Shown here: in pieces, positions 1 to 60,450 of the stretch
Position numbering within the stretch: position 1 is the stretch's first letter
How the letters are laid out: each line of letters begins with the position of its first letter
Source of the DNA: Actinomycetota bacterium
GTDB lineage: Bacteria > Actinomycetota > Thermoleophilia > UBA2241
NCBI GenBank assembly: GCA_026392275.1
Contig: JAPLCM010000093.1
Span: 1-60,450, forward strand
Direction of reading: 5' to 3'
Length of the DNA: 60,450 bases
Made by a program: the position numbers and the translations under genes
The notes under the pieces: model-generated
Told to the model about the DNA's origin: nothing
The model's database searches: none
Seen by the model: only the letters and a program-made list of their open reading frames with translations

Positions 1-1194
1 GCACTGTTGAACATCCCGAGCCTGTTGAGCGATCCCTACGCGTTCACCGTCACCGCGCCGACGCCGACGATCACTGCGCTTGACCCATCGTCGGCGGTGG
101 TCGGGGGCCCCGCGTTCAACCTCGGAGTCACCGGAACGAGCTTTGTCACGGGACCGTCCGGCGCCGTCGTACGCTGGAACGGCGCCGACCTGGTCACGAC
201 GCGCGATTCCGCGACGCATCTCACGGCCGCGGTGCCGGCGGCGGCCATCGCCGCGGCGGGAAGCGCGACCGTCACGGTGCGCAACGGCACGGCTTCTGGG
301 GCGCCGGTCTCGAACGCCCTGTCGTTCAGTATCGGCAACGTCGTGCCCAGCGTGACGTCGATCAACCCCACCTCGGTCTGGGCGGGCTACGTGAGGAACG
401 ACGTTACGCTCACGGTCACTGGCTCGAGTTTCCTGAGCGGCGCCCACGTCACGCTCGGCGCCACCGAGAAGGCGACCACCACCTTCGTCTCGGCCACGCA
501 GCTCACGGTGCCGCTGCTTGCCGCCGACATCGCCACGGCCGGGACCATCAGCGTGGGCGCCAAGAACCCGCCGCCGGGTGGCGGCCTCAGCGTCACGACG
601 CAGCCGCTGGCCGTGCAGGCCGAGACCACCGACCCCACGGTGAGCATCGCCGGCGCCGATTCCGCCTGGCACAACGCCCCCGTGCCGCTCACCTTCAGCG
701 GCAGCGACAGCCAGTCCGGCGTCCAGGCCGTGCAGTTCCGTTGCCCGCCGGCGGTTCCCTCCTGGACTACGGAGGCCACCTACACGGTGCCGGTCACCAC
801 TGAGGGGGCGATCACCGTCTACGCGCAGGCCACCGACTGGTGCGACCGCGTCGGCTCGACGAGTGCGACGGTCAACATCGACACCACGAAGCCGGACACC
901 GACGCCCTCAACGCGGTCACTGTGAAGAAGGGCAAGACCGCCACCCTGAAGTTCCGTATCAGCGAGCCCGCCGACCTGAGCCCCAGTGCCCAGGTGGTCC
1001 TCAAGGTCAAGAGGGTGAAGGGCGGCAGGACCGCCATGACCAAGACGCTGAACGGGGTCCCCATGAACTCCCGGCAGACGTACAGCTTCAAGGTCACCTT
1101 CAAGAAGGGCTCCTACAAGTGGTACGTTTACGCCACCGACCTGGCCGGTAACACCCAGGCCAACGTCGACAAGGCCTCCTTCATGGTGAAGTGA
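1..1194 (+). CDS. Cell-surface/secreted protein with IPT/TIG-like and Ig-like modules; the 5' end probably lies upstream of the window
   Basis: ORF track 7..1194, and the same frame stays open back to nt 1. Two IPT-like repeats (ITALDPSSAVVGGPAFNLGVTGTSF and VTSINPTSVWAGY..VTLTVTGSSF). These are followed by an Ig-like segment ending NIDTTKPDT and a beta-rich C-terminal module. No enzyme motifs seen. Confidence 0.6.
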   Translation, partial: ALLNIPSLLSDPYAFTVTAPTPTITALDPSSAVVGGPAFNLGVTGTSFVTGPSGAVVRWNGADLVTTRDSATHLTAAVPAAAIAAAGSATVTVRNGTASGAPVSNALSFSIGNVVPSVTSINPTSVWAGYVRNDVTLTVTGSSFLSGAHVTLGATEKATTTFVSATQLTVPLLAADIATAGTISVGAKNPPPGGGLSVTTQPLAVQAETTDPTVSIAGADSAWHNAPVPLTFSGSDSQSGVQAVQFRCPPAVPSWTTEATYTVPVTTEGAITVYAQATDWCDRVGSTSATVNIDTTKPDTDALNAVTVKKGKTATLKFRISEPADLSPSAQVVLKVKRVKGGRTAMTKTLNGVPMNSRQTYSFKVTFKKGSYKWYVYATDLAGNTQANVDKASFMVK

Positions 1195-1201
1195 GGCGGG
1201 A

Positions 1202-1223
1202 CGCCGGCCGGCAGAGGCCGGCG
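1202..1223 (+). terminator. GC-rich hairpin just after the IPT-protein stop (possible intrinsic terminator)
   Basis: 8-bp stem cgccggcc/ggccggcg with 6-nt loop ggcaga, 8 nt after the stop at 1194. A second imperfect GC hairpin follows at about 1237-1262. No U-tract. Confidence 0.35.
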
Positions 1224-1358
1224 CACCGCGCATCAAGGCGGCGGGCGGCGGCCGAAGGGCCTCCGCCCGTCGTCGTGCGATTGGAAGTCGCTGCTCGGCG
1301 CCCCCGCGGCCTCGCCCGCCCCGCACGTGCGGCCCTGCGCGTGCGGTAAGCTTGCCGC

Positions 1359-2414
1359 ATGACCGACAAGATCCGCCTCACACAGTTCGCAGCCAAGAGC
1401 GGCTGAGCGGCCAAGCTGGGTCCGTGCGACCTGCAGGCCGTGCTTGACGCTCTCCCGCGCAGCTCCTCGGAGTTCGCGCGGCTGCTCGAGACGCATGACG
1501 ACGCTTTCGTCACGCGCGTCTCCGACGACCTCTGCCTGGTGCAGACGGTCGACTTCTTCACGCCCATCGTCGACTCGCCGTATTGGTTCGGGCAGCTCGC
1601 TGCGGCCAACGCGCTCAGCGACGTGTATGCCATGGGCGCTCGGCCCCTCACGGCCATGAACCTCGTAGCGTGGCCGGCCGACCTCGGCATGACCCACTTG
1701 TCGGAGATCCTCCAGGGCGGCGCCGAGAAGGTGATGGAGGCCGGCGCCGAGCTCGCCGGCGGGCACTCCATCGACGACAAGGAGCCTAAGTACGGACTGG
1801 CCGTCACCGGCGTGGCCCGCCCCGACGAGATCGTCTACAACTCCGGCGCCCGGCCCGGCGACAAGCTCGTGCTCACCAAGCGTCTCGGCATCGGCGTGCT
1901 GGCCAGCGCCCTCAAGAATGGGCTGATCACCGAGGATGACGTGATGCCGGCCATCGAGGAGGCCGCCGCTCTCAATGCGGCGGCGGCGGCCGTCATGTCG
2001 GCCGTGGGCGCGCATGCCTGCACCGACGTGAGCGGCTTTGGCCTGCTCGGGCACCTCGGCGTGATGCTCCAGGCGAGCGCCGCCGGCGCCGTGGTGAGGG
2101 TCGCCGACGTGCCCCTTCATGATGGCGTCCTCGAGCTCATCGCACAGGCTGTGTACGCCGGCGGCCTGCGGAGCAATCGCGACTTCTTGCTGCCGCGTCT
2201 GAGCGGCGCCGGCGGCGGCCCGGACGCTGTCGACCAGCAGCACCCGCGGGTGCTGGCGCTGTTCGACCCGCAGACGTCGGGCGGCTTGCTCATCGCTGTG
2301 GCCGCCGGCAAGCACGCGGCGCTCCTTTCCGGGCTTCGGGACAGCGGCGTGACCGGTTGGACGGTCGGCGAGGTCACGGCCGCGCCGCCCGGCACCATCG
2401 TGCTCGAAGGCTGA
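1359..2414 (+). CDS. selD: Selenide, water dikinase (selenophosphate synthetase) SelD, a selenoprotein with in-frame UGA at 1404-1406
   Basis: The ORF track starts at 1440, but the same frame continues upstream through a single TGA (1404-1406) to ATG 1359. This gives MTDKIRLTQFAAKSG-U-AAKLGPCDL. It aligns with the E. coli SelD N-terminus IRLTQYSHGAG-C17-GCK20, with Sec replacing Cys17 and the Lys retained. The body is AIR-synthase-like (VDFFTPIVDSPYWFG, GGHSIDD). Confidence 0.9.
1407..1440 (+). promoter_or_regulatory. Candidate bacterial SECIS hairpin immediately 3' of the selD UGA
   Basis: Lower stem ggcc(1409-1412)/ggcc(1436-1439). Upper stem ggtc(1419-1422)/gacc(1428-1431), extendable by G-U pairs. 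5-nt apical loop cgugc (1423-1427), centred about 19 nt after the UGA. Folded by eye only. Confidence 0.45.
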
Positions 2415-2452
2415 GCCGCGGTGCTGCTCGTCCACCCGCCCGGCGCCGCCGC

Positions 2453-3010
2453 GTGAGCCCCAGAGGCAGGCCCGGCGATCCCGGCTGGAAGCCCAGCGAC
2501 CAGGACATCCTCGCGGCGCAGGCTCCGCGCCCGCAGTTCGCCCTGCGCCTGTTCTCGGTACTCCCCTTCATCCTCTTCGGGGCGTTCTCCGTGATCGCCT
2601 TGGTCGCCTGGATCGCCGTCGTCGTCTTCGGCGCCGGTACCTCTCGCGGGGCCGTCTGGCAGTGGGCCGCCGGGCGCAGCGTCGGCGAGGTCCTGTCGCA
2701 GCTCGCACTGGCGGTCGTCATCGGGCTGATCCCCGTGGGCGTGGCGGTCCTCTCCATGTGGGCGACACTGCGTGGCTTCAGCGGGAGCCCGGCACTCTTC
2801 TTCTGGCTGTTCACCGAGGTCGTCTTCGCCGCCGCGGCGCTCGTTCTGGTGCTGGGGCGCGTGCAGTGGCCGGAGTTCATGGCGAGCATCGCCTTGAAGG
2901 GCACGGAGTGGTGGTTCGCCTTCGTCGTCGTGGCGTATTCGATGACCATGGCGCACTTGCGCGTACGGCGCGATCGGAGGACGCTCGCAGTGGAGGATGA
3001 AGATGGCTGA
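2453..3010 (+). CDS. Hypothetical polytopic membrane protein encoded inside the sel operon
   Basis: ORF 2357..3010. GTG 2453 is the first in-frame start beyond the selD stop. About 4-5 hydrophobic helices (LFSVLPFILFGAFSVIALVAWIAVVVFG, LALAVVIGLIPVGVAVLSMW, FFWLFTEVVFAAAALVLVLG, WWFAFVVVAYSMTMA). The stop at 3008-3010 overlaps the selA start at 2997. Confidence 0.6.
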   Translation: MSPRGRPGDPGWKPSDQDILAAQAPRPQFALRLFSVLPFILFGAFSVIALVAWIAVVVFGAGTSRGAVWQWAAGRSVGEVLSQLALAVVIGLIPVGVAVLSMWATLRGFSGSPALFFWLFTEVVFAAAALVLVLGRVQWPEFMASIALKGTEWWFAFVVVAYSMTMAHLRVRRDRRTLAVEDEDG

Positions 3011-4319
3011 GAGAAGCGAGAAGGCTGACGCCGGAGGCCGGGCGCGACTGCGCGCGCTGGCCGCCGTCGACGAAGTGTTGCGCGAGCCGGCCGCGCTCGA
3101 ACTGCTCGAGCGCTTTCCACGTGAACTGGTCGTAGATGCTGTGCGCGCGGTCATCGAGCGGCTCAGAGCCGGGATCCTCGCCGCAGGGGCGGCCGGCGAG
3201 GCGTCCGCCGCCCAGGCGGCGGACCTCACGCCGGCCGCCCTCGTGCCTTGGGCGGCGCGGCTCCTGGAGGCGGCGGTCACGCCGTCGCTGCGGCGTGTCA
3301 TCAACGCGACCGGCGTGGTCGTACACACCAATCTCGGCCGGGCTCTGCTGCCGCAGGAGGCGGTCGACGCGGTCGTCACCGCCGCCTCCGGCTACACCGA
3401 CCTCGAGTACAGCCTGGTGCGCGGCGCCCGCGCTTCGCGCCAGGACCACGTGCACGACGTGCTCTGTACGGTCACCGGCGCCGAGGACGCGCTGGCCGTC
3501 AACAACAACGCCGCCGCGGTGCTGCTTGCCTTGGCCGCCACTGCGCGTGGCGGCGAGGTGCTGGTCGCCCGCGGCCAACTGGTGGAGATCGGCGACGGCT
3601 TTCGCATCCGCATCGTCGGATTCACCGCGGAGCCGGCGCTCGAGGAGCTCGCCGGCCTGGCCCACGAACGCGACGCCGTGCTGGTCGACGACCTCGGCAG
3701 TGGCGCCCTGGCCGGTCTGCCGATGTTCGCCGAAGAGCCGGCGCTGACCGAGAGCATCGCCGCCGGCGCCGACATCGTCACGTTCAGCGGCGACAAGCTG
3801 CTTGGCGGCCCGCAGGCCGGCGTAGCCGTGGGCCGGGCCGCCGCCATCGAGGCGATGCGCCGCCACCCGCTGGCGCGCGCCCTGCGCATCGACAAGCTCG
3901 ACCTGGCCGCGCTCGATGCGGTGCTGCGGCTCTATCTCGATCCGGCGCGTGCGCTTGAGCGCGTGCCGACGCTCGCGGCGCTCGCGGCGCCGCTCGCCGA
4001 GGTGCACGCCCGCGCGGAGCGCCTCCGCGACCTGCTGACGGGCTCGGGCGCGGCAGAGGCGCTGCCGCTTGGACGCGTCGCGCTGCTCGAGACGGTCGCG
4101 CGTGCCGGCGCCGGGGCGCTGCCGGTCACCGAGGTGCCCAGCGTCGCCGTCGCCGTGAGCGTGGACGGCGACGCCGAAGGGCTCGCCGCTGCGCTGCGAG
4201 TCGGCGTGCCCGCCGTCGTCTGTCGTCTGCACGACGGCCGCCTGCTCTTCGATCTGCGCGCCGTACGCGACGCCGAGCTCGACGAGCTGGCGAGCGCAGT
4301 GCTGACGGCGCTTACCTGA
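2997..4319 (+). CDS. selA: L-seryl-tRNA(Sec) selenium transferase
   Basis: 440-aa ORF with the SelA-type PLP-lysine motif FSGDKLLGGPQAG and NNNAAAVLLAL. Sits between selD and selB. Confidence 0.9.
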   Translation: MKMAERSEKADAGGRARLRALAAVDEVLREPAALELLERFPRELVVDAVRAVIERLRAGILAAGAAGEASAAQAADLTPAALVPWAARLLEAAVTPSLRRVINATGVVVHTNLGRALLPQEAVDAVVTAASGYTDLEYSLVRGARASRQDHVHDVLCTVTGAEDALAVNNNAAAVLLALAATARGGEVLVARGQLVEIGDGFRIRIVGFTAEPALEELAGLAHERDAVLVDDLGSGALAGLPMFAEEPALTESIAAGADIVTFSGDKLLGGPQAGVAVGRAAAIEAMRRHPLARALRIDKLDLAALDAVLRLYLDPARALERVPTLAALAAPLAEVHARAERLRDLLTGSGAAEALPLGRVALLETVARAGAGALPVTEVPSVAVAVSVDGDAEGLAAALRVGVPAVVCRLHDGRLLFDLRAVRDAELDELASAVLTALT

Positions 4320-4329
4320 CGGGCGTGCG

Positions 4330-6303
<1,974 letters not shown>

Positions 6304-6307
6304 CGCC

Positions 6308-9300
6308 TCAGCCCTCGGCGAACGTCGCCACCTGATCGCGTCCACGCCGCTTGGCCAGATACATCGCCCAGTCGGCCTTGTCGAGCAGCGCGTCTCTGCG
6401 CTCGGCGTCTTCCGGGTAGCCGGCGATGCCGATGCTGACGGTCAGCAGAGTGCCGTTGGCGCTGAAGCCGGCGGCGCGGATGCGCTCGCGGATGCGCTCC
6501 GCCACCACCAGCGCGGCCTCACGGCTGGTCTCGACGAGCAGCACTACGAACTCCTCTCCGCCGTAGCGTGCGGCGATGTCGATGCTGCGCACCGACTGCT
6601 CGATGAGCCGCGCGACCTCGCGGAGCACCGCGTCGCCGGCGCTGTGCCCGTGGGCGTCGTTGTAGCGCTTGAAGTGGTCGAGGTCACAGAACAGCGCGGT
6701 CAGCGGTTGTCCCAGCTCGCGAGCGCGGTGGAGCTCGTCGCTGAGGCGTTCATGCAGGTAGCGGTGGTTGTAAAGGCCGGTGAGGCCGTCGGTGATGGCG
6801 TCGATCTCGGCGCGGCCGAGACGCACGGCCGCCGTCCGCAGCATCGCGGCGAACGTCTGGCTGCGGTCGCTGCGCAGCGCCGCGTTTTCCGCGCGGCCCA
6901 AGGCCGGCAGGTCGGCCGCCACCGCGGCGACGATGTTCCCAGCCGCGTCACAGATGGGTGCCTGACCGGTGATCCACACGCCGAACTGGTCGGCGAAGAC
7001 CGTGTTCGCCGCCGGCTGCCGGCCGGCCAGCACGAGGGGTAGTTCGTCGTTTGCGAGGAACTCGTCGCCGAGGTGAGAGAGCTCCGCCTCGTCCTCCTCC
7101 GGGTCGACGCAGAGCATGTACTTCTTGTCGATCTGCGCCTGGGTCGTGAGGAACCGGGTGGGGGGGTTGGCGTCGCGTACCTCGCGCAGGATCTCGCGGA
7201 TCTCGCGGTATTCGGGTGTGTCCTCGTCCTCCCGGCTGCGCAGCGCCAGGTGCTTGTCGCCGGAGATGCGGGCCGCCGCCTGGGCGGCGACGTTTTCCGC
7301 CTGGGCACGCCTGAGCGCCAGCTCCCCCAGGACCTCCATGAAGGCGTCGACCATGAGCGGGTCGAACTGCGTGCCGCGGCAGCGCTGCAGTTCCGCCACG
7401 CACTCGGGGTACGTGAGCGCCGATTTGTATGGCCGCCGGCACGACATGGCGTCGTAGGCGTCCACGACGGCCATGGCTCGCGCCAGCAACGGGATGTCCT
7501 CACCGGCGAGGCCATCGGGATACCCGTTGCCGTCGTAGTGCTCGTGATGATGGCGCACGCCCCCTACCAGGTCCTCGGGGAAGAGCGGCCGGATGATGTC
7601 GGCGCTGAATACGGGGTGCAGGCGCATCTGCTGCCACTCCTGCGGATTCAGGCGCCCGGGCTTCAGCAGTACGCGGTCGGAGATGCTGATCTTGCCGATG
7701 TCGTGCAGGTAGGCGGCCTCCTCGAGTGAGGTCAGGAGGTCCTCGTCCCAGCCCAGTCCCTGGCCGAGCATCACCGTGTAGGCGGCCACGCGGGCCGCGT
7801 GGCCCAGGGTGTAGTAGTCCTTGGCGTTGAGGGCCGAGCTGAGCGCCCTGAGGTTGCCCATGTGCATCTGCTTGACCTCGTCGTAGAGCTGGGCGTTCTT
7901 GATGGCCATGGCGGCCGCATGGCAGATGGCGGCCGCGGTGTCGAGCTCGCCTTGGGTGAAGGAGCGCTCGGCGCTGCTCTCCACGAGCTCGACTGTGCCG
8001 ATCACGCGGTCTTTGACGATCAGCGGCAGGGTGGCCCAGCTCTTCCGATCGGATCCCCGGTTGATCTCGTGTACCTTCGCTGTATGGCGCAGGTCGCGCA
8101 GCGAACCCACGACCGCTGGTCGTTTGGTGGCGATCACCTCGCGTGTCACTGCGGCGTCGGCCAGCGGCAGACATCGCCCTATCCAGTCCTCGTCCACGCT
8201 GCCGTGAGCGATCCGCATCAGGGTGCGCAGCCCGTCGCCCTCGATCACGGTGATCTCGCATTCCGGCACGCCGACGCTGTCGCAGAGGCGCTTCGCCGTG
8301 GCGAGGAGAGTGTCGCGCAGATCGAGGCTGCCGGCGAGCTCGAGGGCCGAGTCGCTCATCAACGTCATCCAGCGCACGCTTTCGTCGAGCTCGCGGTAGA
8401 GGCGCGCGTTGGCCAGGGCCTGGCCGGCGATCTGCGCCAGGCCGACGACCACGTCGGGGCGCGCGAACGGCCGCTTCTCGCGGTTGCAGGTGTCGACGAA
8501 ACCGATCAGCTCGCCGCCGGCCAGAAGGGGGATCGTCATGACCGACCGGTAGCCCCAGCGGAGCGCATCACGGCGGTCGCCTTCGAGCACGTCGGGTTGG
8601 TTCAGGACGTCCAGTTGCACCACGGGCCGCCGCGTGGCGGTGGCCTCGATGAGCGTGCTGAAGTCGTCTCGTGCGTAGCGTTTGCCGACGGCGTCTTCGT
8701 CGGCGCCGCCGTCGGCCAGAGAGACGAGAGCCTCGACCTCGTCGCCTTCCAGGCCGTACACGTCGCAGAAATCGGCCTCTGAGACTGCGAGGATGCGCTT
8801 GGCCACCGTGTCGAGAACCGCGTCGACGTTGAGCATGGCGCCGAGCTCGAGCCCCGATTCGACGAGCAGACGCAGGTCGCGGTTGCCGCTCTCCAGACGC
8901 TCGGCGAGCATGGCCTTTTCGAAGGCACCGGCCAGCAGCCGCCCGACGTTGCGGATGAGGTCGAGCATGTCGGAGTAGTCGCGCACCTTGGTGTCGAAGA
9001 CGTCGATCAGCCCGATGGGCCGGCCCTCGACGACGAGAGGCAGCGACACCATGCTACGGTAGCTCCAGCGGCCGTAGGCCGCCATCTCCTCTTTTGTCAG
9101 GCTGGCGGCCTCGAGGTCGCCGATCACGATGGGCTCGTTGGCCGCCAGCGCCGCGACGGCCGCCTCATACGCGGAGAGGTCGCGCTCGCTGCCCACTTCG
9201 TCCGCGTCCCAGCCCCGGCTATCCATGCTGGCGAGGCACTTCAGGCGTCCGCCCTCGATGCCCCAGATGTCGCAGTCCTCGGCCTCGAGGATGGCGCGCA

Positions 9301-10936
9301 GGCGGCCGCAAACGATGCGCGCCAGCCCCTGCAGGTCTTCCGCCTCGCTGAACCGGTCGCCGAGCTCCACCAGCTCTCGCAAGCCCGCGTTGCTCTGCCG
9401 CAGGCTGCCCATCAGCTGCGCGTTCTGGAGCGAGTCGGCGATGGTGCGCGCGGCGCTCATGAGGAAGCCGCGCACGTCGTTGTAGTCGCGCTCCACGGTG
9501 TCGAAGACGTCGATCATGCCCACGACCTTGTCGCCGGCGACGAGCGGCAGCGAGATCATGCTGCGGAAGCCGTAGGCGCCCCAGTCCTCCCGCTCGTAGT
9601 CGGTGACGCGAGAGTCGTCCATGGTGCTGACGACGAGCACCTCACGGTCCTCCAGGCATCTCACGGTGGATGGGAACAGGGCCAGATCCAGGATCTTGCC
9701 GCGCACGGCTTCGTCCGTGCCCTTGCTGTCTACGCTTGCGAGGCAGCGCAGATAGCCTTCTTCGAGCCACCACACGTCGCAGTCGTCAGCGCCGGCGACC
9801 TCACGGAGCTTCCGCGCCGCCTCGAGGGCGATCCCCTGTGGCGAGCCCGCGCCGGCCAGGGCGCCGGCGAGCTCGACCAGCTCGTGCTGCAGACGGCTGC
9901 GCTCCTCGGCCTCGTTGAGCAGCACGGCGTTGTCGAAGAGGCCGGCGACGAGCTGCATCACGCCGGTGAGAAACTCCACGTCCGGGCCCCACCGGCGCTC
10001 GGCGTCATCGTAGAGGTCCACGAGCCCGACGATGGCGCCGCCGGCGACGAGGGGCATGGTGAGGGAGCTGGCGTAGCCCCACTCGCGGTACATCTCGACC
10101 TCGCCGGGAGAGAGTCGCGGGTCGCTCAGGCTGTCGATCACCAGGGGAGTCTGGTCGATCAGCGTCCTCTCCAGGCTCGGGTACTTGGCGGTGTCGAGGA
10201 TAGTGTCGTAGCGGGCGGCATCGACCCCTTCCCGGCTCAGGCTGATGAGGGAGCGGATGACGCCGCCGCCGACCCTGTACACATCGACGCAGTCGGCGTT
10301 CACCGCTGCCATGAGGCGAAGCGCGAAACGCTCGACGAACCGCCTGAGCTCGTGGGTCTGGGCGACCTCCTGCGAGAGGTCGACGAGCTCGCGGATGGCC
10401 TTGTCGCGGTGTTCCAGCGTGTGGTACGTGGCGTCGAGGTCGACAGCGTGGGCGCAGATGCGCGCGAGACCGGCGACCACGGGGACCTGCGGCCCGAGGT
10501 CGCGGGGTCGTGCGTCGCTCACCTCCACGGCGCCGATGAAGTCACCGCGCACCGTCATCGGCGCCCACACGAGCGCCCGGCAGCCGCGGCGTTGCAGGGC
10601 GCGGCGCGCGCGCTGTCCCTGGCGGCCTTCGTCGGCGCCCAGGGCGATCGCCGGGAGGGTGTCGGGCGCGCCGCTCTCCGGGATCCAGTCGTCCAGCGCC
10701 CACGAATCGCCGAGCCGGCTCTCGTCGAGCTGGCCGCCGTCGACGGAGACGGCGAGCCGCAGCCGGTCGCCCTGAAGTACGTAGACGTCGCAACGAGGTG
10801 CGTCGGTCAGCGCACAGAGGCGCCGTGAGGTCGAGGCCTGCCTGGACGACGGCGCGCAGATCCTGGGTCTGGCGGCGCAGTTCGGCGAAGTCGCCGGGGT
10901 GCACGGCAGCTCCCGCGACCTGCTCGTCCACAACAA
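6308..10936 (-). CDS. Multi-GAF / HD-GYP / sensor / GGDEF c-di-GMP turnover protein; main body, with the N-terminal HTH apparently displaced into another frame
   Basis: Six GAF-type repeats recognised by the recurring ..PL(V/L).G..(I/V)G.(I/V)D(V/L)(F/Y)D motif. HD-GYP motifs HDIGKI and HHEHYDGNGYPDGL. C-terminal GGDEF (RYGGEEF) with an RxxD I-site (RSID). The first ~35 codons of the ORF-track product are Arg/Ser/Pro-rich and read as out-of-frame sequence. Confidence 0.85.
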   Translation of the reverse strand: MLWTSRSRELPCTPATSPNCAARPRICAPSSRQASTSRRLCALTDAPRCDVYVLQGDRLRLAVSVDGGQLDESRLGDSWALDDWIPESGAPDTLPAIALGADEGRQGQRARRALQRRGCRALVWAPMTVRGDFIGAVEVSDARPRDLGPQVPVVAGLARICAHAVDLDATYHTLEHRDKAIRELVDLSQEVAQTHELRRFVERFALRLMAAVNADCVDVYRVGGGVIRSLISLSREGVDAARYDTILDTAKYPSLERTLIDQTPLVIDSLSDPRLSPGEVEMYREWGYASSLTMPLVAGGAIVGLVDLYDDAERRWGPDVEFLTGVMQLVAGLFDNAVLLNEAEERSRLQHELVELAGALAGAGSPQGIALEAARKLREVAGADDCDVWWLEEGYLRCLASVDSKGTDEAVRGKILDLALFPSTVRCLEDREVLVVSTMDDSRVTDYEREDWGAYGFRSMISLPLVAGDKVVGMIDVFDTVERDYNDVRGFLMSAARTIADSLQNAQLMGSLRQSNAGLRELVELGDRFSEAEDLQGLARIVCGRLRAILEAEDCDIWGIEGGRLKCLASMDSRGWDADEVGSERDLSAYEAAVAALAANEPIVIGDLEAASLTKEEMAAYGRWSYRSMVSLPLVVEGRPIGLIDVFDTKVRDYSDMLDLIRNVGRLLAGAFEKAMLAERLESGNRDLRLLVESGLELGAMLNVDAVLDTVAKRILAVSEADFCDVYGLEGDEVEALVSLADGGADEDAVGKRYARDDFSTLIEATATRRPVVQLDVLNQPDVLEGDRRDALRWGYRSVMTIPLLAGGELIGFVDTCNREKRPFARPDVVVGLAQIAGQALANARLYRELDESVRWMTLMSDSALELAGSLDLRDTLLATAKRLCDSVGVPECEITVIEGDGLRTLMRIAHGSVDEDWIGRCLPLADAAVTREVIATKRPAVVGSLRDLRHTAKVHEINRGSDRKSWATLPLIVKDRVIGTVELVESSAERSFTQGELDTAAAICHAAAMAIKNAQLYDEVKQMHMGNLRALSSALNAKDYYTLGHAARVAAYTVMLGQGLGWDEDLLTSLEEAAYLHDIGKISISDRVLLKPGRLNPQEWQQMRLHPVFSADIIRPLFPEDLVGGVRHHHEHYDGNGYPDGLAGEDIPLLARAMAVVDAYDAMSCRRPYKSALTYPECVAELQRCRGTQFDPLMVDAFMEVLGELALRRAQAENVAAQAAARISGDKHLALRSREDEDTPEYREIREILREVRDANPPTRFLTTQAQIDKKYMLCVDPEEDEAELSHLGDEFLANDELPLVLAGRQPAANTVFADQFGVWITGQAPICDAAGNIVAAVAADLPALGRAENAALRSDRSQTFAAMLRTAAVRLGRAEIDAITDGLTGLYNHRYLHERLSDELHRARELGQPLTALFCDLDHFKRYNDAHGHSAGDAVLREVARLIEQSVRSIDIAARYGGEEFVVLLVETSREAALVVAERIRERIRAAGFSANGTLLTVSIGIAGYPEDAERRDALLDKADWAMYLAKRRGRDQVATFAEG

Positions 10937-11108
10937 GCGCGTGAACGTCGTCGGCGAGGAAGCGGCGATGCCCCCCCGGGCTGCGGTAGGCGGCGATCCG
11001 CCCGGCGTCGGTCCAGCGCCGCACCGTGTTGTCGCTGACGCCGAGCAGGCGCGCCACGTCGGCGACGTGCAGCCAGGTGATGTCTGTCATCTCTCCGACG
11101 CTGTCCAT
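10542..11108 (-). CDS. Excisionase/MerR-type HTH segment, probably the frameshifted N-terminus of the 6308..10936 gene
   Basis: From ATG 11108 (or 11090): ITWLHVADVARLLGVSDNTVRRWTDAGRIAAYRSPGGHRRFLADDV. This closely parallels the N-terminus of the intact paralogue at 30911. Only about the first 95 codons look protein-like. The rest, down to 10542, is an Arg/Pro-rich read-through overlapping the GAF gene in another frame. Confidence 0.6.
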   Translation of the reverse strand: MDSVGEMTDITWLHVADVARLLGVSDNTVRRWTDAGRIAAYRSPGGHRRFLADDVHALVVDEQVAGAAVHPGDFAELRRQTQDLRAVVQAGLDLTAPLCADRRTSLRRLRTSGRPAAARRLRRRRPARREPARRFVGAGRLDPGERRARHPPGDRPGRRRRPPGTARAPRPATPRLPGARVGADDGAR

Positions 11109-11320
11109 GAGCCCACTTCCTGCATCGGCATCCCCGAACGATGACTTTACTAAAACTCTCACAGACGTGCATGACTTAGGGAGTTTCGGCAGGATGCCCA
11201 CCGTCCAGACTGCCTCGGCGGCCGTGCCCGTGGCGCGGCGGCCGCCGGCGACATAGCATGCGCGTATCGATCGTCGCCGGCCGGGACTGCGGCCGCAGCT
11301 TGAGCAAGGGAGCGCACACC

Positions 11321-12118
11321 ATGGAGCGGAAGGGCAGGGTCGAGGGCAAAGTCGCTCTCATCACGGGGGTCGCCAAGACCAACAGCATCGGCTTCAACAC
11401 GGCCAGGGTTTTCGGCGAGGAGGGCGCGCTGCTCGCCGTGGTCGACATCTCGCCCAAGGTGCACGCCTGCGCCGACGAGCTGCGCAAGGAAGGCTTCACG
11501 GTCTCGTCGCACACCGCCGACCTCACGAAGATGGACGAGGTGCGTAGGGCCGTGGCCGAAGCAGTCACCTGCCACGGCCGCATCGACGTGCTCGTGAACA
11601 ACGCCGGCATGGTCATCGAGGGCATGGACGAGGACTTCACCGATTTCGCCCACATGAGCGAGAAGGACTGGGACTTCGGCATCGCCATCAATCTCAAGAC
11701 CCAGTTCAACGTGACGCGCACCGTGATCGGCGGCATGATCGAACGTGGCTACGGCCGTATCGTCAACGTGTCGTCGGTCACCGGCCCGGTGGTGGCCAAC
11801 CCGGAGGAGGCGGTGTACTGCGCTGCCAAGGCCGGGGTGCTGGGCATGACCCGCGGGGTGGCACTCGACGTGGCCAAGCACGGCATCACCGTCAACGCCG
11901 TGGGCCCGGGCTGGATCAACACGGGCTCGACCACGGAGGGCGAGCGCGCCGGCGCGGAGAACACGCCCTTCGGCCGCGCCGCCACGCCGGCCGAGGTGGG
12001 CAAGCTCATCTGCTTCCTCGGCTCCGACGACGCGAGCTACATCACCGGGCAGCTCGTGGTGATCGACGGCGGCAACACGATCCAGGAGTACAAGGGGCCG
12101 AGCGAGCTGTACTACTGA
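11321..12118 (+). CDS. SDR-family oxidoreductase
   Basis: MERKGRVEGKVALITGVAKTNSIGF nucleotide-binding N-terminus, NNAG, and catalytic YCAAKAG (YxxxK). The ORF track starts at 11258; ATG 11321 fits family length better. Confidence 0.8.
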   Translation: MERKGRVEGKVALITGVAKTNSIGFNTARVFGEEGALLAVVDISPKVHACADELRKEGFTVSSHTADLTKMDEVRRAVAEAVTCHGRIDVLVNNAGMVIEGMDEDFTDFAHMSEKDWDFGIAINLKTQFNVTRTVIGGMIERGYGRIVNVSSVTGPVVANPEEAVYCAAKAGVLGMTRGVALDVAKHGITVNAVGPGWINTGSTTEGERAGAENTPFGRAATPAEVGKLICFLGSDDASYITGQLVVIDGGNTIQEYKGPSELYY

Positions 12119-12203
12119 GCCGCGCGGCGCCAATGGCGGGCTCCGGACGGCCGCTGTAAGCTAGGCGCATCGAAGGCCCGTTCATCGTATCCATGGGGGA
12201 CGC

Positions 12204-12992
12204 ATGAGCTGTGACATGGGCGGCAGGACGGTCGTCGTCAGCGGCGCGGCCGGGGGCATCGGCGCGGCCGTGACGCGGCGCTTCGCGGCCGCGGGCGCGA
12301 CCTTGGTGCTCGGTGATCTTGACGCCGTGGCCCTCGAAGAGCTCGCCGGCGAGGTCGCGGCGCTGACTACCGTCCACGCGCTCACCTGCGACGTCAGCGT
12401 GCCGGCCGACTGTCGGAATCTCATGGACACGGCGGCCGCAGACGCCGGCCGCGTGGACGTCGTCGTCAATACTGCCGGCGTCTGGACCGAGGGCCCCAGC
12501 GACCAGATCACCGAAGAGGAGTGGGACAAGGTCGTCGGCGTGAATCTCAAGGGCACCTTCTTCTGCTGCCGCTACGCGATCCCGCATCTCAAGAAGACCG
12601 AGGGCTGCATCGTCAATCTGAGCTCCGATGCCGGGGTGGTCGGCACGCCGGAGACGGCCGTGTACACGGCCTCCAAAGGCGGCGTGAGCCTGCTCACCAA
12701 GTCGCTCGCCCTCGAGCTGGCGCCGTTTCTGGTGCGCTGCGTCGCGGTATGCCCGGCGGACGTGATGACGCCCATGCTCGAGGGCCAGGCGCGCGACTTC
12801 GGCGGCGGCGACCCCGAGGGCTACTTCAAGCGCCTGCTCGCCAGCTATCCGCAGGGGTGCAAGGCACGCTTCATCACGCCCGAGCAGGTCGCCGAGCTCG
12901 TCTTCTACCTCGCCGGTCCCGCGGCCGCGCCCATCACCGGGGCGCTCATCAGCATCGACTACGGCACGACCGCCGGCTACGGCTACGAGTGA
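12204..12992 (+). CDS. SDR-family oxidoreductase
   Basis: VSGAAGGIGAA Rossmann motif, NTAG, and YTASKGG (YxxxK). GGGGGA Shine-Dalgarno-like run a few nt upstream of ATG 12204. Confidence 0.8.
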   Translation: MSCDMGGRTVVVSGAAGGIGAAVTRRFAAAGATLVLGDLDAVALEELAGEVAALTTVHALTCDVSVPADCRNLMDTAAADAGRVDVVVNTAGVWTEGPSDQITEEEWDKVVGVNLKGTFFCCRYAIPHLKKTEGCIVNLSSDAGVVGTPETAVYTASKGGVSLLTKSLALELAPFLVRCVAVCPADVMTPMLEGQARDFGGGDPEGYFKRLLASYPQGCKARFITPEQVAELVFYLAGPAAAPITGALISIDYGTTAGYGYE

Positions 12993-13070
12993 TGCGATGC
13001 GTCGCCGCCGCGCGCCTGCGCCGCCACGATATCGATTCCGTCATCCCACAGAAGGAGAGCGTGCCGGGCA

Positions 13071-14480
13071 ATGGCTGAGAAACCGTTCATCCACCCCTAC
13101 ATCCCCAACTCGGTGCCGGCCACCAAGCAGGCCATGCTCGACGAGCTTGGGCTGAGCAACGTCGAGGAGATCTACGCCGAGATCCCCGACCGCCTGCGCT
13201 GCAAGGCGCCTCTCGACATCCCGCCGGCGATACTCGCGGAGCGCGACCTGCGAAGGCACGTCCAGGGGCTGCTCGACAAGAACGCCTCCAGCGTCGACTA
13301 CCTCAACTTCTGCGGCGCCGGCTGCTGGCAGCACCACGTGCCGTCGATCGTCGACGAGGTCATCAATCGTGCCGAGTTCGTGAGCGCCTACTGCGGCGGC
13401 GACTACAGCGACCTCGGTAAGTACCTCGCGCGCTTCGAGTTCAACAGCATGCTCGGCGAGCTGCTCGACTACGATGCCGTCGCCAACCCGATCTACGACT
13501 GGGGCGACGTGGCCGGGCGTTCGTTTCGCATGGCCCGGCGCATCACCGGCCGCGACAAGGTGCTGGTGCCGTCGCACATGAGCCCGATGCGGCTTATGGA
13601 GGCGCGCACTCTGTGCCAGCCCGAGTCCATGGCGAACAGCACCAAGATCCGCTTCTACGAGTGGGACCGCGAGACCGGCATGGTCGACATGGACGACCTG
13701 CTTGCCAAGCTGGACGACTCCTTTGCCGCTGTCTACTGGGAGAGTCCGGGCTATCTCGGCACCATCGAGGCCCACGGCGCCGAGATCGTCAGGATCGCCC
13801 ACGAGCACGGCGCCCTGGCGATCGCCGGCGTCGACCCGATCACGCTCGGCGTGCTCGCGCCGCCCGGCGCCCTGGGCGCCGACATCGCCTGTGGCGACAT
13901 CCAGCCGCTCGGCATGCACATGCACGCCGGCGGCGGCTGCTCCGGCTTCATCGCCTTCAAGGACGACGACCCCGTGTTCGCCCAGGAGTGCCCGCTCGAG
14001 CTGTACACGGTCATGGAGACCGCCACCCCCGGCCAGTACGCCGTCGCCGAGGCGCTGGCCGAGCGCACCAGCTACGGGGCCCGCGACCAGGGCAAGGACT
14101 GGGTCGGCACGGCCTCGGGCCTCTGGACGATCGCCGCGGCCGTGTATATGGCGGTCATGGGCCCACAGGGCTTCAAGGAGCTCGGCGAGACCTGCCTCGC
14201 GCGCTCGCACTACGCGGCCAAGCTGCTCGGCGAGATCCCCGGCGTGCGTATCAAGCTCTCGCCGAGCTTCTTCAAGGAGTTCGTCGTCGACTTCTCCGGC
14301 ACCGGCAAGACGGTGGCCGAGATCAACAAGCTGCTGCTCGGCCACCAGATCTTCGGCGGCAGGGACCTTTCGGCCGAGTTCCCCGAGCTCGGCCAGAGCG
14401 CGCTCTTCTGCGTCACCGAGTACCACGACCAGGCCGACATCGGGAGCTTGGCTTTGGCTGTCAAGGAGGTGACGGAATGA
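13071..14480 (+). CDS. gcvPA: Glycine-dehydrogenase (P-protein) subunit 1-like protein
   Basis: N-terminus FIHPYIPNSVPATKQAMLDELGLSNVEEIYAEIPDRL matches the GcvPA pattern; 469 aa. The stop overlaps the start of the next gene (ATGA at 14477-14480). Confidence 0.8.
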   Translation: MAEKPFIHPYIPNSVPATKQAMLDELGLSNVEEIYAEIPDRLRCKAPLDIPPAILAERDLRRHVQGLLDKNASSVDYLNFCGAGCWQHHVPSIVDEVINRAEFVSAYCGGDYSDLGKYLARFEFNSMLGELLDYDAVANPIYDWGDVAGRSFRMARRITGRDKVLVPSHMSPMRLMEARTLCQPESMANSTKIRFYEWDRETGMVDMDDLLAKLDDSFAAVYWESPGYLGTIEAHGAEIVRIAHEHGALAIAGVDPITLGVLAPPGALGADIACGDIQPLGMHMHAGGGCSGFIAFKDDDPVFAQECPLELYTVMETATPGQYAVAEALAERTSYGARDQGKDWVGTASGLWTIAAAVYMAVMGPQGFKELGETCLARSHYAAKLLGEIPGVRIKLSPSFFKEFVVDFSGTGKTVAEINKLLLGHQIFGGRDLSAEFPELGQSALFCVTEYHDQADIGSLALAVKEVTE

Positions 14481-16084
14481 GCGAGACGCCGCAAGAAAAG
14501 GTCGCCCGTCTGGGCAGGCTGCGTCGCGACGGCGGCGTGCTGCGCGACTACCGCGCGCCGCGCTGGGACGAGCCGTTCATCATGGAGCAGGGCACGCCCG
14601 GCGAGCGCGGCATCCTCGTGCCGCTCGCCGAAGACGAGGTGACGGCGGCCGTGGGCGAGGCCGCGGACTACATCCCCGAGGGGATGGCCCGCGCGGCGGC
14701 CCCCGACCTGCCCGAAATGTCGCAGTACCAGGTCCTTCGCCACTACCTGCGCTACTCGCAGATGACGCTGGGCATGGACCTCGGCAGCGACATCAGCGAG
14801 GGCACCTGTACGATGAAGTACAGCCCCAAGATGCACGAGGAGCTGATCCGCGGGCACAAGGCCGCCGACGTCCACCCGTGGCAGGACGAAGACACCATGC
14901 AGGGGCTCCTCGAGATCGTCTACGAGACCGGTCAGTACCTGAAGTCCATCAGCGGCATGGACGCCTTCACGCTGCAGCCCGGCGGAGGCTCGCACGCGGT
15001 GTACACCAACGCGTGCGTCATGCGCCGCCACTTCGAGGCCAGGGGGGAGCTCGAGCAGCGGAGCGAGGTGATCACGACCATCTTTTCGCACCCCTGCGAC
15101 GCCGCCACGCCGATGGTTGCCGGTTTCAAGGTCATCACCGTGATGCCCGACGAGAACGGCTACCCCGACCTCGAGGCCTTCCGCGCCGCGGTGTCCGAGA
15201 AGACCGTGGGCTGCATGATCACCAACCCGGAGGACACCGGCATCTACAACCCGCAGATCGACAAGTACGTGCAGGTGCTCCACGACGCCGGCGCCCTGGC
15301 GTTCACCGACCAGGCCAACGCCAACGGCATCCTCGGCATCGCGAGGGCGCGCGATGCCGGCTTCGACGCCTGCCATTTCAACCTGCACAAGACCTTCTCG
15401 AGCCCGCACGGCTGTGAGGGCCCGGCCACCGGCGCCTACCTGTGCACTGAAGAGCTCGCCAGGTACCTGCCGGTGCCGCTGGTCACCAAGGTCGGCGACG
15501 CGTACCACCTCGACTACGAGCGCCCCGAGAGCATTGGCCGCGTGCGCGGCTTTCTCGGCAACTGGATGGGCGTCATCCGCGCCTACGCCTGGATCCGCAG
15601 CATGGGCCCCGAGGGCCTCAAGGAGGTCGCCGAGATCAGCGTCCTCAACAACAACTACCTCGACAACCTTCTGATGGCGATCAAGGGCGTGAGCCGGCCG
15701 TATGCCGAAGGCCACCGCCGGCTCGACCAGGTGCGCTACAGTCTGGAGCAGCTCAAGGAGGACACCGGCGTCGGCACCGAGGCCCTGCGCGACCGCATGG
15801 TCGACTTCGGCATCCAGAGCATGTGGATGAGCCATCACCCGTGGGTGGTGCCCGAGCCGTTCACGCCGGAACCGTGCGAGACCTACAGCAGAGACGACCT
15901 CGACGAGTGGGCGGCGGTCATCAAGAAGGGCAGCGACGAGGCCTATGCCGACCCGCAGTTCGTGCTCGATGCGCCGCACGCCCAGCCCATCGACCAACTG
16001 CGGCGCACCGAGGCCATGGAGGACCCGAACGAGTGGGCCTTCACCTGGCGCGCCTACAAGAAGAAGAACCTCAAGCAGGAGTAG
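14477..16084 (+). CDS. gcvPB: Glycine-dehydrogenase (P-protein) subunit 2-like, PLP-dependent, with an atypical loop after the PLP lysine
   Basis: NLHKTF PLP-lysine motif at 15380-15397 and an overall GcvPB-like length (535 aa). The true start is ATG 14477. The 13613 start in the ORF track is an out-of-gene extension across gcvPA. Stop codon is TAG. Confidence 0.8.
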   Translation: MSETPQEKVARLGRLRRDGGVLRDYRAPRWDEPFIMEQGTPGERGILVPLAEDEVTAAVGEAADYIPEGMARAAAPDLPEMSQYQVLRHYLRYSQMTLGMDLGSDISEGTCTMKYSPKMHEELIRGHKAADVHPWQDEDTMQGLLEIVYETGQYLKSISGMDAFTLQPGGGSHAVYTNACVMRRHFEARGELEQRSEVITTIFSHPCDAATPMVAGFKVITVMPDENGYPDLEAFRAAVSEKTVGCMITNPEDTGIYNPQIDKYVQVLHDAGALAFTDQANANGILGIARARDAGFDACHFNLHKTFSSPHGCEGPATGAYLCTEELARYLPVPLVTKVGDAYHLDYERPESIGRVRGFLGNWMGVIRAYAWIRSMGPEGLKEVAEISVLNNNYLDNLLMAIKGVSRPYAEGHRRLDQVRYSLEQLKEDTGVGTEALRDRMVDFGIQSMWMSHHPWVVPEPFTPEPCETYSRDDLDEWAAVIKKGSDEAYADPQFVLDAPHAQPIDQLRRTEAMEDPNEWAFTWRAYKKKNLKQE

Positions 16085-16096
16085 GAGAACCCCCGC

Positions 16097-16558
16097 GTGC
16101 GCCAGGACCTCACGGTCGGCCAGCGAGTGCTGCGCTCCATTGGCCTCACCATCCTGCTGATGACGGCTCTGGTGTGCGGCCTGCTCGCCTCCACGTATGC
16201 GACCGGCGACCGCTTCGGCGGGTGGCGGCAACCGCTCATCGTGGTGTCGCTCCTGCTCGCGTCGCTGGCGGCGTTCGTCATGACCATCGACGCCTTCGAC
16301 CTGTGGATGCGCGGCCGCCGGATCACCGCGTACAGCGTTCGCATGGTCCACTCGCTGGTGTTCGTCGCCATCCTCGTGGCGGTCGTCCTCAGCGCCGTCA
16401 CAGCGACGCCGGGGCTGCTGCTCGTGACGGCTCCGGCGCTGGTCATCTACCTCCTCACCGTGCTGAAGGCCCAGACGGCTTCGGGGCCGCGGCCGGCTCG
16501 TGGACGAGGGAGCTCGAGGAACGGCCGCCAGAAACGCGGCGGCAAGAAGCGCTCGTGA
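16097..16558 (+). CDS. Hypothetical small membrane protein with a basic C-terminal tail
   Basis: AGGAGA 7 nt upstream of GTG 16097. Four hydrophobic segments, then a Lys/Arg-rich tail (RGRGSSRNGRQKRGGKKRS). Confidence 0.55.
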   Translation: MRQDLTVGQRVLRSIGLTILLMTALVCGLLASTYATGDRFGGWRQPLIVVSLLLASLAAFVMTIDAFDLWMRGRRITAYSVRMVHSLVFVAILVAVVLSAVTATPGLLLVTAPALVIYLLTVLKAQTASGPRPARGRGSSRNGRQKRGGKKRS

Positions 16559-16568
16559 CGGCGCGGCC

Positions 16569-17765
16569 GTGAAGAGCCTCGGGCTGATCGTCAACCCGGT
16601 GGCCGGCGTAGGCGGCCGGGTGGGCCTCAAAGGCAGCGACGGCGCGGCGATCCTGCGGCGGGCACTCGAGCTGGGCGCGGTGCGAGACGCGCCGCGGCGC
16701 GCGCGCCAGGCGCTCGAGCGCCTGGCGCGCGTGCGCGATCACGTCGAGGTCGTCACCTGGCCGGGGGAGATGGGCGAAGACGAGGCACGCGCAGCCGGCT
16801 TTGACCCGCGCGTGCTGGGCACGTTCACCGGCCGTCCTACGTGGGCGGCCGCGGAGCGCGATCACGGCCACGACGGGTCCGCTCCGGGAGCGGCCGGCGA
16901 CTTCGTGCTGACGTCCCCGGCCGACACCGAGCAGGCGGCCCGCGAGTTGCTGGCCGCCGGCGTCGACCTCATCCTCTTCGCCGGCGGCGACGGCACGGCG
17001 CGCAACATCTGCAACGCGGTGGGCCAGCACGTGCCCGTGCTCGGCGTGCCGGCCGGCGTCAAGATCCACTCGGCCGTGTACGCCACGACGCCGGCCGCCG
17101 CCGGTGACGTGGCGGCGCTCTTCCTCCACGAACGCCCGGCGGGCGTGCGCCTGCGTGAGGGCGAGGTCATGGACATCGACGAGGAGGCCTTTCGCGAGAA
17201 CCGTCTTTCGGCGCACCTCTACGGCTACATGTCGGTCCCGTATGGCCGCGGGCTCACGCAGAGCGCCAAAGCCGGCGGAGTGGCCGGGGAGGAGCGCGCC
17301 CTGAACGACGTCGCCACCGAGGTGATCCGCGACATGAGCCCGGGCGCGTTGTACATCCTCGGCCCGGGCACGACCACGCGGACGATCATGACCCGCCTCG
17401 GCCTCGAGAAGACGCTGCTCGGCGTCGATGCCGTGTGCGACGGGGTCGTCGCAGGCAGCGACGTCACCGAGGACGACCTGCTGCGCCTCCTGCAGGCATA
17501 CCCGAGGGCTCATATCGTGGTCAGCGTGATCGGCGGCCAGGGCCACATCTTCGGGCGCGGCAACCAGCAGATCAGCCCCGACGTGATCCGGCGCGCGGGT
17601 CGATCCGGCGTCACGGTCGTCGCCACCCAGACCAAGCTTCTGTCGCTGGAGGGCCGGCCCTTGCTGGTCGATACCGGCGACCCGGCCCTCGATGCCGAGC
17701 TCCGCGGCTATGCCAAGGTCGTCAGCGGGCTCGGCGAACGCACGATGTACAAGGTCGGCGTGTAG
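16569..17765 (+). CDS. ATP-NAD kinase family protein (COG3199/AcoX-like)
   Basis: VKSLGLIVNPVAGVGGRVGLKGSDG N-terminus and the GGDGTARN motif. GTG 16569 chosen because the upstream part of ORF 16500.. overlaps the preceding gene. Stop codon is TAG. Confidence 0.7.
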   Translation: MKSLGLIVNPVAGVGGRVGLKGSDGAAILRRALELGAVRDAPRRARQALERLARVRDHVEVVTWPGEMGEDEARAAGFDPRVLGTFTGRPTWAAAERDHGHDGSAPGAAGDFVLTSPADTEQAARELLAAGVDLILFAGGDGTARNICNAVGQHVPVLGVPAGVKIHSAVYATTPAAAGDVAALFLHERPAGVRLREGEVMDIDEEAFRENRLSAHLYGYMSVPYGRGLTQSAKAGGVAGEERALNDVATEVIRDMSPGALYILGPGTTTRTIMTRLGLEKTLLGVDAVCDGVVAGSDVTEDDLLRLLQAYPRAHIVVSVIGGQGHIFGRGNQQISPDVIRRAGRSGVTVVATQTKLLSLEGRPLLVDTGDPALDAELRGYAKVVSGLGERTMYKVGV

Positions 17766-17867
17766 ACACACGTTCCCTGCGTCTCTAGACGCCCGTACCA
17801 TCCTTCTCCGGGTCCATTGGGTCGATGCTCTGCGTAAGGCAATGAGTTTCGGAATTGCGAGGCGACG

Positions 17868-18941
17868 GTGAACGACTGGGCCAAGATGATGATGGAGCAG
17901 GAAGCGCCATCCCCGGACGGGCTCGGGCAGGACTACTGGCTGGCGGCGCAACTGCCGTACGCGGTGCGCCAGCGCATCGAGATCGTGTTTGAGGTCCTGT
18001 CGCACCTGCCGCTCAAGCAGCCAGTCGCCGTTGTCTCGGACGCCGGCAAGACGATCGCTTTCAACGCGTCGCTGCTCGAGCTTGTGGGCGGCGCGAGCAG
18101 CGACCTTCTGGAGCGGCACTGGTCCGGCGTCATGCCCGGGTGGCCCGACCGTGCTCGCGGCTTTCGCCGCGAGGGCGAACAGGTCTTCGAGGAACATCTT
18201 GGGCGCCCCGGTGGTGAACGGGTCTGGGTGCGCGTCTCGCTGGGGCCGGTGGTCGAGCGTGGCGAGCCTCGGGCGATGGCATACCTGCTGTTCATCAGCA
18301 AGCCGGACGTCGAGACCATCGACCACGACGAGGTCCGCCGCTTGCGCAAGAGCCTGCAACTGCTGGCCGACATGCAGACCGATTTCGTCGTCGAGGTCGA
18401 CCGTGACGGCGTGATGACGTTCGTGAGCCCGTCGTTCTGCCGCGCCGTCGGCGCGGCAGAGAAGGAACTTGTGGGCTGCGAGTTCACGTCGCGGGTGTGC
18501 GCCGACGACCGCGCCGCCGCTGTGGCCTCACTGGCCGAGGCCCTCAAGCCGCCGTTCAGCGGCGAGATGAGGGCGCGCCTCGCCGCCGAGCCGGGCAAGC
18601 ACCTGGCCTGGCAGATCGACGCCGTCATCGGCGACGGTATCGTGGGCCTGGATCTGGTGGGGCGTGCGGGGGCTGCGGACCTGCCGGCGGAGCCGGCCGC
18701 CTCGGCCGTCGCCGCGGAGCCCGCGGCCGACACCGCGCCGCCGGCGCTGGAGGACCCGCGTCTGGAGACGATCCGCACGTGCCTCGAGAAGCTGGCGCCG
18801 GGCGACCAGGCCGGCTTCATGGCGCTGGCCAGGGCGGTGGCCGACGCGGCCGGCGCCGAGTGCGTGCTCTACAACGTCATGCGCGGCGATGCTGTGGAGA
18901 CTGCGGTGGGCTGGCGACTGCCCCCGCCCGACCCCTCGTGA
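17868..18941 (+). CDS. PAS-like sensor protein without an output domain
   Basis: Two PAS-like segments (VAVVSDAGKTIAFNASLLELVG.. and VVEVDRDGVMTFVSPSFCRAVG..ELVG). The C-terminus resembles the start of a GAF domain and then stops. Confidence 0.5.
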   Translation: MNDWAKMMMEQEAPSPDGLGQDYWLAAQLPYAVRQRIEIVFEVLSHLPLKQPVAVVSDAGKTIAFNASLLELVGGASSDLLERHWSGVMPGWPDRARGFRREGEQVFEEHLGRPGGERVWVRVSLGPVVERGEPRAMAYLLFISKPDVETIDHDEVRRLRKSLQLLADMQTDFVVEVDRDGVMTFVSPSFCRAVGAAEKELVGCEFTSRVCADDRAAAVASLAEALKPPFSGEMRARLAAEPGKHLAWQIDAVIGDGIVGLDLVGRAGAADLPAEPAASAVAAEPAADTAPPALEDPRLETIRTCLEKLAPGDQAGFMALARAVADAAGAECVLYNVMRGDAVETAVGWRLPPPDPS

Positions 18942-19075
18942 AACCTTCGCGTTTGCTAACTTGACACTGGAAATCAGCGCCTGAGGTTATACAATATCCC
19001 TCACAGGACGCCTGTGGAGGGTATCTTCCTTTGCGCCGCAGGCGCGAAAGCCGCACCTCAAGGAGAAGGAACAGC

Positions 19076-20374
19076 ATGAAGGCTCTCGTTGTCGGCACCG
19101 GTGGTGTGGGCCAGTCCATCGCCGCGATCGCCAGGCGTCGCGACCCCAAGGGTGAGTGGCTCGAGAAGATGGTCATGGCCGATTACGACGGCGAGCGCGC
19201 CGCCGATTTCGTGGCCAGGCTGAGCGATCCGCGTTTCGTCGCCGAGCAGATCGACGCCGGCGACGCCGACGCCGTGGCCGCGCTCGCCACGAAGCACGGC
19301 GTCGACATCCTCATGAACCTGTGCGCGCCGAACTTCAACCCGCCGCTCCTGCAGGCCGCGCTCAAGGCGAAGGTCCACTATCTCGACACCGCCATGACGC
19401 TCAGCAAGCCGCACCCGACCGACCCCATGCACAAGTGCGGCGTCAAGCTCGGTGACGAGGAGTACGCTCTCAGCCCCGAGTTTGAGAAGATCGGCAAGTA
19501 CGCGCTCGCCGGCTTCGGCGTCGAGCCCGGGATGGCCGACTACTTCGCGCGGTACGCCGCCGATCACCTTTTCGACGAGATCGACGAGATCGGCATCCGC
19601 GACGGCAGCAACCTCGAGATCCCGGGGGCCAAGGGCATCAGCTTCGGGTTCAGCGTGTGGACGACGATCGAGGAGTGCAACAACCCCGCCGTCGTGTACG
19701 AGAACGGCGAGGTCCACACCATCGAGCCTTTCGCCGAGCTCGAGGACTTCTGGCTGCCCGAGGGCATTGGCGAGGTCGAGGTCGGCCACGTCGAGCACGA
19801 AGAGGTGATCCAGATCGCCCACAACGCCGATCGCCTCAAGGGCGTCAAGAAGGCCACCTTCAAGTACGCCCTCGGCGACGAGTTCATGCAGGCCATGGAG
19901 GTCTTCCGCTCGGTCAACATCGACAAGGCCGAGAAGATCACGGTCGGCGACGTCATGGTCGCCCCGCGCGACGTCATCGCCGCCGCCGCCCCCGACCCCA
20001 ACGAGATCGGCAAGCAGTACGTCGGCCAGACGGCGGCCGGCACCTACGTCACGGGCAAGAAGGATGGCCTCGAGCGCAAGGTGTACCTCTACCAGGTCGC
20101 CGACAACAAGGAGTGCGTCGAGAAGTACGGCACCCAGGTCGTGGTCGCCCAGACCGCCTTCACGCCGGTCATCACCATCGAGCTGCTCGCCAAGGGTAGC
20201 CTCGGCAGTAAGCCGGGCGACCCGAAGTCGGGGGTGCACAACCCCGAGGCGTTCAATGCCGACGACTACGTCGCCCTCATGCCGGCCTACGAGTTCCCCG
20301 GCGGCTTCCTCGAGATGGAGTCCGAGTTCAAGCTCGCTCAGGACCGCAAGACCCTGCTCGACCTGGCCAGGTAG
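19076..20374 (+). CDS. Saccharopine dehydrogenase family NAD(P)-binding protein
   Basis: MKALVVGTGGVGQSIA Rossmann N-terminus and the family-typical FGVEPGMADYF segment. AAGGAGAAGGA Shine-Dalgarno upstream of ATG 19076. Stop codon is TAG. Confidence 0.75.
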   Translation: MKALVVGTGGVGQSIAAIARRRDPKGEWLEKMVMADYDGERAADFVARLSDPRFVAEQIDAGDADAVAALATKHGVDILMNLCAPNFNPPLLQAALKAKVHYLDTAMTLSKPHPTDPMHKCGVKLGDEEYALSPEFEKIGKYALAGFGVEPGMADYFARYAADHLFDEIDEIGIRDGSNLEIPGAKGISFGFSVWTTIEECNNPAVVYENGEVHTIEPFAELEDFWLPEGIGEVEVGHVEHEEVIQIAHNADRLKGVKKATFKYALGDEFMQAMEVFRSVNIDKAEKITVGDVMVAPRDVIAAAAPDPNEIGKQYVGQTAAGTYVTGKKDGLERKVYLYQVADNKECVEKYGTQVVVAQTAFTPVITIELLAKGSLGSKPGDPKSGVHNPEAFNADDYVALMPAYEFPGGFLEMESEFKLAQDRKTLLDLAR

Positions 20375-20556
20375 GGCGTGCCCTAGGACGCCCCCGGCCG
20401 CGACAGCATCTCCTTCTGCTCGCGGTCGGCGTCCCGGGGCCGGAGCTCATGTGGGGGCTGGGCGGCGCGCTCGCCGCCCATCCCGGCGCCTCGCCTGCCG
20501 GCGCCGCTTCGTCGAGGAGGAGTGAGCCGGCCCGGCGGGCCCCGCGTCGCCTGGGC

Positions 20557-23500
20557 TCAGGGCCGGCAGACCGCCACGCGGTCCTTGCCGGCGCGCTTGG
20601 CCGCGTACAGCGCGGCGTCGGCGCGGGCCACCAGATCGTCCATGTTCCCGGCCATTGCGGGCCACGTGGCGATGCCGATGCTCACCGTGATGCGCGCCGG
20701 ATCGGTGCCCTCGCCGACGTCGAACTCGTGGGCGGCGATGGCGGCGCGCAGGCGCTCGGCGAGGGCCGTCGCGCCCTCGCCGTGCCCCAGCGCCGGGCCC
20801 TCGCCGGCGGGCGGGGCGCTCGCCTCGCCTCTCGACTCAGCTGCGTGCTGCGGGATCGCCGAGGGGGGCGTGTTGGGAAGGATGACCGCGAACTCCTCAC
20901 CGCCGTAGCGTGCGGGGAGGTCCAGGTCGCGGCGCAGCTGCTGGGTGAGCACGCCGCCGAGCAGGCGCAACACCTCGTCGCCGGCCGGGTGCCCGTAGGT
21001 GTCGTTGAGCGCCTTGAAGTCGTCGATGTCGAGCATGAGCAGAGACACCGGCGAGCCGTACCGGCGCCCCCGCGCGATTTCTTGGCCAAGGCGATCGTAG
21101 AAGGCGCGGTGGTTGGCCAAGCCGGTGAGGCCGTCGATCGTAGCCTGGGCCTCGATGCGGGCGTACAGCCGCGCATTGTTGAAGGCGATGGCCACCTGCT
21201 CACCGAAGGCTCTCAGGTAGGCGAGCTCGTCCGCCGTGTAGATGCGCTCGTTCTCCGTCTCGATCAGTACGAGCATGCCCAGCGCCTCTCCCTGGAAACG
21301 GAAGGGCACATTGACCAGTGTCCTCTCGCCCCAGGCGATCATCTCGCGGCGCACGAAGTCGTCGAGGTCCGGGTCGGAGAGCGTCTCTACGAACACTTGG
21401 CCCTTCTCGAGGGCTCTGCGGTCGTCGGGAGCGTCGGCCACGCTGAACACAGTGCCGATGGGGTCGTCGCGGGCGACGTCTTCGGCGCGATAGCACGCAC
21501 GCGTGACCACCACGTCGCGCTCGGCGTCGTACTCGTAGATGAAGGCCGCCTTGGCAAGCACGGATTCGGCGGCCAGTCGCGCTACATTCGACAGCAGTTC
21601 GTCGGCGTCGAGCGTCGAGGCTACCACGCGGCCGGCGTCCACGAGCGCACCCAGCCAGCGGTTGCGCTCTTCCTGGCGGCAGTGCAGACGGGCGTTGCCC
21701 AGAGCCACCGCCGCCTGCTCGCCGATGGCGCCCGCCAGGCGCATCTCGTCGGCGCTGAACTCGCGTTCGGCCGCGGTCTCGATGAGGATCATCACGCCGA
21801 TCAGCACCTCAGCCGATACGAGCGGCACGGTGAGCCACGTCTTCTCCCCGAAACGCTGCATGTCGTCACGGTCCTGAGTGCGGAGGTCGGGGTCCGAGAA
21901 GGACTCTTGCACCACCGTGCCGGCGCGCAGGGCGCGCATGCCGCCGCCGTGAGTGGTGATGTCGTAGGAGGCGCCCGCCAGGCTCTCCTCGAGGCCGGGC
22001 TCCGGTTCCTTCTCCCACAGGCAGCGGAACTCGGCGCGGTCGCCCTGCGGGCTGTACTCCCAGATGACGCACTGGGGACTCCCGAGGGCTTTGCCGGCCG
22101 CGCGGGCCACCTCTCGGAGCACCTCGTCGTAGTCGATGCTCGAGGCGATGGCCCTGTTGGCGCGCAGCAGCGCGGCGAGTTCCGTGGTCGTGTCGCGCAG
22201 GGTGCTGAAAGCCAGCCGGCGCTCCAGGGCGGCAGAGAGTGCCGTGGCGGCGGTGGTGAGCAGTGCGACTTCGGAGAAGTCCCACAGGCGTTCGTCGCTG
22301 CAGTTGTCGAAGCCGATGTAGCCGAAGAACTCGCCGTGGACCAAGAGCGGAAGCACGAGCAACGAGCGGATCCCCTGCGCCTCGAAGCTGGAGCGTGCGG
22401 GCTCGGGGAAGTCGGCCGCGAGTCCCATCACCGGGGCTCCACGCCGCAGGGGCTCGGACCACGGGCGCCCCAGGCGCTCGTAGAACTGCCCCCGCAGCGC
22501 CGGATTGTCGATCTGCGGGGTGATGCCGGGGCGTACCAGCTCGGCCAGATTGTCGGCGAACAGCCGGCCCTGCTCGTCGGTGCGGTTCTGGAAGACGTAG
22601 ACGCGGTCGGCGCGGGTGGCTTCCAGGAGCGGTGGCAAGATCAGTCGGTACAGTTCCTCGGGGGCCAGTGTGTCTGCGGCTTTCAGGAGACGTCGCTGGA
22701 TCTCGGCGACGGCTGACGTGAAGCCGGCGCGGCGTTCGCGCTCGGTGACGTCGCGCACGGCCTGCGTGACCAGGGTGCGGCCGGCGAGCTTCACGGCGGT
22801 CGCCGTGATCTCGACGGGGAACTCCTCACCCTCTCGCCGCCGGTGGCGGCGCAGTTGCACGAATGTGGCGGCCGCGCCGCTCGCGGCGCCGACCGTGGCG
22901 CGCGTGGCCTCGGGCTCGGCCGACAGATCGGTCATGCTGAGGCCGAGCAGTTCCTCGCGCGAGAAGCCGTACATGCGGGTCGCGGCGGCGTTGGCGTCGA
23001 GGATGTGGAGCGACTCACCGTCGACCACGAGCAGCGCGTCCGGGTCGAAGTCGAACATGCGTCCGTAGCGCTCCTCACTGCCGCGCAGAGCTTCTTCGGC
23101 GCGCCGGCGCTCGTCGATCTCGGCGAGAAGGGCGCGGTTGGCGTTTTCGAGCGCTGCCGTGCGTTCGGCCACGGTCGTCTCGAGCTCCATGTTCAGGCGG
23201 CGCACCTCCTCCTCGGCGCCCGCCCGTCTGACCAGCTCACCGGCTTCGCGGCCGACGGCGAGCAGCACCGCCATCAGCTTCTCGGAGACTTCGTACGGCG
23301 TGCGGGACGCCAGGCCAAGGGCGCCGAACACACCGTCGCCGGCGCCCAGCGGCACGGTGACCATGCTGGCGAGATCGGCGAGCATCGCGTCTCTGTGGGC
23401 GCGCGAACGCACCAGCGGCTCGCCGCGAGTGAGGACGTCGTAGGGGGGCACGTCGACGCGAAACGATGCGAGGCGCCGGCGCACGTCTTCGGGCAGGCCG

Positions 23501-23709
23501 CTCTCGCAGGCCAGATGTGCGGTCTGGCCGTCCTCGTCGATGAGGACGACGGCTCCAGCATCGAAGTCGAGCGCGGCCATCGTCACCGCGAGGATCTCCT
23601 CGAGGCCGTGCGCGAACCCGCGAGCCCGGCAGGCCGCCGTGATCACGCGGTCCAGCAGGGCGACCCGGCCATCATCTCGCAGGTGCGGTCGTGTGCGTCG
23701 CTCGTCCAT
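20557..23709 (-). CDS. GAF-PAS-GAF-GAF-GAF-GGDEF diguanylate cyclase
   Basis: Four GAF-type ..(V/L)PL...G...G motifs and one PAS (DALLVVDGESLHILDANAAATRMYGFSREELLG). C-terminal RYGGEEF with RxxD (RDLD). Start taken at ATG 23709 (MDERRT). Confidence 0.85.
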   Translation of the reverse strand: MDERRTRPHLRDDGRVALLDRVITAACRARGFAHGLEEILAVTMAALDFDAGAVVLIDEDGQTAHLACESGLPEDVRRRLASFRVDVPPYDVLTRGEPLVRSRAHRDAMLADLASMVTVPLGAGDGVFGALGLASRTPYEVSEKLMAVLLAVGREAGELVRRAGAEEEVRRLNMELETTVAERTAALENANRALLAEIDERRRAEEALRGSEERYGRMFDFDPDALLVVDGESLHILDANAAATRMYGFSREELLGLSMTDLSAEPEATRATVGAASGAAATFVQLRRHRRREGEEFPVEITATAVKLAGRTLVTQAVRDVTERERRAGFTSAVAEIQRRLLKAADTLAPEELYRLILPPLLEATRADRVYVFQNRTDEQGRLFADNLAELVRPGITPQIDNPALRGQFYERLGRPWSEPLRRGAPVMGLAADFPEPARSSFEAQGIRSLLVLPLLVHGEFFGYIGFDNCSDERLWDFSEVALLTTAATALSAALERRLAFSTLRDTTTELAALLRANRAIASSIDYDEVLREVARAAGKALGSPQCVIWEYSPQGDRAEFRCLWEKEPEPGLEESLAGASYDITTHGGGMRALRAGTVVQESFSDPDLRTQDRDDMQRFGEKTWLTVPLVSAEVLIGVMILIETAAEREFSADEMRLAGAIGEQAAVALGNARLHCRQEERNRWLGALVDAGRVVASTLDADELLSNVARLAAESVLAKAAFIYEYDAERDVVVTRACYRAEDVARDDPIGTVFSVADAPDDRRALEKGQVFVETLSDPDLDDFVRREMIAWGERTLVNVPFRFQGEALGMLVLIETENERIYTADELAYLRAFGEQVAIAFNNARLYARIEAQATIDGLTGLANHRAFYDRLGQEIARGRRYGSPVSLLMLDIDDFKALNDTYGHPAGDEVLRLLGGVLTQQLRRDLDLPARYGGEEFAVILPNTPPSAIPQHAAESRGEASAPPAGEGPALGHGEGATALAERLRAAIAAHEFDVGEGTDPARITVSIGIATWPAMAGNMDDLVARADAALYAAKRAGKDRVAVCRP

Positions 23710-23817
23710 GTGCCTCCACGGCGAAGCTTCCCCTCGCAGTATCGTCGGCAACCGTTGTCAGCTTGAACCACGCGCGGGTGAACTCACCCGTGCGGCGTGC
23801 GAAGATGGGGCGCGCGC

Positions 23818-23915
23818 GGAGCGGCTCGTGGTCCGGTGACCACCGCGGTCTTCAAAACCGTCTGCGGGGCAGTGATCCTGTCCTGGGTGGGTTCGACTCC
23901 CATGTCGCTCCGCCA
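23818..23915 (+). tRNA. selC: tRNA-Sec (anticodon UCA)
   Basis: 8-bp acceptor stem ggagcggc/gtcgctcc (one G-U). 6-bp D stem gtggtc/gaccac with 4-nt loop. Anticodon loop cuUCAaa (UCA at 23852-23854). Long variable arm ggggcag/ctgtcct. T loop ttcgact. Discriminator G plus encoded CCA. Confidence 0.93.
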
Positions 23916-23983
23916 GTGCGACCACGGCTGCCCGAGAGGCCGGGCGGCTCAAAGCCACGACGGCGACGGGTCCGCCGCCTGCC

Positions 23984-24496
23984 TCACCCCTCCGGGTAGT
24001 CGATTGCCTCGATCGTGAGGTTGCGGTTGCCTGCCGGGCGCCGCCAGAGCACGGTGGAGCCTACGCGCGCGTCGAGCAGGGCTTCGGCGAGTGGTGAGAC
24101 GTAGCTGATCTTGCCGGCCTTGAGGTCGGCCTCGTCCTGGCCGACGATCGTGAACGTGAGCTCCGCGCCGCCCGGTTCGCGGACGGTCACCGCGGCGCCG
24201 AACTTCACCATGCGCCGCGGCTGACGCCGCGGGTCCACGAGGATCGCCGTCTCCAGGCGCCGCGCGAAGTAGCGCAGGTCGCGGTCCACGTACTCGCGCT
24301 GGTCGCGCGCCAGGGCGTCACCTTCCTCCGCGGCGGCGAGCAGCTCGAGGCGCCGCTCCTCGAGTTCGCCGAGCTTCTCTTCCAGCTGGCGCAGGCCGGC
24401 GGGGGTCACGTAGTTGGGGTGGTCGCTGATCTGCCGCTCGGGGAGCCCCTCGTCGGGCGCCCCCTCGTCAGGTTCCTTGACGAAGGCTCGGCTCAT
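23984..24496 (-). CDS. GreA/GreB-family transcript cleavage factor
   Basis: From ATG 24496: MSRAFVKEPDEG..., a coiled-coil region, and the C-terminal GreA/B-type motif ISYVSPLAEALLDARVGSTV. Confidence 0.75.
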   Translation of the reverse strand: MSRAFVKEPDEGAPDEGLPERQISDHPNYVTPAGLRQLEEKLGELEERRLELLAAAEEGDALARDQREYVDRDLRYFARRLETAILVDPRRQPRRMVKFGAAVTVREPGGAELTFTIVGQDEADLKAGKISYVSPLAEALLDARVGSTVLWRRPAGNRNLTIEAIDYPEG

Positions 24497-24602
24497 CTCG
24501 TCACGTCCGCGTCGGGGTCGTAGCACGTCTTCGACGCGCTCTGGTTTAGTCCCCCCGCCCCGCGTGGGTAGACAGTTGGCAAACGAGACAAGGAGCGGGA
24601 CG

Positions 24603-25115
24603 ATGCTGGACAAGAGGATGCAGGACGCGATCAACGACCAGATCAACTGGGAGCTCTACTCGGGCTACCTGTACCTTTCGATGGCGGCGCAGTTCTCCGA
24701 GATGGGCATGGCCGGCGGCCAGAACTGGATGACGGTGCAGTACCAGGAAGAGCTCTCGCACGCGCAGAAGATGTTCGACTACGTCACTACCCGCGGCGGT
24801 CGCGTAACGCTCGAGGCGATCCCGAAACCGCAGACGGAGTGGGCCGGTGGTCTCGACATGTTCAAGGAGGCACTTGCTCACGAGGAGGGCGTGACGGCGC
24901 GCATCTTCGACCTCGCTTCGCTGGCCCTGGAGATCAAGGACCACGCCACGCACAACTTCCTGCAGTACTTCATCGCCGAGCAGGTCGAAGAAGAAGAGAG
25001 CGCCGGCGACATGGTGCAGAAGTTCACCATGGCGGGCGACCAGCCGGGCGGTCTCTATCAGCTCGACAAGGAGCTTGCGGCGCGCGTGTTCACGCCGCCG
25101 GCGCCGGCGGCGTGA
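24603..25115 (+). CDS. Ferritin (non-haem, Ftn-like)
   Basis: MLDKRMQDAINDQINWELYSGYLYLSMAAQF and EELSHAQKMFDY, typical ferritin di-iron ligand helices. AAGGAG upstream of ATG 24603. Confidence 0.85.
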   Translation: MLDKRMQDAINDQINWELYSGYLYLSMAAQFSEMGMAGGQNWMTVQYQEELSHAQKMFDYVTTRGGRVTLEAIPKPQTEWAGGLDMFKEALAHEEGVTARIFDLASLALEIKDHATHNFLQYFIAEQVEEEESAGDMVQKFTMAGDQPGGLYQLDKELAARVFTPPAPAA

Positions 25116-25121
25116 GGTTCG

Positions 25122-25592
25122 TCACAGCACCATCACCATGAGCAGACAGGGGTTCTCGGGCCCCCAGACCTGCGGCAGCACCTCGAGCGGGCAGAAGCCC
25201 ACGGCGACGTAGAAGGCGCGCGTCGTCGCGTACGGCGGGTGCGGGTCGCTGGGCGCGAGGGTCTTCACGTGGAGCATCGAGAAGCCCTGGGCGCGGGCGT
25301 GCGTGGCCGCGCGCTCCACAAGCGCGCGGCCGACCCCGCGCCGGTGCGCGCCCGGGATCACGGCCATCACGTGGATCTCCACCGCGTCGCCGCTCGTCGG
25401 CTTGAGGGTCAGGAAGCCGACGGTCTCCCCGCCGCGGGCGGCGACGAACGTGGGCAACTCGTCCGCCGCGTGGGCGTAGTCGACGAGCGCCTGCTCGAGG
25501 CCGAACCAGTCGGGCAGGGCGCGCAGGATGCCTTCGGCGAGCGCGCCCTGCCCGCTGAGCGGGCCACACACGACCGCCCCGGCGTCGTTCAC
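25122..25592 (-). CDS. GNAT-family N-acetyltransferase
   Basis: Acetyl-CoA motif VIPGAHRRGVGRALVERA. GTG 25592 is the first start after the upstream permease stop. Confidence 0.7.
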   Translation of the reverse strand: MNDAGAVVCGPLSGQGALAEGILRALPDWFGLEQALVDYAHAADELPTFVAARGGETVGFLTLKPTSGDAVEIHVMAVIPGAHRRGVGRALVERAATHARAQGFSMLHVKTLAPSDPHPPYATTRAFYVAVGFCPLEVLPQVWGPENPCLLMVMVL

Positions 25593-25602
25593 GCCGTCCA
25601 GC

Positions 25603-26373
25603 TCAGGTGACGTCGCGGCGCATCGAGGTGAAGACCGCCGCCACGCTGAACACGGCGATGTAGGCAATGGCGACCAGGAACGCCTCGGGCCGGGTCAGTG
25701 ACGGCAGGTCGACGTTCTCTCCGACCTTGAGCGATGCACCCATGGTGAGCTGCTGAAAAGCCGCGAACGGCAGGTAGATGCCGATGTGCGGCTTGATGAC
25801 GGCGACGATGCCCTCCGCGGCAAGCGCCCAGACCATCACGCCGGCGACGGTGGGTATCTGGGCGCGGAACAGGGCGCCGAGACTGACGCCGAAGGCGGTC
25901 ATCATCCCTGCGGTCAGCAGGAACATGCCGGCGTCGCGGAGCGTCTCAAGGTCGGACACGTTGGCCGCGGTGAGCCAAGGGACCGCGATGCCGCGGAGCG
26001 CGGCGATCAGGGCGATGGCCAGGACGACGAGCAGCGAGGTAGCCGCCATCACCGCTGCCCCCACGATCCCGTAGCAGAGGAGCTTCACGACCATCACCAT
26101 GCCGCGCCGCGGGGTGGCGAGGTAGGTGTAGGTGATGGTGCCGTGGCGGTACTCGTTGGTCATGCCGAGGATGCCGAAGACCACGGCGAGGATGGGCACC
26201 AGCGTGAGGCCGCTGGCGGCGAGAGCGGCCCCACCGTCAGACAGCGCGTCGCGGGGCACGAGGCTCATCACGAGCACCGCGGGCACGACGCTGACCACGA
26301 GGGCCGCGATGAACAGGCCGAGGGCGGTGCGCGTACTGCGGAGCTTGAGGAACTCGGCGCGGATGAGGTCCAT
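25603..26373 (-). CDS. ABC-2 type transporter permease
   Basis: MDLIRAEFLKLRSTRTA N-terminus followed by six hydrophobic helices. Its ATG overlaps the ATPase stop (TGATG). Confidence 0.75.
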   Translation of the reverse strand: MDLIRAEFLKLRSTRTALGLFIAALVVSVVPAVLVMSLVPRDALSDGGAALAASGLTLVPILAVVFGILGMTNEYRHGTITYTYLATPRRGMVMVVKLLCYGIVGAAVMAATSLLVVLAIALIAALRGIAVPWLTAANVSDLETLRDAGMFLLTAGMMTAFGVSLGALFRAQIPTVAGVMVWALAAEGIVAVIKPHIGIYLPFAAFQQLTMGASLKVGENVDLPSLTRPEAFLVAIAYIAVFSVAAVFTSMRRDVT

Positions 26374-27269
26374 CAGGATTCCCTCCGCGTCCCGGCGATC
26401 TGCAGGAAGAGGTCTTCGAGGCTGGGCTGCTCCGCGAGGAGCTCGTGGAGGACGATGTCGTTGGCGTGCGCCAGCTCGCCGACCTCGGCGCTGCTCGGCC
26501 CGCGGATGGCTAACGCCGTGTCCAGGCGATTCACGCCGGCACCCTTTTGCAGCAGCAGTCCCTCGAGCTTCTGCGCCTGCGGGCTCCGCACGCGTACCAC
26601 CGGGGCAGCGCCGGCAGCGAGCTGCGCGATGGGCCCTTGGGCCAGCAGCTTGCCCTTGCTGATGATGAGGACGTGGTCCACGGTCTGCTCGATCTCGGCC
26701 AGCACGTGGCTCGAGACGAGCACCGTGCGGCCCTCCGCGGCTTGTGCGCGAAGGAAGCCGCGCAACCACTTCATGCCCTCGGGGTCGAGGCCGTTGGCCG
26801 GCTCGTCGAGCAACAGCACCTCGGGGTCGCCGAGCAGGGCGCAGGCCAGGGCGAGGCGCTGCTTCATGCCGGTCGAGTAACCCTTGACGGCGCGTTCGGC
26901 TGAGCCGGAGAGCTCGACCATCTTGAGGGCGGAGTCCACGCGCTCGTGGCCGATGCCTGCGGCCCGCGCGACGACGCGCAAGGCGTTGCGGCCGGAGCGT
27001 CCGGGGTGGAAGCCGGAGGCGTCCAGAAGGGCACCGACGCGCGTGGTGGGGTGAGTCAGATCGCGGTACCTGCCGCCGAGAATCGTGACCTGGCCGGAGG
27101 TGGGCCGCACGAGATCGACGAGCATGCGCAGGGTCGTGGTCTTGCCGGCGCCGTTGGGGCCAAGGAAGCCGGTGATCGTGCCCGGCTGGATACTGAAGCT
27201 CACGTCGTCGACGGCGAGGACCTTCTTGCCGAAGCGCTTGGTGAGGTGATCGGCCTCGATAACGGGCAT
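26373..27269 (-). CDS. ABC transporter ATP-binding protein
   Basis: Walker A GPNGAGKTT, signature YSTGMKQRL and Walker B LLLDEP. Start at ATG 27269 (MPVIEADHLTKRFG). Confidence 0.9.
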   Translation of the reverse strand: MPVIEADHLTKRFGKKVLAVDDVSFSIQPGTITGFLGPNGAGKTTTLRMLVDLVRPTSGQVTILGGRYRDLTHPTTRVGALLDASGFHPGRSGRNALRVVARAAGIGHERVDSALKMVELSGSAERAVKGYSTGMKQRLALACALLGDPEVLLLDEPANGLDPEGMKWLRGFLRAQAAEGRTVLVSSHVLAEIEQTVDHVLIISKGKLLAQGPIAQLAAGAAPVVRVRSPQAQKLEGLLLQKGAGVNRLDTALAIRGPSSAEVGELAHANDIVLHELLAEQPSLEDLFLQIAGTRRES

Positions 27270-27342
27270 GGTGCCTCCCGGTTGTGTGCCGAGAGGAGTG
27301 TATACGACGCTCGGTCGGTTCAGGCTCGCCCGGGCGAGACGC

Positions 27343-27993
27343 TCACGGCTGCACCGCTCTGCCGTACAGCTCCCACTGCCCGCTGCGGCGGTCGGCCCAG
27401 AAGACGGTGCGGCCAACGAGCACCGGTCGTGCCTGTCTGGCGCCGTCGTTGCACACGGCAGAGGCGCGGTGCCGGCCGAAGTCGTAGGCCCAGATGTCGC
27501 CGCTCCCGGACTCCTGCACCCACACCACGAGGTCGCCCTCGAGATCCAGCGACCGGGCGCGGGCAGAAGTGCGGCACAGTTCGACGGAGCGCCGCGTGAG
27601 CCGGTTCCACGCGAGGATCGCGGACTCGTCCTTGCCCATGGGCGACGCCCACACGACGCGTCGCCGATCGACGGCCACGCCGGTGCCCGACGCGGAGAGC
27701 TGGTAGCGCGTCTGTCGGCGGCGGTCGGTGGCCCAGACGCGGGCCGCGGCTCGCGGGCCCGTTGTCCACGCGACCAGCTGGCCCCAGGCGGCGACCTCGC
27801 GCACCTCGCCGTCGGCAGGGATGACGATGCGCTCGTCGGTGACCGTGTTGCGCCCGACCACCGTGTTGCCCGACGACGCGGTCGTCTCGACGACCGCGGC
27901 CCTGGGCTCCGCGAAGCGATAGGTGTCGACGTCGTTGTAGCTGTACAGCACGGCGTCTTGCTGCAGCGCGGGCGCGTCGCCGGGCACGTGCAC
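27343..27993 (-). CDS. Hypothetical beta-propeller-like repeat protein; start uncertain and possibly disrupted
   Basis: Repeated blade-like strings (RRVVWASPMGKDESAILAWN, DLVVWVQESGSGDIWAYD, RTVFWADRRSGQWELYG). The frame stays protein-like upstream to 28080, where it meets ATG-TAG at 28086-28081. Confidence 0.45.
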   Translation of the reverse strand: MHVPGDAPALQQDAVLYSYNDVDTYRFAEPRAAVVETTASSGNTVVGRNTVTDERIVIPADGEVREVAAWGQLVAWTTGPRAAARVWATDRRRQTRYQLSASGTGVAVDRRRVVWASPMGKDESAILAWNRLTRRSVELCRTSARARSLDLEGDLVVWVQESGSGDIWAYDFGRHRASAVCNDGARQARPVLVGRTVFWADRRSGQWELYGRAVQP

Positions 27994-28084
27994 CCAGCCC
28001 TGCCAATGAGCGGTGTCGTAACCCTCGAGCTGGAAGGGGTAGGCGAGGATAGCGTAGGGCGCGGCGTCGTAGAAGATCTGCTAC

Positions 28085-28252
28085 ATCTGATTCGGGCAAC
28101 CGGTCGACCAGGATGGCGGCGGCGGTCACGTCTGCGACATGGGCTCGCCGGCGCTTCATGTCGACGCCGGTCCCTGCGAGCAGCCTCAGCGAGGCCTCGT
28201 GGAGTCGGCGGCAGGCGGTCTCGTCCCACACGCGGAGCGTGGCGTGACTCAT
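28085..28252 (-). pseudogene. Possible remnant of a trimethylamine-methyltransferase (MttB/MtgB)-family N-terminus
   Basis: MSHATLRVWDETACRRLHEASLRLLAGTGVDM resembles, from memory, the MttB-family N-terminal '..IHEASL.ILE.TGV' signature. Similarity is lost after about 35 aa, and the ORF then reads as GC-shadow sequence. Confidence 0.25.
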
Positions 28253-28474
28253 GGAATGGTCCTTCGCAGGGGTCCTCCGGGTGTGGCTTGAGAGATGGTC
28301 CGCCGCCGCTGCGGCGAGCCGCGCACGCCCGGCGGCCTAGCGGGCCAAGGGTGTCAACACGGTGAACGATCGCCCCCGACGAACGTGTCCCCCACGGGCG
28401 CATGTCCTCCCTGCCCCACCGGACAGGTACTCCACGGCACTCATTGCCTGCCGAGGTGCCCGGGGTATCACGGC

Positions 28475-29107
28475 ATGGCGCCGCCGGCCTCGTGGCGCAC
28501 TCCGCTTGCGTCGCGGGCGGCTGGGGCTGACGATAGCGTGGTCGTGATCGGTTTCTGTGAGAAGTGGTGGATGACCGCTCTGCGCGGCGCCGTTGCTCTC
28601 GTCTTCGGTCTCACGGTGCTCGTCTGGCCAGACCCCGATGACGCTGTCCTTGCGGTCGCGTTCGGCGTGTTCGCGCTCGTCGACGGCCTGGTGCTGGGCG
28701 CCGTGGCCGTTGTAGGGCGCGATGTGCTCGAGCAGTGGTGGATCGCGTTGGTCGAGGGCGTCGTCGGCATGGTCGTCGGCCTCGTGGCCTTGACGTGGCC
28801 GGGGATCGGCGGCCTCGGCCTGTTGTCGCTGCTGGCCGCCTGGGCCGTCCTCACCGGCGTCTTCGAGATCGAGACCGCCGTGCGGCTGCGGCGGCTGACC
28901 GGCAGCGATGCGTGGCTGTTCCTCGCCGGAGGCCTTTCGCTGCTGGTCGGGATCGCGCTGATCGCGGTGCCCAAGGACGACCCGCTGGAGATCGCCTGGG
29001 CGATCGGCGTGTTCGGCGTGGCGTTCGGCGGCGTGCTGCTGGTGGCGGCCGGCCGCTTGAGGCGCCTGGCCCGCGCGGCGCGGCCCTCCGCGCCGCGACA
29101 AGCGTAG
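28475..29107 (+). CDS. HdeD/DUF308-family membrane protein
   Basis: WWMTALRGAVALVFGLTVLVWP and repeated glycine-rich helices (VGMVVGLVALTWPG, LLAAWAVLTGVFEI), typical of DUF308. The choice of start (ATG 28475) is tentative. Confidence 0.65.
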   Translation: MAPPASWRTPLASRAAGADDSVVVIGFCEKWWMTALRGAVALVFGLTVLVWPDPDDAVLAVAFGVFALVDGLVLGAVAVVGRDVLEQWWIALVEGVVGMVVGLVALTWPGIGGLGLLSLLAAWAVLTGVFEIETAVRLRRLTGSDAWLFLAGGLSLLVGIALIAVPKDDPLEIAWAIGVFGVAFGGVLLVAAGRLRRLARAARPSAPRQA

Positions 29108-29129
29108 CGCCGGAGCTGCCGGCGGCGGC

Positions 29130-30104
29130 TCAGCCGCCCGGCAGGTCTTTCTCGTAGACGAGGTGAGCGCCTCGTTTCGGGCGCATCCCCACGGACTCGT
29201 AGAGACCCATGGCCCCGGTGGGGTTCTCGCTGTCCACGCCGAGATAGGCGCGGGGGAGGCCACGCCGGCGCAGTTCGGCAAAGCCCGCCCGCAGCAGGGC
29301 GCGGCCCAGCCCGCGCCCGCGCCAGGGTCTGCGCACCGCGAGGGTGTCGATGTAGCCGCCCAAGGGCGTCTCGAGGGCCAGCAGACTGCCGGCGACCTCG
29401 TCGCCGTCCCAGGCGACCCACCACAGGTCGAGGTCGAGATCGGGGCGTTCGAAACGGAAGGCGAGCCACTCGTCCAGGTCCATGCGGTCGGGGCGCCAGT
29501 GATCCTGGAAGGCTTCTTCATCGGCGGCGTGCACGGGTGCCTCGTCGCGGTGCCGGCGAAAGCGGCGCACCACGATGCCCGGCGGCCAGACCGGCATGGC
29601 CGGCGCCTCAGCCAGGTCGACCTCGAGGCGCAGGAAGGTGCGCGCGTAGCGAAAGCCGTGACGCTCGTAGCGCGCGCGTCGCGAGGCGTCGTCCTCGTGC
29701 GTCCACACGCCGAGGTTCGTGGGAGCGCCGTCGCCCGGGCGCCCCGCGGCGCCAGCCGCTCGAGTCTCGCACAGGCCCAAGAGGGCCTCGCTGAGACCGC
29801 GGTCTCGGTGGGCGGGGTGAACGGTCTGTTCGGCGACGAACACGCTGGGTGGATCCTCTATCCAGACCAGGCCGTACCCGACGAGCTCACCCGACGTGGT
29901 CTCCACCAGCCAGCAGTCCTCATCCGGCACAAGGCGGGGCAGCGCCCACTCCTCCAGGATCTCTGCCGGCGTCACGTCGCTATCGCCGTGTCGGGCGACC
30001 TCGACGGCTTGCTTCAGGCCGGCGACGGCGGAGACGTCGCCGGCGTTTGGCCGGCGCAGGCGATAGCCGGGCGGGAGTGAGCTCGAAGCGCCGGAAGATG
30101 TCAC
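29130..30104 (-). CDS. Two-domain GNAT acetyltransferase (mycothiol synthase MshD-like)
   Basis: Two GNAT halves. The second carries RRPWRGRGLGRALLRAGFAELRRRG and ends GVDSENPTGAMGLYESVGM. Start set at GTG 30104. The further upstream ORF extension crosses the tandem repeats and the neighbouring gene's start. Confidence 0.65.
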   Translation of the reverse strand: MTSSGASSSLPPGYRLRRPNAGDVSAVAGLKQAVEVARHGDSDVTPAEILEEWALPRLVPDEDCWLVETTSGELVGYGLVWIEDPPSVFVAEQTVHPAHRDRGLSEALLGLCETRAAGAAGRPGDGAPTNLGVWTHEDDASRRARYERHGFRYARTFLRLEVDLAEAPAMPVWPPGIVVRRFRRHRDEAPVHAADEEAFQDHWRPDRMDLDEWLAFRFERPDLDLDLWWVAWDGDEVAGSLLALETPLGGYIDTLAVRRPWRGRGLGRALLRAGFAELRRRGLPRAYLGVDSENPTGAMGLYESVGMRPKRGAHLVYEKDLPGG

Positions 30105-30190
30105 GGGTATCCCCACGTCGTTGCGCGAACGCCCCGATTCTATCGCGCCCGACGGGCGCGGGGCGGGGACGTCAATGCCGGGGCGCCGGG

Positions 30191-30280
30191 GAGTCGGCCG
30201 CACGGCGGACCCGCCGGGCCGAGCGGGCCGCATGGCGGATCTGCAGGGCAGAGCCGGCCGCACGGCGGATCGCACGCCGA
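30191..30280. repeat. Three tandem 30-bp direct repeats in a divergent intergenic region
   Basis: Units begin at 30191, 30221 and 30251. The 21-nt core gag-NN-ggccgca(c/t)ggcgga(c/t)c-c is conserved and the remaining ~9 nt vary. Each core contains the small inverted repeat ccgc-N3-gcgg. Confidence 0.85.
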
Positions 30281-30353
30281 ACGCGCCGCTGCCGTCGCGC
30301 GTCACCCTGCTTTGACGTCGACGGGTGCGACGGCGCCCGGGAAGGGAGCGCCG

Positions 30354-30767
30354 ATGAGACACACGGGTTCGGCGCTTGCGGCTGCGGTCGCTCTCGTGGC
30401 GCTGTCGCTCGTCGCCGTCGGGGCGTGTGGGGGGGACGGCGGCGGCCGGGGCGGCGGTGGGACGCCGCCGCCTGCCGCCGCCGCCGACATCACGGGCCGA
30501 CTCTCGCAGTTCTCGGCGGTCGCCGACGGCACCACTTCATTCCTCGTGGTCGCCGACGCGAACGTTTCCGGCCCCTACGACCGCGCGATGGTGCGCACCA
30601 CGGCCGACACGGTCGTGTGGACGCTGCAGGGTGAAGTCCGGCGCCGCCTGGCCGCGACCGACCTTCGCGACGGCCTCAGGGTCGCCGTGAGGTTCACTGG
30701 GCCGGTGGCCGAGTCTTACCCGGAACAGGCGGTCGCCGCCGGCATCGAGGTGCTGCCGGCTCTCTGA
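30354..30767 (+). CDS. Hypothetical lipoprotein
   Basis: Signal peptide plus lipobox (LSLVAVGAC) followed by a Gly-rich linker. GGGAGCG Shine-Dalgarno-like sequence upstream of ATG 30354. Confidence 0.6.
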   Translation: MRHTGSALAAAVALVALSLVAVGACGGDGGGRGGGGTPPPAAAADITGRLSQFSAVADGTTSFLVVADANVSGPYDRAMVRTTADTVVWTLQGEVRRRLAATDLRDGLRVAVRFTGPVAESYPEQAVAAGIEVLPAL

Positions 30768-30910
30768 GCCTGTGACGCGACTCTGAAGGCGTCACGATGC
30801 CGTCAAGCGGCATCGCGCCTGTATCCCAGACAGATTTGCCTAAGTTCTGGTACGCTGCTGCCGATACAGCTCCTGCGGGGCAGCAGCGGACGACCTTGGC
30901 ACGAGAACTT

Positions 30911-33900
30911 ATGACATCCGGGCTTCTCACCGTGGCCGAGGCCGCGGCCGAGCTGGGCGTGAGCCCAGCCACCGTCCGCCGCGCCTGCGACGCGGGGGTG
31001 CTGACCTGCCGGCGCAGCCCAGGCGGCCATCGGCGCTTCGCGAGGGCCGCCCTGGCGGGCATGACGCGAGACCGTCTGCTGCTTAGCGGTCGCGACAAGG
31101 AGAGCGGCGAGCGCGCGGTCCTCCAGGCGCTCGCCGATCTTGGTGAGGCCGCAAGCCGCTGGCGCGACACTCCCGAACTGCTGCGCGATGTGGCCGGCCT
31201 CATGCTGGCCGCGACCGGCGCGGTCACCTGCGACATCTACAGGCGCGAGGACGAAGGCGTGTTTCGTTGTCTTGTCAGCCTGGATCGCGACGGCCCGGAC
31301 GAGGAGGCCGTCGGTGCCGTGCTGCGCACGACTGTCTGGGCGGTCGTTCGCGAGGCGTTTGCCTCCGGCACCGTCGTGCACGTGGAAGACCGTGACGACT
31401 CGCGTCTTACAGACGAGGACCGGGAAGTGTACGACGAGTACGGTTTCGCCAGCGAGGCGTGCATCCCCCTGCTCGTACAGGACCGGGTCGTCGGTGTGAT
31501 CGAGCTGTACGGGGGCCGGCCGCACGCGTTCGCCGCGGCGCTCGACTACATGCGCGGCGCCGGTCACGTGGTCGCCGGAGCCCTGGAAAAGGCATTGCTG
31601 CTTGCCGCGCTGGAGGATCGCAACCGGGTCCTCAAGGAGCTCTTTGACCTTGCCCAGCTCCTTGCCACGACATACGACGTGGAAGAGCTCCTGCACACCG
31701 TCGCGACGCGTCTCCTTCGGACGGTCCGGGCCGCCTACTGCGAAATCTACCAGAGCGACGGCGAAGGGTATCGCTGTGTCGTCAGCGTCGGTGGTGACGG
31801 ATTCCCGGAGTCCTACGAAGGCCGCTTCCTCGACCTGGCGCACAACCCCACGCGTGCGTCGGCGCTCGCCGGGCAGCGCTCCCTCGTGATCACCGACGTG
31901 GAGGTGTCGGAGCTCACCGCGGGGGAGCGCGATGTGCTGCTTGCACAGGGCGTGCACAGCGAGCTCTGCATCCCCCTCGTGGTCAAGGGCGCCGTGGTCG
32001 GCCTCATCGATCTGTTCGGCGCCCGGCCGCGCGACTGGCAGGAGTGCATCGACTTCACCGCCGGCGTGGGGCAACTCGTCGCCGGCGCCATGGAGAACGC
32101 CGACCTGCTGGGCCACCTCGAGGGGAGCAACCGGGATCTGCGCACGCTCGTGGATGGCGGACTCGAGTTCGGCTCCACGCTCGACGCGGAGCGCGTACTC
32201 CTGTCCATCGCGCGAAGGATGCGCCAAGCGACGAGTGCGGCGGCCTGCGACATCTCCGCCTTGGATGGGGAGTCGCTCCACGCTCTTGTCGGCATCGACG
32301 GCAAGGATGAGGTCATCGAGGACTTCGCCGGACGCGAGTTCGTGGTGGGAGACTACCCCCTCACGGGCCAAGCGCTGAGGAACGGCCGGCCGGTCGTGGT
32401 CGACGACGTCGTCAGCGATGCCCGCGCGAGCTCACTGGAGCGGCGGAGCTGGGAGCGGTCCGGGCTTCGCTCAGGGATCATCGTCCCGCTCATCAACGGC
32501 GCCCAGATCGTGGGCGTGACGGCGCTCTACGACAGCGAGCCGCGCTCCTTTGGGCAGCTGGACCTGCTGCGCGGGCTGAGCCAGGTGGCGGGGCAGGCGA
32601 TCGTCAACGCGCGGCTGTACAGCGAGGTCGGCCGCAGCGCCCAGCGTGCGGCGCTGCTCAACGACGTGAGCGCCGAACTGACGGGGGCGCTCGACACGCG
32701 CCAGCTTCTTCAGACGGTGGCAGAGCGTGTGCGAGCCGTCGCCGACGTGAGTGAGTGCAGCGCCTTCCTGCTCGCCGGCGACGACCGGCTCGAATGCGTG
32801 GCGACGTCGTCGCTGGGCGAATCGGCGGAGTGGGCTCTCCCCGGCGTGTTCGTCGGGCTTGAGCGCTGGCCGGTGACGCGCCTCGTGATCGAGACCCGCC
32901 GGGCGGCGGCCGTCACGTCGCTGGACGACCCGCGCATCGACGCCGGTAGCCGGGCGTGGCTGGCGGCGCACGGCGTCAAGAGCTACCTCGTGGCGCCGCT
33001 GATCGCCAGGGGCATGGTGGCCGGCGCCCTGGAGCTGACTGAGACCCGGCAGGAGCGGGTGTTCTCCGGCGACGAGATCGGCCTCGTCGAGGCCGTGTGC
33101 CGCGTCGCCGGCCTCGCCATGGAGAACGTGCTGCTGATCGGCGACCTCGAGCGCCGCAACCGCGAGGCGGAGCTGCTCAACGAGATCGCCAGGCGCACCA
33201 CGGCCAGCCTCGATCTTGGCGAGATCGCCGAAGCCGCGGTCGCGGGCCTCGGACGTCTCGTCCCCATCGCGAGCTACGGCCTGACGCTTGTGGAGCGCGG
33301 CGAGTTCGCCCAGGCGTACGGGTCGCGGCCTTCCGAGCGTCCGCGCGCGGTGTCGATGGCCGGCGACGCGCTCGGCGACGTGCTCGAGAGGCTGCGCCGC
33401 GAGCGCGTGATCATCCTCGATGGCGCCGACGAAGGTTCCATGCCCGAAGGGCACCCCGCGGCCGCCGGCAGCCTCTCGAGTGCAGCCATCGGGCTATTCG
33501 ACCAGCACATCCTGAGCGGCGTGCTCATGTTGGAGGGCGCCTCCCCCGGGGCGTTCTCGGCGGTCGACGCCGGCGTCCTCGAGCGGGTGGGGGTGCATCT
33601 GTCCCTGGCCGCCAACAACGCGAGGCTCTACCAGGAGATCAAGACTCTGCACCTGAACAACCTGAAGGGGCTCTCCACAGCGCTCAACGCCAAGGACTAC
33701 TACACCTGGGGGCACGCGGCGCGCGTGGCCGCCTACACGGTGCTGCTCGGCGAGCAACTGGGCTGGGAGCCGGAGTGGGCCGAGCAGGTGCGCGAGGCCG
33801 CGTATCTCCACGACATCGGCAAGATCGGCGTCTCCGACAGAGTGCTCGTGAAGCAGGGGCCGCTCAACGCCGAAGAATGGGAGCTCATGCGGCAGCACCC

Positions 33901-35209
33901 GGCGGTGAGCGCCGAGATCATCAAGCCGCTCTTCTCCGCAGATCTCGTGGCCGCAGTGCGACACCATCACGAGCGGTACGACGGCAAGGGGTACCCCGAC
34001 GGACTCGCCGGCGACGACATCCCGGAACTGGCGCGCGCGATGTGCGTCATCGACTCCTACGACGCGATGTCGCTGCAGCGTCCGTATCGCGACGCGCGCA
34101 CCTACGAGGAGTGCCTTGTCGAACTGAAGGCGTGCCGCGGCACGCAGCTCGACCCCGGCTTGACCGACGCGTTCCTGCGCGTGCTGGAACGGCTGACCGG
34201 GCTTCGCGAGGTGGCGCGGCGCGCCGCCGCTGAGGCGGCGGCGCGCATCGATCCCGAGCGTCACGCGACGCTGCGCGACCCCCACGACGAGGCGCGTCCG
34301 GAGTACGCCAGGATCAAGAAGGTACTTCGGGAAACGCGCGACGCGTACCCCGAAGTGCGCTTCATGACCACGTCGGCGAACAGGGACGGGCGCACGGTGA
34401 TCGTGGTCGACGCCGAGGAAGCGGACGCACCCGAGCGCTCACCTCTTGGTGAAGAGGTGGTCGCCGACGACGCTATCGCCCAGGTGCTCTCCGGGCGCGA
34501 GATCGCCTCCAACGTGCTCTTCGTCGACAATTTCGGGGTGTGGGTCAATGGACTGGCGCCGCTGATCGGCGAGGACGGAGAGATCCTCGCGACCGTGGTG
34601 GCCGACGTGCCGGCCCTGAGCTCGAGCGGAGCGCGGAGTTTCGCGCGGATGACCACCGAGACCCCGGTTTCGACGCTGCAGGAGGCGGCCGTCCGCCTCA
34701 GCCGCGCCGAGATCGAGGCCATCACCGACGGTCTGACCGGACTGTACAACCACCGGTATCTTCACGAGCGCTTGACGGAGGAGTTGAGCCGGGCACGCCA
34801 CGAGAGTCACGGCGCGGCGCTCCTCTTCTGCGATCTCGACTTCTTCAAGGATTTCAACGATCGCCTGGGGCACGCCGCCGGCGACACTGCACTGCAGGCC
34901 ACGGCGCGCATCATCGAGAGCTGTACGCGGCGCGCCGACCTGGTCGCACGCTACGGCGGCGAGGAATTCGTCGTGGTGCTCCCCGGGGCGGCCGAAGCGG
35001 AAGCGGTGGAGATCGCCGGGCGCATCCGCACCGCCGTGGCCAAACACCATCACGAGAACGGGGGCTTGACGATCAGCATCGGCGTGGCCACGTATCCCGA
35101 GTCGGCCGCAAGCAAGGAGGGCCTGCTGGAGGCCGCGGACAGGGCGCTCTACGTGGCCAAACGGCTCGGCCGCGATCGCGTCGTGGCCGCCGGCGCCGCC
35201 GCCCGCTGA
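30911..35209 (+). CDS. HTH (excisionase/MerR-type) + 5 GAF + HD-GYP + sensor + GGDEF protein; the intact paralogue
   Basis: N-terminus LLTVAEAAAELGVSPATVRRACDAGVLTCRRSPGGHRRF. Five GAF-type motifs. HD-GYP motifs HDIGKIGVSD and HHERYDGKGYPDGL. An intermediate sensor-like domain (FVDNFGVWVNGLAPLIGEDGEILATVVADVPAL). GGDEF (RYGGEEF) with I-site RRAD. Confidence 0.85.
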   Translation: MTSGLLTVAEAAAELGVSPATVRRACDAGVLTCRRSPGGHRRFARAALAGMTRDRLLLSGRDKESGERAVLQALADLGEAASRWRDTPELLRDVAGLMLAATGAVTCDIYRREDEGVFRCLVSLDRDGPDEEAVGAVLRTTVWAVVREAFASGTVVHVEDRDDSRLTDEDREVYDEYGFASEACIPLLVQDRVVGVIELYGGRPHAFAAALDYMRGAGHVVAGALEKALLLAALEDRNRVLKELFDLAQLLATTYDVEELLHTVATRLLRTVRAAYCEIYQSDGEGYRCVVSVGGDGFPESYEGRFLDLAHNPTRASALAGQRSLVITDVEVSELTAGERDVLLAQGVHSELCIPLVVKGAVVGLIDLFGARPRDWQECIDFTAGVGQLVAGAMENADLLGHLEGSNRDLRTLVDGGLEFGSTLDAERVLLSIARRMRQATSAAACDISALDGESLHALVGIDGKDEVIEDFAGREFVVGDYPLTGQALRNGRPVVVDDVVSDARASSLERRSWERSGLRSGIIVPLINGAQIVGVTALYDSEPRSFGQLDLLRGLSQVAGQAIVNARLYSEVGRSAQRAALLNDVSAELTGALDTRQLLQTVAERVRAVADVSECSAFLLAGDDRLECVATSSLGESAEWALPGVFVGLERWPVTRLVIETRRAAAVTSLDDPRIDAGSRAWLAAHGVKSYLVAPLIARGMVAGALELTETRQERVFSGDEIGLVEAVCRVAGLAMENVLLIGDLERRNREAELLNEIARRTTASLDLGEIAEAAVAGLGRLVPIASYGLTLVERGEFAQAYGSRPSERPRAVSMAGDALGDVLERLRRERVIILDGADEGSMPEGHPAAAGSLSSAAIGLFDQHILSGVLMLEGASPGAFSAVDAGVLERVGVHLSLAANNARLYQEIKTLHLNNLKGLSTALNAKDYYTWGHAARVAAYTVLLGEQLGWEPEWAEQVREAAYLHDIGKIGVSDRVLVKQGPLNAEEWELMRQHPAVSAEIIKPLFSADLVAAVRHHHERYDGKGYPDGLAGDDIPELARAMCVIDSYDAMSLQRPYRDARTYEECLVELKACRGTQLDPGLTDAFLRVLERLTGLREVARRAAAEAAARIDPERHATLRDPHDEARPEYARIKKVLRETRDAYPEVRFMTTSANRDGRTVIVVDAEEADAPERSPLGEEVVADDAIAQVLSGREIASNVLFVDNFGVWVNGLAPLIGEDGEILATVVADVPALSSSGARSFARMTTETPVSTLQEAAVRLSRAEIEAITDGLTGLYNHRYLHERLTEELSRARHESHGAALLFCDLDFFKDFNDRLGHAAGDTALQATARIIESCTRRADLVARYGGEEFVVVLPGAAEAEAVEIAGRIRTAVAKHHHENGGLTISIGVATYPESAASKEGLLEAADRALYVAKRLGRDRVVAAGAAAR

Positions 35210-35225
35210 GCTCTGCCGTTGCGCG

Positions 35226-36326
35226 TCACCCCGTGTGCATGAAGTTGATCACGTCGCCGTCCTGGACGACGTACTCCTTGCCCTCCGTGCGCAGCAGCGC
35301 CTTCTCGCGGGCGGCGTGGAACGAGCGCAGCTCGATGAGGTCGTCGATATTGACGACCTGGGCGCGTACGAACCCGTGCTCGATGTCGCCGTGGATACGA
35401 CCGGCGGCCTGCTTGGCGGTCCACCCGCGAGGCAGCTGCCAGGCGCGCGACTCGCTGCTGCGGAAGTCGCCGGTGAAGAACGTGATGTAACCGAGCACGT
35501 CGTAGGCCGCGCGCAGGAACACGTCGATGGCCCCGGCTTCATCGCCGCCGAGCTCGGCGCGGAATTCGGCGGCGTCCTCGGGCTCCAGATCGGCGAGCTC
35601 GGCTTCGAGGCGCGCGGCGACGGCGACCACGTGGTCGCCCCGGCCGCGCGCCCACTCAACGAACGCGGCGTGGGCGGCGAGCGCCTCGGCCGCGCCCGCG
35701 CCGTCGTCGCTGTTGAGCACGAAGAGGACGGGCCGGTCGCTGACGAGCGCAAGCTCACGGAACAGGGGCGCATCGTCGGGGTGGCGTTCGACGCCACGCG
35801 CCAGCCGGCCCTGCTGGAGGGCGGCCAGCAGGTCGTCGAGCGTCGTCAGTTCGCGCTGGGCCGCCTTGTCGCCGCTGCGCGCCGCCTTGCGCGTCTTGTC
35901 GATGCGGCGCTCGACGAGCTCGAGGTCGCCGAGCACGAGCTCGGTCTCGACGAGATCCACGTCGGCCCTGGGGTCGGGGATCTCGCGCACGTGGGCGACC
36001 TCTGGGCTCGCGAACACGCGGATCACGTGCGCGACGGCGTCGACCCCGCGGATGTCGGCGAGAAAGCGGTTGCCCAGACCTTCGCCGCGGCTGGCGCCCT
36101 CCGCCAGGCCGGCGATATCGACGATATCGATCGTCGCATTGACCTTGCGAGGCGTCTCGAGCACCTCGTCGAGGCGGTCAAGGCGCGGGTCGGGGACGGC
36201 GACCACGCCCACGTTGGATTCGGCCGACGTGTAGGCGTAGGCAGTGGCGGCCGCGTTGGCGTGGGTGAGCGCGTTGAACAGAGTCGTCTTGCCGACGTTG
36301 GGCAGGCCGACGATGCCGAGTTTCAC
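35226..36326 (-). CDS. ychF: Redox-regulated ribosome-binding ATPase YchF
   Basis: VKLGIVGLPNVGKTTLFNALT P-loop. C-terminal TGS-like end GKEYVVQDGDVINFMHTG. GTG 36326 with GGAGAAAC upstream. GTGA overlap with the preceding gene's stop. Confidence 0.9.
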   Translation of the reverse strand: MKLGIVGLPNVGKTTLFNALTHANAAATAYAYTSAESNVGVVAVPDPRLDRLDEVLETPRKVNATIDIVDIAGLAEGASRGEGLGNRFLADIRGVDAVAHVIRVFASPEVAHVREIPDPRADVDLVETELVLGDLELVERRIDKTRKAARSGDKAAQRELTTLDDLLAALQQGRLARGVERHPDDAPLFRELALVSDRPVLFVLNSDDGAGAAEALAAHAAFVEWARGRGDHVVAVAARLEAELADLEPEDAAEFRAELGGDEAGAIDVFLRAAYDVLGYITFFTGDFRSSESRAWQLPRGWTAKQAAGRIHGDIEHGFVRAQVVNIDDLIELRSFHAAREKALLRTEGKEYVVQDGDVINFMHTG

Positions 36327-37333
36327 GGGCGTTTCTCCAGTTTGCTGGTGAGCAGGGTCTCGAGGATACGAGAGAGATCGGCGAGCTGCCTCTTGACGCG
36401 TCCCGGGTAGGTGCGGTTGACGTAGGCCACCGTGTCCTTGCGGCTGTGCCACAGGCGGCCGTCCATACGGGTCGCCGCGAGGCCGGTGTCATCGGCGGTC
36501 CAGTCGGTGGCGGTGAACGCCGCCGTGGCGATGTCCTGAAGCGCGAACGGCTCGTCATCGCTGGGCGCCACGGAGACGCCGGCAGGGCGGCCCTTGGCCG
36601 CCGGGCTGGTGCCCAGCGGGATGCCCAGGCTCTCGGCCGCGGAGAGCGCGTCGTCGCGCAGCCAGGTCGGCCCACCGAAGCGGCTCGTCACCGAGAGCAT
36701 GGTGCCTCCGGCGACGGCGTCGAGATCGATCATCCCGATGGTCGCCGCCCGTTCCAGGTCGTTCATGGTGCGCGCGTAGTAGCGCGAGCCCAGAAGGCCT
36801 TTCTCCTCGGCGCCGAAGGCGACGAACACGATGGTGTACGGCGTGTCCTGCGCCTTGATGCGCGCCGCGGTCTCCAGCAGCATCCCGATCCCCGTGGCGT
36901 TGTCTGAGTAGCCCTCGCCGAGGGGCGCCGAGTCGTAGTGGGCGCCGACGATCAGCCGCTCAGCCGATTCCCCCTCCTTGACCGCGATGATGTTGGCGGA
37001 GTGGACGCGCCCGCGCGCGGAGCGCGCAAGGAACTCCTGGGTGCGCGGGAAGTAGCCGTACTGCTGGAACGCGTTGAAGACGAACTCGCGGGCCTCGATC
37101 TCGCCCCAGGTGTCGGCGACTCTCGGGTGCACGCTGGTGGCGAACGTCTTGGCCAGCACGTTTGCCACCGCGCCGTGGGCGGTGGACGACACGGCGGCGG
37201 AGGGGCGACCGGCCTTCTTGGCGGCCTGCTCGCAGCCGCCGAAGGCGCCGGCCGCCGCCAAACCTATGGCGACGACGAGGGCCGCCGCCACCGCGACCGC
37301 GAGCAGGCCTCCGCGTGTGCGCAGCGCCGTCAT
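36323..37333 (-). CDS. M28-family aminopeptidase, lipoprotein
   Basis: Lipobox AFGGC. M28 metal-ligand regions GAHYDSAP, DNATGIGMLLE and AFGAEEKGLLGS. Confidence 0.8.
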   Translation of the reverse strand: MTALRTRGGLLAVAVAAALVVAIGLAAAGAFGGCEQAAKKAGRPSAAVSSTAHGAVANVLAKTFATSVHPRVADTWGEIEAREFVFNAFQQYGYFPRTQEFLARSARGRVHSANIIAVKEGESAERLIVGAHYDSAPLGEGYSDNATGIGMLLETAARIKAQDTPYTIVFVAFGAEEKGLLGSRYYARTMNDLERAATIGMIDLDAVAGGTMLSVTSRFGGPTWLRDDALSAAESLGIPLGTSPAAKGRPAGVSVAPSDDEPFALQDIATAAFTATDWTADDTGLAATRMDGRLWHSRKDTVAYVNRTYPGRVKRQLADLSRILETLLTSKLEKRP

Positions 37334-37334
37334 C

Positions 37335-37910
37335 TCAGAGCGGCGCCGGCACGAGAAGGACCCAGAGGGCGCCGACGACGAGCCCGAACGCCAGCCCGCC
37401 GAGGACGTCGCCGAGATAGTGGACTCCGAGGTACACACGGCTGAAGCAGAGCGCGACGGTGAGCGCGACCAGGGCCGGCAGCGTGGCGGGGTACAAGGTG
37501 CCCACGGTGAGGGTGCCGACCACGGCCATGCTGGCATGCGAGGAAGGGAACGACTTGCTGAAGGGCAGCGGGATCTGCTGCGGCTGGCTCGGGTCGGCGA
37601 TGGGGGGACGCGGCCGGGCCACAAAGTGCTTGATGAGGAAACCCACCGCCTCCACAAGCGTCACCGGCACGGCTACGTACAGGGCCTTCGCCAAGGGTCG
37701 TGGCTCACCGAAGACCCACGGCAGGACTGAGGTGACGTACCAAAGCACGCCGTAGTTTGCCGTCAGCGAGAAGGCGCCGAGAGGCCATGCGAACCAGCGA
37801 GGGTGTGGCCAGCCGGTGGCCGCACGCCGCGAGAGCTCGCGGTCGAGGTGGTCAAGGCGGCCGCCGAGGTTCGGCGGCGCGGTGTCTGTGGAGCGGGGGG
37901 CAGAGGGCAT
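37335..37910 (-). CDS. PAP2-family phosphatase (undecaprenyl-diphosphatase-like)
   Basis: All three PAP2 motifs present: KHFVARPRP, PSSHAS and SRVYLGVHYLGDV. Confidence 0.8.
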   Translation of the reverse strand: MPSAPRSTDTAPPNLGGRLDHLDRELSRRAATGWPHPRWFAWPLGAFSLTANYGVLWYVTSVLPWVFGEPRPLAKALYVAVPVTLVEAVGFLIKHFVARPRPPIADPSQPQQIPLPFSKSFPSSHASMAVVGTLTVGTLYPATLPALVALTVALCFSRVYLGVHYLGDVLGGLAFGLVVGALWVLLVPAPL

Positions 37911-37974
37911 GAGAATAGCCTCTAGTATACTATCCGCCTGTCTCTGCCCACTCCGCCTCGAGGGAACGACCTTC

Positions 37975-38250
37975 ATGCGCACATCGGTCATCGTCACGGC
38001 ACTCGGACCCGACAGCCACGGCCTCCTGGCCGCCGTCGCCACCACGGTGGCCGAACAGAACGCGAACGTCGACGACGTGAGCCAGACCGTCGCCAACGGC
38101 ATGTTCACGATGATCATGTTCGTGTCGTTCGACGAGACGGAGACGACGATGGTCGCGCTCAAGGACGCGCTCGAGACGACCGGCGAGCGCGTCGGCCTGC
38201 AGATCAACGTGCAGCACGAGAACATCTTCAAGTTCATGCACCGCATCTAG
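37975..38250 (+). CDS. ACT-domain protein (UPF0237 family)
   Basis: MRTSVIVTALGPDSHGLLAAVATTVAEQNANVDDVSQTV; about 91 aa. Immediately upstream of a UPF0210 gene, which is the usual pairing. Confidence 0.8.
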   Translation: MRTSVIVTALGPDSHGLLAAVATTVAEQNANVDDVSQTVANGMFTMIMFVSFDETETTMVALKDALETTGERVGLQINVQHENIFKFMHRI

Positions 38251-38277
38251 CGGCGCCCGTCCCTCCAGGAGCCGCCC

Positions 38278-39642
38278 GTGGTCTTCATCACTGAGCACGA
38301 GATCCTCGAGACCGTCACCATGATCCGTTCCGAGAACCTCGACGTGCGCGCCGTCACGATGGGCATCTCGCTTTACGACTGCGCCGGGCGCGACCCGCGC
38401 GAGGTCGCCGAGCGGGTACACGCCAAGATCGTACAGCGCGCCGGCCGGCTGGTCGCCGTGGCCGACGAGATCGAGCACAAGTACGGCATCCCCATCGTGA
38501 ACAAGCGCGTCTCCCTGACGCCGATCGCCCACGTGCTGGGCAGCGACGACCCGGCCGGCTACGTTGAGGTGGCGCACGCGCTCGACGCCGCCGCCGAGGA
38601 GATCGGGATCGATTTCGTGGGCGGCTTCAGCTGCCTGGTGCAGAAGGGCTTCACGCACGCCGACAGCGCCCTTATCGAGGCCATCCCCGAGGCGATCGGC
38701 GGTACGCAGCGCGTGTGCTCATCGGTCAACGTGGCGTCCACGCGCGCCGGCATCAACATGGACGCGGTGGTGCGCATGGCCGACGTCCTCAAGGCGGTCT
38801 CTCAGAAGACCGCCGCGCAGGACTGCATCGGTTGCGCCAAGATCGTCGTGTTCTGCAACGTGCCCGAGGACAACCCGTTCATGGCCGGAGCCATGCACGG
38901 CAGTGGCGAACCGGAGGTCAGCGTCAACGTGGCCATCTCCGGCCCCGGCGTGGTGCGCAACGCCGTCGCAAGCCACCCTGAGGCCTCGCTCATCGAGCTT
39001 GCTGATCTCATCAAGCGCACCACCTTCAAGATCACCCGGGTGGGCGAGCTCGTGGCCCGCGAGGCCTCGCAGATGCTGGGCGCGCAGATGGGCATCATCG
39101 ACCTCTCGCTGGCGCCGACCCCTGTGGTCGGCGACTCCATCGCCGAGATCCTCGAGAGCATGGGACTCGGCCAGGTGGGCGCCCCCGGCACCACGGCCGC
39201 CCTCGCGATGCTCAACGATGCCGTCAAGAAGGGCGGCACAATGGCCACGTCGTCCACCGGCGGCCTTTCGGGCGCCTTCATCCCGGTGAGCGAGGACGCC
39301 GCCATGGCCAAGGCCGCTGCGGACGGCGTGCTGAGCATCGAGAAGCTCGAGGCCATGACCGCGGTATGCTCGCTCGGTCTCGACATGATCGTCGTGCCCG
39401 GCGACATCCCTCGCAACGCCCTCGCCGGCGTGATCGCCGACGTCATGGCGATCGGCATGATCAACTCCAAGACCACGGGCGCGCGGCTCATCCCCGCGTA
39501 TGGCAAGAAGGTCGGCGACTGGGTCACGCTGGGCGGGCTCTTCGGCGAAGCGCCGGTGATGGCCGTGAGCAACGCCGGCAACGACGCATTCATGGCGCGA
39601 GGAGGGCGAATCCCCGCTCCGCTGCAAAGCCTCACCAACTAA
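38278..39642 (+). CDS. UPF0210/PFL-family (DUF711) protein
   Basis: N-terminus ILETVTMIRSENLDVRAVTMGISLYDC and length of 454 aa match the UPF0210 family. Confidence 0.8.
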   Translation: MVFITEHEILETVTMIRSENLDVRAVTMGISLYDCAGRDPREVAERVHAKIVQRAGRLVAVADEIEHKYGIPIVNKRVSLTPIAHVLGSDDPAGYVEVAHALDAAAEEIGIDFVGGFSCLVQKGFTHADSALIEAIPEAIGGTQRVCSSVNVASTRAGINMDAVVRMADVLKAVSQKTAAQDCIGCAKIVVFCNVPEDNPFMAGAMHGSGEPEVSVNVAISGPGVVRNAVASHPEASLIELADLIKRTTFKITRVGELVAREASQMLGAQMGIIDLSLAPTPVVGDSIAEILESMGLGQVGAPGTTAALAMLNDAVKKGGTMATSSTGGLSGAFIPVSEDAAMAKAAADGVLSIEKLEAMTAVCSLGLDMIVVPGDIPRNALAGVIADVMAIGMINSKTTGARLIPAYGKKVGDWVTLGGLFGEAPVMAVSNAGNDAFMARGGRIPAPLQSLTN

Positions 39643-39651
39643 CGAGGCGGC

Positions 39652-40374
39652 TTAGACCTGGCCCTGCAGGTCCTCCATCATCTTGCGGATGGCAGCTGCC
39701 GACTCACGCATGTCGAGAGCCCGCGAGATCTTCTCGGCTTCGGTGAGCTGCAGCACCGCGTCGATGGTCTGACCCTGCCGGCGATAGTGCGTCGCCTGGT
39801 CGATCTCGTACCTGACGAGATCCGTGAGCATGCGCCGGACCTCCGGATCCTGCAGATCGACCATCTTGCGGCTTGTCGTGACGATGATGTCGGAGAGCGG
39901 CACCCTGCGTTCGCCGGAGCCAGACTCCGCGGCGGCTTCTTCCGCGGCGGCGGACACGCCCTCAGAAAGCGGCGCCGGGTCGGCGACGGCCGGTAGCTCG
40001 CCGGTCGTCTCGTCCTCCGGCGGCGCGGCCGCTGCCGCAGCGGCCGCGAGCGTCACGGTCGAGGTGCCCCGATCCAGGCCGAGGGCGTCGCGCTCGCCGG
40101 TCCCCGTGGTTTCCGGGGTCGGCTCGGGGCTGTCTGGCGCGCCCCGGCTTTCGCGCTGCGCGCCGGGGTCGAGCGTGATGTCTTCCATAGGCTGCTCGGC
40201 CTTGCCGAGGGTGGAGAGAGTGTCCTGCGGCGCGTCGTCCAGGAACGAAGCGTGTGCTGTCGCCGCCGGCGCCTCGCCGCCGGAGCCCCGGCGCCGCGTC
40301 ACCAGCAGCGCGATGATGAGCAGAAGGACGATCGCCGCCGCGACGGCGATGCCCACGATCTGCACGGTGGTCAT
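39652..40374 (-). CDS. Hypothetical single-pass membrane protein with an acidic/Ala-rich linker and a conserved-looking C-terminal domain
   Basis: From ATG 40374: one TM helix (IVGIAVAAAIVLLLIIALLV), a low-complexity region, then VPLSDIIVTTSRKMVDLQDPEVRRMLTDLVRYEIDQATHYRRQG. The rest of ORF 39652..41211 is antisense to rlmN. Confidence 0.55.
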   Translation of the reverse strand: MTTVQIVGIAVAAAIVLLLIIALLVTRRRGSGGEAPAATAHASFLDDAPQDTLSTLGKAEQPMEDITLDPGAQRESRGAPDSPEPTPETTGTGERDALGLDRGTSTVTLAAAAAAAAPPEDETTGELPAVADPAPLSEGVSAAAEEAAAESGSGERRVPLSDIIVTTSRKMVDLQDPEVRRMLTDLVRYEIDQATHYRRQGQTIDAVLQLTEAEKISRALDMRESAAAIRKMMEDLQGQV

Positions 40375-40470
40375 GTGGTCTGAGCCCTTCTGCCGGTCGT
40401 TTGTGCCTTGCAGCGTAGTTGTTCGCCCGGGCGAGCGCCAATCCTTGCTGCGCGGCAGTACAATCGGCGC

Positions 40471-41502
40471 GTGATCGATGCGCCCACCATCGCTGCCGTC
40501 ATGACGGACCTCGGAGAGCCGCCCTACCGGGCGCGCCAGGTCTACGAAGCCCTGACGCGAGGGCTCGCCGTCGATTTCGACGGCATGACCATGCTCCCGG
40601 CGGCACTGCGGCGGGCGCTTGCGGAGCGCCTTCGCCCGCTCAGTCTCGAAGCCGTCGAGACGCGGGCCGCTCCGCGCGGCGCCGCCCGCAAGACCCTGTT
40701 CACGACCGCCGACGGTCACCCCGTCGAGGCCGTGCTCATGGTGTACGCGAAACGCGCCACCGTGTGCGTGTCCACCCAGGTCGGCTGCGCCGTGGGGTGC
40801 GCCTTCTGCGCCTCCGGTCGTCTGGGTCTGCGCCGCGATCTCACGGCAGAGGAGATGGTCGAGCAGGTGTTCCACTTCGCGCGGCTGCTCAGAGGCGACG
40901 AGCGCCGTGTCACCAACGTCGTCTTCATGGGGATGGGCGAGCCGTTCCACAACTACGACGAGACGCTGCGCGCCTGCCGTCTGCTCAACGACGAGTGCGG
41001 CTTCAATCTGGCGGCGCGCTCCATCTCGGTGTCGACGGTGGGCGTGGTGCCCGGCATCGACCGCTTCGCCGAGGAGCCGCTCCAACTCAACCTCGCGGTG
41101 AGTCTTCACGCCGCCACCGACGAGCTCCGCGACCGCCTGGTGCCGCTCAACCGCGCGTATCCCCTGGACGATGTGTTCGCGGCCTGCGCGAGGTACGTGC
41201 GGCGCGCCCACCGCAAGGTCCTTTTTGAGTACGTCGTCCTACGCGGCGTGAACGATACCGACGAGCAGGCGCAGATGCTGGCTGCGCGGGTGCGACCGCC
41301 GCACTACCACCTCAATCTGATCGCTTATAACGACACCGGCGGCGAGTTCGCCCGCCCGCGGGCGGACCAGCTCGCCGCCCTGCGCGCGCGGCTCGAAGCC
41401 GCGGGCGTCAGCTGTACTGTCAGGCGCTCACCCGGGGCGGAGATCGAGGCGGCTTGCGGCCAGCTGGCTCTGCGCCGCGACGAGGCGGATCCTCAGCCCT
41501 GA
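40471..41502 (+). CDS. rlmN: 23S rRNA/tRNA adenine-C2 methyltransferase RlmN (radical SAM)
   Basis: PYRARQVYEAL N-terminus, radical-SAM cluster motif GCAVGCAFCASG, GMGEP, and the C-terminal catalytic Cys region IEAACGQL. Confidence 0.9.
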   Translation: MIDAPTIAAVMTDLGEPPYRARQVYEALTRGLAVDFDGMTMLPAALRRALAERLRPLSLEAVETRAAPRGAARKTLFTTADGHPVEAVLMVYAKRATVCVSTQVGCAVGCAFCASGRLGLRRDLTAEEMVEQVFHFARLLRGDERRVTNVVFMGMGEPFHNYDETLRACRLLNDECGFNLAARSISVSTVGVVPGIDRFAEEPLQLNLAVSLHAATDELRDRLVPLNRAYPLDDVFAACARYVRRAHRKVLFEYVVLRGVNDTDEQAQMLAARVRPPHYHLNLIAYNDTGGEFARPRADQLAALRARLEAAGVSCTVRRSPGAEIEAACGQLALRRDEADPQP

Positions 41503-42449
41503 GGCCATGCGGCGCGCAGCGCCTCCGCGGCGGCCTCGGGGTCGACGGTCACCAGCGCGATGTCGGCGCCGAGCTCGAGCCCGGCGATGCTCGAGAGGCG
41601 TGGCGCCAGCTCCACGTGCCAGTGAAAGACCCCGCGAAGCTCCGCAGGCGCCGTGTGCAACCACAGGTTGAGCGGCGCGCCGCCGGTCGCGGTGTCCACC
41701 GCGACAAGGGCGCGCCGCAGGGCGCCGGCCAGCGGCCGCAGGTCGGCGCTCCGCACGTCGGGCTCGTGGGCTTTGGGGGCGAGCCACACCTCTCCGGGGA
41801 AGCGCGTCGCCGCCGGCACCCAGGCCGCTACGTCGCCGTCGTGAACGAGGCGCTCGCCGGCGCCGTCGATCTCGGCGCAGAGCACGCACCCGCCGAAGCG
41901 GTTGCTGAAACGCTCGAACTCGAGGAGCTCGTCGAGCAGCAGGGGCGGCACCACCGGGGTGCCGAACAGCTGTGCGTGAGGGTGCTCGAGCGAGGCGCCG
42001 GCCCCCGGACCGCGGTTGACGATCAGCGTCGCGGCCGCCGCCCCGGTGCCCATCTGCGCGGCGATGCGCCGGCGCCACACTTCGAGGACTTCGAGCAGGC
42101 CGTCGTCGCCGAGGTCCTCCAGCTCCGCGTCATGCTGCGGCGAATGCACGATCACCTCGTGCCTGCCGGCGAGCGCGGGGTACTTGTTGGGGACGACACG
42201 GATCCGCCAGCCCGGCGCGTCGGGGGCGCTGCCGCGGGGCCGCACGGCTTCGGTCTCGGGCGGAGTGAGCCCCTCGTTGCCGGCGCAGAATGGGCATGGG
42301 CCTGCTGCGCCGGCGACTTCCGCGGCGTGCAGGTCGCTGGGTCGCGCCGCGCGCTCCGGCGCGACGATCGTCAGTCTTCCGCTGACCGGGTTGCGGCGGA
42401 GCTCGCCGCCGAAGGTGGAATGATCGCCGCTCGTCGTCGCTCCTCGCAT
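41493..42449 (-). CDS. Galactose-1-phosphate uridylyltransferase-family (GalT/HIT-like) nucleotidyltransferase
   Basis: Zinc/active-site motifs CPFCAGNE and HPHAQL. 318 aa. Confidence 0.7.
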   Translation of the reverse strand: MRGATTSGDHSTFGGELRRNPVSGRLTIVAPERAARPSDLHAAEVAGAAGPCPFCAGNEGLTPPETEAVRPRGSAPDAPGWRIRVVPNKYPALAGRHEVIVHSPQHDAELEDLGDDGLLEVLEVWRRRIAAQMGTGAAAATLIVNRGPGAGASLEHPHAQLFGTPVVPPLLLDELLEFERFSNRFGGCVLCAEIDGAGERLVHDGDVAAWVPAATRFPGEVWLAPKAHEPDVRSADLRPLAGALRRALVAVDTATGGAPLNLWLHTAPAELRGVFHWHVELAPRLSSIAGLELGADIALVTVDPEAAAEALRAAWPQG

Positions 42450-42463
42450 CGCCTCGGGAGAGG

Positions 42464-43207
42464 CTACTCCGCGGCGAGCGAGCCGTCGAGCGAGGCGTCG
42501 AGCACCGCCCCCTCGTCGTCTTCCTTGGAGCGATACAGCTGGCGCGCATCGCGAAGCCTGTCGTACTCGTCGTTCAGCACCGCGCCCATCTCACGCCACA
42601 GGCAGACATCCTGCTTGAGGTGCTTCGCCTTGATCACCGCGGTGCACTCGGCGTCGAGCGGGCAGGCATAGCACACCTCGTTTTCCACGACGTTCACCGT
42701 CTTGCGCGAGCGCTCGCCCTCGTCGATGCGCCGATAGGCGTCGAGGAGCAGCTCCTGGACGTCTCCCTGGATGGTGACCTGGAAGCGCGGCATCTGCTCG
42801 GGCTCGTCGTAGATGAACACACCGTTCTGCCAGTGGGCCAGCTCGAACACCTGGTCCAGCGTCTGCCTGCTCATGACCTCGCGGATCCGGGCTTCGCTGG
42901 TGAAGCCCCTTTCGATCAGGCGCTGGCCGAGCGGTTTGAACTTCTTCTGGTCGTGTGTGAGCTCCGAATCCTCCATGAGGGCCTCGGCGAGTTGCTGCTC
43001 GCTGAGGCAGCCGGCTTTGAGAAGGCGCGTGCCCAGCTTCTCGTCGGAGATCGGCAGGGAGATCCCCTCCACGCTGCCGTCGACGAGGTAGATGAACCCG
43101 TACTCCTCGAAATCGCGTACCTCGAGCACGCCGGTGGCGGCGTTCTGCGCAAGGAACTGCAGGACGCTCGCCAGGTCAAACCTGCGGATCGATCCCTGGA
43201 GCAGCAT
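42464..43207 (-). CDS. DUF4388-domain protein
   Basis: MLLQGSIRRFDLASVLQFLAQNAATGVLEVRDFEEYGFIYLVDGSV matches the DUF4388 N-terminal signature. Cys-containing C-terminal half. Confidence 0.6.
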   Translation of the reverse strand: MLLQGSIRRFDLASVLQFLAQNAATGVLEVRDFEEYGFIYLVDGSVEGISLPISDEKLGTRLLKAGCLSEQQLAEALMEDSELTHDQKKFKPLGQRLIERGFTSEARIREVMSRQTLDQVFELAHWQNGVFIYDEPEQMPRFQVTIQGDVQELLLDAYRRIDEGERSRKTVNVVENEVCYACPLDAECTAVIKAKHLKQDVCLWREMGAVLNDEYDRLRDARQLYRSKEDDEGAVLDASLDGSLAAE

Positions 43208-43317
43208 GGCCCTGTCTCTGCCGGCTTTCGTCGTGCATTCGGCGTATCGGCAGATTGCAGGTAAAAACTTAGGGCGGCGGCAGCGTTGATCGCGCGGCGG
43301 AGGCCGGCCCGGCCAAA

Positions 43318-43347
43318 TTGACCCGACCTTCGCCGCACGGCTATACT
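43318..43347 (+). promoter_or_regulatory. Putative sigma-70-type promoter of rpmH
   Basis: TTGACC (43318-43323), an 18-nt spacer, then TATACT (43342-43347), about 36 nt upstream of the rpmH start. Confidence 0.5.
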
Positions 43348-43383
43348 GCACGTTCCGAGTATCGGCAATCGAGCGAGGAAGCT

Positions 43384-43518
43384 GTGAAGAGGACCTACCA
43401 ACCGAACACCCGTAAGCGCAGCAAGACCCACGGCTTTCGCAAGCGGATGAGCACCCGCGCGGGTCGGGCGGTCATCAAGAACCGGCGGCAGAAGGGGCGC
43501 AAGCGCCTCTCGGCTTAG
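43384..43518 (+). CDS. rpmH: 50S ribosomal protein L34
   Basis: [44 protein letters not shown] is near-invariant L34 sequence. GTG start with GAGGAAG upstream. Confidence 0.95.
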
Positions 43519-43529
43519 TCGCCCGGCCT

Positions 43530-43916
43530 ATGGCCACCAAGCGCCCCCGCCTTTCGCGTTCATCCGACTTCCGACGTATCTACAGGCAGGGGAGTTCGAC
43601 GGCTTCCCGGTTCCTCGTGCTCTACTCGTTCAAGCGCCCAGCAGAGACGGGCGCCGAGGGGCCGAGGCTGGGGCTGTCAGTCTCGAAGAAGCTGGGCGGA
43701 GCCGTCGTCCGCAACCGCGTCAAGCGTCTGCTGCGCGAGGCCTTTCGGGGCTGCGCGGAGAATCTGGCCGAGGAGTACGATCTCGTGGTGATCGCGCGCC
43801 CGCACCTGCTCGAGCTCGTCGCTCGCGAGAGCGCCGGGGAGAAAGGCGTCGTCGGCGCGGCCGTGCGCGAGCTTCTGGTCCGCGCCGGCGTCCTCAGCGA
43901 GGTCCAAGGCTCTTGA
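43530..43916 (+). CDS. rnpA: Ribonuclease P protein component
   Basis: Follows rpmH. Basic protein with the RNR-like motif ([16 protein letters not shown]). Confidence 0.9.
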
Positions 43917-44179
43917 ACAGGATCCTCATCGCCTTCATCAAGGTGTACCAGTACACGATGTCGCCGCTTCTCGGGCCGCGTTGCAGGTACTACCCGTCGT
44001 GCTCCAACTACGCCGTGGACGCGCTGCGCGAGCACGGCGCGGTGCGCGGTCTCGGTCTGGCCACGTGGCGCCTGCTGCGCTGCAACCCTTTCAGCAACGG
44101 TGGCTACGACCCGGTGCCGCCGCGCCACAAGTGCAGCGAGCCCGAGCACTGCGAGACGAACATGAACACCCATGTATAA
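43913..44179 (+). CDS. yidD: Membrane protein insertion efficiency factor YidD
   Basis: [34 protein letters not shown]...[16 protein letters not shown]. The TTG start overlapping the rnpA stop is tentative. Confidence 0.85.
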
Positions 44180-45146
44180 CTTCCCAATCCTCAAGCAGCT
44201 GGTCCTGCTGCTGCACTGGATCCTCGTCACGATCAACGGCGCTCTGGAGTCCATTGGGCTGAGTTCCAACTGGAGCTGGGGCTTGGCCATCATCGGGCTG
44301 ACCATCATGGTCCGTCTGGTGCTCTTCCCCCTCACGTGGAAGCAGTTCAGCTCGGCGCGGTCCATGCAGGTCATCCAGCCGCAGCTCAAGGAGCTGCAGA
44401 AGAAGTACAAGGGCGACCGCGGCAAGCTCCAGGCGGAGACGATGAAGCTCTACCAGGAGCATCGGGTCAACCCGTTCGCCTCCTGCCTGCCTCTCCTTCT
44501 TCAGCTGCCCGTCTTCATCTCGCTGTATGCGGCCATCAAGGGTCTCGGCCCCCTCAGCGCGCCCCAATACCAGGCCTCGGTCGAGGCTCTGAACAACGCC
44601 AGCTTCCTGTGGATCCCCCATCTTGGGCTGCCGGATCCGTACTACATCCTGCTTGTCCTCTATGTCGTCTCCCAGCTGATCTCGACGGAGCTGATGCTCT
44701 CCGCGCAGACCGACAAGTCGCAGAAGATGATCATGCGGGCCATGCCCATCATGTTCGTGTTCTTCCTGTTCCGCTTTCCGGCCGGTCTGTTCGTCTACTG
44801 GGTGACCACTAACATCTGGACCATCGGCCAGCAGCTGCTCATCCGCAAGGTGATGAAGCCCAAGGACCTGGAGACGATGACCGCGAAGCCCGTCAAGCGC
44901 AGCCGCTTCATGGAGGCGCTCACGGCGGCGCAGGGCGACCGTGTGCAGACCCGCGAGGATCTCATCGCCAAGCAGAGGGCCGAGAAGGCGAAACAACAGG
45001 GGGGCGCCAAGCAGGCCGCCGGCCAGCCGGCGGCCAAGAAGGGCGCCCGCAAGGCCCCGCCCGGCAAGGGCAAGAGCAAGCAGAGCCCGAAGCAGAGCCC
45101 GCCGGCGGGTCAGGGCAAGAGCCAGAGCGGCCCGGCGGGCGGCTGA
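44172..45146 (+). CDS. yidC: Membrane protein insertase YidC (short Gram-positive type)
   Basis: [46 protein letters not shown]-like [15 protein letters not shown], and a Lys-rich C-terminal tail. Confidence 0.9.
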
Positions 45147-45197
45147 GCACAGCCTTCTGCAGGGCCGTCGTTACTCCCTTGGGGAGCGGAGGCAGCG

Positions 45198-45926
45198 ATG
45201 ACCGAGCCTGACGACCTTCAGCCTGTCGACGACGGCGAAGACGACGACACCGAGTTCGCGACCATCGCCGGCGCGGCCACGATACCGGAGGCCAAGCGCA
45301 AGGCACTTGAGCAGCTGCGCAAGGTCGTCCCCTACGTCAACGAAGCCGATGTCGACTTCGTCGTCATGGAAGAGGGCAGCAAGGGCGGCCTATTCGGCCG
45401 CGGCAAGAGCGAAGCCCGGGTCGAGGCACGCGTCCTGCCCGCGGGAGAGCGCCCCGGCGGCGACCTTCAGCTCGACGCCGAGGTGCTGCGGGAATTCGTG
45501 CAGACCACGGTCGATCTCATGGGCATCGAGGCGTACGTCGGCGCCGGCGAAGCCGGTGAGGCGGTGAAGGCCGACATCAGCGGCGACGATCTCGGCATTC
45601 TCATAGGGCGGCACGGCGCCACCATCGACGCCCTGCAGTACATCGCCGCCATCGTGGTCAACGGCGACCGTCGCGAGCGGTGCCAGGTGATCGTCGACGC
45701 CGAGGGCTATCGCGAGCGCCGCGAGGTCGCGCTGTCGTCGCTGGCCGAGCGCACGGCGCAGAAGGTCGTTCGGGATGGCGCCGCTATCGCTCTTCAGCCC
45801 ATGACGGCGGCCGAGCGCAAGGTGATCCATCTGCACCTCAAGGACCATCCTCGTGTCGAGACCGTGTCGGAGGGCAACGAGCCTTTCCGGGCGGTGGTCG
45901 TCTCTCTCCAACGGCCCAGCGGCTGA
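45198..45926 (+). CDS. jag: Jag/KhpB RNA-binding protein (Jag-N, KH, R3H)
   Basis: Position after yidC. KH-like GRHGATIDALQYI. R3H region MTAAERKVIHLHLKDHPRVETVSEGNEPFRAVVV. Confidence 0.85.
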   Translation: MTEPDDLQPVDDGEDDDTEFATIAGAATIPEAKRKALEQLRKVVPYVNEADVDFVVMEEGSKGGLFGRGKSEARVEARVLPAGERPGGDLQLDAEVLREFVQTTVDLMGIEAYVGAGEAGEAVKADISGDDLGILIGRHGATIDALQYIAAIVVNGDRRERCQVIVDAEGYRERREVALSSLAERTAQKVVRDGAAIALQPMTAAERKVIHLHLKDHPRVETVSEGNEPFRAVVVSLQRPSG

Positions 45927-46036
45927 CGTCCCGGGGCATCCTCTCTAAAGGAGGAGCCCCTGCGAGTCGATAGAACAACGTGGCGGCCCTGCAGCGAGGG
46001 CGTCGGGGTCCAATCACGCCAGAGGGAGGCAAGCTC

Positions 46037-47041
46037 ATGCGCGGGAAGTCCATGTCAAGGTGGCTGGTGCTGGTGCTCGCACTGACCCTGCTCGCGGTCG
46101 CAGGCTGCGGTGGGGACACGTCGACATCCGGCGGTTCTCCGGAAGCCACGACCGTCGCCGCGGGCGTGTCCGCCGATCAGGTCGTCAAAGACAGCGAAGC
46201 CAAGATGGCGCAGCTCACCAGCGCGTCGTTCACCGCCGACATGGGCCTCGAGATCCAGGGCGACCCGACCAAGATGACCGACCCCACGCAGAAGGCGATG
46301 CTCTCCCAGGGCCTCTCGCTGCACGCGGAGGGAAAGAGCGCGACCGACCCGATGGCCGCCGACATCAAGATGAGTGTGGGTATCGCCGGGCAGACCCTGG
46401 ACTTCGGGCTGATGGCGCAGGGCGACAAGGCGTGGGTGGAGTACCAGGGCAAGTGGTACGCGGTGGACGCGAAGAACTCCAAGAGCCTGAGCAACCAGGC
46501 CAAGACCGGCGCGGCGCCCACCGAGCAACTGAAGAGCCTGGGCCTCGACCCGTCGGCCTGGGGCGCGAGCTACGAGATGGTCGGCGCCGAGGACATGGCC
46601 GGCACGCAGGTCTATCACGTCAGGGCCACGGCCGACCCTGCCAAGCTTGCCGAAGACCTCACCAAGGCGATGAACGATCCCGGCCTGCTTGACAAGCTGG
46701 GTGACCCGGGCACGGCCAAACAGCTTGAGCAGGGCCTGGCGCAGAACAAGAAGCAGATCGAGGAGCTCAAGAAGAGCCTCACGACCGTCACGATCGACTA
46801 CTGGATCGGCGTCGACGACATGCTGATGCGCAAGGCGGGGTTCTCCGCCGCTCTGGCCCCCAAGGGCCAGGACGGCATGGACGGCGTCGACGGCATGACC
46901 ATGAAGATGAGCATGACGATGGCCGACTTCGATCAGCCGGTCAGCGTCACTCCACCGGCCACGGCGCTACCCTTCGACAAGCTCATGAACGAGGTGTTCG
47001 GCGGCCTGATGGGCAGCAGCGGCTCCGGGCTGAGCTTCTGA
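46037..47041 (+). CDS. Hypothetical lipoprotein (LolA-like/lipoprotein-sorting fold suspected)
   Basis: Lipobox LLAVAGC and GAGGGAGG Shine-Dalgarno. Beta-rich body with Met-rich C-terminal segment. Confidence 0.6.
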   Translation: MRGKSMSRWLVLVLALTLLAVAGCGGDTSTSGGSPEATTVAAGVSADQVVKDSEAKMAQLTSASFTADMGLEIQGDPTKMTDPTQKAMLSQGLSLHAEGKSATDPMAADIKMSVGIAGQTLDFGLMAQGDKAWVEYQGKWYAVDAKNSKSLSNQAKTGAAPTEQLKSLGLDPSAWGASYEMVGAEDMAGTQVYHVRATADPAKLAEDLTKAMNDPGLLDKLGDPGTAKQLEQGLAQNKKQIEELKKSLTTVTIDYWIGVDDMLMRKAGFSAALAPKGQDGMDGVDGMTMKMSMTMADFDQPVSVTPPATALPFDKLMNEVFGGLMGSSGSGLSF

Positions 47042-47081
47042 CGAAGACGTGAAAGGCCGCCGCGCACGGTGAGCCGAAGAC

Positions 47082-47127
47082 CACGAAGGGCCGGGAGGCG
47101 CCGTGAGGCGCCTCCCGGCCCTTCGTG
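47082..47127. terminator. Bidirectional terminator hairpin between convergent genes
   Basis: Perfect 21-bp stem cacgaagggccgggaggcgcc / ggcgcctcccggcccttcgtg with 4-nt loop gtga. Lies between the stops at 47041 (+) and 47140 (-). Confidence 0.65.
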
Positions 47128-47139
47128 CGTACGGTCGGC

Positions 47140-48594
47140 TCAGCGGTCCCAGTCGAAGTCGCGGGACTGCGTCTTCTCCCAGGATGCAGCCTCGTCGTCG
47201 CTGCGCTGCCCGAGCAGCGACTTGCTGAGGATCTCGGGCGGCTTCTGCGCCGCCACGCTGGGCGGCTCCGGCTCGGCCGGAGCCGCTTGCGGGGCGCCGG
47301 GCTGAGGTGCAGCCTGCGGTTCGGGCTGCGGGCGCGCGGTGGCGGCCCGGCTGATCTGCGCCGCGGCGAGCTGCACGGTGCCGTCGGCGCGCACGCCGGC
47401 GTTGGGGCGCAGGTCGGCGAGCTCGTCGTAGCCGCGGTCGACCATGCGCACGCCGCCGCCCTCGGAGTCGACGTGGAAGCGGTACCAGCCCATCGACCAC
47501 ATGAACGTGACCACCGTGGTCTCGCCGTCGGAACCGACGTGCACAGACGGCAGGCCGAGTTGTTCGTTGGTCTCCGCGATCTTGTGCGGGACGCGGCTGA
47601 CGTTGAGAAGGTCGACGCCGCGCTGCAGGATGGTCAGGGCGGCCGCCTCGGCTTCGAGTTCCGCGGTCGTCGGCGCGGACACGGGCGCCTCCGCGGGGGA
47701 AGCAGGTGCGGCGGCCGGCCCGTCAGCGAGGTCCGCTTTGGGCTCCGTGGGCGTCTCGGCGACCAGGGCCGCCGTCTCCGCGGCTATCGACGAGACGACT
47801 GCCGGTAGGGCCTCGGCATCGGCCGGCGCGCTCGGCGCCGGCTGCGGCTCCGGGGTGAGGGTCGTCTCGGGGTCGCCGGCCGGCTCGGCGTCGGCGGCCG
47901 GCGCCGGCGGGACCGGGGACTCCGCGAGCTGCTCGTCGGTGATCGCGGGGATGGGCTGCGTGTCTTCGACGACCCCAGCCGGCATCTCACGCTGCGGCGG
48001 CTCGACCGGCACGACGTCGTCCGGCGACGTCGCCGGCGAGGGCGCCGGTGTCTCGTCGCGCAACGCCGCGAACTCGGCGGCGAACTCGGCGGGCGTCTCG
48101 CCCCAGGTGCGCTCTCCGGGCTCGGAGGAGTCGCCGGTCGGCGGTGCGGCGATGGCCGCCGCGACGACCGCGGGACCCGCGGCAGACGGGATGAGCGGTT
48201 CGGCCGGCACGGTCGCGCCTTGCGCGCGTGCCAGCCGGCCGGAGAGCTCCTGTTTCTCTGCCTCGACGCGCGCGAGCTGCGCCTGCAGACGCTCGATCTC
48301 CGCATCCTTGTCTTTGAGCGCCTTCCAGAAGGCGTTGCTCTCGGTGTGGGGATCGCGCTCGTCCTCATGCGTCTCGCGCTCGCGCTCGGTGTCGGCGGGC
48401 ACAGGGCTCGCGGGCACGGGCTCGGCCCCCCTCGGGGCATGGGTCTGCCCACAGAGCGAACAGATGATCAGTTCATCGCCGTTGGCGTCGATCACTTTCT
48501 GGGTGCGCTCACCGGCGAGGAGCGTGCGCCCACATTCCGCGCAGACTGCCTGGTCTGGCTCGTCCTTACCTTGACCGAAGATGCGTCCAAACAT
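47140..48594 (-). CDS. Hypothetical zinc-ribbon / coiled-coil / Pro-Ala-Glu-rich protein with a globular C-terminal domain
   Basis: From ATG 48594: CAECG..(23 aa)..CSLCG zinc ribbon, coiled coil KDAEIERLQAQLARVEAEKQEL, and a long low-complexity PAE-rich spacer. C-terminal domain: TTVVTFMWSMGWYRFHVDSEGGGVRMVDRGYDEL. Confidence 0.55.
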   Translation of the reverse strand: MFGRIFGQGKDEPDQAVCAECGRTLLAGERTQKVIDANGDELIICSLCGQTHAPRGAEPVPASPVPADTERERETHEDERDPHTESNAFWKALKDKDAEIERLQAQLARVEAEKQELSGRLARAQGATVPAEPLIPSAAGPAVVAAAIAAPPTGDSSEPGERTWGETPAEFAAEFAALRDETPAPSPATSPDDVVPVEPPQREMPAGVVEDTQPIPAITDEQLAESPVPPAPAADAEPAGDPETTLTPEPQPAPSAPADAEALPAVVSSIAAETAALVAETPTEPKADLADGPAAAPASPAEAPVSAPTTAELEAEAAALTILQRGVDLLNVSRVPHKIAETNEQLGLPSVHVGSDGETTVVTFMWSMGWYRFHVDSEGGGVRMVDRGYDELADLRPNAGVRADGTVQLAAAQISRAATARPQPEPQAAPQPGAPQAAPAEPEPPSVAAQKPPEILSKSLLGQRSDDEAASWEKTQSRDFDWDR

Positions 48595-48672
48595 CGTCAC
48601 TTCCGTGTGAGTGCCGCCCCCAGGGGCCGGAAAAGTGCTGCAAGAAGGCACATGATAGCAGAACCGGCCCGA

Positions 48673-48918
48673 CTATCCCCCGTCGTCCTCGTCGTCCGCG
48701 TCCTCTGGCATGGCGTCGTACTCGGCGAGCACGCTGCGGGCGCGGTCCGCGTCTTCCTCGCGCACGAGGATGTGATAGGGGTTCGCCGTGGGCGTCGGGT
48801 ACGCGCCTGGGGCGCCGCCCCCGTCGGTCATGGCCTCGATGCCGGCTTGCTCGAGGACTCCCCTGACGATGTTGGCGAGTACTGCGTCGCAGACGGTCAT
48901 CACGGGCACCAGCTCCAT
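48673..48918 (-). CDS. DUF2007-like small protein
   Basis: MELVPVMTVCDAVLANIVRGVLEQAGIEAM...YHILVREEDADRARSVLAEY with an acidic tail. Confidence 0.6.
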   Translation of the reverse strand: MELVPVMTVCDAVLANIVRGVLEQAGIEAMTDGGGAPGAYPTPTANPYHILVREEDADRARSVLAEYDAMPEDADDEDDGG

Positions 48919-48990
48919 GGCTTCACCTCGCGATCCGGTTCGGGGGCGTCGCGGCGCGGCGCATCGGCAGTATACCCGCGCTGCGTCGTG

Positions 48991-49209
48991 TCAGGACGCC
49001 GTCTGCGCATCCGGCCCTCTCGGTGAGTCCCGATCCTCGCTGATGCACTCTGCATCGTCGATCAGTTCGCGCGCGCGGGCGGCATCGGCTTCTCGGACGA
49101 ACACGTCGATGGCGCCCGGCTGGGGCATCATGACGTAGACCCTGGTCGCGATGTTGGTGCCGCCGAGCTCGGCATGGATGCCCTCGGCGGCGAGGAGCTC
49201 GCGCCACAT
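48991..49209 (-). CDS. DUF2007-like small protein, apparently N-terminally truncated by an in-frame TAG
   Basis: MWRELLAAEGIHAELGG...IDVFVREADAARARELIDD is paralogous to 48673..48918. The frame continues upstream through TAG (49245-49243) to ATG 49263, which overlaps the nfo stop as ATGA. Confidence 0.5.
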   Translation of the reverse strand: MWRELLAAEGIHAELGGTNIATRVYVMMPQPGAIDVFVREADAARARELIDDAECISEDRDSPRGPDAQTAS

Positions 49210-49259
49210 AATGGCGACGACGATGTCTGTTGTCGCCGCAATCTAGACGATGCGTTCGC

Positions 49260-50114
49260 TCATGCCTTTCCTTCCGTCAGCTCGTGCAGGATCGAGATGT
49301 TGCGTGCATCGGGCCCTTCACCGTCGAAGCCGGGCACCTCGAGGATGCCTGGCACCTCAGCGAAGGCTGGCTGATTCACGATCGCCCGGAACCCCTCGCG
49401 GCCGATCTCGCCCTCGCCGATGTTCTCGTGGCGGTCGCGGTTCGAGCCGAAGGGCGTCTTGGAGTCGTTGAGGTGGAGCATCACCAGGCGCTCGAGGCCG
49501 CAGGCGACGTCGAGGCGCGTCAGCGCCTCGTCCAGACCTGCGGCCGTGCGCAGGTCGAACCCGGCTTCGAAGACGTGCGCGGTGTCGAGGCACAGGCCCA
49601 ACCGCGGGTGCTCGTCGGCGGCGCGGATCATGGCGCCGAGCTCGTCGAAGTCGACGCCCATGGTGCCGCCGGCGCCGGCCGTGTTCTCGAGCAAGATACG
49701 CACCGGCGAGCCTTCAGTCTCGGTCAGGGCTTGGCGGAGCGCGGCCTGCACGCGCGCGAGACCGACGTCGAAGCCCGCCCCCTGGTGCGAGCCGACGTGC
49801 GTGACGATGGCGTCGGCGCCCAGCTGGTCCGCCGCGGCTGCGGCTCCCAGCAGCGACGTCACCGACTTCTCGTAGAAGTCCTCTTTGGCGCTCGCCAGGT
49901 TGATCAGGTAGATCGTGTGGATGACGACGAAGCGGATGCGAGACGCGCTGCGCGCTGCGCGGAACTTCGCCGCGTCCTCATCCCTATAGATCGTCGGCGC
50001 CCACGTGCGCGGGCTCCCGGCGAAGAACTGGACCGCCTCGCAGCCGATCTGCTCGCCGTTGTCAATGGCGTTCCACACGCCGCCCGACGACTTCACGTGC
50101 GCTCCGATGTACAT
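49260..50114 (-). CDS. nfo: Deoxyribonuclease IV (endonuclease IV)
   Basis: From ATG 50114 (AAGGAGAG upstream): MYIGAHVKSSGG, IHTIYLINLAS, LENTAG, CLDTAHVFEAG and HLNDSK, the canonical Nfo metal-site motifs. Confidence 0.9.
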   Translation of the reverse strand: MYIGAHVKSSGGVWNAIDNGEQIGCEAVQFFAGSPRTWAPTIYRDEDAAKFRAARSASRIRFVVIHTIYLINLASAKEDFYEKSVTSLLGAAAAADQLGADAIVTHVGSHQGAGFDVGLARVQAALRQALTETEGSPVRILLENTAGAGGTMGVDFDELGAMIRAADEHPRLGLCLDTAHVFEAGFDLRTAAGLDEALTRLDVACGLERLVMLHLNDSKTPFGSNRDRHENIGEGEIGREGFRAIVNQPAFAEVPGILEVPGFDGEGPDARNISILHELTEGKA

Positions 50115-50160
50115 GCATCTCTCCTTGCTGCTCTGTGCGGCGCCCAAGCGGCGCCGCGCT

Positions 50161-50646
50161 TCAGACGAAATCCCGCGACGCCTCGCGACGCCAGGCCCTC
50201 GCGAAGACCTCACGCTCTTCGCCGTCTTCGCCTTCGGTGACGCGCACCTTGTTCTCGACGAAGAACGTGGGCTCATCGCAGCTCATCTGCCCCAGGGTGA
50301 CGATGTGGAAACGACCCTGGTCGCCCCACCACAGGACGCTCTCCACGCTCACGCGGACCGTGGCGGACAGGGGGGCGCCTTCTCGCACGCCGTAGATCAC
50401 CGTGTTCCACTCCTCGCTCTCCCATCCGTTGGGCACGATGACGTTACCGCCGTCCACGTAGTGGTACGTCCAGGAGACGCCGCCGTCGGTCAGGTCGCGC
50501 ACGTAGCGGCGATCGCCGGGCCCGCCGCCGACGGTCTGCTCGCCGAGGCCCGGGGGCACCAGCGGCACCTCGAAGGCCGGCAGGGTGTCGTCCGGTTCGC
50601 CGCCGCCACGCAGGTCGACGCGCAGAGGAGCCACGTCGCGTACCAT
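50161..50646 (-). CDS. Hypothetical protein
   Basis: 161-aa ORF with balanced, protein-like composition (WTYHYVDGGNVIVPNGWESEEWNTVIYGV...). I recognise no motif. Confidence 0.5.
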   Translation of the reverse strand: MVRDVAPLRVDLRGGGEPDDTLPAFEVPLVPPGLGEQTVGGGPGDRRYVRDLTDGGVSWTYHYVDGGNVIVPNGWESEEWNTVIYGVREGAPLSATVRVSVESVLWWGDQGRFHIVTLGQMSCDEPTFFVENKVRVTEGEDGEEREVFARAWRREASRDFV

Positions 50647-50847
50647 GCGGCCACCTCCCGGCGGAACGTTTCACAGGACGCACGGCGAGTGCACCGGGCG
50701 CGTTCGCCGAGCGGCAATGCCGGGGCTCTGCCTCGCCCGATGCAGGAGCCGGCGCCCGCTGGGTGAACTACTGACCAGTGTGCCTGCACCGGCGCGCGGC
50801 CGGGTCGTGCGCCGCGTGCTCATCAGCCCGACGGCGGAGGAGGCCAG

Positions 50848-51090
50848 ATGGACGAGGACGGCGTGCATCGCTGCGGCACGTGCCCGGCGTTCGCGGAGTT
50901 GGCGGGCGGGGGTGGAGCGGGAACCTGCCGGTCGGCGCCGCCGGTCGTCCTGCAGGCGGTGAAGTACTTCCGCGGCTCGAGCCGTGATCTGCTGTTCGGC
51001 AGCTACCCCGCCGTGGGCGCCTTCCCGCTGGTGCGCCAAGAGGACTTCTGCATGGCGCACCCTAAGAACCGCGGGCTCATCTCGCGCTGA
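50848..51090 (+). CDS. Hypothetical small Cys-rich protein
   Basis: 80 aa. CGTC...GTC near the N-terminus and a C-terminal EDFCMAH. Same strand as, and 159 nt upstream of, the AsnB-CofE-like fusion. Confidence 0.4.
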   Translation: MDEDGVHRCGTCPAFAELAGGGGAGTCRSAPPVVLQAVKYFRGSSRDLLFGSYPAVGAFPLVRQEDFCMAHPKNRGLISR

Positions 51091-51249
51091 CGCCGGTACG
51101 CCGCTGCGCCTCCGGTGGGTTTCGCGCGAGGCCGGCGGCGTCTTCTCGCGGGTCGGTCGACCTCGGGGCCTGTGGTAAAGTTGAGGCGCGTGGCGGCTGC
51201 AACGCAGCCCCGCGACTGCCGATCACCCACCTCAGGAGAGCACCAGCGT

Positions 51250-54021
51250 ATGTGCGGCATCTTCGGTTTCGTCGGTTCACCGGACCGCCAGCTCCTCGGC
51301 CGCATGGCCGCCGCCCTCGTGCATCGCGGTCCCGACGACGCCGGCTCGTTCGAGCGGCCTGCCGTCAGCCTCGGTCACCGCCGCCTCAGCATCATCGATC
51401 GCGAAGGCGGTCACCAGCCCATCGCCAACGAAGACGAGACCATCTGGCTGGTGTACAACGGCGAGGTCTACAACTACCGTGAACTGCACGCCGAGCTTGT
51501 GGCCGCTGGGCACGACTTTCGCACCAGCAGCGACAGCGAGGTCATCGTCCACGCATATGAGGAGTGGGGCCCGGGCTGCGCGGCACGCTTCAACGGCATG
51601 TGGGCGTTCGCCATCGCCGACCTTCGTGAGGGCGACGGTAAGCTCGTCTTCAACCGCGACCATTTCGGCATCAAGCCCCTGTTCTATGCGCGCTCGCCGC
51701 AGACGGGCCGGCTGCTCTTCGCCAGCGAGATCAAGGCGCTACTGCAGGACCGCGACCTCAAGGCGACGCCCGACGATCAGCTGGTGTACGAGTTCCTCGA
51801 GCATGGCCTGCACGACCACCGCGCCGAGACGATGTTCGCCGGTATCTATCACGTGCCGGCGGCCACGTGGATGGAGATCCCACTCGGCTCGCCGCCGGCG
51901 CCGGCGAGCGCAGCTGCCGCCTCCGGCGCCGGCCCCGGCCTGCTCACCGGACCGCTCGCGAGTACGCCCTACTGGATGCCCGAGCTGCGCACCGACGGGC
52001 GCCCCGACCCGGCCCTGTTCCGCCGCCTCTTCCGCACCAGCGTCGAACGGCGGCTTGTGTCGGAAGTCCCCGTCGGCTCGTGTCTCTCGGGCGGCCTCGA
52101 CTCGACGTCGATAGTCGCCTTCATGAGCGAGCTGCTCACGGAGGACGCCCCGGACGCGGCTTCGCTGCGCGGCCAGCTCAAGACCTTCAGCGCCGTGTTC
52201 GACGGCGACCCTATCGATGAGCGCGACTACATCGAGGTCGCCGTCGAGAGCACCGGCGCCGACACGACGTACACGAACCCCACGTCCGCGGAGTTCATCG
52301 ACGAGCTGCGCGAGTTCATCTGGCACCAGGAAGAGCCCTTCGTCAGCACCGGCCCGTACGCGCAGTGGTGCGTCATGCGCTCCGCCCGCGAGCAGGTGAC
52401 GGTGCTGCTCGACGGCCAGGGCGGCGACGAGCTGCTCGCCGGCTACGTGCCGTATCAGCTCGTCTACCTGCGTCAGCTTCGCAAGGAGGGCCGCTACGCC
52501 GAGTTGCGCCACGAGACCGCGAAGTCGCGTGACGTCCTCTGGCCGCTGATCCGCCGCCGGCTCTCCCAGCGGAGCAAGCGCCTGGACACGCGGCGTCTGC
52601 TCAAGCCCGGCTTTGTGAGCCGCGTCAAAGACCCCCAGGGCGGCGTGTCGCGGACGCAGCTCAAGGAGCGTCTGCTGCAGGACCTGCTTACCTACTGCCT
52701 GCCCTGCCTGCTCCGCTACGAGGATCGCAACTCCATGGCGTTCAGCGTCGAGTCGCGGCTGCCGTATCTCGACCAGGAGTTCGTCGACTACCTGCTCACG
52801 TTGCCCGACGACGCCATCATCCGCGAAGGCTGGAGCCGCTGGATCCTTCGCGCGGGCCTCAAGGGCACGCTTCCCGAGAAGATCCGCCTGAGGCGCTGGA
52901 AGGTCGGGTTCACGACCCCGGAGATGCGCTGGATCAAGGCGCGCCGGGCGGCCTTCACGAGTCTCTATCAGTCGCCGACGTTCCAGTCGCGGCCGTACTG
53001 GGACGGCACGGCGCTCGTCGGCGCGTTTCGCGACTGCTGTCGTGGCAAGGTCGAGGAGTCGCCGCTCTTCTGGCGCACCGCCAACGTCGAGCTTTGGCTG
53101 CGCGAGCTCTGCGACCGCAGCGTGGTGCTCGAGGATGCCGACATCGAGGCGGCCCTCACCGCGCCGGCCGAGATCGGGCCCAAGCGCCGCGGCACGATGG
53201 CCGCGGCCGCCGACCCGCGCGTGCCGGCGTTGCTGGCCGCCGCTGGGGGCGCGGCCGCCGCGGCGGGCACGGCCGAGGCGCAGCGTCTCCTCGGCGCGTA
53301 CGCCCCCCACCCAGGCAAGCACCTGTTCGCGGCCACTCGAGGGTACGTGTTCGCGCGCCTGCCCATCAAGACCAGTGTGGTCTCGCGCGGCGACGAGCTT
53401 GCCGAGGTGTGCCGTGAGTACGTAGCTCCCCACGTGAAGCCCGGCGATATCGTCGCCATGGCCGAGAACGCGGTCTCCGCCGCCCAGGGCCGCAGCTTCC
53501 CCATCGACGACATCCACCCCACCTGGCTCGCCACCAAGCTCGGCAACGCGGTCACCAAGACGCCCCACGGCATCGGCCTGGGCACGCCGCAGACGATGCA
53601 GCTCGCCATCGACCAGGTCGGGGCCCCGCGCATCGTCGTCGCGGCGATCGCGGGCGCGGCCGGGCGCCTCGTGCGGCAGAAGGGCATCTTCTACCTCGTC
53701 GCCGGCCGCGAAGTGGAGGCGATCGACGGCCCGGCCTACAACCGGCTGCCGCCGCACAACACCTCCGCCAGCCTCGGGCCCGCCGACCCCGACGGCGTCT
53801 CCACGCATCTCAGCGCCGTCCTCAGCGAGGCTGCCGGTGGCACGGTGCACGTGGCCGTCATCGACGCCAGCGATCTGGCCGTCACCGTCCTCGGAGCATC
53901 CCCGGGCACCGACCGCGAGCTCGTAGGCGTCCTGATGCGCGACAACCCACTGGGCCAGGGCACGGAGCAAACGCCCGTGTGCGTCATGCGGCCGCTCGGG
54001 CCGCTGCCTTCGCGGAGTTAG
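51250..54021 (+). CDS. Glutamine-hydrolysing asparagine synthetase (AsnB family) fused to a C-terminal CofE/F420-0:gamma-glutamyl-ligase-like domain
   Basis: MCGIFGF places the Cys2 nucleophile of a class-II amidotransferase. PP-loop SGGLDSTS. AsnB-like body runs to about 53130, followed by an Ala-rich linker. From about 53314: GDELAEV..KPGDIVAMAENAVSAAQGR, LGPADPDGVS and LMRDNPLGQGTEQTPVCVMR, resembling CofE. CAGGAGAG Shine-Dalgarno upstream of ATG 51250. Confidence 0.75.
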   Translation: MCGIFGFVGSPDRQLLGRMAAALVHRGPDDAGSFERPAVSLGHRRLSIIDREGGHQPIANEDETIWLVYNGEVYNYRELHAELVAAGHDFRTSSDSEVIVHAYEEWGPGCAARFNGMWAFAIADLREGDGKLVFNRDHFGIKPLFYARSPQTGRLLFASEIKALLQDRDLKATPDDQLVYEFLEHGLHDHRAETMFAGIYHVPAATWMEIPLGSPPAPASAAAASGAGPGLLTGPLASTPYWMPELRTDGRPDPALFRRLFRTSVERRLVSEVPVGSCLSGGLDSTSIVAFMSELLTEDAPDAASLRGQLKTFSAVFDGDPIDERDYIEVAVESTGADTTYTNPTSAEFIDELREFIWHQEEPFVSTGPYAQWCVMRSAREQVTVLLDGQGGDELLAGYVPYQLVYLRQLRKEGRYAELRHETAKSRDVLWPLIRRRLSQRSKRLDTRRLLKPGFVSRVKDPQGGVSRTQLKERLLQDLLTYCLPCLLRYEDRNSMAFSVESRLPYLDQEFVDYLLTLPDDAIIREGWSRWILRAGLKGTLPEKIRLRRWKVGFTTPEMRWIKARRAAFTSLYQSPTFQSRPYWDGTALVGAFRDCCRGKVEESPLFWRTANVELWLRELCDRSVVLEDADIEAALTAPAEIGPKRRGTMAAAADPRVPALLAAAGGAAAAAGTAEAQRLLGAYAPHPGKHLFAATRGYVFARLPIKTSVVSRGDELAEVCREYVAPHVKPGDIVAMAENAVSAAQGRSFPIDDIHPTWLATKLGNAVTKTPHGIGLGTPQTMQLAIDQVGAPRIVVAAIAGAAGRLVRQKGIFYLVAGREVEAIDGPAYNRLPPHNTSASLGPADPDGVSTHLSAVLSEAAGGTVHVAVIDASDLAVTVLGASPGTDRELVGVLMRDNPLGQGTEQTPVCVMRPLGPLPSRS

Positions 54022-54221
54022 CCGCGGCGCGTCTCGGCGTGACCGTTAGGCGCCGGTGAAGACCGCTCCCAAAGTGGCGCTGCTCAGCCTCGTCGTCGCG
54101 GGCGACGATAGCGCACGCGCAGGTATCGGGGTGCTTGATCGTGCCCTCCAAGGGGGGTGACCGCCCCGGGCCTTGAGGTGTATAAGAAGTGGTCGGCGCC
54201 GGCGTAGGGGGAGGACAGGCA

Positions 54222-55166
54222 GTGAGCATCGTCGAGGTCCAGGAGCTGCGCAAGCAGTACGACCCGCCCAAGGGCGTGCTGGCCGTCGACGGGGTGAGCT
54301 TCGACATTGCCGAGGGCGAGATCTTCAGCCTCCTCGGGCCCAACGGGGCCGGCAAGAGCACCACTATCTCGATGCTGAGCTGCCTGCTGCGCCCGAGCGG
54401 CGGCGACGCCCTCGTCGCCGGGCACTCGGTCGTGAGCGACTCGCAGGCGGTCAAGGAGACCATCGGCGTCGTGCCGCAGGACATCGCCCTGTACCCGGAT
54501 ATGAGCGCTCGCGAGAACCTCGTCTTCTGGGGCAAGATGTACGGCCTTGCCGGGGCCGAGCTGCACGCACGCGTGGACGAGGTGCTCGAGCTCATCACGC
54601 TGGTCGACCGGCAGAAGGACCGCATCGAGAAGTTCAGCGGTGGCATGAAGCGTCGGGTCAACATCGGCGTCGCGCTGCTGCACAAGCCCAAGGTGCTCTA
54701 CCTCGACGAGCCGACGGTGGGGATCGACCCGCAGAGCCGGCGGTCGATCCTCGACGGCATCCTCGCGCTGCGCGACCAGGGCATGACGATCCTCTACACC
54801 ACGCACTACATGGCCGAGGCGCAGGAGCTCAGCGACCGCATCGCCATCGTCGACCACGGCAAGATGATCGCCATCGGGACGCACGAGGAGCTCGTGAAGA
54901 TCGTCGGCCAGAGCGCCCGCGTCACCGCACGCGTCGACCACTATCTCGAGGGCATGGCCGAGCGCTGGCGCGAGGTCAAGGGCGTCGAGAAGGTGGACGT
55001 CGAGGAGGACGAGGCCGTCCTGCTCACCGAGGATCCCAACGAGGTGCTGCCGCGGCTGTTCGAAGCGGCGGCCGAGGCCGGCTCGCGCATCACGGAGATC
55101 AACGTCACCGAGCCGAACCTCGAGATGGTGTTCCTGCACCTGACCGGGCGCGCGCTGCGCGAGTGA
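54222..55166 (+). CDS. ABC transporter ATP-binding protein (ABC-2 exporter type)
   Basis: Walker A GPNGAGKST, signature FSGGMKRRV and Walker B LYLDEP. GTG 54222 with GGGGGAGGA upstream. Confidence 0.9.
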   Translation: MSIVEVQELRKQYDPPKGVLAVDGVSFDIAEGEIFSLLGPNGAGKSTTISMLSCLLRPSGGDALVAGHSVVSDSQAVKETIGVVPQDIALYPDMSARENLVFWGKMYGLAGAELHARVDEVLELITLVDRQKDRIEKFSGGMKRRVNIGVALLHKPKVLYLDEPTVGIDPQSRRSILDGILALRDQGMTILYTTHYMAEAQELSDRIAIVDHGKMIAIGTHEELVKIVGQSARVTARVDHYLEGMAERWREVKGVEKVDVEEDEAVLLTEDPNEVLPRLFEAAAEAGSRITEINVTEPNLEMVFLHLTGRALRE

Positions 55167-55188
55167 TCCGGACGCCTCCGCTCACGTC

Positions 55189-56430
55189 GTGACCAAGATC
55201 CTCGCCATCGCCTGGAAGGACCTGCGCAGCACGTTGCGCAACGTGCCGGCGCTGGTGATGATGCTGGCCGCGCCGCTGGCGCTCGCCGCACTGCTCGGCT
55301 TCGCCTTCGGCGGCAGCGGCGGCTTCGACATCGCCGCGACCAAGGTCGTGGTGGCGAATCTGGACAAGGGCGGCGCCGATGCCGGCCAGAACGCCGGCGC
55401 CGCCATCCAGAGCATCCTCACGAGCAAGGACCTCAAGGATGTGCTCGAGACGAGCACCCGGAGCTCCGAGGTCGCCGCCCAGCAGGCCGTCGACGACGGC
55501 AAAGCGGCGGTGGCCGTCATCGTGCCGCAGGACTTCAGCGCCGTCGTCTTCGGAAGCGACCCGGCGGCGACGAGCCAGGTCGAGCTCTACGAGAACCCGA
55601 CCAGCGAGATCGGGGGCTCCATCGTCGAGGGCGTGGTCGGCCAGGTGCTCGCCGACTTCAACGGCGCCCGTGCGGCCGCGGCCGGCGCCGTCGCTCTCGC
55701 GTCGCAGGGCAACGACCCCGCCGACCCGCAGATGCTCGCGGCCAGCGCCGCCGGGCAGTTCAGCCACTCGGGTGGGGTGTCGGCCGGCCTCCGGATCAGC
55801 CAGCGCTCGCCGCAGGCCGGCGCGACCGAGAAGGAGGTCAGCGTCACCGGCTCCATCCTCTCCGGCATGATGATCTTCTTCATGTTTTTCGGCGCGGCCA
55901 ACGTGGCGCGCACCATCCTGACCGAAGACCGTGACGGCACGATGCCGCGCCTCTTCACCACGCCGACGCGGCACGGCCTGATCATCGGCGGCAAGTTCGT
56001 CGCCGTCTTCCTCACGGTCCTGCTGCAGGCGATCGTCCTGCTCATCGCCGGTCGCCTGATCTTCGGCATCCAGTGGGGCCGCCTCGACGCCGTCGTCCTG
56101 CTCACGGTGGTCGCCGCCGGCGTGGCCGGTGGCCTCGCGCTCCTCGTCATCTCGTTCGCCAAGACGCCGGCCCAGGCGGGCGCGATCGGCTCCGGTATCT
56201 ACCTCGTCCTCGCGCTGCTCGGCGGCAACTTCACCGGCACGGCGCAGACCAGCGGCGTGTACGGCGTCGTCCAGAAGTTCACGCCCAATGGCTGGCTCAT
56301 CGAGGGCTGGGATACAACGCTGCGCGGCGGCGGGGCGCTGGATATCCGCTGGCAGGTGCTGGTCCCGCTGGGATTCGCCGTCGCCTTCTTCTTCTTCGCC
56401 GTGCTGCGTATGCGGAGGCGGTTCGCATGA
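55189..56430 (+). CDS. ABC-2 type transporter permease
   Basis: N-terminal TM helix, a large extracytoplasmic loop, then five C-terminal TM helices. Follows the ATPase. Confidence 0.75.
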   Translation: MTKILAIAWKDLRSTLRNVPALVMMLAAPLALAALLGFAFGGSGGFDIAATKVVVANLDKGGADAGQNAGAAIQSILTSKDLKDVLETSTRSSEVAAQQAVDDGKAAVAVIVPQDFSAVVFGSDPAATSQVELYENPTSEIGGSIVEGVVGQVLADFNGARAAAAGAVALASQGNDPADPQMLAASAAGQFSHSGGVSAGLRISQRSPQAGATEKEVSVTGSILSGMMIFFMFFGAANVARTILTEDRDGTMPRLFTTPTRHGLIIGGKFVAVFLTVLLQAIVLLIAGRLIFGIQWGRLDAVVLLTVVAAGVAGGLALLVISFAKTPAQAGAIGSGIYLVLALLGGNFTGTAQTSGVYGVVQKFTPNGWLIEGWDTTLRGGGALDIRWQVLVPLGFAVAFFFFAVLRMRRRFA

Positions 56431-56440
56431 GGTGCCCGGC

Positions 56441-57649
56441 ATGAGACTCGCCGCTATCCTCGCGCGCAAGGACCTGGTGCAGACGGTGCGGGACAAGCTG
56501 TCGTTCATCTTCATCCTCGTCATGCCGCTGGCTTTCACGCTGTTCTTCGGGCTGCTTTTCGGCGGCGGTGGCAGCACGGACAAGCTGCCGCTGGCCGTGT
56601 GGGACGCGGACGGCGGCGCGGCCGCGCAGCAGCTGGTCGCCGCGCTCGACAAGTCCGCGGCCGTCCGCGTGGTCGTCAAGCAGGGGAACGCGTTCGAGAC
56701 CTGGATGGCCGACGAGCGCGCCGCCGCGGGCCTGCTCATCCCGAAGGGCTACAGCGCCGCGGTGGCCTCCGGGAAGAAAGCCGAGCTCACGATCGTCTCC
56801 ACCCAGGGCTCGAACGGCGCCGCGACCGCCGCCAGCGAGGTGCGTTCGCTGGCCGGCGAACAGGTTGCGGTCGAGCTGGCCTCGCGGGCGGCTGCGGAGT
56901 CTGTCTGGGCCACAAGGAGCATGCCGTCCGGCGCGTGGGACGGTGTGGTCAAGCAGTCCGCCACTCAGGTACGGCCGGTCGTCGCACAGGCTCTGGCTCA
57001 TCCGGCCGTGCGCACCAAGGTCGTCGAGGCCGGCGCCGCCGCCGGCCAGACGCCGAGCGGGTTCGTCCTCAGTTCCCCCGGCATGATGGTGAACTTCATC
57101 CTGTTCAGCCTCGTGACAGCCGGCATCGCGCTCATCACCGAGCGCCAGAACGGCACGCTGCAGCGCCTCATGACCACGCGGCTCCGCCGCTGGGAGCTCA
57201 TCGGCGGCAAGGCGGCCGGCATGTTCTGTCTCACCTTCGCGCAGCAGATCCTGCTGATGGGCGTCGCACAGCTCTTCTTCGGGGTGGACTACCTGCGCGA
57301 TCCGGCGGCGCTGCTCGTGATGATGGTCTCGCTCTCGCTGGTGGCGAGCACGCTGGGCCTGCTCCTTGCCTCAGTGCTCAAGAGTGAGCAGGCGCTGATC
57401 GCCACCACGGTGCTCGTCTCGATGTCCGTCGCCGCGCTCTCTGGCGCCTGGTTCCCCCTCGAGATCACCGGGCCGGCGTTCCAGACCGTCGGCCACCTGC
57501 TGCCGACCGCGTGGATCCTCGACGGGCTGCGCGGGATCGTGGTGCGCGGGTTCGACGTCGCCGACGTGCTGCCCCCGTTCGCCGTCTCCCTCGCGTGGGC
57601 CGCGGGATTCTTCGCGCTCGCCGTCTGGCGCTTCCGGCTGTCGGATTGA
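56441..57649 (+). CDS. ABC-2 type transporter permease (second subunit)
   Basis: MRLAAILARKDLVQTVRDKLSFIFILVMPLAF. Same topology as the preceding permease. ERQNGTLQRLMTT motif. Confidence 0.75.
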   Translation: MRLAAILARKDLVQTVRDKLSFIFILVMPLAFTLFFGLLFGGGGSTDKLPLAVWDADGGAAAQQLVAALDKSAAVRVVVKQGNAFETWMADERAAAGLLIPKGYSAAVASGKKAELTIVSTQGSNGAATAASEVRSLAGEQVAVELASRAAAESVWATRSMPSGAWDGVVKQSATQVRPVVAQALAHPAVRTKVVEAGAAAGQTPSGFVLSSPGMMVNFILFSLVTAGIALITERQNGTLQRLMTTRLRRWELIGGKAAGMFCLTFAQQILLMGVAQLFFGVDYLRDPAALLVMMVSLSLVASTLGLLLASVLKSEQALIATTVLVSMSVAALSGAWFPLEITGPAFQTVGHLLPTAWILDGLRGIVVRGFDVADVLPPFAVSLAWAAGFFALAVWRFRLSD

Positions 57650-57710
57650 CCTGCGGAGCGGCGTCATCGTGCGCGGCGCCGCCAGGCACAGCGCACTTTC
57701 ATCGCGCGGC

Positions 57711-58025
57711 TCACTCCTTTCGCGGCTTGATGCTCGCGTCCTTGGGCAGGGCGAGGCTTGCCGCGACCTCGATGGCTTTGAGGATCCCCGACGGGACGGG
57801 GCAGGCCGGGTGCACCAGGTGTTCGGCGGCGAGGCGAAGAGTCACGGGCCCCTCGTCGCGGTAGCTGATCTCACGGTACGGGTCCGCTTCAGTGAGCTGC
57901 TCGGCCAGCTTCTGTACGTAGCCGCACGTGGTCTCGAACTCAAGCCGCACGGTGCGGCCGTCCATCTTGGTGTGGACGGTGGTGCAGAAGCCGCAGATTC
58001 CGCTGTCGATCTCGGCTGACGCCAT
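57711..58025 (-). CDS. Hypothetical small Cys-containing protein
   Basis: 104 aa from ATG 58025 (AAGGAGAG upstream). SGICGFCTT, TTCGY and HPACPVPSGILKAIEVA suggest a conserved metal- or redox-type small protein. Confidence 0.55.
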   Translation of the reverse strand: MASAEIDSGICGFCTTVHTKMDGRTVRLEFETTCGYVQKLAEQLTEADPYREISYRDEGPVTLRLAAEHLVHPACPVPSGILKAIEVAASLALPKDASIKPRKE

Positions 58026-58188
58026 GGTCTCTCCTTGGTCGCGTGCGGGAGGTGCGCCCTTCATTCCCGCGACGGCCGCCCGCCATGCGTCGGCCGCGCC
58101 GCCGGCAGAGGCGGCCGGTGCGGTACCATCTACGCGCCCTTCGCCAGCGGCCATGTAGGCCGTTGCGCAAGCCTGAGGAGGATCGGCT

Positions 58189-59166
58189 GTGAGCGAGATG
58201 ACCCAGGCTGACCCCGAGAAGGCCCGGCCCTCCAGGTCCCCACCTGGACCCAGGACCTCCGTAGTGCCCACGATCGCCGTCGTCTGCGTACTGGCCTGCG
58301 TGCCGCTCGTGTGGCGCAACGACTACATCGTCAGCGTGCTGACCCTGGGCGTGCTCTCCAGCCTGATGGCGCAGAGCTGGAACCTCACCATCGGGCTGTG
58401 TGGCATCTGGAACCTGGGGCAGCTGGCGATCATCGCCATCGGCGGCTACGCCACGGGGATCCTCACCGTCGAGCTCGGCATCTCGGCCTGGCTGGCTCTG
58501 CCGGCAGGCGTGGTCGCGGGCGGCCTGGCCGCGGCCATCATGGTGCTGCCCGTCATCCGCCTGCGCGGCATCTACGCGGCGCTGCTGACCTTCGCGCTGG
58601 CGGAGGTCGTGCGCCTGCTCATCCTCGCCGACGGTACCGGCCTCACCGGCGGCCGAGCCGGTCTCTCGGGCGTCCCGGGGCTGTTCGATCGCCTCTCGTA
58701 CTCGGGGAGCCTGCGCGCCTCCTTCTGGCTTGCGCTGGTGCTCTCCGCGGCGGTCATGCTCCTCGTGCGCGGCATGGTGGCCTCGCCGTTGGGTACCGGC
58801 GTCGACCGACGCCGTCAGGCCATTGTGGCGACTCTCTTCTCGGGCCTCGTGGCTGGCCTCGCCGGCGGGTTGTACGTGACCTACCACCACGGCATCACCC
58901 CGAACTTCATGGCGCTTCGCCCCCTGGGCCTCCTCCTGATCATGGTCATCGTCGGCGGTCTGGGGACGGTGCGCGGCCCGGTCATCGGCGCTCTCGTCGT
59001 CACCGTCCTCGGCGAACTGCTGGGCGAAGCCGCCCTGTGGCGGCTGCTTGCTCTGGGCGCCCTGCTTCTCCTCGTCCTCCTGGTCTGGCCCGCAGGGATC
59101 GACGGGCTGCTCCAGCGTTGCCTCGACAAGATGCGCGCCTGGAGGAAGGGCGGCAAGAAGACCTGA
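58189..59166 (+). CDS. LivM-like branched-chain amino-acid ABC permease; orphan and divergent
   Basis: RLRGIYAALLTFALAEVVRLLI, TGGRAGLSGVP and MVIVGGLGTVRGPVIGA match the LivM pattern. The segment normally carrying the AIRE(D/N)E motif appears to be missing. No livH/G/F/K partners in the window. Confidence 0.55.
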   Translation: MSEMTQADPEKARPSRSPPGPRTSVVPTIAVVCVLACVPLVWRNDYIVSVLTLGVLSSLMAQSWNLTIGLCGIWNLGQLAIIAIGGYATGILTVELGISAWLALPAGVVAGGLAAAIMVLPVIRLRGIYAALLTFALAEVVRLLILADGTGLTGGRAGLSGVPGLFDRLSYSGSLRASFWLALVLSAAVMLLVRGMVASPLGTGVDRRRQAIVATLFSGLVAGLAGGLYVTYHHGITPNFMALRPLGLLLIMVIVGGLGTVRGPVIGALVVTVLGELLGEAALWRLLALGALLLLVLLVWPAGIDGLLQRCLDKMRAWRKGGKKT

Positions 59167-59261
59167 CGTCGACGCGGTCAGGCGGCGGCGACGGCGACGG
59201 CGTTGTGCCTTGCCCGGCGCGGCCGCATACTGCAGGCAGTCCACCAAGGAAGGGGATCACC

Positions 59262-60046
59262 ATGCCAGTTCGCACACTCCGCGGTCTCGCCGCCTGTGCG
59301 GCGGCTGCCGCGCTCGCGGTCTCGGCGGCGGCCTGCGGCGCTTCGAGCTCGACGCCGTCGAGCTCGGCTTCGCCGAGCCCCACGGCGGCCGCGGGTGCCA
59401 CGACCATCACGTACTCCCGCGTCGTGGACCTCCAGCACGTGATCAGCCCGGACATCCCGCTGTGGCCGGGCGATCCCAAGATCGTCTTCAACACCGTCGC
59501 CACGATGAAGGAGGACGGCTACTACCTGCGCAGCTTCACCATCGGCGAGCACAGCGCCACCCACATGAACGCGCCCAACAGCTTCATCGCCGGCGACAAG
59601 CGCTCCATCACGAGCTATGAGGCGGAGCAGCTCGTGGTGCCGGCGGCGGTCATCGACGTGCGCGAGCAGTGCGCCGGCGACCCGGACTACCAGCTCAGCA
59701 AGCAGGACGTGTTCGACTGGGAGGCCGTCAACGGCCAGCTGGCCCCCGGCACCTTCCTGATCATGTATACGGGCTGGCAGGACAAGTGGAACGACCCGAC
59801 GGCCTTCTTCAACATCGACGGCAAGGGCAACCTCCACTTTCCCGGGTTCGCGGGAGACACGACGACGTGGCTCCTGAGCGACCGTCAGGTCGCCGGGGTG
59901 GGCATCGAGGGGCGCACAAGATCGTCATCGAGTGCCTGGGGAACCTGGATCAGCTGCCGGCCACCGGGGCGACGCTGGTACTGGGCATCCTGCGCCTCAA
60001 GGAGGGTTCGGGCTCGCCGCTCAGCGTCATGGCGTTCGTGCCCTGA
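59262..60046 (+). pseudogene. Cyclase-family (kynurenine-formamidase-like) lipoprotein gene disrupted by a frame change near 59905-59915
   Basis: Frame 1 (from ATG 59262): lipobox AAAC, HVISPDIPLWPGDP, GEHSATHMNAP, ...VAGVGIEG, then nonsense. The expected C-terminus AHKIVIECLGNLDQLPATGATLVLGILRLKEGSGSPLSVMAFVP is in another frame and ends at 60046. Confidence 0.6.
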
Positions 60047-60169
60047 GCGCTCGCCGCCGGCCCGGTACTGCCGGGAGGTAAGATAGGAAACAGGCCTCTT
60101 CTTGTTTCAACCGATTCGCACCACTCCGCCGGGTGGCCCTGGTCGGCATCACCCTGGCGGAGCCAGCCC

Positions 60170-60450
60170 TCACGGCAGCGTCGCGACCACGCGTTCGACG
60201 AGCTGGATGAGCGGCGCCGGGTAGACGCCGAAGACGATGAGGAAGGCGGTGAGCGCGGCGAGGACGGCGGCGGAGCCGCCGCCGACCGCCGCGCCCACGC
60301 CGTCCGCGTTCTCGTCCGGCTGCCGCACCCACATGGCCACCACGATCCGCGTGTAGTAGTAGAGGCCGATGGTGCTCGTCAGCACGAGGACGATGATGAG
60401 CGCCCACAGCGCCGCTCCGGCGCCGGCCGTCACGAGGTAGAACTTGCCGA
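60170..60450 (-). CDS. nuoN: NADH-quinone oxidoreductase subunit N, C-terminal end (the gene continues beyond the window)
   Basis: KFYLVTAGAGAALWALIIVLVLTSTIGLYYYTRIVVAMW... is the typical NuoN C-terminus. The frame is open to nt 60450. Confidence 0.75.
   Translation of the reverse strand, partial: GKFYLVTAGAGAALWALIIVLVLTSTIGLYYYTRIVVAMWVRQPDENADGVGAAVGGGSAAVLAALTAFLIVFGVYPAPLIQLVERVVATLP

Follow-up and report, generated by a model that had tools for sequence, protein, structure and literature searches.

A conserved actinobacterial protein family joining an N-terminal winged helix-turn-helix to predicted c-di-GMP-degrading and c-di-GMP-making domains

The gene and the domains of its product

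The window, by which we mean the whole 60,450-nucleotide stretch of contig JAPLCM010000093.1 from a Thermoleophilia bacterium, carries an intact single open reading frame that ends at the stop codon 35207-35209 (ORF list and translation). The open frame spans 30797..35209, and it and the features of this gene given below all lie on the + strand. An earlier note made from the letters alone had placed the gene at 30911-35209; the intact frame and the stop stand, but the start is probably TTG 30896, five codons 5' of ATG 30911, because 10 orthologous upstream regions all carry a TTG, GTG or ATG in precisely this alignment column. The coding sequence would then be 30896..35209 (1,437 aa), while the alternative ATG 30911 gives 1,432 aa by translation, in line with the ~1430 aa first proposed; residues are numbered throughout from ATG 30911. 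A start at ATG 30797 was rejected, since the frame would cross the conserved non-coding promoter. GC3 of the coding sequence is 0.87, typical for coding DNA of the window, and no transmembrane segments were found in the encoded protein. The gene is real and intact, and its product is a large cytoplasmic protein.

The domain order is an HTH_17 winged helix, five GAF domains, an HD-GYP domain, a Cache/PAS-like domain and a GGDEF domain. The earlier note had read this combination, an HTH, five GAFs, an HD-GYP, a sensor and a GGDEF in one polypeptide, and it is borne out by Pfam and NCBIfam scans, by scans of protein segments and by AF2 models searched with Foldseek; Pfam matched HTH_17, GAF, HD_5, HD and GGDEF. 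By sequence and predicted fold the N-terminal segment is a winged HTH of the MerR/BldC/excisionase type, as suggested before. This HTH_17/MerR-like domain (residues 5-49, 30923..31057) scores 39.6 bits in Pfam against a cut-off of 27 and 30.1 bits against 28.8 for TIGR01764 'excise' in NCBIfam, with the NCBIfam BldC model far under threshold (36.8 vs 77). Its best sequence match in the PDB is 8jbs (2e-7), with BldC (6ama/6amk) at 2e-6 and CarH at 0.03, and the N-terminal AF2 model (pLDDT 90.7) shows the winged HTH and, after it, a long helix (residues 53-82). Fifteen of the 17 invariant columns in the N-terminal family alignment fall within residues 12-42. The BldC residues that contact DNA or are needed for binding, Arg30, His46, Arg47, Arg48, Thr27 and Gly44 (PMC5859096), align to R24, H40, R41, R42, T21 and G38, all of them invariant in the family.

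A whole-protein Pfam scan finds five GAF stretches (E=6.6e-50), whose positions were set by scanning the protein segment by segment. GAF 1 (residues 86-226, 31166..31588) scores 42.3 bits with Pfam GAF and its AF2 model matches GAF folds with E about 4e-9; GAF 2 (256-394, 31676..32092) and GAF 4 (595-738, 32693..33124) score 45.3 and 59.3 bits with the same model, and GAF 3 (424-564, 32180..32602) scores 53.6 bits with GAF_2. GAF 5 (767-900, 33209..33610) is the most divergent, at 25.7 bits with GAF_2 when scanned alone, under the 28.6 cut-off; the whole-protein scan includes it as stretch five. Pfam finds nothing in the region that separates HD-GYP from GGDEF, and structure prediction with AF2 gives a confident fold there (pLDDT 82.9). 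Foldseek places this fold, a predicted cytoplasmic, family-specific sensor at residues about 1124-1234 (34280..34612), with sCache and PAS domains: the sCache formate sensor 8py0 (E=2.9e-4), CitA PASp (target-normalised TM-score 0.71), and KinD and WalK too. Its D, G and W columns are kept across the family, and a helical stalk joins it to the GGDEF.

Two predicted c-di-GMP enzymes

The HD-GYP phosphodiesterase, of the binuclear subtype, occupies residues 922-1083 (33674..34159; Pfam HD_5 110 bits, HD 73 bits). It aligns to PmGH (4mcw, E=1.1e-38) at every position of the H, HD, H, HH, D, GYP series, so that no binuclear metal ligand is missing and the GYP motif is there too; the third-metal ligand Glu185 of PmGH is a Tyr here. 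The KDYYT[LW]GH motif is kept family-wide. The GGDEF diguanylate cyclase spans residues 1270-1423 (34718..35179; Pfam 159.5 bits, TIGR00254 172.8 bits in NCBIfam) and aligns to WspR and PleD with E 1e-29 to 1e-35, retaining the D-x-D-x-FK-x-ND, GHxxGD, RxxD, GGEEF and AKxxGR positions. The motifs reported earlier were found again: HHHERYDGKGYP of the HD-GYP at residues 1018-1029, the I-site RRAD at 1340-1343 (34928-34939) and the A-site GGEEF at 1349-1353 (34955-34969). RxxD and GGEEF recur in nearly all of 80 related loci. Catalytic residues beyond the quoted motifs, whose degeneracy had been named beforehand as what might speak against the reading, are intact in both alignments. With both sites preserved, the protein would both make and degrade c-di-GMP.

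Another cyclic dinucleotide, for example 3'3'-cGAMP turned over by a V-cGAP-type HD-GYP and a Hypr-type GGDEF, is highly improbable as the substrate. Among solved structures the cGAMP-specific V-cGAP3 (5z7c, E=9e-37) does rank second as a relative of the HD-GYP domain, but the c-di-GMP enzyme PmGH ranks first, and for the GGDEF it is WspR and PleD that come closest. The GGDEF here also retains the Asp of GHAAGD, a position at which Hypr GGDEFs that make cGAMP carry Ser or Thr. A somewhat unlikely alternative is that only a single domain of the pair is catalytic in vivo while the other acts as a nucleotide sensor, either an HD-GYP trigger sensor binding c-di-GMP or a GGDEF that senses via its I-site or GTP binding. 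Most GGDEF-EAL tandems work in this way. Most tandem cyclase/phosphodiesterase proteins have just one catalytically active domain (PMC6205966), and the trigger-enzyme concept (PMC5052742) and the conserved I-site RxxD fit such a division of labor. However, degenerate sensor domains usually lose catalytic or metal-binding residues, and all of those that we checked are intact in both domains and kept family-wide.

Family conservation, promoter and adjoining box

The protein is, by its sequence, a member of a conserved family. Some 75 full-length homologues share HTH_17, GAFn, HD_5 and GGDEF, with roughly 4 to at least 8 GAFs each. Homologues with named records are confined to uncultured Thermoleophilia and other Actinomycetota, and among 95 related genome loci, all 80 fetched belong to metagenome-assembled genomes of these groups. 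A second, frameshifted copy lies in the same window. Identity to distant paralogues is 57-86% for the HTH, 67-81% for HD-GYP, 53-78% for GGDEF, 39-65% for the Cache-like domain and 26-67% for the GAFs; the HTH and HD-GYP are the most conserved parts, and these per-domain values mark the HTH and the catalytic domains as the constrained parts of the protein.

Upstream lies a sigma-28 (FliA/WhiG)-type promoter, TAAG-N15-GCCGATAC at 30841..30867, alternatively read as CTAA-N16-GCCGATAC. It has two mismatches to the WhiG consensus given in PMC8325347 (-35 TAAA / -10 GCCGATAA) and lacks the exact -35 that a 2026 search with tighter criteria demands, T(A/C)AA with N16. A look for RNA runs covering the region found none. 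The promoter is kept in 10-12 orthologous upstream regions, metagenome contigs included, and its AAGTT and CCGATA are invariant among orthologues. Across the family, a sigma-28-type site sits at a fixed distance upstream of 24/59 genes, where the background rate is 0.005 per 220 nt; this is a count of mutually homologous promoters and so not of independent events. The window paralogue is preceded by TAAA-N16-GCCGATGC at 11122-11149, and the window holds no whiG/fliA or rsiG. Thermoleophilia have WhiG and a single-motif RsiG, and in Rubrobacter radiotolerans 5/12 TSS-verified WhiG promoters precede DGC/PDE genes (PMC8325347). These promoters suggest that the gene and the window paralogue probably belong to a sigma-28/WhiG regulon of the motility/pilus type.

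Directly upstream of the -35 is a conserved, family-specific box, AGATTTGCC (30832..30840), with no variation at columns 1-8 among 10 orthologous upstream regions. The family core reads (G/C/A)AG(A/T)TTTG, and other paralogue groups have an equivalent GGGAG-N-TTTGG box adjoining the -35, such that family promoters of every paralogue group carry one, that of the window paralogue included. The 18-mer occurs once in the window against 0 expected by chance, and the strict form was not found outside family promoters in 2.76 Mb scanned. The box is similar to known half-sites of BldC, for example GATTTCCCC and CATTTGCAC (PMC5859096). As a candidate operator, it is the best current lead for the DNA target of the protein's own HTH, and it could also be an extended -35 element or another regulator's site.

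We think it unlikely that this is a conventional sensory c-di-GMP enzyme and no transcription factor, with the HTH a non-specific nucleoid localiser, an architectural or protein-contact module, or a relic, and the box belonging to the sigma-28 promoter or another regulator. HTH_17 is also known from excisionases and other architectural proteins, the BldC model falls short of its cut-off, three homologues (P0042, P0046 and P0076) are listed without the HTH, a long GAF array stands between HTH and catalytic domains, and box specificity was controlled with one non-family sigma-28-like promoter, that of a DUF4388 gene. But the HTH is the best or second-best conserved domain across paralogues that are 38-45% identical overall, and its invariant residues are the DNA-contacting ones, a pattern that points to sequence-specific contacts rather than to a relic. 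The box, moreover, is kept across paralogue groups and absent at the DUF4388 promoter, which is itself conserved. A transcription-factor function of the protein is plausible.

A proposed DNA-tethered enzyme and its known relatives

We favor a bifunctional c-di-GMP enzyme that is probably tethered to DNA and placed inside the sigma-28/WhiG regulon. In this soluble cytoplasmic protein the I-site-bearing GGDEF would synthesise c-di-GMP and the binuclear HD-GYP would break it down, and ligands or protein contacts at the five divergent GAFs and the Cache/PAS-like domain probably tune the balance. The BldC/MerR-like winged HTH most likely anchors the enzyme on DNA, its best candidate target being the box at its own promoter; through such binding the protein would regulate its own gene, in analogy to the trigger phosphodiesterase PdeL. 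In basal Actinobacteria, c-di-GMP controls the motility/pilus-type sigma-28 regulon via the anti-sigma factor RsiG (PMC8325347), so that the enzyme, once expressed, would act back on the signal gating its own sigma factor. Local c-di-GMP turnover may, we infer, set promoter occupancy; tight allosteric coupling is uncertain because an array of five to ten GAFs stands between the HTH and the enzymes. For this joint reading, from enzyme to own-promoter box to sigma-28 feedback, we see the chances as evenly balanced. Geometry counts against this reading: the two HTHs of a parallel GAF/GGDEF dimer would be arranged symmetrically, whereas proteins of the BldC type bind direct repeats head-to-tail.

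The earlier note knew of no characterised transcription factor carrying both activities. Neither the HD-GYP census, which mentions no HTH or DNA-binding fusions, nor the other literature searched yielded a characterised protein with this architecture, but the concept itself is known: E. coli PdeL (YahA), a LuxR-HTH plus EAL 'trigger PDE' with one activity, is already characterised (PMC5052742), while the combination with HD-GYP and GGDEF is not known. PdeL likewise joins an N-terminal HTH to a c-di-GMP enzyme domain, active in PdeL and predicted here, and it binds its own promoter with c-di-GMP-dependent transcriptional activity; its review leaves open whether trigger enzymes exist among HD-GYP proteins or cyclases (PMC5052742). 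It has neither cyclase nor sensor array, whereas the protein here has a MerR/BldC-like HTH, HD-GYP as the phosphodiesterase, an added GGDEF and six sensor domains between.

Streptomyces BldC (6ama/6amk; PMC5859096) shares the homologous winged HTH (E=2e-6), with R30, H46, R47 and R48 conserved, and half-sites that run AT-rich then G/C, such as CATTTGCAC, much like the box. BldC is, however, a protein of 68 residues that stands alone and sits head-to-tail on direct repeats, while the HTH here heads a ~1,430-residue protein, precedes a long helix and misses the BldC cut-off. CarH/LitR-type MerR-like photoreceptor regulators (5c8d, 8jbs) are one-component proteins with the same HTH subtype N-terminal to a sensor, in their case a B12-binding domain without enzymatic output. 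The C-terminal order of HD-GYP, small sensor and GGDEF, with GAFs upstream of HD-GYP, is found in known HD-GYP/GGDEF proteins, which are membrane-anchored or without a DNA-binding domain. The WhiG-dependent DGC/PDE genes of R. radiotolerans are likewise c-di-GMP turnover genes with TAAA/GCCGATAA-type promoters, from a lineage of basal Actinobacteria, and the available part of PMC8325347 describes no HTH fusion or promoter-adjacent box for them. Among actinobacterial proteins that pair a c-di-GMP-type domain with an HTH, Streptomyces lunaelactis SLUN_31535 has an HD-GYP without GYP and then a LuxR HTH (PMC6205966), and PucR/MabR has a non-catalytic GGDEF-like fold (PMC11617747); both have their HTH, which belongs to another class, at the C-terminus. 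Set beside these systems, the protein represents an uncharacterised variation on known c-di-GMP signalling proteins.

Domain architecture of the target protein and its family

An ORF scan of the window returned a single long open frame at 30797-35209 on the + strand, whose third-position GC (0.87) is typical for the real genes of this window (70% GC), and translation from the ATG at 30911, from which residues are numbered here, gives 1,432 residues without interruption. The earlier note had proposed that 30911-35209 encodes an HTH followed by five GAF domains, an HD-GYP domain, a sensor domain and a GGDEF domain; this order proved correct in the intact frame, Pfam, NCBIfam and a scan of overlapping segments, and we hold the architecture with high confidence. 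None of the hydrophobic segments of the protein resembles a membrane helix.

The N-terminal segment had been read as an excisionase/MerR-type HTH, and a MerR-like winged HTH is what we find there: Pfam HTH_17 matches residues 5-49 with 39.6 bits (cut-off 27), the excisionase-type DNA-binding family TIGR01764 is barely over its cut-off (30.1 vs 28.8 bits), and an AlphaFold (AF2) model of residues 1-240 (pLDDT 90.7) contains a winged HTH, a 30-residue helix and GAF1, with the strand-helix-helix-wing spanning residues 5-48 (pLDDT ~79-93). The helix (53-82) connects the winged HTH to GAF1 in this model; classical MerR regulators have a coiled-coil dimerisation helix and a C-terminal effector domain at this point, and the helix seen here may or may not dimerise. 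The closest solved relatives of the HTH are 8jbs, a CarH/LitR-like cobalamin-binding regulator (2e-7), DNA-bound BldC (6ama/6amk, 2e-6) and CarH. The target is an HTH protein related to BldC and not a member of the BldC family, NF033787, against which it scores 36.8 bits vs a curated cut-off of 77, being ~1,430 aa long vs a small stand-alone protein. BldC contacts DNA through Arg30, His46, Arg47, Arg48 and Thr27, and the substitutions R30A, H46E and G44E abolish binding (PMC5859096). The positions of BldC R30, H46, R47, R48, T27 and G44 correspond to R24, H40, R41, R42, T21 and G38 in the target, all of them invariant in an alignment of 21 family sequences with overall identity down to 25%; 15 of the 17 invariant columns of this alignment fall within residues 12-42.

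The overlapping-segment scan placed the GAF domains at residues 86-226, 256-394, 424-564, 595-738 and 767-900, the fifth being weak alone. Their pairwise identity is only 16-38%, and they are therefore old, divergent repeats. In a fold search the GAF1 model matched GAF structures at E ~4e-9; a specific GAF ligand was also sought in this way, and only generic GAF folds were returned (phytochrome, PtsP and sigma-54 regulator GAFs). Between HD-GYP and GGDEF, residues 1084-1269 match no Pfam profile and are modelled as a confident alpha/beta fold (pLDDT 82.9). Its modest similarity to sCache/PAS-like sensor domains is suggested by Foldseek matches to 8py0 (a formate chemoreceptor, E=2.9e-4), CitA, KinD and WalK, with TM-scores of 0.46-0.71. 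Unlike classical Cache domains, this Cache-like domain is cytoplasmic, and a helical stalk joins it to the GGDEF domain.

The motifs of both enzymes, noted from the start as apparently intact, are so when set against solved structures. The HD-GYP domain is recognized by HD_5 at residues 922-1083 (110.1 bits, cut-off 27.2) and by the HD profile (73.2 bits, cut-off 22), and aligns to the c-di-GMP phosphodiesterase PmGH (4mcw) at E=1.1e-38, with the H...HD...H...HH...D metal ligands, the HHExxDGxGYP motif and the RPY(K/R) segment all kept. The acidic third-metal residue of PmGH, Glu185, is replaced by Tyr in the target (KDYYTWGH) and throughout the family (KDYYT[LW]GH), so that the domain lacks the acidic equivalent that defines trinuclear enzymes and belongs, by the criterion of the HD-GYP census, to the binuclear subtype. 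As PA4781 tentatively suggests, the preferred product of this subtype may be pGpG rather than GMP. The GGDEF domain (residues 1270-1423; Pfam 159.5 bits, TIGR00254 172.8 bits) can be aligned to WspR and PleD, both active cyclases, at E values of 1e-29 to 1e-35 (PleD, 1w25, E=3.5e-29). Its active site is GGEEF (1349-1353), and an RxxD I-site, RRAD (1340-1343), lies five residues before it and aligns to WspR RSSD. The D-x-D, FK-x-ND, GHxxGD and AKxxGR positions, which bind substrate and metal in PleD and WspR, are kept in alignments to 5euh and WspR. The HD-GYP ligands, and likewise RxxD and GGEEF, are retained in nearly all related loci. We predict, with moderate confidence, that the target protein can both synthesize and hydrolyze c-di-GMP.

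A search of 5.8 billion proteins found ~75 full-length proteins with the same domain order, 1,250-2,400 residues long, and in representative members of this family the number of GAF stretches that can be detected ranges from about 3-4 to at least 8 while head and tail stay constant, a clear case of sensory input expanding by modules. Scanning genomes with the Cache-like domain brought up 95 related loci, of which 80 were fetched; all of these belong to MAGs of uncultured Thermoleophilia or other Actinomycetota, and many of the genomes hold two or three paralogues. Sequencing runs containing the target sequence come from freshwater-sediment and other sediment metagenomes. Identity to distant paralogues is 57-86% in the HTH, 67-81% in HD-GYP, 53-78% in GGDEF, 39-65% in the Cache-like domain and 26-67% in the GAFs, a ranking from which we conclude that the two enzymes and the DNA-binding head are maintained by selection, whereas the sensors diverge. 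Many of the related MAG loci have broken reading frames, probably from assembly errors, and some homologues may therefore lack the HTH only as an artefact. A protein of the cultured relative Paraconexibacter antarcticus (P0083) was considered as a family member and set aside; it has the reverse order, GGDEF then HD-GYP, and no HTH. Around orthologues the gene order is conserved (ABC transporter, DUF308, GNAT, small lipoprotein, target gene, ychF, M28 peptidase, ACT/DUF711), reflecting vertical inheritance in a housekeeping region in which the target has no operon partner.

The predicted promoter and the box beside it

Alignment of orthologous upstream regions identified a conserved non-coding element at 30826-30872 and, in ten of ten regions, a single column shared by TTG, GTG or ATG, which is TTG 30896 in the target and likely its start codon. 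We rejected the reading of the element as a coding part of a longer ORF from ATG 30797, because this column is further downstream and the conserved blocks look like promoter elements. Two invariant blocks, AAGTT and GCCGATA, form TAAG-N15-GCCGATAC (30841-30867), 28 nt upstream of TTG 30896. The search for WhiG promoters in Rubrobacter in PMC8325347 used a -35 of TAAA and a -10 of GCCGATAA, with at most two mismatches and at most 200 bp from the start codon, and the target site, with two mismatches to this flagellar/WhiG consensus, qualifies. A stricter rule (exact T(A/C)AA or CTCA as -35, N16; PMC12871210) excludes the target, whose -35 is CTAA when read with N16, and takes in many paralogue promoters, with TAAAG or TCAAG at N16.

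There are four sigma-28-like sites in the window vs 1.15 in shuffles. Besides the target site, which is conserved in orthologues, one lies at 11122-11149 upstream of the window's paralogue (TAAA-N16-GCCGATGC), inside the 11109-11320 intergenic region that had been singled out from the sequence; one lies upstream of the DUF4388/PATAN gene 42464-43207 on the - strand (TAAG-N16-GCCGATAC, 37 nt before the ATG); and the fourth, a doubtful one, overlaps a ribosome-binding site. In the genome loci fetched, such a site precedes 24 of 59 family genes vs a background of 0.005 per 220 nt, counts that overstate independence because family promoters share ancestry. These sites stand 121-148 nt upstream of the HTH motif, with TAAAGTT, TCAAGCTT or TTAACC as -35. 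A search near the target gene for a sigma-70 promoter or an intrinsic terminator found neither, none of the window genes scanned proved to encode a sigma factor, and a search for RNA sequencing runs containing the target region found none. We predict a sigma-28-type promoter for the target gene with moderate confidence; transcription from it would begin about 7 nt downstream of 30867.

The exact core of the element occurs once in the window, with 0 occurrences expected by chance, and in high-GC metagenome contigs the full element is found only directly upstream of target-gene orthologues. A wider regulon sharing the exact element was sought by scanning metagenomes for AGATTTGCCNAAGTTNTG and rejected: of 119 matches, only six, all high-GC and with the full element, lie upstream of target orthologues (five visibly enter the HTH ORF, and one locus stops too early), and the others fall by chance in unrelated DNA. 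Directly upstream of the target lies a small conserved + strand ORF, 30312-30767, with a signal peptide, a lipobox-like VGAC and a sub-threshold DUF3221 match. It is present at the related loci L003, L007, L135 and L181 and absent from L004, and the promoter element therefore belongs to the target gene rather than to this ORF. An RNA hairpin between the -10 and the start codon (CTGCTGCC...GGCAGCAG) was considered and found unsupported, with a weak RNAalifold result, unfavourable covariation (+0.84) and several broken pairs.

A motif directly upstream of the -35 (30832-30840 at the target), which we call the box, is kept in every paralogue group. Most groups have it as GGGAG-N-TTTGG, the window's paralogue as GAGAGTTTTAG and the target gene as (C/G/A)AGATTTGCC, and in 2.76 Mb scanned the strict box followed by T(A/C)AAG occurs only at family genes. 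The box could be an extended -35 element or the site of another protein; it adjoins the -35 in every group, and it is absent from the conserved promoter of the DUF4388 gene, the one non-family sigma-28-like promoter that served as control. The box also resembles BldC half-sites (such as GATTTCCCC and CATTTGCAC; PMC5859096) in having an AT-rich tract followed by G/C. No co-variation of the HTH recognition helix with the box was detected among paralogue groups after re-alignment, because the box core AG(A/T)TTTG is identical in all of them. We infer sequence-specific DNA binding and autoregulation, for which our best argument is that both the HTH and the box beside it at the promoters of its own family are conserved, and with lower confidence we propose the box itself as the target of the HTH, a candidate operator.

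The DUF4388 (PATAN-type) gene (- strand, region 42464-43271, Pfam 83 bits) keeps its site in six orthologous loci, with CTAA or CTCA as -35, and is likely a second sigma-28/WhiG target. A conserved ATTTGGCC upstream of it was considered as a second copy of the box and rejected, since by eye it is the opposite-strand TTGACC-N17-TATACT promoter of the divergent rpmH. This near-consensus sigma-70 promoter lies in the intergenic region 43208-43385, within a cluster of origin-proximal type (43208-45926) of rpmH (~43386, + strand, by eye), yidC (44172-45146, 60KD_IMP) and jag/KhpB (45198-45926).

The window's paralogue and other genes

A second family copy occupies 6308-11160 on the - strand (5 GAF, HD_5 and GGDEF, ~1,590 aa) and is most like the homologous protein P0071. 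Its HTH (MTDITWLHVADVARLLGVSDNTVRRWTDAGRIAAYRSPGGHRRF) lies in a different frame from the remainder, with a frameshift at ~10812-10855 that by eye appears to be due to a deletion of ~15 codons, of a length not a multiple of three, relative to the homologue P0068. An independent metagenome contig (run X1, depth 31.6, platform unrecorded) spans 10500-11071 without gaps, so the frameshift is real in the sampled population and the paralogue is a pseudogene or a split gene. Its box lies at about 11150-11160, beside its own 11122-11149 promoter site. Divergent from it is a short-chain dehydrogenase gene (11180-12118), whose translation-start region, GGGAG(G/T)TTCGG(C/G)AGGATG at 11179-11200, is conserved beside this paralogue group across many MAGs (e.g. 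locus L036, ~5532, + strand); paralogue and dehydrogenase thus form a conserved divergent pair.

A third large c-di-GMP protein (20557-23757, - strand, 1,066 aa) has the order GAF-PAS-GAF...GGDEF, with neither HTH nor HD-GYP. Its GGDEF profile matched in two stretches, so this domain may have an insertion or be degenerate, and no sigma-28-like site with at most two mismatches was found upstream of the gene. Elsewhere in the window, a selenocysteine machinery cluster at 1407-6303 (+ strand) comprises a selD-like AIRS protein (1407-2414), selA (2946-4319) and selB (4306-6303), implying that the source organism uses selenoproteins. An unusual fusion of glutamine amidotransferase, asparagine synthase and a C-terminal F420-0:gamma-glutamyl ligase-like domain (45 bits) is encoded by a 976-aa ORF at 51091-54021 (+ strand). 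As mechanically called, a PAP2 ORF (- strand) and an ACT-domain ORF (+ strand) overlap at 37335-38250; their Pfam domains lie in separate parts (~37344-37683 and 37987-38214), so the true starts probably give shorter ORFs than listed.

Proposed mechanism and known systems

We propose that the target is a DNA-tethered bifunctional c-di-GMP enzyme behind a sigma-28-type promoter, an overall explanation to which we give about an even chance. Dimerization of the protein would go through the GAF and GGDEF regions, input sensed by the GAFs and the Cache-like domain would shift the balance between synthesis and hydrolysis, and the I-site would limit synthesis. The HTH would keep the enzyme at the box beside its own -35, where it might help or block the sigma-28 holoenzyme. 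PMC8325347 gives WhiG the same specificity as flagellar sigma factors, ascribes WhiG and a c-di-GMP-armed anti-sigma factor, RsiG, to Thermoleophilia, and reports DGC/PDE genes behind 5 of the 12 WhiG promoters verified in R. radiotolerans. If the sigma factor acting here is WhiG, held by RsiG only with c-di-GMP bound (PMC8325347), expression of the enzyme would depend on the messenger it controls, closing a feedback loop around one of the few known sigma/anti-sigma pairs under nucleotide-messenger control. The promoter prediction would also extend to uncultured Thermoleophilia a link between sigma-28/WhiG promoters and c-di-GMP turnover genes that so far comes from Rubrobacter. A bolder version, which we consider unlikely, is that this is the first DNA-bound bifunctional HD-GYP/GGDEF trigger enzyme, expressed from a sigma-28/WhiG promoter and binding the box at its own and its paralogue's promoter, such that local c-di-GMP turnover, gated by six sensors, decides whether the sigma factor fires. 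If true, the RsiG-(c-di-GMP)-WhiG switch of basal Actinobacteria would have in this protein a feedback node complete in itself.

One question in the c-di-GMP field is whether enzymes other than EAL proteins, such as HD-GYP proteins and cyclases, act as promoter-controlling trigger effectors (PMC5052742). This family lends itself to a test of that question, since its DNA-binding head is conserved, its enzymes of both types are intact and a candidate DNA target has been defined, and the predictions are testable with recombinant protein and short DNA probes despite the organisms being uncultured. The closest characterized analogue of the proposed mechanism is PdeL, a phosphodiesterase of HTH-EAL type in which c-di-GMP switches promoter activation (PMC5052742). 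Like PdeL-type trigger enzymes, the target would join a DNA-binding domain and a competent c-di-GMP enzyme in one protein, a likeness drawn from sequence. The HD-GYP census describes GAF-HD-GYP and MASE9-HD-GYP-GAF-GGDEF architectures and never mentions an HTH; a Streptomyces survey reports one HD-GYP-LuxR protein, called unique, that lacks GYP (PMC6205966); and PucR-type regulators combine a non-catalytic GGDEF-like fold with an HTH (PMC11617747). Neither these nor PdeL unites a MerR-like HTH with an intact HD-GYP and an intact GGDEF. The earlier note knew of no characterized transcription factor carrying both activities, which stands for the combination among the systems compared, while fusion of an HTH to a single c-di-GMP enzyme is already known from PdeL. 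The target thus belongs among multidomain c-di-GMP signalling proteins and trigger enzymes, and what is new in it is a MerR-like HTH in company with both intact enzymes.

What the first reader, a model, noticed from the sequence alone, without database searches (positions are those of the whole stretch)
51250..54021. Fusion of a glutamine-dependent asparagine synthetase with a CofE/F420-ligase-like domain
A single 923-aa ORF joins two parts through an Ala-rich linker. The first is a complete AsnB-type enzyme, with the Cys2 glutaminase nucleophile and the SGGLDS PP-loop. The second is a ~235-aa domain whose motif order mirrors F420-0:gamma-glutamyl ligase, as recalled from the A. fulgidus CofE sequence. 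The motifs are GDxxAE, GD(I/V)V..xE.AVSxAQGR, PxDPDG and a C-terminal ..G.EQTP.V.(V/M)R. Both halves make or amidate carboxyl-amide bonds. The fusion therefore suggests a two-step pathway such as gamma-glutamylation followed by amidation. I do not know of a characterised example.
Basis: partly seen in the sequence, partly recalled or inferred. Interest (0 to 1): 0.7.

Follow-up and report, generated by a model that had tools for sequence, protein, structure and literature searches.

The report
AsnB amidotransferase fused to CofE-like domain
This is a real, widely conserved two-enzyme fusion of Gram-positive-type bacteria whose second half has the fold of the F420 glutamate ligase but is almost certainly not about F420; its partners in other genomes point to an unrecognised step in cell-wall (peptidoglycan) precursor modification.

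Summary
Window 51250-54021 (+) is one 923-aa gene. It encodes a class-II glutaminase, a PP-loop AsnB-type synthetase, a helical connector and a ~235-aa domain with the CofE fold. The fusion is not an artefact: more than 100 collinear homologues exist, and natural split versions occur.

The F420 reading is not supported. The domain belongs to a separate, uncharacterised CofE-fold subfamily found in at least 594 species, including CPR bacteria and gut Clostridia. It fails the CofE equivalog model. It appears to lack the F420-contacting beta-hairpin. It has Gln/Asn where CofE has Glu208.

The AsnB half is probably not an asparagine synthetase. It naturally carries the substitution (E. coli E348, human E364, to Gln) that inactivates human ASNS. 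It has no acidic counterpart of D384, and it has a ~60-aa insertion in the substrate region.

Elsewhere the CofE-like module is fused to MurF, to MurNAc-L-Ala amidase, to a PepV-type dipeptidase, to a GNAT, to PlsY and to PgsA. It sits upstream of murJ or a MOP flippase, and its split form lies between yggT and divIVA.

Best hypothesis (about 0.45): a bifunctional enzyme that modifies carboxylates of peptidoglycan precursors. No biochemistry exists for it.

The parts
51234..51239 (+). Shine-Dalgarno AGGAGA, 10 nt upstream of the start codon
   Evidence: Read directly from the sequence. It supports ATG 51250 as the start rather than the upstream GTG at 51115.
51250..54021 (+). Whole gene: 923-aa AsnB-like amidotransferase fused to a CofE-like domain, stop codon included
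   Evidence: The full-length AF2 model has pLDDT 87 and pTM 0.89.
51250..51894 (+). Class-II (Ntn) glutaminase domain, residues 1-215, with the Cys2 nucleophile
   Evidence: GATase_7 and GATase_6 hits. R44/R45, N70-G71-E72 and D95 are invariant or nearly so. They match the Gln-binding network listed for ASNS in PMC6748925.
52018..53103 (+). AsnB-type PP-loop synthetase domain, residues 257-618
   Evidence: Asn_synthase 3.4e-71. TIGR01536 scores 420 bits against a cutoff of 267. Closest PDB entries are 7YLZ and 1CT9.
52087..52104 (+). PP-loop SGGLDS, residues 280-285
   Evidence: Invariant or nearly invariant in 33 family members. It aligns with the E. coli AsnB SGGLDS.
52417..52419 (+). Gln390 in DGQGGDE, at the position of E. 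coli AsnB Glu348 (human ASNS Glu364)
   Evidence: Alignments. At least 90% conserved in the family. E364Q is inactive in human ASNS (PMC6748925).
52444..52752 (+). Region between the GY motif and ESRxPxLD (about residues 399-501), which holds a ~60-aa insertion relative to E. coli AsnB
   Evidence: MAFFT alignment with E. coli AsnB. The model shows helices 400-412, 416-425, 427-443 and 471-497 here.
53122..53319 (+). Ala-rich connector, residues about 625-690; variable in sequence but predicted helical
   Evidence: Low conservation and gaps. Helices 650-664 and 668-683 have pLDDT 80-96.
53320..53994 (+). CofE-fold domain of a distinct subfamily, residues about 691-915
   Evidence: PF01996; profile against PDB CofE 1.5e-8; AF2 pLDDT 88; Foldseek matches CofE only; hhalign 96.6%. 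Signature residues E739, Q746, R748, D826, D872, D875, D898-N899-P900, Q903 and T908-P909 are conserved in 123 diverse members.
54189..57649 (+). Downstream same-strand ABC-2 exporter: ATPase 54189-55166, permeases 55189-56430 and 56444-57649. Possibly co-transcribed; its membership in the system is uncertain.
   Evidence: Pfam hits. No terminator-like site lies between the genes. The arrangement is conserved in Thermoleophilia-type relatives, but these are close relatives.

Best explanation
**Shown.** The gene encodes one polypeptide with three catalytic-looking modules held together by a structured helical connector.
1. An N-terminal Cys2 glutaminase.
2. An AsnB-type PP-loop synthetase.
3. 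A C-terminal domain with the CofE fold that belongs to a separate, widespread and uncharacterised subfamily.

**Inferred mechanism.**
- The glutaminase hydrolyses Gln.
- Ammonia travels to the PP-loop site. There ATP adenylates a carboxylate of the substrate and ammonia converts it to an amide.
- That carboxylate is not free L-aspartate, because the Glu348 and Asp384 equivalents are absent.
- The CofE-like module keeps the two Asp residues that align with CofE Asp109 and Asp150. It most likely uses a nucleotide triphosphate and a divalent metal to activate a second carboxylate as an acyl phosphate, then joins it to an amine (an amino acid or ammonia), as CofE does.

**Inferred substrate, by guilt by association.** The most likely substrate is a cytoplasmic or lipid-linked peptidoglycan precursor, through the free carboxylates of its stem peptide (D-iGlu alpha-COOH, mDAP epsilon-COOH, or an acidic branch residue). 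The fusion would then perform a 'ligate and amidate' or a double carboxylate-capping modification. Known precedents are LtsA/AsnB1 (mDAP amidation), MurT/GatD, and the two-step D-Asp ligase plus AsnH amidation; the last two are named from my own knowledge. The domain is not an F420 tail ligase.
For: **Architecture is real and conserved:**. pTM is 0.89 with a helical connector.

**Gene fission confirms that the two halves work together.** In L068 and L061 a 632-640-aa AsnB-like gene, 46-48% identical to the N-terminal part, lies directly upstream of a 233-aa CofE-like gene; in L068 their stop and start overlap.

**The CofE fold is confirmed:**

**The subfamily has its own active-site-like signature.** It is conserved across 123 members at 50% identity or less, whatever the fusion partner. 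Forty-eight complete stand-alone forms exist. The module is therefore autonomous and probably catalytic.

**It is not F420-related.**
- TIGR01916 scores 31-37 bits against a cutoff of 180.65.
- Position 208 is always Gln or Asn.
- The hairpin that contacts F420 (PMC10861534) has no counterpart in the register I derived or in the model.
- The domain is present in Saccharibacteria, Staskawiczbacteria, Intestinibacillus and Oscillospiraceae.
- No canonical cofE was found in 1.5 Mb of flanking sequence.

**The AsnB half is not a bona fide asparagine synthetase.**
- Q390 stands in for E348/E364, and E364Q is inactive.
- D384 has no acidic counterpart, and there is a ~60-aa insertion.
- Loss of the Asp-binding residues plus an extra loop are the published hallmarks of mDAP-amidating AsnB homologues (PMC8554201).

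**Cell-envelope associations of the CofE-like module.**
- MurF fusion inside a mur operon.
- Three independent Amidase_3 fusions, one with 25 members and none with a signal peptide.
- murJ immediately downstream in 5 of 7 CPR loci.
- A MOP flippase downstream in Bacillota locus L088.
- The split pair lies between yggT and divIVA in the ftsZ-sepF cluster.
- Fusions to a PepV/Sapep dipeptidase, a GNAT, PlsY and PgsA.
- A PlsC-like neighbour in Acidimicrobiia and a GNAT neighbour in Dormibacterota.
- All credible host phyla are monoderm or Terrabacteria lineages.
Against: - There is no biochemical evidence of any kind.
- In the window itself, and in most AsnB-fused loci, the neighbours are not cell-wall genes. 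They are an AP endonuclease, an ABC-2 exporter, GluRS, an amino-acid permease and GGDEF-EAL proteins.
- The fusion-partner list is noisy. It also includes adenylate kinase, AhpC, HD, TPR and FTHFS, and several fusions are singletons on short contigs.
- CPR loci may share synteny by descent, so the five murJ cases are not five independent events.
- L061 and L068 are probably one lineage.
- CofE's Glu208 and Thr151 are replaced, so NTP-dependent ligase chemistry is itself an inference. The identity of these residues as metal ligands rests on my recollection of Nocek et al. 2007, which I could not read.
- Known mDAP amidotransferases are, from memory, SGEG-type (they keep the Glu), so Q390 is not explained by that analogy.
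- I could not place the N-terminal half in a tree with LtsA, AsnB1 or AsnH.
Confidence: 0.45

Rival explanations
1. Small-molecule peptide-amide pathway, an analogue of N-acetylglutaminylglutamine amide (NAGGN) synthesis. The CofE-like domain would replace the ATP-grasp ligase of Ngg and join two amino acids. The AsnB-like half would amidate the product, as AsnO does. A GNAT would acetylate it and a metallopeptidase would degrade it. The product would be a cytoplasmic solute or signalling molecule.
For: - The partner set of the CofE-like module includes an AsnB-like amidotransferase, a GNAT (fused in CPR, adjacent in Dormibacterota) and an M20 dipeptidase. This mirrors the NAGGN trio of TIGR03104, TIGR03103 and TIGR03106; the composition of that trio is from my own knowledge.
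- TIGR03104 is among the NCBIfam hits of the N-terminal half, at 268 bits, below its cutoff.
- The window gene is followed by an exporter.
- An amino-acid permease and GluRS are neighbours in Bacillota.
Against: - TIGR03104 is far below its cutoff (268 against 570).
- GNAT and peptidase are never seen together with the AsnB fusion in one locus.
- This reading does not explain the MurF, Amidase_3, murJ and divIVA associations.
- CPR bacteria have minimal metabolism and are unlikely makers of a dedicated osmolyte.
Confidence: 0.2
2. Housekeeping asparagine synthetase with an accessory domain. The N-terminal 640 aa make asparagine. The CofE-like domain is a non-catalytic regulatory, nucleotide-sensing or oligomerisation module.
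For: - TIGR01536 (asn_synth_AEB) is passed, at 420 bits against a cutoff of 267.
- Every database names the protein asparagine synthase.
- The gene is monocistronic-looking, and its neighbours vary between phyla as they do for a housekeeping gene.
- Some mDAP-type AsnB homologues can complement Asn auxotrophy (PMC8554201).
Against: - Q390 replaces the Glu whose E-to-Q change abolishes activity in human ASNS.
- There is no acidic counterpart of D384.
- NF006949 (AsnB proper) scores 256 against a cutoff of 499.
- The CofE-like module exists alone and in many other fusions, and keeps a conserved polar signature at CofE active-site positions. That argues for an autonomous catalytic function.
Confidence: 0.1
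3. One reading: an F420-related enzyme that gamma-glutamylates F420-0 or an F420-like cofactor and then amidates the tail.
For: - The PF01996 hit and the CofE fold.
- One Chloroflexi locus has cofG/cofH about 8 kb upstream and a luciferase-like gene nearby.
- Many host phyla (Actinomycetota, Chloroflexota) include F420 producers (PMC8498797).
Against: - The protein fails the CofE equivalog models.
- The F420-contacting hairpin and the R234 tail appear to be absent, and Glu208 is replaced.
- The domain is present in CPR bacteria and gut Clostridia.
- No cof or fbi gene is adjacent in about 85 loci, other than the cofG/cofH pair about 8 kb away in one locus.
- No amidated F420 is known; this last point is from my own knowledge.
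Confidence: 0.04
4. Assembly or annotation artefact that merges two genes.
For: Natural split versions exist (L068, L061). Some database entries have out-of-frame C-termini, for example P0074.
Against: - More than 100 independent full-length collinear homologues come from different projects and phyla.
- The ORF is uninterrupted and has uniform GC3.
- The single-chain model is confident.
Confidence: 0.01

Closest known systems
CofE / FbiB N-terminal domain (F420-0:gamma-glutamyl ligase; PF01996; PDB 2G9I, 2PHN, 7ULD)
   Same: - Same fold: Foldseek E 4e-11, TM about 0.6, with no other significant PDB fold.
- Shared motifs GDDLAE, GD..v....v.s.a.GR and P.DPDG, and a C-terminal TP.v.v.R strand.
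- The Asp residues aligned with CofE D109 and D150 are 98-99% conserved.
- By analogy, the likely chemistry is activation of a carboxylate by NTP and metal, followed by amide-bond formation.
   Different: - 17-27% identity.
- TIGR01916 scores 31-37 bits against a cutoff of 180.65.
- Gln/Asn replaces Glu208 and Ala/Val replaces Thr151. New invariant residues are D875, D898-N-P and Q746.
- About 25 residues corresponding to the domain-swapped hairpin that covers F420 appear to be missing, and about 20 extra residues are present in the middle.
- The subfamily occurs in lineages not known to make F420 and is never next to cofC/cofD.
mDAP-amidating AsnB homologues (C. glutamicum LtsA, L. plantarum AsnB1, B. 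subtilis and L. monocytogenes AsnB)
   Same: - Same two-domain AsnB architecture, about 630-640 aa, longer than E. coli AsnB.
- No acidic counterpart of the Asp-binding residue, and an extra segment in the substrate-binding region. These match the hallmarks stated in PMC8554201.
- They act on peptidoglycan lipid intermediates (PMC7920481 abstract).
- They occur in Gram-positive lineages.
   Different: - None of them carries a CofE-like domain.
- This family has Gln at the E348 position.
- Phylogenetic placement with the proven enzymes was not tested.
- I could not verify that the insertion is homologous to their loop.
E. coli AsnB / human ASNS (EC 6.3.5.4)
   Same: - Cys nucleophile, Gln-binding network and SGGLDS PP-loop.
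- The protein passes TIGR01536.
   Different: - E348/E364 is replaced by Gln, a change that kills human ASNS.
- D384 has no acidic counterpart, and there is a ~60-aa insertion.
- NF006949 is below its cutoff.
Two-step 'ligate then amidate' or 'activate and amidate' peptidoglycan modifications: D-Asp ligase plus AsnH in Lactococcus/Enterococcus, and MurT/GatD (named from my own knowledge)
   Same: The logic is the same: a carboxylate-activating ligase is paired with a glutaminase-dependent amidation on the stem peptide. AsnH is an AsnB-family enzyme.
   Different: The ligases there are ATP-grasp or Mur-ligase folds, not CofE folds. The proteins are separate, not fused. No sequence relationship to the C-terminal domain was tested or is expected.
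NAGGN 'trio' (AsnO, TIGR03104; Ngg GNAT plus ATP-grasp, TIGR03103; M42 hydrolase, TIGR03106)
   Same: The combination is the same: AsnB-like amidotransferase, peptide ligase, GNAT and metallopeptidase. These are the partners seen for the CofE-like module.
   Different: - TIGR03104 is far below its cutoff.
- The ligase has a different fold.
- The partners are never all in one locus here.

Membership tests
AsnB-type class-II glutamine amidotransferase superfamily (GATase_7 + Asn_synthase) | N-terminal Cys nucleophile directly after the initiator Met | tested here: met
   MCGIFGF at an SD-supported ATG at 51250. Homologues start the same way.
AsnB-type class-II glutamine amidotransferase superfamily (GATase_7 + Asn_synthase) | Gln-binding network (Arg, Asn-Gly-Glu, Asp) and PP-loop SGGxDS | tested here: met
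   R44/R45, N70-G71-E72, D95 and S280-G-G-L-D-S285 are invariant or nearly so. The residue roles are from PMC6748925.
AsnB-type class-II glutamine amidotransferase superfamily (GATase_7 + Asn_synthase) | Curated HMM thresholds | tested here: met
   PF00733 241 bits, PF13537 155 bits, TIGR01536 420 bits against a cutoff of 267.
Bona fide asparagine synthetase (EC 6.3.5.4) | Catalytic Glu (E. coli E348, human E364) in the SGEGSDE motif | tested here: not met
   The query has DGQGGDE; Q390 is at least 90% conserved. E364Q is inactive in human ASNS.
Bona fide asparagine synthetase (EC 6.3.5.4) | Asp-binding Asp and Arg (E. coli D384 and R387, human D400 and R403) | tested here: not met
   No acidic counterpart of D384 exists in any register (LPCLLRYEDR). 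R489 may correspond to R387, which is ambiguous.
Bona fide asparagine synthetase (EC 6.3.5.4) | AsnB equivalog model NF006949 | tested here: not met
   256 bits against a cutoff of 499.
Bona fide asparagine synthetase (EC 6.3.5.4) | Asp-dependent Asn formation | not testable with these tools
   This needs an enzyme assay or complementation of an asnA asnB mutant.
CofE / F420-0:gamma-glutamyl ligase | CofE fold | tested here: met
   AF2 pLDDT 88. Foldseek matches only 2PHN, 7ULD and 2G9I, at E 4e-11 to 2e-9 and TM about 0.6.
CofE / F420-0:gamma-glutamyl ligase | Pfam PF01996 gathering score | tested here: met
   45.5 bits (49.1 for the isolated domain) against 25, but only profile positions 2-150 of 218 are matched.
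CofE / F420-0:gamma-glutamyl ligase | Equivalog models TIGR01916, NF009809 and NF009810 | tested here: not met
   30.8-36.6 bits against 180.65, 21-25 against 274, and 15 against 304.
CofE / F420-0:gamma-glutamyl ligase | Metal-ligand set D109, D150, T151 and E208 (assignment from memory of Nocek et al. 2007) | tested here: inconclusive
   D826 and D872 are conserved at 99% and 98%. T151 is replaced by Ala or Val. E208 is replaced by Gln or Asn in all 123 members. The ligand assignment could not be checked in a paper.
CofE / F420-0:gamma-glutamyl ligase | F420-contacting elements: the domain-swapped beta-hairpin, G153-C155 and the partner subunit's R234 (PMC10861534) | tested here: not met
   - In the register I derived, the ~25 CofE residues between GISG and ADEIAA have no counterpart.
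- The model goes from strand 878-883 directly to helix 889-895.
- G153 is replaced by the invariant D875.
- There is no conserved Arg tail.

CofE / F420-0:gamma-glutamyl ligase | Occurrence with F420 biosynthesis genes or in F420 producers | tested here: not met
   - The domain is found in Saccharibacteria, Staskawiczbacteria, Intestinibacillus and Oscillospiraceae.
- No cof or fbi gene is adjacent in about 85 loci, other than cofG/cofH 8 kb away in one locus.
- No canonical cofE occurs in 1.5 Mb of flanks.
- A whole-genome census was not possible.
mDAP-amidating AsnB homologues (LtsA / AsnB1 type) | Loss of the Asp-binding D and R (PMC8554201) | tested here: inconclusive
   The D is lost. The R is ambiguous.
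mDAP-amidating AsnB homologues (LtsA / AsnB1 type) | [quoted passage not shown] | tested here: inconclusive
   A ~60-aa insertion relative to E. coli AsnB lies between residues about 399 and 501. Homology to the LtsA/AsnB1 loop was not verified because no reference sequences were at hand.
mDAP-amidating AsnB homologues (LtsA / AsnB1 type) | Phylogenetic clustering with proven members; amidation of mDAP in muropeptides | not tested
   This needs reference sequences and muropeptide LC-MS.

The most novel reading that the evidence does not exclude
The C-terminal domain defines a previously unrecognised enzyme family: CofE-fold, NTP-dependent carboxylate-amine ligases that act on peptidoglycan precursors in monoderm bacteria and CPR. 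Such an enzyme could, for example, add an amino acid or amine to the alpha-carboxyl of D-iGlu or to mDAP, or re-ligate stem peptides to the MurNAc lactyl group. That lactyl carboxylate is chemically analogous to the lactyl carboxylate CofE acts on in F420-0. In this gene the ligase is hard-wired to an AsnB-type amidotransferase so that the two modifications are made in one pass. This would assign genes to stem-peptide substitutions whose enzymes have, to my knowledge, never been identified.
Probability: 0.3. Interest if true: 0.85.

Novelty: new variant of a known kind. Interest (0 to 1): 0.62.

Why it matters
- At least 594 species carry this CofE-fold subfamily, and hundreds of genomes carry the AsnB fusion. 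All of these proteins are annotated simply as 'asparagine synthase' or 'F420 ligase-like', and both labels are probably wrong.
- If the cell-envelope link is right, this is a new peptidoglycan-precursor modifying activity. It would be shared by Actinomycetota, Bacillota, Chloroflexota, Dormibacterota and the minimal-genome CPR bacteria. It would be relevant to lysozyme and antibiotic susceptibility and to cell-wall diversity.
- It would also show that the 'novel fold' of CofE has a second, more widespread function, which may shed light on the unclear evolutionary origin of CofE noted in PMC8498797.
- In practice it warns against inferring F420 biosynthesis from PF01996 hits, and asparagine prototrophy from TIGR01536 hits.

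Tried and rejected
1. **Artefact or frameshift.** Rejected.
2. **Single-sequence PDB search with the C-terminal domain.** It gave only E about 0.02. A 20-sequence profile was needed.
3. **hhalign register for the last ~50 residues.** It is unreliable. I used instead a gapless register anchored on TP.V.V.R and IPAVVVR, with the Af-CofE sequence recovered by an X-padded PDB query.
4. **Source for the CofE metal ligands.** I could not read Nocek 2007 or Bashiri 2016, and the supplements of PMC10861534 do not name the residues. The D109, D150, T151 and E208 ligand assignment therefore remains from memory.
5. **Literature searches for the fusion or for 'CofE-like' proteins.** Nothing relevant was found.
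6. **A conserved operon partner of the fused form across phyla.** None was found. Neighbours are clade-specific.
7. **The ABC-2 exporter downstream of the window gene.** It is conserved only among Thermoleophilia-type relatives. The clustering of ABC ATPases from other phyla with it is generic similarity, so I do not count it as evidence.
8. **GluRS upstream in Bacillota and in one Saccharibacteria locus.** Noted, but I found no mechanistic link.
9. **The PF03807 'F420_oxidored' hit in L068.** It is the usual ProC Rossmann domain, not evidence for F420.
10. **Whole-genome co-occurrence with F420 genes, murT/gatD or ltsA.** This could not be computed with the tools and caps available.

Full report

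Yes. Window 51115..54021 (+) is a single open frame. The biologically sensible start is the ATG at 51250. It gives Met-Cys-Gly-Ile-Phe-Gly-Phe, and the Cys must be N-terminal after Met removal. It is preceded by AGGAGA at 51234-51239, and homologues start the same way.

Pfam finds GATase_7 at residues 43-166, Asn_synthase at 257-618 and F420_ligase (PF01996) at 706-874. The last hit scores 45.5 bits against a gathering score of 25. They align with the real Af-CofE sequence, which I recovered from the PDB search.

The F420_ligase-family hit is significant. There is also no frameshift or assembly join:
- More than 100 clusters at 90% identity from many projects are collinear over the full length at 54-92% identity.
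- GC3 is uniform along the frame.
- The junction is conserved in length, though variable in sequence.

The long antisense ORF at 51739-53970 is the usual by-product of a 70% GC genome.

**2. Anatomy**

The glutaminase module keeps the Gln-binding network (R44/R45, N70-G71-E72, D95). The synthetase module keeps the PP-loop S280-GGLDS (residue roles as listed for ASNS in PMC6748925).

The full-length AlphaFold model, built on 33 sequences, has mean pLDDT 87 and pTM 0.89. The prediction is therefore a compact three-module protein, not beads on a string. I could not inspect the coordinates.

**3. The C-terminal domain has the CofE fold but is not CofE**

A 20-sequence profile of the domain hits only A. 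fulgidus CofE in the PDB (E 1.5e-8). hhalign gives 96.6% probability. The AF2 model of the domain (pLDDT 88) matches only CofE structures in Foldseek, at E 4e-11 to 2e-9, TM about 0.6 and 17% identity. The next best hit is at E 0.7. Fold membership is therefore established.

The domain nevertheless fails every CofE equivalog model: TIGR01916 scores 31-37 bits against a cutoff of 180.65, and NF009809 scores 21-25 against 274.

I built a residue map using the recovered Af-CofE sequence. Native numbering was checked against the 'G153-C155' statement in PMC10861534.

| Af-CofE | Window protein | Conservation in 123 diverse members |
|---|---|---|
| D109 (NAGID) | D826 | 99% |
| D150 | D872 | 98% |
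| T151 | A873 | Ala or Val |
| G153 | D875 | 93% |
| E208 (MGEGG) | Q903 | Gln 87%, Asn for the rest of the aligned members, never Glu |

New near-invariant residues are E739, Q746, R748, D898-N899-P900 and T908-P909. That D109, D150, T151 and E208 are the Mn ligands is my recollection of Nocek et al. 2007. I could not read that paper.

[quoted passage not shown] It adds that G153-C155, F92 and the partner subunit's R234 frame the chromophore. In the register I derived, the ~25 residues that form that hairpin have no counterpart. The model runs from strand 878-883 straight into helix 889-895, and there is no conserved Arg tail.

**4. A large, separate subfamily**

An HMM of the domain, run against 1.84 billion representative proteins, finds 1655 proteins at E<1e-3 and 316 at E<1e-30. 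Among the best 150 hits:
- 46 are AsnB fusions.
- 48 are complete stand-alone proteins of about 230-260 aa.
- 36 carry other extensions.
- 20 are fragments.

The hosts are Thermoleophilia (the window's own clade by synteny and identity), Acidimicrobiia, Actinomycetes, Bacillota/Clostridia (Symbiobacterium, Intestinibacillus, Oscillospiraceae), Chloroflexota, Dormibacterota and Patescibacteria (Saccharibacteria, Staskawiczbacteria). Single MAGs labelled Deltaproteobacteria or Acidobacteriota share the Thermoleophilia synteny and are probably mis-binned.

CPR bacteria and gut Clostridia are not known F420 producers; this is established knowledge, and the distribution is reviewed in PMC8498797. 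No canonical cofE-type sequence occurs in the 1.5 Mb of flanking DNA that I fetched. The only F420 genes seen anywhere near are cofG/cofH, 8 kb from the gene in one Chloroflexi MAG.

**5. The two halves belong together**

In L068 and L061, an AsnB-like gene of 632-640 aa (46-48% identical to the N-terminal part of the query) lies immediately upstream of a stand-alone CofE-like gene. In L068 the start of the CofE-like gene overlaps the stop of the AsnB-like gene. Fused and split forms of the same pair are classic evidence of a functional partnership.

**6. The AsnB half is probably not an asparagine synthetase**

Alignment with E. coli AsnB shows DGQGGDE where AsnB has SGEGSDE. Q390 therefore replaces E348, and it is at least 90% conserved in the family.

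PMC6748925 reports that the equivalent Glu-364 of human ASNS is conserved in known asparagine synthetases. It also reports that the E364A and E364Q variants are inactive. The pocket for the substrate's amino group (Glu-364, Asp-367, Asp-400) is only one-third retained: D393 is present, but D384/D400 has no acidic counterpart.

The family also has a ~60-aa insertion between the GY motif and ESRxPxLD. [quoted passage not shown] The present protein fits that description in outline. I could not verify loop homology or phylogenetic placement.

The closest solved structure is not an asparagine synthetase at all. It is the hydroxyamidotransferase 7YLZ.

**7. What does the CofE-like module work on?**

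*The fused form.* Context is clade-specific and uninformative.

| Clade | Neighbours |
|---|---|
| Thermoleophilia, including the window | AP_endonuc_2 (divergent) and an ABC-2 exporter |
| Bacillota | GluRS, amino-acid permease or peptidase S9 |
| Acidimicrobiia | HAD-acyltransferase |
| Dormibacterota | GNAT and GGDEF-EAL |

*The module's other incarnations.* These are more telling.
- (a) P0240 is a bona fide MurF (TIGR01143, 322 bits against a cutoff of 289) with the CofE-like domain at its C-terminus. It is preceded by an overlapping Mur-ligase gene, so it sits in a mur operon.
- (b) Three separate clusters at 50% identity (P0242, P0250, P0261) are N-acetylmuramoyl-L-alanine amidase (Amidase_3) fusions. 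One cluster at 90% identity has 25 members on many contigs. None has a signal peptide or TM helix by hydropathy, so they look cytoplasmic.
- (c) In Bacillota locus L088, the gene after the amidase fusion is a Polysacc_synt/MOP-family flippase.
- (d) In 5 of 7 CPR loci, from Saccharibacteria and from Staskawiczbacteria and relatives, the next gene is murJ.
- (e) The split pair in L068 and L061 lies on the same strand in the order ftsZ, ylmE, sepF, yggT, AsnB-like, CofE-like, divIVA, which is the distal dcw cluster.
- (f) Further partners are a PepV/Sapep dipeptidase, a GNAT (fused or adjacent in CPR, adjacent in Dormibacterota), PlsY and PgsA.

*Noise.* Adenylate kinase, AhpC, HD, TPR and an FTHFS fragment also appear. 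Several of these fusions are singletons.

Taken together, the recurrent theme is the cell envelope and, within it, the peptidoglycan stem peptide. AsnB-family enzymes are already known to amidate that same molecule: LtsA acts on lipid intermediates (PMC7920481), and the B. subtilis and Listeria AsnB enzymes are further examples (PMC5485061, PMC8554201).

**8. Proposed mechanism**

Shown:
- The domain composition.
- Conservation of the catalytic-type residues.
- The partnership of the two halves.
- The absence of F420 hallmarks.

Inferred:
- Gln hydrolysis supplies ammonia to the PP-loop site, which adenylates and amidates a substrate carboxylate other than that of free Asp.
- The CofE-like module activates a second carboxylate with NTP and metal, and couples it to an amine.
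- The shared substrate is a peptidoglycan precursor.

Which carboxylates are modified, and whether the CofE-like site uses an amino acid or ammonia, cannot be told from sequence. I put about 0.45 on this overall reading. I put about 0.9 on the narrower statement that this is a real, conserved bifunctional enzyme whose CofE-like half is unrelated to F420.

**9. Rivals**

- A NAGGN-like small peptide-amide pathway (0.2). It explains the GNAT, peptidase and amidotransferase partners. It does not explain the MurF, amidase, murJ and divIVA associations.
- A housekeeping asparagine synthetase with an accessory domain (0.1). It conflicts with Q390, with the missing acidic counterpart of D384, and with the module's autonomous, conserved signature.
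- F420 tail modification (0.04).
- Artefact (0.01).

**10. Novelty and score**

Both superfamilies are known. The architecture and the CofE-fold subfamily are uncharacterised as far as the searchable literature shows, and NCBIfam has no model for the subfamily. I rate this as a new variant of a known kind.

Interest is 0.62. A specialist in cell-wall or F420 biochemistry would be surprised that the CofE fold has a second, broader distribution tied to mur and dcw genes, and the hypothesis is directly testable. The functional assignment, however, rests on association only.

Noticed in passing
window 23818-23915 (+); 4306-6303 (+); 2946-4319 (+): A tRNA-Sec gene (Rfam 69.4 bits; ARAGORN anticodon TCA) and a SelB elongation factor lie in the same window. 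The ORF just upstream of selB may be selA. The organism therefore uses selenocysteine.
   Followed up: partly
window 6308-11086 (-), 20557-23757 (-), 30776-35209 (+): Three giant signalling proteins of 1067-1593 aa, built from multiple GAF domains plus GGDEF. Two of them also carry an HD-GYP-type HD_5 domain. This is an unusual density of c-di-GMP enzymes within 30 kb.
   Followed up: no
window 47140-48672 (-) and 50161-50646 (-): Two ORFs of 510 aa and 161 aa have coding-like GC3 but no Pfam match. A domain-less protein of similar size (468-489 aa) sits at the same position in relatives L002-L004, so the larger ORF is probably a conserved unknown protein. The 161-aa ORF overlaps the 5' end of the AP-endonuclease gene and may not be real.
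   Followed up: no
window 48673-48990 (-), 57711-58322 (-): DUF2007 and DUF6951 proteins flank the locus. They keep the same positions in Thermoleophilia-type relatives.
   Followed up: no
P0074, P0075, P0077, P0082, P0084 (homologues): Several database homologues of about 930 aa lack the PF01996 hit. For P0074 I saw that the C-terminal third is an Arg/Pro-rich out-of-frame translation, which points to a frameshift error in the MAG rather than a different architecture. I infer the same for the others.
   Followed up: partly
L001, L007, L047, L055 (Bacillota) and L064 (Saccharibacteria): A full-length glutamyl-tRNA synthetase gene lies one or two genes upstream, on the same strand as the CofE-like gene, in two distant phyla. 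It could be coincidence or a hint of a Glu-related substrate.
   Followed up: partly
L001 vs L088 (Bacillota): The upstream block (ferredoxin, aldehyde:ferredoxin oxidoreductase, a 77-aa ThiS-like ORF) is the same in both loci. It is followed by the AsnB::CofE-like fusion in one genome and by the Amidase_3::CofE-like fusion in another. The N-terminal partner seems to have been swapped at a comparable locus.
   Followed up: no
L005 / L050 (Chloroflexi MAG DBS2-1.bin66), locus coordinates 1-2241: cofH- and cofG-like radical SAM genes lie about 8 kb upstream of the fusion, and a luciferase-like monooxygenase lies 2 kb downstream. This is the only F420-related neighbourhood seen among about 85 loci.
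   Followed up: partly
P0230, P0235, P0266 (representatives): One subgroup has an N-terminal TM helix and an unannotated ~180-aa region in front of the CofE-like domain. This suggests a membrane-anchored form.
   Followed up: no
L084 (Microbacterium sp.), 1087-2103 (-): The stand-alone CofE-like gene is next to a 'sugar-transfer associated ATP-grasp' gene (PF14397), which is another carboxylate-amine ligase type.
   Followed up: no
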